Below, in pieces: positions 1-20,000 of a stretch of 20,000 nt of DNA. The stretch's first letter is position 1, and every line of letters begins with the position of its first letter. This DNA comes from an uncultured virus (IMG/VR IMGVR_UViG_3300028577_000007). Taxonomy: Duplodnaviria > Heunggongvirae > Uroviricota > Caudoviricetes. The stretch is from the IMG/VR virus record IMGVR_UViG_3300028577_000007; one strand, written 5' to 3'. Below the pieces are notes generated by a model. It made no database searches. It worked only from the letters and a program-made list of their open reading frames with translations, and was not told the DNA's origin. A program made the translations under genes and the position numbers.

Positions 1-249
1 TTCTGAAATGCTCAGTGGGGCATGGATCTCTGCCACAGGGATACCCGCCTCTTCGAGCTCATCGAGAGCAGAACGAACCGCGGACAACAGATCAGGTGAC
101 GCGCGATGAAAGCTTAAATACACGATCCCGCCAGTGGACCATAGGGTGGCATCGTCGCAGCCCGCCTCGAAGACATCGTTCTCAAGGTCCTCGTTAATAG
201 CGTCGACGGCTAGCTGGATTTGAAATTCTTGGGTTTCTGGTGAGGACAT
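1..249 (-). CDS. HicB-like antitoxin (AGCDDA family), runs off the window edge
   Basis: Not in the ORF track. Manual translation from ATG 249: MSSPETQEFQIQLAVDAINEDLENDVFEAGCDDATLWSTGGIVYLSFHRASPDLLSAVRSALDELEEAGIPVAEIHAPLSISE. Overlaps the toxin stop. 32/64 identical to 15861..16094. Confidence 0.8.
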   Translation of the reverse strand, partial: MSSPETQEFQIQLAVDAINEDLENDVFEAGCDDATLWSTGGIVYLSFHRASPDLLSAVRSALDELEEAGIPVAEIHAPLSISE

Positions 250-467
250 TTGTTCACGATCTCCTTGATGTCAAAAGCGTGTTCCTCGGGGCGCCTAGGT
301 GTACTCCAGACGGACGGACGGCATCCGCCACGTTGAGCATAGGGGCAGAGTATCCTGCCCCAGGAATGCGCGCGGGGGTTGCTCTTTTTGAAACGCCACC
401 CGTGATCTTCGGCATAGCGAACGGCGGCCTCGATGGCCTTGTTTGGGTGTCGGGGCCGCTCAGCCAT
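210..467 (-). CDS. HicA-like toxin (HPNK...GW...H.WG...CP...SVWSTP family)
   Basis: Motifs HPNKAIEAAVRYAEDHGW, HSWGRILCP, SVWSTP. GGGGAG RBS before ATG 467. Directly upstream of the HicB-like gene. Confidence 0.75.
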   Translation of the reverse strand: MAERPRHPNKAIEAAVRYAEDHGWRFKKSNPRAHSWGRILCPYAQRGGCRPSVWSTPRRPEEHAFDIKEIVNKCPHQKPKNFKSS

Positions 468-529
468 TCGGCTCCCCGCCCTCATTGAGTCTCTCGCGGC
501 TAAACATGATCGCCTCCCTGTTACGCGAG

Positions 530-563
530 GTGATTGCTGAACGCGCGAGCAGTCGTCAAGATC
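530..563 (-). promoter_or_regulatory. Promoter of the hicAB-like operon with LexA-like box
   Basis: -35 TTGACG (559-554) followed by CTGCTCGCGCGTTCAGC (552-536), 16/17 match to the myxobacterial LexA consensus CTRHAMRYBYGTTCAGS as recalled. The -10 is weak. Confidence 0.5.
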
Positions 564-606
564 TAAATCGTCGCCCGGTCTCGGCGCACAAGAGCCACAC
601 TACCCC

Positions 607-642
607 TTGCCTCAACTCCGCGATAACAGATATTATCGCGGA
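607..642 (+). promoter_or_regulatory. Sigma70-like promoter overlapped by a perfect 10-bp palindrome
   Basis: TTGCCT(607-612)-N18-TATTAT(631-636), ATG at 643. Inverted repeat TCCGCGATAA-CAGATA-TTATCGCGGA at 617-642. Confidence 0.6.
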
Positions 643-885
643 ATGACCATACACGACGTTGAGCTGACCGAGAAGGAGATCCTGGACGCCGTCGCGGCTG
701 CGGCTTGTGGCAAATTGGGGCTCGCTGGAGAGCATCGCGTCGAGATCAAGTTTTACGGGATCGGATCACTGCGCGTGATCGGCGCAGTCTGCAAGGTCAC
801 CCCGCTCGATCCGGGGAGCACGGGCAAGCCCGTGCGGTACATTTTCGTTGGGGAGCCGACAGAAAATCCGAAATCCGGTACATAG
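643..885 (+). CDS. hypothetical protein
   Basis: ATG 643 lies 6 nt after the -10 box; GC3-rich codons. Confidence 0.65.
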   Translation: MTIHDVELTEKEILDAVAAAACGKLGLAGEHRVEIKFYGIGSLRVIGAVCKVTPLDPGSTGKPVRYIFVGEPTENPKSGT

Positions 886-893
886 GAGACACC

Positions 894-1082
894 ATGCGTA
901 AAACCTTCATCCTGCTCGCTCTAGTCGTCACTGCCTGCAAGCTCGGTCCCTTCCCCGACGAACCCGTGTACGGCCCCGAGGCGCCGCTCCCGAGCGGCTG
1001 GGGCGGCCCCGAAGGCGTCGGCAAATCGGACGCTGGCATTCCGGACGACGCTTCGGTCCCGGCGGCAGATCCGAAGAAGTGA
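894..1082 (+). CDS. small predicted lipoprotein
   Basis: AGGAG RBS; MRKTFILLALVVTA-C lipobox; Pro/Gly/Asp-rich tail. Confidence 0.7.
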   Translation: MRKTFILLALVVTACKLGPFPDEPVYGPEAPLPSGWGGPEGVGKSDAGIPDDASVPAADPKK

Positions 1083-1099
1083 GGTCGGGCGGGAAAAAG

Positions 1100-1681
1100 A
1101 TGTCGACCAAAGAGTTTGAGACACTGGACGATCTGATTGCATATCAGGCCGCTCGCGAGGGGCGGCTGCCGCGGAGCGGCGCGAGGGCGCCGAGCGAAAT
1201 TCAATACCTGATCGGTGACGCGACGGTGCCAGGGTATCCGACGCGCGAGCGGATCATCTGCCACGTGTGCAACGACGTGGGCGCTTGGGGCGCGGGCTTC
1301 ACGCGCTCGGTCTCGCGTCTCTCACCTGCGCCCGAGCGGAGCTATCGCGACGCCATCCGGCAGACGCAGCCAAAGCCACTCGGCGCCGCGTCTCTCGCCA
1401 AGGTGAACCCGTCGCTCTTCGTCGCCAACATGATCGCTCAGCGTGGCTTGCCGACGAAAGCAAGGCGCGTCGTGATCGACTACCCGGCGCTCGAGGAGTG
1501 TCTGGGGTTCGTGGGGAAGATTGCGGCGGACTGGGAAGCCTCGTGTCACATGCCGCGCATCGGCTGCGGGCTCGCAGGCGGCGACTGGCGCACGATCGAG
1601 GCCATCATCGTGCGCACGCTGTGCGCGCTCGGCGTGCCCACCTACGTGTACGATCTGCCCCGAAGCGATCGGGAGAACTAA
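1100..1681 (+). CDS. Macrodomain ADP-ribosylhydrolase (SCO6735/TARG1/DarG-like)
   Basis: GDAT, IICHVCNDVGAWGAGF, VANMIAQRG, HMPRIGCGLAGGDW, YVYD motifs. Confidence 0.9.
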   Translation: MSTKEFETLDDLIAYQAAREGRLPRSGARAPSEIQYLIGDATVPGYPTRERIICHVCNDVGAWGAGFTRSVSRLSPAPERSYRDAIRQTQPKPLGAASLAKVNPSLFVANMIAQRGLPTKARRVVIDYPALEECLGFVGKIAADWEASCHMPRIGCGLAGGDWRTIEAIIVRTLCALGVPTYVYDLPRSDREN

Positions 1682-1682
1682 C

Positions 1683-1889
1683 GTGACGGATCTCGCAGGC
1701 GCCGACCTAGCAGCCCTTCTCGCGGCGACCAGTTGCGCGCCAGAATGCGAAACGGTCGAGCTCTTGGACGAAGAGCGCGATGGGCCAGATGACCTCGTGG
1801 TGTTCCGGAACAAACAAGGGGCTATCGTGATGGGCATGTCACTCAAAGTGTACCAGTGGTTCCTGGACCATCCGGAGTACGCCAAGTGA
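1683..1889 (+). CDS. hypothetical protein
   Basis: GTG just after the previous stop, GGAG RBS. Confidence 0.6.
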   Translation: MTDLAGADLAALLAATSCAPECETVELLDEERDGPDDLVVFRNKQGAIVMGMSLKVYQWFLDHPEYAK

Positions 1890-2353
1890 CAAAGTCCCCC
1901 CTCGGTCCCGAAGAGCAGTTCGTGGAGGCTTACTTGCGGCGAGGTCTGCAAGGCGGAAGTGCTGCGCTTCCTGATTCGAAATTGGACAGATGGCGAGTGA
2001 CAAGTCCCCACGATCTCGGCTACCGCGTTGCCGCGATGGAGATCTGGGACGGCATCGCGAGCCACGCGAGCGCACAAGAGCGCGGACTCTATCCAGGCAA
2101 CGGGATCGCTCGCGCCGAGTGGGATCGCGGCTACGGGGACTGCGTGTGCGCGCACCGCCTCGGGCACGACGTGCGAGAAATGGTAGCAGCTGGGCTCCAC
2201 CTGCCGAGCCTCTTCGAGATGTCCTACGTGGTGTCGTCTCTCTTGGACGGCACCTGGCACGCGCCCTGGAGGCCAGATCCGAGGGGTGAGGGCTTGGAGC
2301 GCCCTGCTGGCCCAGAGATCTTTCGGCCGGCGCTAAGGAGGGAAGATCCCTGA
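1886..2353 (+). CDS. hypothetical protein
   Basis: GTGA overlap with the upstream stop. Confidence 0.65.
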   Translation: MTKSPLGPEEQFVEAYLRRGLQGGSAALPDSKLDRWRVTSPHDLGYRVAAMEIWDGIASHASAQERGLYPGNGIARAEWDRGYGDCVCAHRLGHDVREMVAAGLHLPSLFEMSYVVSSLLDGTWHAPWRPDPRGEGLERPAGPEIFRPALRREDP

Positions 2354-2375
2354 ACGCCTAACCGTAGGACACACC

Positions 2376-3140
2376 ATGACTGAACTGAGCCAAGTTCAAG
2401 CGACGGAGACCATGGTCTCTCACCACTGCCGAGAGTGCGGCGAGCAGATCGGCGCCCGCGGGTTCTGCGCGGCGCACCCTACCATCCTGAGCCGAGTGCA
2501 CCCACTGCGCGCCGCTGTACAGGCAGCGGAAAAGGCGCTCGTCACTGCTCAGGAGGCGCTAGACATGATCGCGGAGCCTGCTGACGATTGTGCCGAAGGT
2601 TGGGCTGTCAGCAAGGCCGAAGACCGCTTGCGCGAGGCGCAGCTGGCTTTGGTCGGTTCCGACTGCCCGAGGCAGTGGGAAGTTCGGGAAGAAGGCTTCT
2701 TTTATCAGACCGTGACAGCCACTTCCCCCGATGAAGCCATCGCCATCGCTCGCGAGAACGTCGATCGCTCGAGCTACTCCTCAGCGGCAGGCACGATCTG
2801 GATTGACGTGCGCGTCGACTGCGAGGAAACGGGCGAGCGAGCGTCCGACACGGTCACGCTCGACGAAGGCGAGCCCGACTGCTCGGACAGCGAGGCGCAC
2901 CACTGGGAGTCCCCGTATGCCCTCGTCGGCGGCCTCCGCGAAAACCCCGGTGTGCATGGCCATGGCGGCGGCGTGCTCATCCGCGAGGTGTGCCTCAAGT
3001 GCGGCTGCCATCGCGTGACCGACACCTGGGCCCAGAACCCCGAAACTGGCGAGCAAGGCCTCCGCTCCCCTGGCACGGCCCCTGCAGTACTACCCGACAT
3101 GGCCGGCACGGAGCTGGCCGAACAGGAGAATCACCGATGA
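2376..3140 (+). CDS. Cys/His-rich phage hypothetical protein; C-terminus reads through a promoter repeat
   Basis: AGGA RBS; CxxC motifs (CRECG, CLKCG), ENPGVHGHGGG. Confidence 0.75.
   Translation: MTELSQVQATETMVSHHCRECGEQIGARGFCAAHPTILSRVHPLRAAVQAAEKALVTAQEALDMIAEPADDCAEGWAVSKAEDRLREAQLALVGSDCPRQWEVREEGFFYQTVTATSPDEAIAIARENVDRSSYSSAAGTIWIDVRVDCEETGERASDTVTLDEGEPDCSDSEAHHWESPYALVGGLRENPGVHGHGGGVLIREVCLKCGCHRVTDTWAQNPETGEQGLRSPGTAPAVLPDMAGTELAEQENHR
3067..3091 (+). promoter_or_regulatory. Sigma54-type promoter, copy 1 of a 25-bp direct repeat
   Basis: CCCCTGGCACGGCCCCTGCAGTACT matches TGGCACG-N4-YTGCA (-24/-12); identical to 3466-3490. Confidence 0.65.
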
Positions 3141-3382
3141 CGACGAAACAAACTCTGAAGCAAGCTCTTTACCTCGCGTCGAGCGGCAAGAGCCACTCGC
3201 TCACCCTTGCCGCGGGGGCACTCTCCGGCAAGCCGGAAGGGGGCTGGCCAGAGACCCAGCAAGCGCTCAACCACCTGCGCGACGAGCTGCCGGCGCCGGG
3301 GCTGCGTAGCTACACCGCCAGCGAATTCGTCGCGGGCGCATACACGGTCGACGCGAACGGGTACTACCGCTCGACGCTCTGA
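3137..3382 (+). CDS. hypothetical protein
   Basis: AGGAG RBS, ATGA overlap. Confidence 0.7.
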   Translation: MTTKQTLKQALYLASSGKSHSLTLAAGALSGKPEGGWPETQQALNHLRDELPAPGLRSYTASEFVAGAYTVDANGYYRSTL

Positions 3383-3408
3383 GCAGGCCCCCCGTAACAC
3401 CGTAACCT

Positions 3409-3433
3409 GTGACGCCCCGCCGAGGGGTGTCAC
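3409..3433. other. Intergenic inverted repeat/hairpin upstream of the sigma54 site
   Basis: GTGACGCCCC-GCCGA-GGGGTGTCAC (one G-U pair). Confidence 0.55.
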
Positions 3434-3465
3434 GCCCAGAAAACCCGCTAAATCCTCGAGATCTG

Positions 3466-3490
3466 CCCCTGGCACGGCCCCTGCAGTACT
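3466..3490 (+). promoter_or_regulatory. Sigma54-type promoter, copy 2
   Basis: Same 25-mer, intergenic; ATG 7 nt after the repeat. Confidence 0.7.
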
Positions 3491-3497
3491 CCCCACC

Positions 3498-3932
3498 ATG
3501 ACCGCAATTACCCTCCCCGCAAAAGAGCTCTCCTGGCTGACCGCCCCCGCCTTCGCTTCGCGAAAGCGCACCGTGAAGGTCGAAGTGACGACCCGCGTTT
3601 ACTTCGGCAACACGTTCTGGGACGGCGGCTCGAAAAATACCTACCGCGCTGTCCGCCTCGCCGACGGCAACGTCGCGTCGCTCGAGACGGGCTCGTCGCC
3701 CTGGACGGCGGTCGCCGAGGGCAAGGCCGTCGAGCTCGAGCCCGGTATCGCCATCGTGGAAGAGTCGATCTTCTGCGGCAAGCAGATGCCGCTCCGCGTC
3801 TACCTGCACCCCTCGAACGCCGCCCCGCTCCTGGGGAGTAATTCCCAGCTCCCTCCGTACGAGAGAACACACCAATGGCCAAGCCCACCACCATGCCCGG
3901 TAAATTCGGCACGCTGTACCTGTACGAGCTGA
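3498..3932 (+). CDS. phage hypothetical protein (WDGGS...SIFCGK motif)
   Basis: ATG right after the sigma54 site; strong GC3 bias. Confidence 0.75.
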   Translation: MTAITLPAKELSWLTAPAFASRKRTVKVEVTTRVYFGNTFWDGGSKNTYRAVRLADGNVASLETGSSPWTAVAEGKAVELEPGIAIVEESIFCGKQMPLRVYLHPSNAAPLLGSNSQLPPYERTHQWPSPPPCPVNSARCTCTS

Positions 3933-4117
3933 CCTACACGGACACGTCAGACTCCGGCATGGGAGAGCTCACCTGCCGGCTCTGGGCCTACAACCTGGAG
4001 CACGCCGAGGACAAGTTCTACGGGGCGCCCGACGCTGACGGCTGGACGCTGCTCAGCGCAGCGCGCGTGCCGGCTGACTCCTCCTCCATGCACCGCGCAG
4101 TGCAACACACCCGCTGA
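3875..4117 (+). CDS. hypothetical protein
   Basis: GC3 bias; fits the gene array. Confidence 0.65.
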   Translation: MAKPTTMPGKFGTLYLYELTYTDTSDSGMGELTCRLWAYNLEHAEDKFYGAPDADGWTLLSAARVPADSSSMHRAVQHTR

Positions 4118-4124
4118 CACCCCC

Positions 4125-4328
4125 ATGACCCGCCCCTTCGTCACCCAGCAAGAGATCGACTCCCTCCTCCGCCGAGCGGGACTCCCGCTCGCGGAACGCG
4201 CCACGAGGCCGCCGCCGCCCTTCGGGACTGAGGGGTTCGATGTCTACCAAGACGCGATCGATCCGCGCGCCTACCTGAGGCCGGCCCTCCCTGCGCCGAG
4301 CTCGCTACTCTCGCATCCGCTGTACTGA
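4125..4328 (+). CDS. hypothetical protein
   Basis: tiles between neighbours. Confidence 0.55.
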   Translation: MTRPFVTQQEIDSLLRRAGLPLAERATRPPPPFGTEGFDVYQDAIDPRAYLRPALPAPSSLLSHPLY

Positions 4329-4330
4329 CC

Positions 4331-4588
4331 ATGATCAACCTAGTCGCGTCCAACGCTATGGGCACGAAGAAGAACCTCCTCGGCTTCTTCTGCAACGTTG
4401 AAGAGGCCAAGGGATACGCCCAAGCCAAGGTGAACGAGATCGGGCTCTCCGAGCAGCTCTCCTGGAAAGAGATCACCGAGGACTTGCCGCTCCGGGAGCT
4501 GTTCATGACGGGGTCGCTGCTGCCCGTGAGCGTGCTCCGCGCGAACTATGCCGACTCGTGCCTCATCATCCTGGATTACGGGTTCTGA
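4331..4588 (+). CDS. hypothetical protein
   Basis: tiles; GC3 bias. Confidence 0.7.
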   Translation: MINLVASNAMGTKKNLLGFFCNVEEAKGYAQAKVNEIGLSEQLSWKEITEDLPLRELFMTGSLLPVSVLRANYADSCLIILDYGF

Positions 4589-4599
4589 TCGGGGCTGTC

Positions 4600-4878
4600 A
4601 TGACCAAGACCCGCACCTTCGTGAACCCCGGCATTTTCCTCAAGCTCACGAACCAGCAGGCGAGCATGATCCGCAAGGTGGAGTGGAGCTACAAGGAGCT
4701 CCACCGCCTCGTCGCTCGCGCCTTCGACGAGCACGCCGCCGGGAACCTCCCCGAGGCCCGCATCCTCCTGAACCAAGCCCTCGACATCGAAATCGAGCTC
4801 GTCGGAGACTGCCCGGTATTGGGTGATCTCTCCGAGGAGTGGGGCGTAGACTACGAGCGCGACCAAAGGAAGGCCTAA
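4600..4878 (+). CDS. hypothetical protein
   Basis: ATG 4600; GC3 bias. Confidence 0.7.
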   Translation: MTKTRTFVNPGIFLKLTNQQASMIRKVEWSYKELHRLVARAFDEHAAGNLPEARILLNQALDIEIELVGDCPVLGDLSEEWGVDYERDQRKA

Positions 4879-4879
4879 A

Positions 4880-5095
4880 ATGAGAATCGCCGACAGTTAC
4901 CTCGAAGAAGTCATCGCCCTGGGCGGCAGCACGCGCCAGGGCCCCCTCAGTCGCGAGGCAGCGTGCCGCCTCGCGCTCGACCTGCGCGAAGCCCGGGAAC
5001 AGATCCTGGCCCTCAGAGAAGAGATCTCCGAGTACGAGCGCCTGAGCCGTGAGCCACGGCGCGCGGGCGGGAAGATTGCTGGCCCCCGAGCGTAG
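4880..5095 (+). CDS. small coiled-coil hypothetical protein
   Basis: AGGAAGG RBS; heptad-like LDLREAREQILALREEI. Confidence 0.65.
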   Translation: MRIADSYLEEVIALGGSTRQGPLSREAACRLALDLREAREQILALREEISEYERLSREPRRAGGKIAGPRA

Positions 5096-5104
5096 TACGT
5101 CACA

Positions 5105-5180
5105 GGTCACGCCAGAAGCGGCCCCGCGAGCTTGAGCAGCCCCCCACTGATTCGCTCGCGGGGCCACTTGTGGCGTGACC
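5105..5180 (+). ncRNA. Long intergenic hairpin (27-bp stem, 2 mismatches); candidate structured RNA or processing site
   Basis: GGTCACGCCA/TGGCGTGACC, AAG/CTT and GGCCCCGCGAGC/GCTCGCGGGGCC pair; 22-nt loop region. Confidence 0.55.
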
Positions 5181-5199
5181 CAGAAAGAAGGAACCCCTG

Positions 5200-5520
5200 A
5201 TGACCGACTCGACACCTGCCTCCGTGTACACCGTTTCGTTCTGGGGCTCGCACCCCGACGAAGAGAACGACGACTGCTGGACGGGCGAAGACTTCACGAG
5301 CCTCGACGAGGCTATGGCGGCGTTCCGGGCGGAGTGCCAGGACCGGGACGTGGCCTGCGTGATGATCGACGGTCCTGACTTGAACATCATCCGCCATAAC
5401 CCGGGCCACCGCCCGCGTCGTCGCGATGCCGACAGCTACGATCTCGAGCGCTCAGAGCGCGCCTTGCAGGCCGGGATGGCGTTCGGGTGCGACGGCTACA
5501 ACGACGAGATGGGCTACTGA
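5200..5520 (+). CDS. acidic phage hypothetical protein
   Basis: AAGGA RBS; WGSHPDEENDDCWTG and QAGMAFGCDGYND motifs. Confidence 0.75.
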   Translation: MTDSTPASVYTVSFWGSHPDEENDDCWTGEDFTSLDEAMAAFRAECQDRDVACVMIDGPDLNIIRHNPGHRPRRRDADSYDLERSERALQAGMAFGCDGYNDEMGY

Positions 5521-5554
5521 GGAAGATCTCCCGGCGCTCCGCGTAAGACCTAAC

Positions 5555-6709
5555 ATGACCCTCTCACTGCTCGTCCCCCAAGAGGCCTTGCCGAAAGTCC
5601 TCAAGCGCCTCGACAAGCTCGCCCGCGCGGCCGGCGTCCTCTGCGAGGAGGTGCCCGGCACGACGACCCTCATCCGAGACAAGCGCGTGCTCACCTGCGC
5701 GCGCCTCACCATCGGAGATCTCCCGAGCGTTGGCGGTTACGAGTTCGCGGCTCGCATCGAGCACACCGCCGCGGGCAACGTCATCGCTCGCGGCCCGAAG
5801 GAGCTCGACTCGCTCGACGCCTCCTGGCGCACGGCAGAGCCCCTCTGCGAGCACTGTAGCACCAAGCGCCGGAGGAAGGAGACGTTCCTGCTCCGCCAGT
5901 ACGGCATGCGCCTCATGCAGATCGGCCGCAATTGCCTGGCCGACTTTCTGATGACCGACCCGGGCCAGATGATCGCGCTCGCCGAGCTCGTGCGGGCGGC
6001 GACCGAGGAACAGAGCGACGAGTGCTGGGGCGGTTACGGCGGCTACTGGGAGGTCGCGCCGCTTGCCTTCATCGCGTGCGCGGTCGCCACGACCGAGCGC
6101 GACGGCTTCGTCAAGGCGAAGGACGAATTCCGCACCCCCACGGCCGCTATCGCGACCTTCCTCAGCGATCCTCAGCCCTCGGGCGACAGGTCCGCAGAAT
6201 GGCTCGCGGGCCAATCGAACGAAGATCACATCGAGACCGCTCACGCTGTCATCGCGTGGGCCGCGAGCCCCGGCGACAACGCCTCCGAGTACCTCTGGAA
6301 CCTTTCCCTCGCGGTGAAACAACCTGGCGTCGGTAAGCACGCTGGGCTCCTCGCGAGCGCGCCGGCCGCGTACAACCGCTTCCTCGGGAAAGAGGTCCAG
6401 AAGAAACTCGCGCCCGCACGCCCCGAGGGCTTCGCCGTCGAGAAACACATGGTGTTTTCGGGCGAGGTCACGCTCATCCGCCACTACCTGATGCACGACG
6501 AACGCTTCGACACATCGAAAGCGATCTGCACCTTCCGCACGGACGAGGGCCACGAGGTGGTATGGTTTGCGACGGGCGTCGCGCCGAAGCCGGACATGCA
6601 AGGCATGCGCTTCCACATCAAGGGGCGCTGCAAGAAGCACGAAGAGTGGAAGGGTATAAAGCGCGCCATCTTGTCGCGCGTGACCTGGAAGCCGATCGAG
6701 ATCCAATAG
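5555..6709 (+). CDS. Phage protein with Zn-finger-like motif and C-terminal OB-fold-like region
   Basis: CEHC...RRRKETF...QIGRNCLADF; C-terminal FRTDEGHEVVWF...KKHEEWKG...LSRV. Confidence 0.7.
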   Translation: MTLSLLVPQEALPKVLKRLDKLARAAGVLCEEVPGTTTLIRDKRVLTCARLTIGDLPSVGGYEFAARIEHTAAGNVIARGPKELDSLDASWRTAEPLCEHCSTKRRRKETFLLRQYGMRLMQIGRNCLADFLMTDPGQMIALAELVRAATEEQSDECWGGYGGYWEVAPLAFIACAVATTERDGFVKAKDEFRTPTAAIATFLSDPQPSGDRSAEWLAGQSNEDHIETAHAVIAWAASPGDNASEYLWNLSLAVKQPGVGKHAGLLASAPAAYNRFLGKEVQKKLAPARPEGFAVEKHMVFSGEVTLIRHYLMHDERFDTSKAICTFRTDEGHEVVWFATGVAPKPDMQGMRFHIKGRCKKHEEWKGIKRAILSRVTWKPIEIQ

Positions 6710-6720
6710 GAGAAGAGCGC

Positions 6721-7053
6721 GTGATCATCAACACCGAAATATGCGGCCACTACGAGCGCGTCATGCGCCCGCCCCCCGACGAGCGCCTCGCGCGCTTTCT
6801 TGATCAGGTAGGCCGGCGCGCCATGGTCATCCCCCACAAGGGCGGGCGCTTCGTCTGGCTCCTGGACGTGCCGACAGAAGATCTCTGCCAGGTCCACGAC
6901 GAAGCCGTAACCTTGAGCCTCAGTCTCTACGATCCTGAGCCCGTGCCCTTCAGGATTGGCGCCGCGGATCGGGAAAAAAGCGATCAGCTCCTGCTCGAGC
7001 GATACGACGCGCTCCGCTCGGCCCCGTCGCGAGGCACCGAAGAGGATCCATGA
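6721..7053 (+). CDS. hypothetical protein
   Basis: AGGAG RBS, GTG start. Confidence 0.65.
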   Translation: MIINTEICGHYERVMRPPPDERLARFLDQVGRRAMVIPHKGGRFVWLLDVPTEDLCQVHDEAVTLSLSLYDPEPVPFRIGAADREKSDQLLLERYDALRSAPSRGTEEDP

Positions 7054-7074
7054 CTCAGGACGAACGATCCAAGA

Positions 7075-7476
7075 GTGGGGGACGACGCTGGCTTCCGGGA
7101 AGAATCACTCGCCGGAATCAGAGCCCTCGAAGCGGAGCTTCGAATGGCTGAGCGTGAATTCGCTCAGCTGTCTAACCAACTGCTGCTTCAACAAGCGGAG
7201 GGGGAGCGTGACCGAGCAAACGAGCGAGCAAAAGCGGATCGCGATCGATCGGACGCGCTCGCCAGGCGGACGCTCTTGGTAGCCGCGCTAGCGGCAGTAA
7301 GCACGCTGGGTCAATGCGTCGCCCCGATCTATAAAATCTTCAGACCAGACATCGCCCCCGCTCCGATCGCAATCCCGGCTCCTATCGTAACGGTGACCGT
7401 TCCAGCCCCAACTCCACTTGTGATCCCGGCTCCGATCGTCAGCGTTATTGTGCCGGCCGCGGGCGCTCGCAAATGA
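7075..7476 (+). CDS. Coiled-coil + TM + Pro/Val-rich membrane protein (start uncertain)
   Basis: coiled coil, LLVAALAAVSTLGQCVAPI hydrophobic stretch, IPAPIVxVxVPA repeats. Confidence 0.65.
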   Translation: MGDDAGFREESLAGIRALEAELRMAEREFAQLSNQLLLQQAEGERDRANERAKADRDRSDALARRTLLVAALAAVSTLGQCVAPIYKIFRPDIAPAPIAIPAPIVTVTVPAPTPLVIPAPIVSVIVPAAGARK

Positions 7477-7504
7477 ATCGTTACGAGAAAATGAAGGAGG
7501 GTCC

Positions 7505-7831
7505 GTGACCGCACCCCGAAAAGAGCTCCTGATCTGGTGGACGAACAACGCCGAAGCGATCGCCATCGGCGACGAAGCTCCTGCAGCTCTTCCGGAGGAC
7601 GTGCGCGAGCAGTACCGCTTGCGGAGGGGCTGGTCGGGCGCCGGCGCCAAGCTCTGGGTGCCGAAGAAGTTCGGGGAGAGGCAGATTGCTGACTGGCCGG
7701 ACACATTCATCGCGCGCATGATTCGCAATGGAACATCCGCCGGGATTGTGTTCGCGAGCCCAGATCTGAAGCTGTTCAAGGGCGTCCCCGGTGTTCTGAC
7801 CGACTTCCAATTGCGCGTCGTGGTGATCTGA
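7505..7831 (+). CDS. hypothetical protein
   Basis: AAGGAGG RBS, GTG start. Confidence 0.7.
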   Translation: MTAPRKELLIWWTNNAEAIAIGDEAPAALPEDVREQYRLRRGWSGAGAKLWVPKKFGERQIADWPDTFIARMIRNGTSAGIVFASPDLKLFKGVPGVLTDFQLRVVVI

Positions 7832-8185
7832 ATGCCCACTCCTGATAACCTTCGACAAATCGCTCACCTCTTGGATCTGCTCGTCACCGTCGACCCCATG
7901 CACGTCAGGGTCGAGCTGCGCGGCGCGCGATCCATGTCCCCTACCCAGACTCGAGCACTCGCGATCGAGCTGCTCTACGCGGCCGACGAAGCCGAGGGCG
8001 AAGAGAGCCTCGGCTCCTTCGGCTACACGGCAGAGGACTCGTACAAGCTCGGGGAGCTCTACATGACCATCGACGAAGAACTCGGCTGGGAGGATGACGA
8101 GCAAGAGCTCGACAGTGACTACCGAGCGAGGATCAAGCAGGTGGGAGCGTTACTGAAACGTCGACTCAGGCTGGTGAAATCATGA
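7832..8185 (+). CDS. hypothetical protein
   Basis: abuts the upstream stop. Confidence 0.7.
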   Translation: MPTPDNLRQIAHLLDLLVTVDPMHVRVELRGARSMSPTQTRALAIELLYAADEAEGEESLGSFGYTAEDSYKLGELYMTIDEELGWEDDEQELDSDYRARIKQVGALLKRRLRLVKS

Positions 8186-8448
8186 CCGCGCGGCAGCTGA
8201 CCCCGGTTCCTACTCCCCATCAAGCAGTCCAGGTGCTCGAGATCTTGCAGCGCTGGACGAAGCGCGGCTGGTGGTACGACTCGTATATGACCCGCCACCA
8301 AGGCGTCGAGACGTACTACGTTCACTTCAGCGACCCAGACCCCGACGCGCCGGAACATTTAGAGACCAAAGGCGTGAACCACTTCGACGCCCTCTGCCAG
8401 GCCACGGCCGCGATGCAGATCTTGCTCGAAGAGCGTCCCGAGACCTAA
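8182..8448 (+). CDS. hypothetical protein
   Basis: ATGA overlap. Confidence 0.7.
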   Translation: MTARQLTPVPTPHQAVQVLEILQRWTKRGWWYDSYMTRHQGVETYYVHFSDPDPDAPEHLETKGVNHFDALCQATAAMQILLEERPET

Positions 8449-8703
8449 ATGGCCTTCGTTACCTCCTACGAACGCCGCACCCCGGGCGGACTCCGCACTC
8501 GCGTCCTCTGCTGCTACGACGGGCGCCAAGCGCGACCCGATGATCCGGTACTGAGCCACACCGTACACTTCTGCCAAGACCCAAGCGGGCGGCTAGCCCA
8601 CGTGGAAGAGCTCTGGAAAGAGCAGGGCTGGGGCAAGCGCGGAAAAGATCTTCCGATCTGCCCCGGGCACCGGCAACCAACCGACACCGACTGGACCGAC
8701 TAA
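8449..8703 (+). CDS. small GW...CPxH metal-binding-like protein
   Basis: abuts upstream stop; C-terminal LPICPGHRQPTDTDW. Confidence 0.65.
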   Translation: MAFVTSYERRTPGGLRTRVLCCYDGRQARPDDPVLSHTVHFCQDPSGRLAHVEELWKEQGWGKRGKDLPICPGHRQPTDTDWTD

Positions 8704-8945
8704 CGATGGCTATCTGGTTAGAGGAGCTGAATTCGGGCGGCCGGGTCGTGGGATGTCACCACGGTAATGAGTCGATGCTGAAACCAACGGACAACGGAAA
8801 GCTCGGCGTCGACAGATACCAGATCTACCCGACTCATACCCTCGAAGTGCCTCGCGACGCCGACCTAGTCGGATGGGCTCGTCGAGGCGGCCGGCTCCCC
8901 ATCTGCCCCGGGCACAGGCAACCAACCGACACCGACTGGGCCGAC
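8656..8945 (+). repeat. 45-bp direct repeat (8656-8700 / 8901-8945, 43/45 identical)
   Basis: ATCTGCCCCGGGCAC[C/A]GGCAACCAACCGACACCGACTGG[A/G]CCGAC. Confidence 0.95.
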
Positions 8946-8951
8946 CCATGA
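8706..8951 (+). CDS. small GW...CPxH protein sharing its C-terminus with the upstream gene
   Basis: LPICPGHRQPTDTDW tail; ATGA overlap with the next gene. Confidence 0.65.
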   Translation: MAIWLEELNSGGRVVGCHHGNESMLKPTDNGKLGVDRYQIYPTHTLEVPRDADLVGWARRGGRLPICPGHRQPTDTDWADP

Positions 8952-9343
8952 CCCTCATTTACACCCCGCGCCACGTCGATCAGCTCATCAATGAGATCGC
9001 AAACGATTGGGCCCAGACCAACGACCCCGACATGCACCGCGTAGCGGACGCTTTCCCGCTCGAAGTGCTCGAGAAGGCCTACCTGAAGAAGCTCGACGCC
9101 TTGGCTCCATTGCCAGAGTCCTCCTCAGGGCGCGCTGAGACGCCGGCCCAAAAGATCCATGTCATGCGGAGGCTGTGCCGCGCATGGTTCCGTGAGCCCC
9201 AGCTCCGCATCGGGCAATTCATCGCCACGGCGCTGCTTCACGGTAACCCCCGGTCTGCCGATGATGCCATGCGGCGTCTCTTCTATCAAGACGACAGCGC
9301 GATCGCCGATCTCGTGGAAAAGCGGTATTCTCACCCGAAGTGA
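8948..9343 (+). CDS. hypothetical protein with YihD/DUF1040-like C-terminal motif
   Basis: AWFREPQLRIGQFI...LFYQDD motif. Confidence 0.6.
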   Translation: MTLIYTPRHVDQLINEIANDWAQTNDPDMHRVADAFPLEVLEKAYLKKLDALAPLPESSSGRAETPAQKIHVMRRLCRAWFREPQLRIGQFIATALLHGNPRSADDAMRRLFYQDDSAIADLVEKRYSHPK

Positions 9344-10353
9344 CATCCGGCATCACGCGCCCCGATCCGCTGCACTTGTCACCCGGCCAGCGCCTGGAGG
9401 CAGAGCGGCTCTACGCTCGCGCGTTGGAGTTCGAGAGGGAGGGCACGCCGCTCAACACCAAGCGCGCCTACGAGGGCGACTGGAAGCGCTTCAGCGCTTG
9501 GTGCTCGGACTGGGGGCACCGCGCGCTCCCAGCCTCCCCGCAAGTCGTGATCTTGTACGTGACCTATCTCGCCGATCCCGAGCGCCCAGGCGGCTCTCAG
9601 AAGCCCGCCACCATCGATCGGGCCATGGCCGCGCTCTCGCATTACCATCGCGTGCGGGGCTACGTGTCACCGCGGCAATCAGTGCACGTGCAGACCCACG
9701 TCCGGAAGGTCAAGAACGCCCTGAAGCTCGCCCCCGAGCAGGCCCCGCCGCTCCTCGTGCGGCATCTCGAGAAGATCGTGGCGCGCATGCCGGCGACGGA
9801 GCCCGTGGCGATGCGGGACAAGGCGCTCCTCCTCATTGGCTGGTCGGGAGCGCTTCGGCGGAGCGAAATCGCGGCGCTCGATCGCTCGCACGCGGTCTTC
9901 ACGCCGGAGGGCATCCAGCTCACGATCGCCTCCTCGAAAACCGACCAAGAGGGCCAAGGCGAGCTCATCCCCATCGAGCCCGCCACGAACCCCGATCTCT
10001 GTCCGGTCGCAGCCCTGCGCGCCTGGCTCGAGGCGGGGCTCCCTCACCCGGACTCGGGACTGCTCTTTCCGCGCACGTACTTCGGCGGCCTCGTCTCCGA
10101 GCGCATGCCGGACCGGGAGATCAATGACGTGGTGAAGATCTGGACGCGAAAGGCGGGCGTGCTCCCGGACCAGCCAGGCGTGGAGTTTAGCGGGCACTCG
10201 CTCCGGGCAGGCTTCATCACGGAGGCCGCTCGCGCGGGCCGCGCCGAGTGGCAGATCATGGGGCATTCCCGGCACAGGAGCTACGAGGCCTTCCGCGGCT
10301 ACATCCGCCGTGCGAATCTCTTTCAGGATAACCCTGGGCGCGGGTTACTCTGA
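9340..10353 (+). CDS. Tyrosine recombinase, Cre-like
   Basis: NTKRAY...F..WC N-domain; RDKALLL, LRRSE (R), SSKTDQ (K), HSLRAG (H-x-x-R), RH, GYIR (Y). Confidence 0.95.
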   Translation: MTSGITRPDPLHLSPGQRLEAERLYARALEFEREGTPLNTKRAYEGDWKRFSAWCSDWGHRALPASPQVVILYVTYLADPERPGGSQKPATIDRAMAALSHYHRVRGYVSPRQSVHVQTHVRKVKNALKLAPEQAPPLLVRHLEKIVARMPATEPVAMRDKALLLIGWSGALRRSEIAALDRSHAVFTPEGIQLTIASSKTDQEGQGELIPIEPATNPDLCPVAALRAWLEAGLPHPDSGLLFPRTYFGGLVSERMPDREINDVVKIWTRKAGVLPDQPGVEFSGHSLRAGFITEAARAGRAEWQIMGHSRHRSYEAFRGYIRRANLFQDNPGRGLL

Positions 10354-10381
10354 CCCGCGCGCACCCACCAAAGGACCCCTC

Positions 10382-10702
10382 ATGAACCCCTTCGACTCTA
10401 TCAACATCAACTTTTCCAACATGCTCGGGAAACCCCTCCGTCACTGCTTCGTCCCCGCCGATCAGGCGAGCGTGACGTTCGTGTTCGAGGATGGAATGCG
10501 GCGCTCCTTCGGCGCCATGAACGCCGGCGGCACGCGCATCACGCCCGTCGCGCTCACCTCGGGCAAGCCCACCGAAGGCGTCACCTTCACGCGCGTCGAC
10601 TACCCGCTCGACACGGCCGACGGCATGCTCCTCGTCACGACGGAGAGCTCGGTGCGGGTGATGTTCCCCGTAGGAGGCTTTCTCACCGAACTACCCGAGT
10701 GA
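10382..10702 (+). CDS. hypothetical protein
   Basis: AAGGA RBS. Confidence 0.7.
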   Translation: MNPFDSININFSNMLGKPLRHCFVPADQASVTFVFEDGMRRSFGAMNAGGTRITPVALTSGKPTEGVTFTRVDYPLDTADGMLLVTTESSVRVMFPVGGFLTELPE

Positions 10703-11046
10703 CCCGTCGCATCGTCGCGAAAGAAAAGTTCCCGTGGCGCGGCTGGGAATTCCGCCAGTCGCTGTCGACCTCCCGCGAGGTGCACTGGCGGATGAAGCAC
10801 GGCAAGATCGAAGTGCGGCTCGTCTATCGGGACATCCAAGATCCGGACGCGCCGCCCGAGTGGACCGCGCTCATTCACATGCACGGGCTCGTCGATGGCG
10901 TCGGCAAGCACACGGCGGGAGCCGGGTGCTCGGAGGCGAGCTTCGAAGAGGCCCTCCTCGAAGCCGAGCGGGACTTCGAGCAGAAGCTCGTGGCGGCGGT
11001 TCGGTTGCTCGGTGAGCTTCGCCGAGGAAAACCGCGCGATCCGTGA
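10699..11046 (+). CDS. hypothetical protein
   Basis: GTGA overlap. Confidence 0.7.
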   Translation: MTRRIVAKEKFPWRGWEFRQSLSTSREVHWRMKHGKIEVRLVYRDIQDPDAPPEWTALIHMHGLVDGVGKHTAGAGCSEASFEEALLEAERDFEQKLVAAVRLLGELRRGKPRDP

Positions 11047-11050
11047 TCGC

Positions 11051-11080
11051 TTGACAGCTTCGTGCTGTCTCGTATAGCGT
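11051..11080 (+). promoter_or_regulatory. Sigma70 promoter with overlapping palindrome, heading the operon that ends in the Cas12m-like gene
   Basis: TTGACA(11051-56)-N18-TAGCGT(11075-80); inverted repeat GACAGC-TTCGT-GCTGTC (11053-11069). Confidence 0.6.
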
Positions 11081-11089
11081 GAGCGGGTC

Positions 11090-11350
11090 ATGTCGGACGC
11101 GCCTGAGATTCGCTCATTCATCTGCTTTGCGCGTCATCGGGATGAAAGCCGGAGACCGCGCTGGTCTCTCGTCTCGGCTTGGACCGCGGCCGACGCCATC
11201 GCCCAGAGCGAGCTCTACCTGCGCCGGCTGCCATGCAGCTGCGGTTCACGCTGCACGCACCTGCACCAAGAGTTGATCCTCACCCGAGTCGAGCCATTCG
11301 ATCGCGAGACTCACGAGTATTTGTTCCTGCACCAGGAAGATCGCTGGTAG
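11090..11350 (+). CDS. hypothetical protein (CxCxxxCxH)
   Basis: follows the promoter; CSCGSRCTH. Confidence 0.6.
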   Translation: MSDAPEIRSFICFARHRDESRRPRWSLVSAWTAADAIAQSELYLRRLPCSCGSRCTHLHQELILTRVEPFDRETHEYLFLHQEDRW

Positions 11351-11372
11351 CCCCTCCGTAGGACCACCCAAG

Positions 11373-11570
11373 ATGTCATTCCCACTCGCCTATCTCTTGC
11401 CGGCCGCCTATCTGCTCGTGGGCGGCATGCTGATGCTCGGTACGCAAACCATCGTGGGCAGGATCTTGACCCGCACGGAGATCGTGCGAGGCGTGTTGCT
11501 CTGGCCCGTCTTCCTGCTCCTCGCCATCGAACACTTCCTCCTCGAGCTGATCGGCCGGTACCGTGACTGA
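11373..11570 (+). CDS. small membrane protein (2 TM)
   Basis: two hydrophobic segments, LLWPVF motif. Confidence 0.7.
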   Translation: MSFPLAYLLPAAYLLVGGMLMLGTQTIVGRILTRTEIVRGVLLWPVFLLLAIEHFLLELIGRYRD

Positions 11571-11847
11571 TCCGGTCATCCTGAGCGATCTCACGCGCGC
11601 GCTCCGAGATCTCGAGCTCGTGAGGCCCTACTCGTCGAGCCCGACCGCCCGCACGTGGCGGGGGGCCATCGTCAACCTCCGCGGCATCGAAGCCGTGCTC
11701 ATCGCGATCGACGCCTTCAGGCCAGGGCTCCTCCGGGCTCTCGAGGCCTCCGCGATCGACGAGATGCTCGTGGTGCACGACGAGCCGATCCCGGAGGTGA
11801 CGGCGCTCATCCGGCGCTACGCGCGCCGACTGGAGCCACTCCGGTGA
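11563..11847 (+). CDS. hypothetical protein
   Basis: overlapping GTG start; GC3 bias. Confidence 0.65.
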   Translation: MTDPVILSDLTRALRDLELVRPYSSSPTARTWRGAIVNLRGIEAVLIAIDAFRPGLLRALEASAIDEMLVVHDEPIPEVTALIRRYARRLEPLR

Positions 11848-11885
11848 GCGATTTACTCACGGTGACACGGGCGAAGACCCTCTGC
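11760..11885 (+). repeat. Copy 1 of a ~125-bp inverted duplication (partner 17722-17844)
   Basis: Aligns to the reverse complement of 17722-17844 with one 3-nt indel and 3-4 substitutions. Confidence 0.95.
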
Positions 11886-12092
11886 GCCGAGGCGCTCGAG
11901 AAGCGCTTCGGCTGGCTCCGGCGCGAGCTCGCCCTCAAGGGCGGCAACCTGAACGAGCTGCCCGCGACGCACCAGCTGCTCTGGTTTGGGCGGCAGAAGG
12001 CTATCGGTCGCTACAACCGCATCGGTGAGCAGCGGGACCCGGGGAAACGTGAGCGCGCTTACCTCAAGCTCGCGCGAGAGCTTCAGCGATGA
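11844..12092 (+). CDS. hypothetical protein
   Basis: GTGA overlap, GGAG RBS. Confidence 0.65.
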   Translation: MSDLLTVTRAKTLCAEALEKRFGWLRRELALKGGNLNELPATHQLLWFGRQKAIGRYNRIGEQRDPGKRERAYLKLARELQR

Positions 12093-12343
12093 AGCCTCCC
12101 GCGATGAAGCTCCTGAACTGCACGCGCTGCGACGACGTGGTGAAGCTCGTCGAGAAGCTCCGGTACTGCGAGTGCACGCTCTCGAGCGGACGGACGGAGT
12201 TCTCGGGGGCAGAGGTGACGATCGCGGGTCCGGCCCGCGTGCTCACGATCGATTGGGAAGTGTACGACGGGATCGCCGAGGGGACCGAGCGACCGTTTGG
12301 TGTTCTGCCGCGATCCCAGTACCGGGTGAAAGGCAGCTTATGA
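12089..12343 (+). CDS. Zn-ribbon-like small protein
   Basis: MKLLNCTRCDDVVKL...YCEC. Confidence 0.7.
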   Translation: MKPPAMKLLNCTRCDDVVKLVEKLRYCECTLSSGRTEFSGAEVTIAGPARVLTIDWEVYDGIAEGTERPFGVLPRSQYRVKGSL

Positions 12344-12585
12344 AAGGTCGAAATGTATTCGCCGAAGAGATCACGTTCGTCCTGGTCGATCGTCAGACCG
12401 GCGAGCGTCGTGTCGCAACGCGCGATGACATCAAAAAGATCCTCGCTGAGCTAGGGCTCGAGATCGTTCCAATCGGAACAGTGAACTGGGGAAGGCATCC
12501 GGACGCTGACCTTATGGAACGAAGAATCGCTGACCTGACCGAAAAAATCGCTGCATTGACCAAGAAAGATCCAGTTGCACCATGA
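12340..12585 (+). CDS. hypothetical protein
   Basis: ATGA overlaps on both sides; AAAGG RBS. Confidence 0.65.
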   Translation: MKGRNVFAEEITFVLVDRQTGERRVATRDDIKKILAELGLEIVPIGTVNWGRHPDADLMERRIADLTEKIAALTKKDPVAP

Positions 12586-14144
12586 TGGTCTACCGCTACG
12601 GCGCCTTGAAGCCTCGCGTGCTCGATAACGACGGAGCCGAGCTCCCCTTCGAGACGCTGCTCGACTACCAACGTCTCTCGAACCGCTTCTACAATGCCCT
12701 CGTCGAGATCGAGCGCTGGCGCATTGCGGCTGAGTTCGTGACCGAGATACTCAACGGAGATCGGCTCACCGAAGACCAGAAGAACGAGCACCGGCTCGCT
12801 TACAACGCGGACTGCTCTGTCGCGGGTCAAGAGACGACGATCGGCTGGGGCCAGAAACAGGCCGTGACCGAGATGGTTGCGGCCGCGGTGAAGACCCGTC
12901 GCAAAGACGAAGCCAAGGCGCGCCGGAAGGCTGACCTGAAAGACTGGCACTGGCTGAAGCGCGTGCTCGCCATCCCGCGGCCCCGCTACCGGCGCTTCGA
13001 CGGCGAGGGCCCTATTGCGGCAACCGTCCAGGGGTGCAGCAAGCTCACGGTGAAGTCCGTGCTCTCACCGAGCCCCAAGCCCACCAAGCGGAAGAAGCCC
13101 CTGGCGACCCATGTTGCCCTCCGCGTCGTGGAGACCAAGCATCGCAACTCCCACGCGATCGTCACGCTCCGCCTGTGCGACACGCTCAGTCTCGAAGTGC
13201 CGATCGTCTACGCCCCTGAGCGCGCAGAGTATCGCAATTCCGACGTGCGCCCGCTCCCGAAGGAGTCCATCGGCCCGAGCGGCGCCCCGTACGATGTCCG
13301 CGTCATCTTCGCTCGCTTGCTCGTCGATCGCATTGGGGATCGCTGGGTGTACTCCGTGCACTTCACGATCGATGCCGTGCACGCGAAGAAACCGACGGGC
13401 ATCGGGAAGTGCGCCGTCAACTTCGGCTGGCGGCGCGTGCCGGGAGGCGTCCGGGTCGCCTACGCCGTGGGCGAGGACGGCCGCGAGCAGTCCCTCGTGC
13501 TGCCCGATAAGCTCTTCGCTCGCATGGAGCACGCGGAATCCCTTCGCGGGCTCGCTGACGAGATCGCCGACGCTTACCTCGGCGACGGCGGGCGGCGCGC
13601 GAAGTCGCGCAAGGTGGCGCTCTCGTCGCCTCACGCCAATCACCCCGAGCTCGGCAAGATCCGCTTCACTCTCGAGCAGGCCAAGCTCGGGAGCGCCAAG
13701 GACGCCGAGCAGTGGGCGCGGCGCGACCGGCACCTCTATCAATGGGAGCGAGACGAGTACACGAAAGCGCTTCGCTCGCGGCGCGAGATCTATCGTCTCT
13801 GGGCGCGCGAGCTCCTCACCCAGTACGACTCCGTCGTCATCGAGACCTTCGACATTCGGCAGGTCATCGAGCGCGGGAAGTACGAAATGAACATCCCGCA
13901 GGCGCGGCACTATCGCTTCCTCGTGGGCCCGCACTACTTGAGGCTCGACATCGAAGATGTGTTCGGGGAGCAGTGCAAGGTGCTACCGCCGGCGAAGCAC
14001 ACCCAGACTTGCCACGTGTGCGGCACCAAGTGCACATGGGATCGCGCCCGCGAGCTCATGCACGACTGCAAGAAGTGCGGAGCGTCTTGGGATCAGGACG
14101 CCAACAACGCCCGGAACCAGCTCGCGGCGGCTGCAGCCGAGTAA
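12582..14144 (+). CDS. TnpB/Cas12m (type V-U1)-like RNA-guided protein, RuvC-I D->N (probably nuclease-dead)
   Basis: VYRYG...RFYNALVEIER, GWG, PRYRRFDGEG; RuvC-I AVNFGWR (N280), RuvC-II VVIETFD (E421), Zn finger TQTCHVCG...CKKCG, RuvC-III WDQDANNARN (D506). Confidence 0.85.
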   Translation: MMVYRYGALKPRVLDNDGAELPFETLLDYQRLSNRFYNALVEIERWRIAAEFVTEILNGDRLTEDQKNEHRLAYNADCSVAGQETTIGWGQKQAVTEMVAAAVKTRRKDEAKARRKADLKDWHWLKRVLAIPRPRYRRFDGEGPIAATVQGCSKLTVKSVLSPSPKPTKRKKPLATHVALRVVETKHRNSHAIVTLRLCDTLSLEVPIVYAPERAEYRNSDVRPLPKESIGPSGAPYDVRVIFARLLVDRIGDRWVYSVHFTIDAVHAKKPTGIGKCAVNFGWRRVPGGVRVAYAVGEDGREQSLVLPDKLFARMEHAESLRGLADEIADAYLGDGGRRAKSRKVALSSPHANHPELGKIRFTLEQAKLGSAKDAEQWARRDRHLYQWERDEYTKALRSRREIYRLWARELLTQYDSVVIETFDIRQVIERGKYEMNIPQARHYRFLVGPHYLRLDIEDVFGEQCKVLPPAKHTQTCHVCGTKCTWDRARELMHDCKKCGASWDQDANNARNQLAAAAAE

Positions 14145-14150
14145 GCGAGC

Positions 14151-15140
14151 TCAGTCCGAGTCGGGACCGTACTGCTCTTCGTAGGCCTCTTTCGAGGCCT
14201 CGAACGCTGCGTCGTACAGTGATCCGTCGGCGCCACCGGAAGGTCGGCGCCCCGGATCGATCTCGTCGAGCGTCCACTCCCAGCTCGGGATGTACCCCGA
14301 CTCGGTGTACGTGTGATCGGGGTACATGGCGTCCATGACATCGTCGTCGTCGGCGTCCGGGTTTTCTTCACGGTAGTCCTCCTCCATCTCCCTGAGCGAA
14401 TCTTCGTCGGTGAAGATCCCGGGCGCGAACTCCTTGAGCCACCCAGCGGCTTCCTCCAGTGAGTCCTCGGCGGAGCTCGCCCAGACGAGCAGCTTCGTCC
14501 AGCCGTACGCCCCGAACTGCAGCGCAAAGAGTCTCTCTCGGGCGTACTTGCTCCGCGGGTACTCGAGAGGGTTTACGAGAATGAATCCTGGCTCACTCGA
14601 GCCCTCTTCCTCGATGACCAGAAACTCTTCGTCCGTCTCGCGACCGTGCTTGTCGCCGCGGCGGGCGCGATGGGGGTTCTTGGCGAGGCGAGCTTCGCGC
14701 TTTGCGTTTTGCTGGTTCACCCAATCATCCGCTTCCCACTTGGTCTTCCAAGGTTGCCGACCGATACCAACGGTGCCGGTGTCTTCGTTGCGCACTGTCC
14801 ACCCTACCGTGTCCAGACGCCATTGGTGCTGCTCTCGCTCAGATCCCCAGGGAGCGGCTCCATACGGGCTTGCGGTGCGTCCATTCGGACCGCGCCATAC
14901 CTTGCTCTCGATGACAGTATACCTGTGACTGCCATTCACGACGAGGTCTCGGGAGCTGCCCTTCCACGTGCCGCGCTTCTCCGGCTCGAACGGCTTCTCC
15001 GTCGCACGGTGCTCGCTCGCGATGCGCCTCACGCGCTCGAGCGCGCTCTCGCGCGGGGCCCCTGATGGCGAGTGCACGCGGTGCCGGAGGGGAGGAGGGG
15101 CAACCGGGAGGCGGTTCTGGCGGAGGCGGCGGAGCGGCAT
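14151..15140 (-). CDS. modular hypothetical protein (basic N-terminus, acidic C-domain)
   Basis: Long ORF; start at ATG 15140 or 15188; GC3 bias in the C-terminal half. Confidence 0.7.
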   Translation of the reverse strand: MPLRRLRQNRLPVAPPPLRHRVHSPSGAPRESALERVRRIASEHRATEKPFEPEKRGTWKGSSRDLVVNGSHRYTVIESKVWRGPNGRTASPYGAAPWGSEREQHQWRLDTVGWTVRNEDTGTVGIGRQPWKTKWEADDWVNQQNAKREARLAKNPHRARRGDKHGRETDEEFLVIEEEGSSEPGFILVNPLEYPRSKYARERLFALQFGAYGWTKLLVWASSAEDSLEEAAGWLKEFAPGIFTDEDSLREMEEDYREENPDADDDDVMDAMYPDHTYTESGYIPSWEWTLDEIDPGRRPSGGADGSLYDAAFEASKEAYEEQYGPDSD

Positions 15141-15191
15141 CCCGGGGAGAGTATCGGGCGAGCGGGGACGAGCGCAACTTTTTCGCATTTT

Positions 15192-15224
15192 GATCTGGAC
15201 ACGGGAACGTGTGTTCAGTATTTA
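15192..15224 (+). promoter_or_regulatory. higBA promoter with LexA-like box
   Basis: TGGACA(15196-201) then GGGAACGTGTGTTCAG (15203-218; GAAC-N4-GTTC core); same layout as 530-563. Confidence 0.5.
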
Positions 15225-15248
15225 CTTGCCTCTATCCCGGGAGGGGGC

Positions 15249-15557
15249 ATGATCAAATCGCACGGAGATCAGGGAACACAAGACCTTCACAACCGTAAAG
15301 ACACGAAGGCGGCAAGGCGATGCCTGCACCCGAAATTCTGGAAAAGGGCCTACCGTGCCCTGGATGAGCTTCACTCGGTCGCGAGTCTGAGTCAGCTTCG
15401 TGCTCTTCGGCAACTGCGCTTGCATAAACTGCGGGGTAATCTCAAGGGCTGGTACGCGATCGACTTCGGCTATCAAGAGCGCATCGTGTTCCGGTACGAC
15501 GAGGCCTCAAACTCCGCCACTGACGTATTCGTTAGCAATGACCACTATGGAGACTGA
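15249..15557 (+). CDS. higB: HigB (RelE superfamily) toxin
   Basis: GGAGG RBS; MIKS, RLHKLRGNLKGWYAI...RIVFRY, terminal DHY. Confidence 0.85.
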   Translation: MIKSHGDQGTQDLHNRKDTKAARRCLHPKFWKRAYRALDELHSVASLSQLRALRQLRLHKLRGNLKGWYAIDFGYQERIVFRYDEASNSATDVFVSNDHYGD

Positions 15558-15561
15558 TCCA

Positions 15562-15852
15562 ATGCTTCTTCCTGAAAATGGGCCACCGACTCATCCCGGG
15601 GAATTCGTCCTCTACAGCTTCATGCTGCCAAGCGACATCACGCTCACCGCTCTGGCCTCAAGCATGGGGATCCCTAGAGAGGAGGCGCGCATGCTGATCG
15701 ATGGCGAGATCGCCTGTACTCCGCGCCTCGCCGAAAAATTGGCAACTGCCCTCGAGACCGAAGCCGAATTCTGGCTCTCTGCCCAGAGCATCTACGATGC
15801 CTGGCTCAAGCGCGAAGGCCTCTACGAGAGCTACTACCTCGCCGCGAACTAA
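15562..15852 (+). CDS. higA: HigA HTH antitoxin (start may be 15538 or 15547)
   Basis: PTHPGE...LA..MGI...TPRLAEKLATAL...EFWLSAQ..YD. Confidence 0.9.
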   Translation: MLLPENGPPTHPGEFVLYSFMLPSDITLTALASSMGIPREEARMLIDGEIACTPRLAEKLATALETEAEFWLSAQSIYDAWLKREGLYESYYLAAN

Positions 15853-15860
15853 GCAGACAC

Positions 15861-16094
15861 ATGGCGACATATGAATTCGATGTCCAGCTCCTCGCCTCTG
15901 AGATCACAGACGATCTAGCGGAGCTGGTGTTTAACGCTGGCTGCGACGACGCCGTTTTGTGCAAATACGACCGCGTCGTGTACTTGAGCTTCGAGCGCAA
16001 GGCCCCGAGCCGGGAGACCGCTGTGCGCTCCGCTCTGGAGGCGCTAGCTCAAGCGCACGTGCCGTTCGTGGCCGACGTACGGTGCGCCTCTTAG
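15861..16094 (+). CDS. HicB-like N-terminal domain only (AGCDDA family)
   Basis: FNAGCDDA, VYLSFER, AVRSAL; 50% identical to gene 1..249. Confidence 0.75.
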   Translation: MATYEFDVQLLASEITDDLAELVFNAGCDDAVLCKYDRVVYLSFERKAPSRETAVRSALEALAQAHVPFVADVRCAS

Positions 16095-16477
16095 CTCGGT
16101 GAGCCCGACGCCCGCACCACTGCCCGCTCGATCTTTTCCGCCTGCATCGCGAGATCGTTCGGCTCGATGAGCCCCGTCTGCAGCTGCCGCACGCAGATCT
16201 GCGCCTCGACGAGCGCTGCGTTGACCACGCGGATCGCCCGCTCGTGCGACTCGTGCCCAGCGCGCATCTCCCGGTAGTACCGCTCGGCGCGCTCCACCAT
16301 GCGAGCCGCAGAACCTGCCGACTCTTTGTAGCGATCTGACAGCACGCCCGTCCCGACGCCGCGATCCTCTACCGATCGAGGATCCGTCAGGCGCCCTAGC
16401 TCCGTGGCACAGAGATGCGCGCTGCGCGCCACGAGCAGGATCGCTCGCAGGCACGAGGCACGCGCGTCGGGATCCAC
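16091..16477 (-). CDS. helical hypothetical protein
   Basis: GTG start; converges on the TA operon with a 4-nt overlap. Confidence 0.6.
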   Translation of the reverse strand: MDPDARASCLRAILLVARSAHLCATELGRLTDPRSVEDRGVGTGVLSDRYKESAGSAARMVERAERYYREMRAGHESHERAIRVVNAALVEAQICVRQLQTGLIEPNDLAMQAEKIERAVVRASGSPS

Positions 16478-16488
16478 CGTCTGATCTC

Positions 16489-16869
16489 TCAGAGACCTGG
16501 GACTACTGTAACCGTGGTCGCGTCGAGCTCGAGGTAGGCCCCGTTCGAGAGCAACTTGACGAGCACGTATTCCTTCGCGGCCGACCGGTTGTAGGCCGCA
16601 ATCACCACGCCATTGAACGCCGCCGAGTACCCAGGGACGTTCACGACAGTGCCGAGGAGGGCAAGCGTCGTGGGGTTCGCGTTGACGATCTCGTCGAGCT
16701 GGCCCGCGGCGACCGCCGCAACGTGCTGACCGTTGTACCAGTTGACGGCGCCTCCCGCGGCTCCCTCCGCCACCCCGAACACCGGCGGTTGCGCCGTCTG
16801 GTAACCGACCCCTGTGAGGGCCGCCGACGTGGTCTTCAGCGCGACAATCGAACCTGCAGCAATAGCCAT
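16489..16869 (-). CDS. Ala/Gly/Val-rich protein, possibly virion-associated
   Basis: composition and GC3 bias; has its own promoter. Confidence 0.7.
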   Translation of the reverse strand: MAIAAGSIVALKTTSAALTGVGYQTAQPPVFGVAEGAAGGAVNWYNGQHVAAVAAGQLDEIVNANPTTLALLGTVVNVPGYSAAFNGVVIAAYNRSAAKEYVLVKLLSNGAYLELDATTVTVVPGL

Positions 16870-16876
16870 GGCAGGG

Positions 16877-16906
16877 AGGCTACCCGAGGAAGGGAGGGGA
16901 TGTCAA
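16877..16906 (-). promoter_or_regulatory. Sigma70 promoter, leaderless type
   Basis: TTGACA(16906-901)-N18-TAGCCT(16882-877)-N7-ATG, no SD. Confidence 0.65.
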
Positions 16907-16908
16907 AT

Positions 16909-17763
16909 TCACGGGCAGTGCGCCTCGATCTTCCAACTTGCGGGCCAGCCAGGCTTCCCCGGTTGCTGGCTCGCGCAGGTGCCCTGGTCAACACACGAGA
17001 ACGCGATCTCCTCGCCGAGCTTGCACGCGCCTCCCCCGGTGTCGTCGCACCGGGCCGTCTGGATTTCCCCCAATAGGTAAGCGCCGGCGAATCCCCATGC
17101 CCGGGCTGAGCATGCAAATGGGCTCGGGGCCGTCAGAAACCACCGGACGATGGGCACCATGCTGCTCGTCCCGGGGCCAACCGCAATGAACGAAACCCCG
17201 TCTGCACTTGCCGGGTATGCCATGGGGACATTGCAGCTCGCAGGAGCACCGTTGACCGTGATCGATCGGTTATCGACCCAATCGGTACAGCTCACCGTGT
17301 TGAACGGCGTCGAAATACGCAAGCAAACCGCGCCCATGGTGCGAATATCGGCCTCGCCCGACGGATCGCCGTCGATCCAAGGGGAGCAGGGAGGGGCGAT
17401 GCCCGAGCCGCCCGCGCCAGAAGCGCCGCCGCTCCCGGGGGCACCTGGCGCGCCGCCAGAGCCAGCGATGCCTGAGCGGCCGCCGGCGGCCAAGGAACCC
17501 CCATCGGGCGCCCCTGCGCGCCCCAGATCGTCCGCGGGAGAAGACCCAGCAGAGGGCGCGCCGGCCTCACTTGCGGCGACAGCTCCGGACGCACCCGCTT
17601 CGCCGTCAGACGGCAGAGCGACGTCCGCCGCCGAAAATGGACCACCGCAGGCTGGTAGCAGGAAAGCTAGAGCGAGGAGGATCTTCAGGAACCCCCATCG
17701 GGCGCCCCTGCGCGCCACCCAGCAGAGGGTCTTCTCCCGTGTCACCGTGAGCAAATCGCTCAC
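16909..17763 (-). CDS. Lipoprotein with Gly/Ala/Ser linker and Cys-rich extracellular domains (start uncertain)
   Basis: LLALAFLLPA-C lipobox; GGA/GGS-rich linker of myxobacterial type; multiple Cys. Confidence 0.7.
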   Translation of the reverse strand: MSDLLTVTREKTLCWVARRGARWGFLKILLALAFLLPACGGPFSAADVALPSDGEAGASGAVAASEAGAPSAGSSPADDLGRAGAPDGGSLAAGGRSGIAGSGGAPGAPGSGGASGAGGSGIAPPCSPWIDGDPSGEADIRTMGAVCLRISTPFNTVSCTDWVDNRSITVNGAPASCNVPMAYPASADGVSFIAVGPGTSSMVPIVRWFLTAPSPFACSARAWGFAGAYLLGEIQTARCDDTGGGACKLGEEIAFSCVDQGTCASQQPGKPGWPASWKIEAHCP

Positions 17764-17844
17764 CGGAGTGGCTCCAGTCGGCGCGCGTAGCGCCGGACGA
17801 GCGCCGTCACCTCCGGGATCGGCTCGCGCACCACGAGCATCTCG
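17722..17844 (-). repeat. Copy 2 of the ~125-bp inverted duplication
   Basis: reverse complement of 11760-11885. Confidence 0.95.
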
Positions 17845-17879
17845 CTTTGAGGCCCATACGATCATCTCATCTGATTGCT

Positions 17880-18353
17880 TCACCCGGTATGCTCCTTCAG
17901 CGCCTTGATGTTCACCGATACGCTCGCGGGCTCGGCGATCTTCCACTCTGGCGGAATCGGCATCCAATGGGTAAATACCGCGAACGCTGTGCTCAGCCCG
18001 TGCCTCCGGACGAGCGCGAGGCCATCCGGGGACCCCTGGTCGACCTCGATCCAGCCAGCCACCGGCTCGTAGAGCGCGCTGCGGGCTACGATCTCGTCCC
18101 CGGGCTTGGGGAGGCAGTCGGTGCGGGGGATCCATGCGGCAGCGCGAGCGAGAGCGGTGTCCAACTCGGCGATGCGCTGGTCGCGCCACGCGAGCTGCAT
18201 TGCGATTTCTGCCTTGGAATGGAGACCCTCTGCTGTCATCGCCGCAACGTTCCGGGAATAGTGCGGTTCTAGCTTCCACGGGAGCAGGTCGTCGGGATAC
18301 CGGCAGATGGCGCGCTCCGGCAGCTCCACCCCCATAATCTTCGGCGCGGTCAC
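17880..18353 (-). CDS. Phage protein with AMTAEGLHSK domain and C-terminal DUF551-like domain
   Basis: GTGA overlap start; WIPRTDCLP...THWMPIP. Confidence 0.7.
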   Translation of the reverse strand: MTAPKIMGVELPERAICRYPDDLLPWKLEPHYSRNVAAMTAEGLHSKAEIAMQLAWRDQRIAELDTALARAAAWIPRTDCLPKPGDEIVARSALYEPVAGWIEVDQGSPDGLALVRRHGLSTAFAVFTHWMPIPPEWKIAEPASVSVNIKALKEHTG

Positions 18354-18481
18354 TTGGCACCCGCCGCCTTCTTGAGCAGTTCCGCGCCGACCTTGCAAAG
18401 CTCCAGGGGGTGTTCGCGGCACTGCTTGCAGGAGTCCAGATGCGCGTGGAATTGATCGGACGCTTTCTTGAAGTCGGTCAC
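18350..18481 (-). CDS. 43-aa His/Cys small protein (not in ORF track)
   Basis: MTDFKKASDQFHAHLDSCKQCREHPLELCKVGAELLKKAAGAK; GTGA overlaps at both ends. Confidence 0.7.
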   Translation of the reverse strand: MTDFKKASDQFHAHLDSCKQCREHPLELCKVGAELLKKAAGAK

Positions 18482-19397
18482 TTGTCACCCGCCGGGACGT
18501 ACTTGACCACGCGGAACTCGTGCCTTGGGCTGTTTGTACGGTACATGCCCTGCGCAAAACATCCTCGCCCTGCGCATCGGCCTCGTACGAGTACAACTTA
18601 TAATCGCTAGCGGGGAAGCGGTCGCCGCATCCGATACACCGGACGTATTTCGCTTCATCGGGCTTCGTCTCTCGACTCACCCACGAATGAAAGCCATCGT
18701 GCTTCGCGGGGAATGAGCAAACTTCGCCACATGAACCATGCTTGACGATTCCGCACTTCGCCTCGGGCTTCGCCTCTACGCGACGGACGGCGGTGACCCA
18801 ATCGCGTCGGGTCCCGCCAAAGCGAAACACCCACCGGCCGAAGTCTTGTACGGCCTCGACTGTCATCAGCGTTGGCGTGCGCAGTCTATGGGCGGCACCG
18901 TCAACATCCTCGTACTCCCCCGGCTCCAGCGTCACGCCCTCGGCTGCGCGGATAAGCATCGAGCAAGGCGTGTCCGGAATCATGCCTAGAGCCTGCGTCG
19001 CGAAGTGCATGCCACTTTTCAACGGGAACCCCTTCTCGCAGTAATAGCAATGCTCGCCTCTGACCGTAGCCTGCTCATCCTGAGTGAGCGCTAAAAAGTC
19101 TAGCGAGGGCTTTGGCTCGGGTTGTGGGTCGCTCACCCATTCGTACTGTCGTAGTAATGAGCTCTCGCTTAACGTGTGCAAACCGCCCTTGTCGCTCGTT
19201 AGCCGGACCACGTCCGCCGAGAAAATGGCATCTACAATCCACAGCGCGTCTCCGCGTCCCCACCTCGACCCCACAACAATCGGCCTCTCCTCTGCCGCCG
19301 CTGGCCAGGTCGCCCCAACCGCCTCAAGCTCCTTTTTCGTGTGGGTCATATGGTAGCGTTCAGACGGCGTCGTCGCCTCAGGCTTAGCGTCTTCCAT
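18478..19397 (-). CDS. Modular Cys/His-rich phage protein, probable frameshift near 18550-18580
   Basis: AGGAG RBS; CYYC, CGEVC...HDGFH, CIGCG; a natural-looking end (...FRVVKYVPAGDK*) lies in another frame. Confidence 0.6.
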
Positions 19398-19417
19398 TCA
19401 GGTCTCCTGCTTCAGGA

Positions 19418-19426
19418 AAGATAGCA
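19418..19426 (-). promoter_or_regulatory. possible extended -10 promoter
   Basis: TG-C-TATCTT upstream of the AGGAG RBS; no -35. Confidence 0.3.
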
Positions 19427-19469
19427 CATTACTTCGGCGGGCGCGGGTACCCGTCGCACCAGCAGGTGC

Positions 19470-20000
19470 TCATTTCTGAAGCCACAGCATGCGGTGGTCA
19501 CCGGTATCTGGACTCACAGCGTCTTCGATCGTGACCGGGCGCACTTGGCCGTCCGTCCCGATCGATCGAAGCTCAGGGAACCCCATCCCCTGGATCTCGC
19601 GCAGCGCATCGAGAGGGGAGACGTGGTCCGCGGGCGTAAACTCGAGCGCGACGGCGATCTTCGGGCTCCGCTCGATGAGGCCTTTCATCCCGCGGAGCAC
19701 CTCGAGCTCGTGCCCCTGCGCGTCGACCTTCACGAAGTCGGCGTGCTCGTGATTTTCATCAAGCCTCGCGCAGAACACCTTCGCGTCTGGTGACATCAGT
19801 CCTTCTGCGAAGCGCAGTGAAGCTGACCCCATGAGCCTATTGCTCAGGAACAGCGGCCTCATACCTTCGTAGTCAGACGCGGCGACGGGGTGACAAATAT
19901 CATCCCCGCCATTGATCATGAGGGTGTCGATCAGAAGCTCGGCCACGCGCGGCTGGGGCTCGTAGGCCGTGACACTCCCCTTGTCGCCCGCGAGCTCCTT
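19470..20000 (-). CDS. FkbM-family SAM methyltransferase, 5' end outside the window
   Basis: GSVTAYEPQP, RLD...DFVKVDAQGHELEVLRGM...ALEF; frame open to 20000. Confidence 0.85.
   Translation of the reverse strand, partial: KELAGDKGSVTAYEPQPRVAELLIDTLMINGGDDICHPVAASDYEGMRPLFLSNRLMGSASLRFAEGLMSPDAKVFCARLDENHEHADFVKVDAQGHELEVLRGMKGLIERSPKIAVALEFTPADHVSPLDALREIQGMGFPELRSIGTDGQVRPVTIEDAVSPDTGDHRMLWLQK

Follow-up and report, generated by a model that had tools for sequence, protein, structure and literature searches.

The window analysed here, a stretch of 20,000 nt from an uncultured Caudoviricetes virus (IMGVR_UViG_3300028577_000007), encodes a compact protein (P0001) that, judged by its best sequence, profile and predicted-fold matches, is a member of the Cas12m (type V-M / V-U1) family, and that stands in a phage operon with no CRISPR array beside it. 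The reading preferred here, for which belief and doubt are about evenly balanced, is that P0001 may be a working Cas12m silencing effector armed in trans from an array or repeats of its own genome.

Family Assignment and Predicted Fold

An earlier note on this DNA had placed the protein in the Cas12m/V-U1 lineage, and the searches bear this out. The PADLOC Cas12u1 profile matches residues 236-518 (E 7.6e-46), and the same residues are matched by the Cas12m of PDB entry 23vw_A (phmmer, E 4.4e-29), the next PDB matches having E > 0.05. The AF2 model of P0001 (pLDDT 86, pTM 0.78) has Cas12m structures as its four best Foldseek matches. It superposes on Cas12m2 (8hhm) with Z 22.2 and rmsd 3.5 over 437 residues (VIA) and on GoCas12m (8pm4) with Z 19.9 over 449 residues (VIA); a TnpB structure reaches Z 19.4, near the Cas12m scores but over 334 residues only. 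Residues 1-519 of the model align end to end with residues 4-592 of the Cas12m2 chain, with the fold elements in the same order, and structural alignment of the model thus finds the bilobed WED-REC-RuvC-TNB fold of the Cas12m type, at an identity to the solved Cas12m structures of only ~20%.

Regarding TnpB, the NCBIfam profiles IS200_TnpB (23.8 bits vs a 425-bit cut-off) and guided_TnpB (15.9 vs 100) stay far below threshold, and phage 'transposase' PHROGs give weak matches; the Cas12f1-like TNB domain (PF07282) scores 26.7 bits vs a cut-off of 26.3 in Pfam. In the tree, P0001 falls in a clade of 48 members (support 1.0) nested among Cas12m-like proteins of ~600 aa. Its proteins have 425-520 aa (median 479), and those of the wider Cas12m family are ~100 aa longer (median 600). 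The suggestion of an intermediate between TnpB and Cas12m therefore has to be given up, given this nesting, the low TnpB score and the ordinary arrays used by the relatives. Among INPHARED phages, the window has no nucleotide match, and the sole protein match of P0001 is Virus Rctr197k, at 30% identity.

The cas12m Gene and Its Conserved Residues

The 520-aa reading frame, with N280, E421, D506 and a zinc finger as first described from the sequence, was recovered in full in the translation and in alignment A1 of 40 sequences (Table 1), where E421, D504/D506 and the four zinc-finger cysteines are all invariant. Asparagine is found at the RuvC-I position in all aligned homologues and in all 48 clade members, which answers the conservation check proposed for N280 and marks it as a conserved state and not a recent GAC>AAC decay; the aligned motif of one solved Cas12m is AIDLGWR, with D where P0001 has N280. 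The whole triad N280-E421-D506 (NED) is invariant in 40/40 sequences and is among the catalogued Cas12m triads. Thus, the asparagine does not represent a new kind of inactivation, as NED is already listed for Cas12m clades 3 and 4 in the accessible text of PMC10442227, which names HEK/HQK, HDD, DED, NED and DND and considers two-metal catalysis still conceivable for clades 3 and 4. According to the available part of PMC11013384, Cas12m proteins with the DED, HDD and NDD triads bound DNA and none cut it; by extrapolation from these other triads, NED would be non-cleaving as well.

Table 1. Features of the cas12m region, with positions in the window.
Feature	Position	Strand	Basis
Four small overlapping genes	11563-11847, 11844-12092, 12089-12343, 12340-12585	+	overlapping stops/starts
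cas12m-like gene (P0001), 520 aa	12582..14144	+	stop-free translation
N280 codon AAC, RuvC-I position (AVNFGWR)	13419..13421	+	N in 40/40 aligned sequences
E421 codon, RuvC-II (VVIETFD)	13842..13844	+	invariant in alignment A1; coordinate computed from ORF start
TNB-domain zinc finger CxxC...CxxC (C477, C480, C496, C499)	14010..14078	+	Pfam PF07282; Cys invariant
D506 codon, RuvC-III (WDQDANNARN)	14097..14099	+	invariant in A1; coordinate computed from ORF start
Gap between cas12m stop and convergent-gene stop, 6 nt	14145..14150	.	sequence
Convergent gene P0199, 345 aa, right border of the slot	14151..15188	-	N-terminal part 76% identical to G001 6134-6997

The predicted protein carries no signs of decay. 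Among 160 columns conserved at >=85%, P0001 is off-consensus at four, compared with none for array-bearing P0015 and six for P0027. Its identity to any other sequence found is at best <=66%, and the window and contigs L025, L026 and L027 share one cas12m nucleotide sequence (100% identity), leaving no variation for dN/dS. In all four public runs compared, a contig runs across the junction of cas12m with the convergent gene without one differing letter; two of these runs are possibly the window's own source, and all of the contigs are short. Run-contig joints with sides of 20-22 letters were left out of this check. An assembly artefact at the 3' end of cas12m is ruled out by this bridging.

Operon Slot and Carrier Phage

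The four upstream genes and cas12m form, as read from their overlaps, one five-gene operon, in which the ATGA overlap already pointed out by the earlier note (ATG at 12582, TGA at 12583-12585) couples cas12m translationally to the gene before it. The ORF list gives a 199-aa ORF as the upstream partner, but the 81-aa gene at 12340-12585 is the better reading. Three of the four upstream genes have homologues in the complete kin phage G001, with their order unchanged; there, the homologue of 12340-12585 is followed by an unrelated, ATGA-overlapping gene of 256 aa. From gene order, cas12m occupies the last, exchangeable slot of a conserved phage operon. The four upstream genes have no match in Pfam, PHROG or PADLOC, and no function was assigned to the neighbours or to the G001 cassette genes by PHROG, Pfam, PADLOC or NCBIfam. 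At the right border, P0199 differs in contig L025 mainly by synonymous changes. A comparison of contigs shows mosaic flanks that break near 11270-11384 and again from position 15006, with L025 carrying another set of genes, which indicates a recombination-prone region.

The element had been taken for a phage, and its positions 1856-20000 are indeed collinear with G001, a genome of 135,429 bp that ends in direct terminal repeats (100% complete by CheckV) that encodes tail fibres, DnaB, RNase H, sigma factors and thymidylate synthase. The carriers of the clade are phage genomes of 110-135 kb, and a recorded contig of 127,411 nt encodes a protein identical to P0001. In the metagenome scan, the contigs of the window's own phage are all <=12 kb, and a viral-contig search with the 91-aa protein of 210-485(-) returned no relatives. 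Of the 24 public runs listed, 13 contain half or more of the words sampled from the stretch, and this, together with the same arrangement in 4/4 runs, suggests that the carrier phage is widespread. The clade carriers are abundant soil phages, that of P0001 being a large soil phage.

CRISPR Arrays and Spacers of the Relatives

A repeat or array starts 56-70 nt 3' of the cas12m stop in nine of nine distinct close-clade loci with DNA, a count that omits P0002-P0010, P0017 and P0026, the part of the tree nearest P0001. These loci hold 27 (L003), 23 (L001), 12 (L030), six (each of L028 and L031), five (L002) and two (L034) repeats, and one each in L032, where the contig end cuts the array, and L039. 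The latter shares 85% identity with P0028 over 69 aa and 69% with P0001, and its single repeat indicates that arrays can shrink within the clade. The repeats have 36 nt, with 18 of the 36 positions invariant (seven repeats from six loci) and a 6-bp stem kept via compensatory changes.

Each of three kin phage records has at most one cas12m gene, none has it apart from its array, and Cas1 was found in none of the three. In addition, G001 has three more repeats in its cas12m leader, G002 a second repeat cluster at the opposite end of the contig, and G003 nine solitary, dispersed repeats; guide sources away from the main array are common among these kin.

Concerning the targets, the kin phage G001 is matched by two L028 spacers (37/38 and 34/35). 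L002 spacer 3 matches cas12m, both in kin phages and, at 36/38, at its own locus. For L003 spacer 17, a match of 35/37 lies in the genome that carries it. Six protospacer matches were compared at their 5' flanks, which end in CTC, CGT, TTC, CTC, TCC and CGT, the partial matches 27/41 and 26/38 being left out of this set, and no PAM was called. The adjacent arrays and the spacers against related phages suggest a role of the clade in phage-phage competition. The repression of competitors proposed by the earlier note is therefore supported for the clade, whose spacers match kin phages; for this copy we only infer it.

No Array beside This Copy

As first noted, the window holds no tnpA, IS ends, other cas genes or CRISPR array. 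Neither tnpA nor another cas gene was found among the 36 ORFs scanned (Pfam, PHROGs), the k-mer array scan found no array, the repeat-motif searches gave zero matches and one chance-level match, Rfam gave no family at the gathering threshold, and the tRNA scan found none. In the window, the covariance model of the relatives' repeats peaks at 13.8 bits, vs 40-58 for true repeats, three of which were outside the training set. Contig L027, which continues 3.7 kb past the window, likewise has no repeat, so that the repeat-free span is 23.7 kb in all and the absence of an array beside the gene holds beyond the window.

Some candidates were discarded. The 13.8-bit match at 14946-14967(-) is not a repeat, as it lacks the repeat's 14 central bases and sits in sense orientation within a coding ORF; a former array would also have been on the other strand. 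The 12.3-bit match at L027 10329-10372 falls within a densely coding stretch. A 136-nt inverted repeat (11760-11895 / 17712-17844, 94% complementary) flanks cas12m and was rejected as IS ends, being a duplicated gene junction. None of the 78 extracted spacer sequences matches the window beyond 18/19 nt; L002 spacer 3 reaches this value with a partial match in the window's cas12m, which reflects gene homology.

After the cas12m stop, relatives have 56-70 nt and then repeats; here, the gap (Table 1) is too short for a leader, array or terminator.

Possible Guide Sources and Alternative Explanations

The partly accessible reports on Cas12m describe it as binding dsDNA under crRNA guidance and in dependence on a PAM, without cleaving it, and as processing its own pre-crRNA (PMC11013384, PMC10442227). 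By analogy, the effector would bind a CRISPR RNA through the repeat-derived handle, find matching dsDNA beside a PAM, and stay bound to it without cutting, thereby blocking transcription or replication. With neither leader repeats nor an array beside cas12m, arming in trans would be needed. Because repeat, array and structured RNA are absent from the window and L027, a guide source in trans is an assumption; the likeliest would lie elsewhere in the same ~127-kb genome, as an array or as solitary repeats, a candidate position being the site of the kin cas12m-array locus, which would map ~3-6 kb upstream of position 1, outside the window. Given the three kin records, a cas12m split from its array would be unusual. 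For this copy, binding to DNA without cleavage, arming in trans and a role against competitors are all inferred.

A rather unlikely alternative is that P0001 is a recently stranded remnant, recombined into the slot without an array, lacking a usable guide and now idle or decaying. The 23.7 kb without a repeat, the recombination-prone mosaic flanks and the single repeat of L039 are all compatible with such a loss, as is the lack of nucleotide variation that could reveal selection; a recent array loss would leave the protein equally intact. Against it, P0001 keeps 156 of the 160 conserved columns despite its distance from every other sequence, its ATGA coupling to the operon is precise, and the arrangement recurs in a widespread phage.

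It is quite improbable that the protein is an exapted orphan that loads the crRNAs of co-infecting kin phages or of a resident element and redirects or soaks them up. Cross-loading is conceivable, as the repeats of the clade are alike. Also in favour, the spacers of kin phages aim at each other, cas12m included, and no guide in cis was found in the window and L027. However, with its residues intact a loaded protein would be expected to bind DNA, so that a rival's guides would silence its own genome more and not less, and none of the spacers extracted has a convincing match in the window. In a distinctly doubtful form of this idea, P0001 and perhaps the subclade of P0002-P0010, P0017 and P0026 would be guide-less Cas12m proteins that phages keep as stand-alone operon genes, armed only by the crRNAs of co-infecting kin phages or of resident elements; capturing or redirecting a rival's guides would then be a counter-move at the protein level in an arms race that related phages wage with Cas12m. 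The guide-RNA sponge also put forward in the earlier note gained no supporting result in this analysis, and no protein that acts as a crRNA sponge is known to us.

Finally, a TnpB/TldR-type regulator with a fixed, non-CRISPR guide RNA in cis, repressing a host or phage gene, is scarcely credible: the substituted RuvC-I, the phage location (as described in the accessible text for the flagellin-regulating TldRs) and the weak TNB-domain and 'transposase' matches would suit it, but P0001 descends from within Cas12m, every close relative with DNA has 36-nt CRISPR repeats, the TnpB profile score is far below its cut-off, the gene is followed within 6 nt by the end of a convergent coding gene with mostly synonymous variation, no guide in cis was found, Rfam is empty, and tnpA and IS ends are absent.

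Comparison with Known Systems

If P0001 does work without an array of its own, a CRISPR effector would be movable between phage genomes as a bare cassette, armed from afar or by another element, which would change how 'orphan' cas genes of viruses are read. The clade is itself a tractable system for phage-against-phage silencing and possible self-regulation, having spacers against kin, even against a rival cas12m, and, in some genomes, leader or scattered solitary repeats. Moreover, its natural Cas12m proteins, at ~430-520 aa, are smaller than those of ~600 aa now applied in CRISPR interference and base editing.

The closest known proteins in sequence, profile and fold are MmCas12m2 (8hhl/8hhm/8hio), GoCas12m (8pm4) and the 23vw Cas12m, with which P0001 shares the GWR motif after RuvC-I. 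In contrast to these solved proteins, the clade is ~100 aa shorter and phage-borne, and P0001 has no array. Cas12m systems have an array beside the effector, 36-nt repeats and no tracrRNA, a description that fits the relatives (9/9) and not P0001. The relatives' repeats end in ...GAGAC, with a pseudoknot-type pairing as in the Cas12m2 crRNA, as far as the available text describes it (PMC10442227).

Phage-encoded effectors with an array have precedents. The huge phages' Cas-phi is such an effector with an array, no adaptation genes and competitor-aimed spacers. The same is reported in the accessible part of a preprint for Cas12r of the Thermus Lalka phages (bioRxiv 10.64898/2026.04.20.719267). 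Both differ from the present case in belonging to other Cas12 subfamilies, being nucleases and having array-adjacent effectors. TldRs, in the available texts, are likewise small, RuvC-altered, RNA-guided DNA binders with a repressive action, some of them phage-encoded (bioRxiv 10.1101/2023.11.30.569447, 10.1101/2025.07.22.666180), but they descend from TnpB and have a fixed guide beside the gene, whereas the P0001 family is CRISPR-associated. A further case is MvCas12m of the myxophage MV-1, a phage effector with an array and without cas1/2/4, which the accessible text calls the first phage Cas12m and for which it proposes a role against competing elements, with no protospacers found (bioRxiv 10.64898/2026.09.14.751636). 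Compared by description, MvCas12m has 610 aa, a DED triad and an adjacent 8-spacer array, whereas the clade described here has 425-520 aa, the NED triad and protospacers in kin phages.

Protein Identity and the RuvC Site

The product of the window's cas12m gene, P0001, is a Cas12m (type V-M, formerly V-U1) by sequence, fold and catalytic triad, with no array adjacent to the window copy. Translation and alignment reproduced the features read in the earlier note, namely the open reading frame, N280 within AVNFGWR, E421, D506 and the CxxC...CxxC zinc finger, and the proposed likeness to the V-U1/Cas12m lineage was borne out by sequence, profile and fold. Pfam returned only a TNB zinc-finger domain, barely over the cut-off, and PHROGs gave weak 'transposase' matches. 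Among all PDB sequences, the only strong match was Cas12m 23vw_A (E 4.4e-29, residues 236-516), in which the aligned motif is AIDLGWR, and the PADLOC model Cas12u1, the old name of Cas12m, matched at E 7.6e-46. Regarding the fold, an AlphaFold2 model was built from 40 homologues (pLDDT 86, pTM 0.78), and Foldseek ranked the four solved Cas12m entries highest for it. VIA-align superposed the model end to end on Cas12m2 (Z 22.2, 437 residues); scores were Z 19.9 for GoCas12m (449 residues) and Z 19.4 for TnpB (334 residues).

A word-indexed search retrieved 58 relatives of P0001 and an exhaustive one 2608 at E <= 0.001, 61 of them at E <= 1e-30. Across 40 aligned close sequences (P0001-P0041 minus P0030, a 327-aa fragment), no variation is seen at N280, E421, D506 or the four Cys, the Asn being kept in 40/40. 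In a wider set of 198 proteins, the RuvC-I column holds D in 102, N in 91, H in three and a gap in two, and when a tree was built from the C-terminal half of 195 sequences (300 columns), 48 of them, all with N, formed one clade at support 1.0; the median length is 479 aa in this clade versus 600 aa outside. According to the accessible parts of two reports, the triads of the four Cas12m clades include NED (PMC10442227), and DED, HDD and NDD Cas12m all bind DNA while none cuts it (PMC11013384). Asn at RuvC-I is a family trait, and one already known. Because it is invariant in the clade, NED is catalogued and Cas12m with other triads bind without cutting, the 'dead RuvC' of P0001 is, on this analysis, best regarded as ordinary Cas12m biology. 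Thus, the Asn substitution at the site is genuine and conserved, and it does not represent a private decay.

Phage Carrier and the Variable Slot

The carrier of the gene is a phage, in agreement with the setting first proposed: relatives of P0001 are found on IMG/VR contigs 40-200 kb long, and the window from ~1856 to 20000 is collinear with the kin phage G001 (135,429 bp, direct terminal repeats, rated complete), at protein identities of 37-84%. G001 encodes collagen-like tail fibres, DnaB helicase, RNase H, sigma factors, thymidylate synthase and kinase, and DNA methyltransferases; in the window, only a tyrosine integrase, a phosphatase-like protein and an FkbM-type methyltransferase are recognisable, besides many ORFans. 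A prokaryote scan (one genome per species, 185,579 species) found only four distant relatives of 23-32% identity, and therefore the compact clade looks phage-specific. The integrase is 84% identical to its G001 counterpart at the same position, and the kin phages of 110-135 kb may be temperate.

In the window, cas12m is placed at the end of an operon, and the ATGA shared by its start codon and the upstream stop, noted earlier, is present in the sequence. The upstream neighbour is best read as the 81-aa gene, because it has a like ATGA-type overlap with the stop of the 84-aa gene and a homologue in a kin phage. In G001, this homologue is followed by an ATGA-overlapping unrelated 256-aa gene, a 241-aa gene and then the homologue of the convergent gene; since an unrelated gene occupies the same operon position there, the window's cas12m is a cassette in a variable slot. 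Its flanks form a mosaic when contigs from one population are compared, and the junctions around it were confirmed by contigs of 4/4 runs aligned to the window, two of which are possibly the window's source.

Other features of this region are a stop-creating substitution in one metagenome contig, two genes upstream of cas12m, and an inverted repeat that represents a duplicated gene junction and flanks a 5.8-kb segment with cas12m, which could be inverted by recombination between the copies. Three pairs of direct repeats lie within or between small genes, and the intervals 3067-3466 and 8695-8941 are skipped or repeated in some sequencing-run contigs.

Coordinates of features in the window and in related records
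Feature	Record	Coordinates	Strand	Details
Tyrosine integrase	Window	9340-10353		Pfam PF00589
Operon preceding cas12m	Window	11563-12585
84-aa gene	Window	12089-12343
Substitution C>A	Window; L027	12183; 479		Ser codon to stop in 84-aa gene
81-aa gene	Window	12340-12585
cas12m	Window	12582-14144	+	520 residues; N280 codon AAC at 13419
Convergent gene	Window			345 aa; stop 6 nt from cas12m stop at 14144
Inverted repeat	Window	11760-11895 / 17712-17844		136 nt, 94% complementary; right copy holds first ~13 codons (VSDLLTVTR.KTLC) of gene 11844-12092, common to it and a minus-strand lipoprotein-like gene starting near 17759
Fragment in right copy	Window	17760-17861	-	33 aa, C-terminus of gene 11563-11847
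Direct repeats	Window	8650-8700 / 8895-8945		51 nt, 92% identity
Direct repeats	Window	3067-3105 / 3466-3504		39 nt, 90% identity
Direct repeats	Window	17493-17522 / 17687-17716		30 nt, 100% identity
Array	L001 (= L029)			23 repeats
Array	L002			5 repeats; contig ends
Array	L003 (= L033)			27 repeats
Array	L028			6 repeats
Array	L030			12 repeats
Array	L031			6 repeats
Array	L034			2 repeats; contig ends
Array	L032			1 repeat, cut by contig end
Stretch with single repeat	L039	208-320		1 repeat
Leader repeats	L114; G001	8975-9122; 28975-29122		3 repeats
Second cluster	L125; G002	10300-10692; 110300-110692	opposite to main array	6-7 repeats
Solitary repeats	G003 (L126 and L127)	5693, 9030, 11751, 12584, 17974, 19048; 27874, 36323, 38797		Record coordinates
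Spacers 4 and 5	L028	11789-11897
Target of L028 spacer 5	G001	102068-102105		37/38
Target of L028 spacer 4	G001	120619-120653		34/35
Spacer 3	L002	11794-11831
Targets of L002 spacer 3	L002; L001; window	10110-10147; 10110-10147; 12706-12743
Loci without array	Wider family			L005/L006, L014, L020, L035, L048, L053, L075, L078/L079, L081, L098, L105, L108

Arrays of Close Relatives

Repeats begin 56-70 nt past the stop in 9/9 distinct close-clade loci, as found by a k-mer scan and then R1, a covariance model trained on 7 repeats from 6 loci. The three loci outside the training set scored 44.8 bits (L039), 40.5 bits (L034) and 19.6 bits (L032, whose repeat is truncated where the contig stops). 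Each repeat has 36 nt with GAGAC at the end, and the 6-bp stem is kept via compensatory changes (CTCGGT/ACTGAG, CTCAAG/CTTGAG, CCTGAT/ATCAGG), which fits the pseudoknot pairing described for the Cas12m2 crRNA in the available text of PMC10442227. Cas1 was found in 0/3 kin records. In L039, where the clade member is known from its last 69 residues only (85% identical to P0028, 69% to P0001), the repeat lies 70 nt past the stop and is followed by unique sequence, as a one-guide locus.

Concerning the window copy, R1 run unfiltered on the window plus the three contigs with the identical gene gave nothing above 13.8 bits, and repeat-motif and Rfam searches of the window found no repeat, so that the absence of a CRISPR array reported for the window stands. 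L027, one of those contigs, reaches 9.6 kb past the cas12m stop and is dense with minus-strand genes. In G001 and L030, cas12m and its array lie upstream of the block equivalent to window 600-6700; by synteny, a kin-type locus would fall roughly 3-6 kb before window base 1.

Beyond the close clade, the k-mer scan showed no array near the gene at a dozen or more distinct loci of the Cas12m-like family (1.8-10 kb downstream), and array-less genes are therefore not rare; these loci comprise D-type and N-type RuvC-I alike, and L014 has only a distant upstream k-mer match.

Spacer Targets

A total of 78 spacer sequences were extracted and compared with all DNA collected. Two L028 spacers match G001 nearly perfectly, which is direct evidence, at the sequence level, of targeting between kin phages. 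The nucleotide identity of the two records is 78-89% where alignable. Spacer 3 of L002 is antisense to cas12m at the conserved LVEIERWRIAA region, matching its own genome at 36/38, G001 at 33/38 and the window at 27/38; the 5' flank of the self-target ends in TTC, in agreement with the 5'-TTN PAM that PMC10442227, in its accessible part, reports for Cas12m2. This spacer was either acquired from a rival's cas12m or is a self-regulating guide. Other matches to the own genome are those of L003 spacer 17 (35/37) and L001 spacer 5 (30/34). Near-perfect kin matches with imperfect self matches are the pattern expected of spacers from close competitors and, for this reason, support phage-against-phage silencing as the putative job of the clade.

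Guide Supply and Comparison with Known Systems

The best reading, to which we give about an even chance, is that P0001 is an intact effector whose gene would have moved bare into the operon slot and which would be armed in trans by a putative guide source in its own phage genome. It is favoured because kin genomes hold repeats at several places. In G001, the cas12m leader holds three repeats with spacers of just 25 and 15 nt, the last repeat stopping 29 nt short of the ATG; these may serve self-regulation of the effector via its own mRNA leader. G002 has its second cluster (spacers of 18-35 nt) at the far contig end and its main array at the start; in a circularly permuted genome, they could be neighbours. 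In G003, nine solitary Cas12m-type repeats of 31-54 bits, their stems preserved by compensatory changes (e.g. CCTGAT/ATCAGG), are dispersed in the 41-kb record outside the 27-repeat array, being candidate guide units, RNA processing sites or decoys. However, no split locus or second cas12m gene was found in the kin records, nor a trans guide source in the window and three contigs scanned, and both results count against arming in trans.

The gene could instead be a recently stranded remnant, which we consider unlikely. Of 160 columns with a conservation of at least 85%, P0001 is off consensus at 4, and array-bearing members span 0-6. No other sequence retrieved exceeds 66% identity to P0001. 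The four copies of cas12m show zero nucleotide polymorphism. P0001 groups in a subclade with P0002-P0010, P0017 and P0026, and the other loci with DNA all belong to different subclades. An orphan using foreign crRNAs is quite doubtful. A TldR-like protein whose guide is encoded in cis is highly improbable; the two NCBIfam TnpB models gave 23.8 bits (cut-off 425) and 15.9 bits (cut-off 100).

As far as the consulted portions of the Cas12m, phage-Cas12 and superinfection literature extend, no description of a compact NED phage clade or of an array-less member was found, which is not proof of absence. Phage-encoded Cas12m has been reported once, in a preprint (bioRxiv 10.64898/2026.09.14.751636) whose accessible part presents it as the first example; that protein has 610 aa, a DED triad and an array, whereas the clade described here is compact and NED, and the window copy is array-less.
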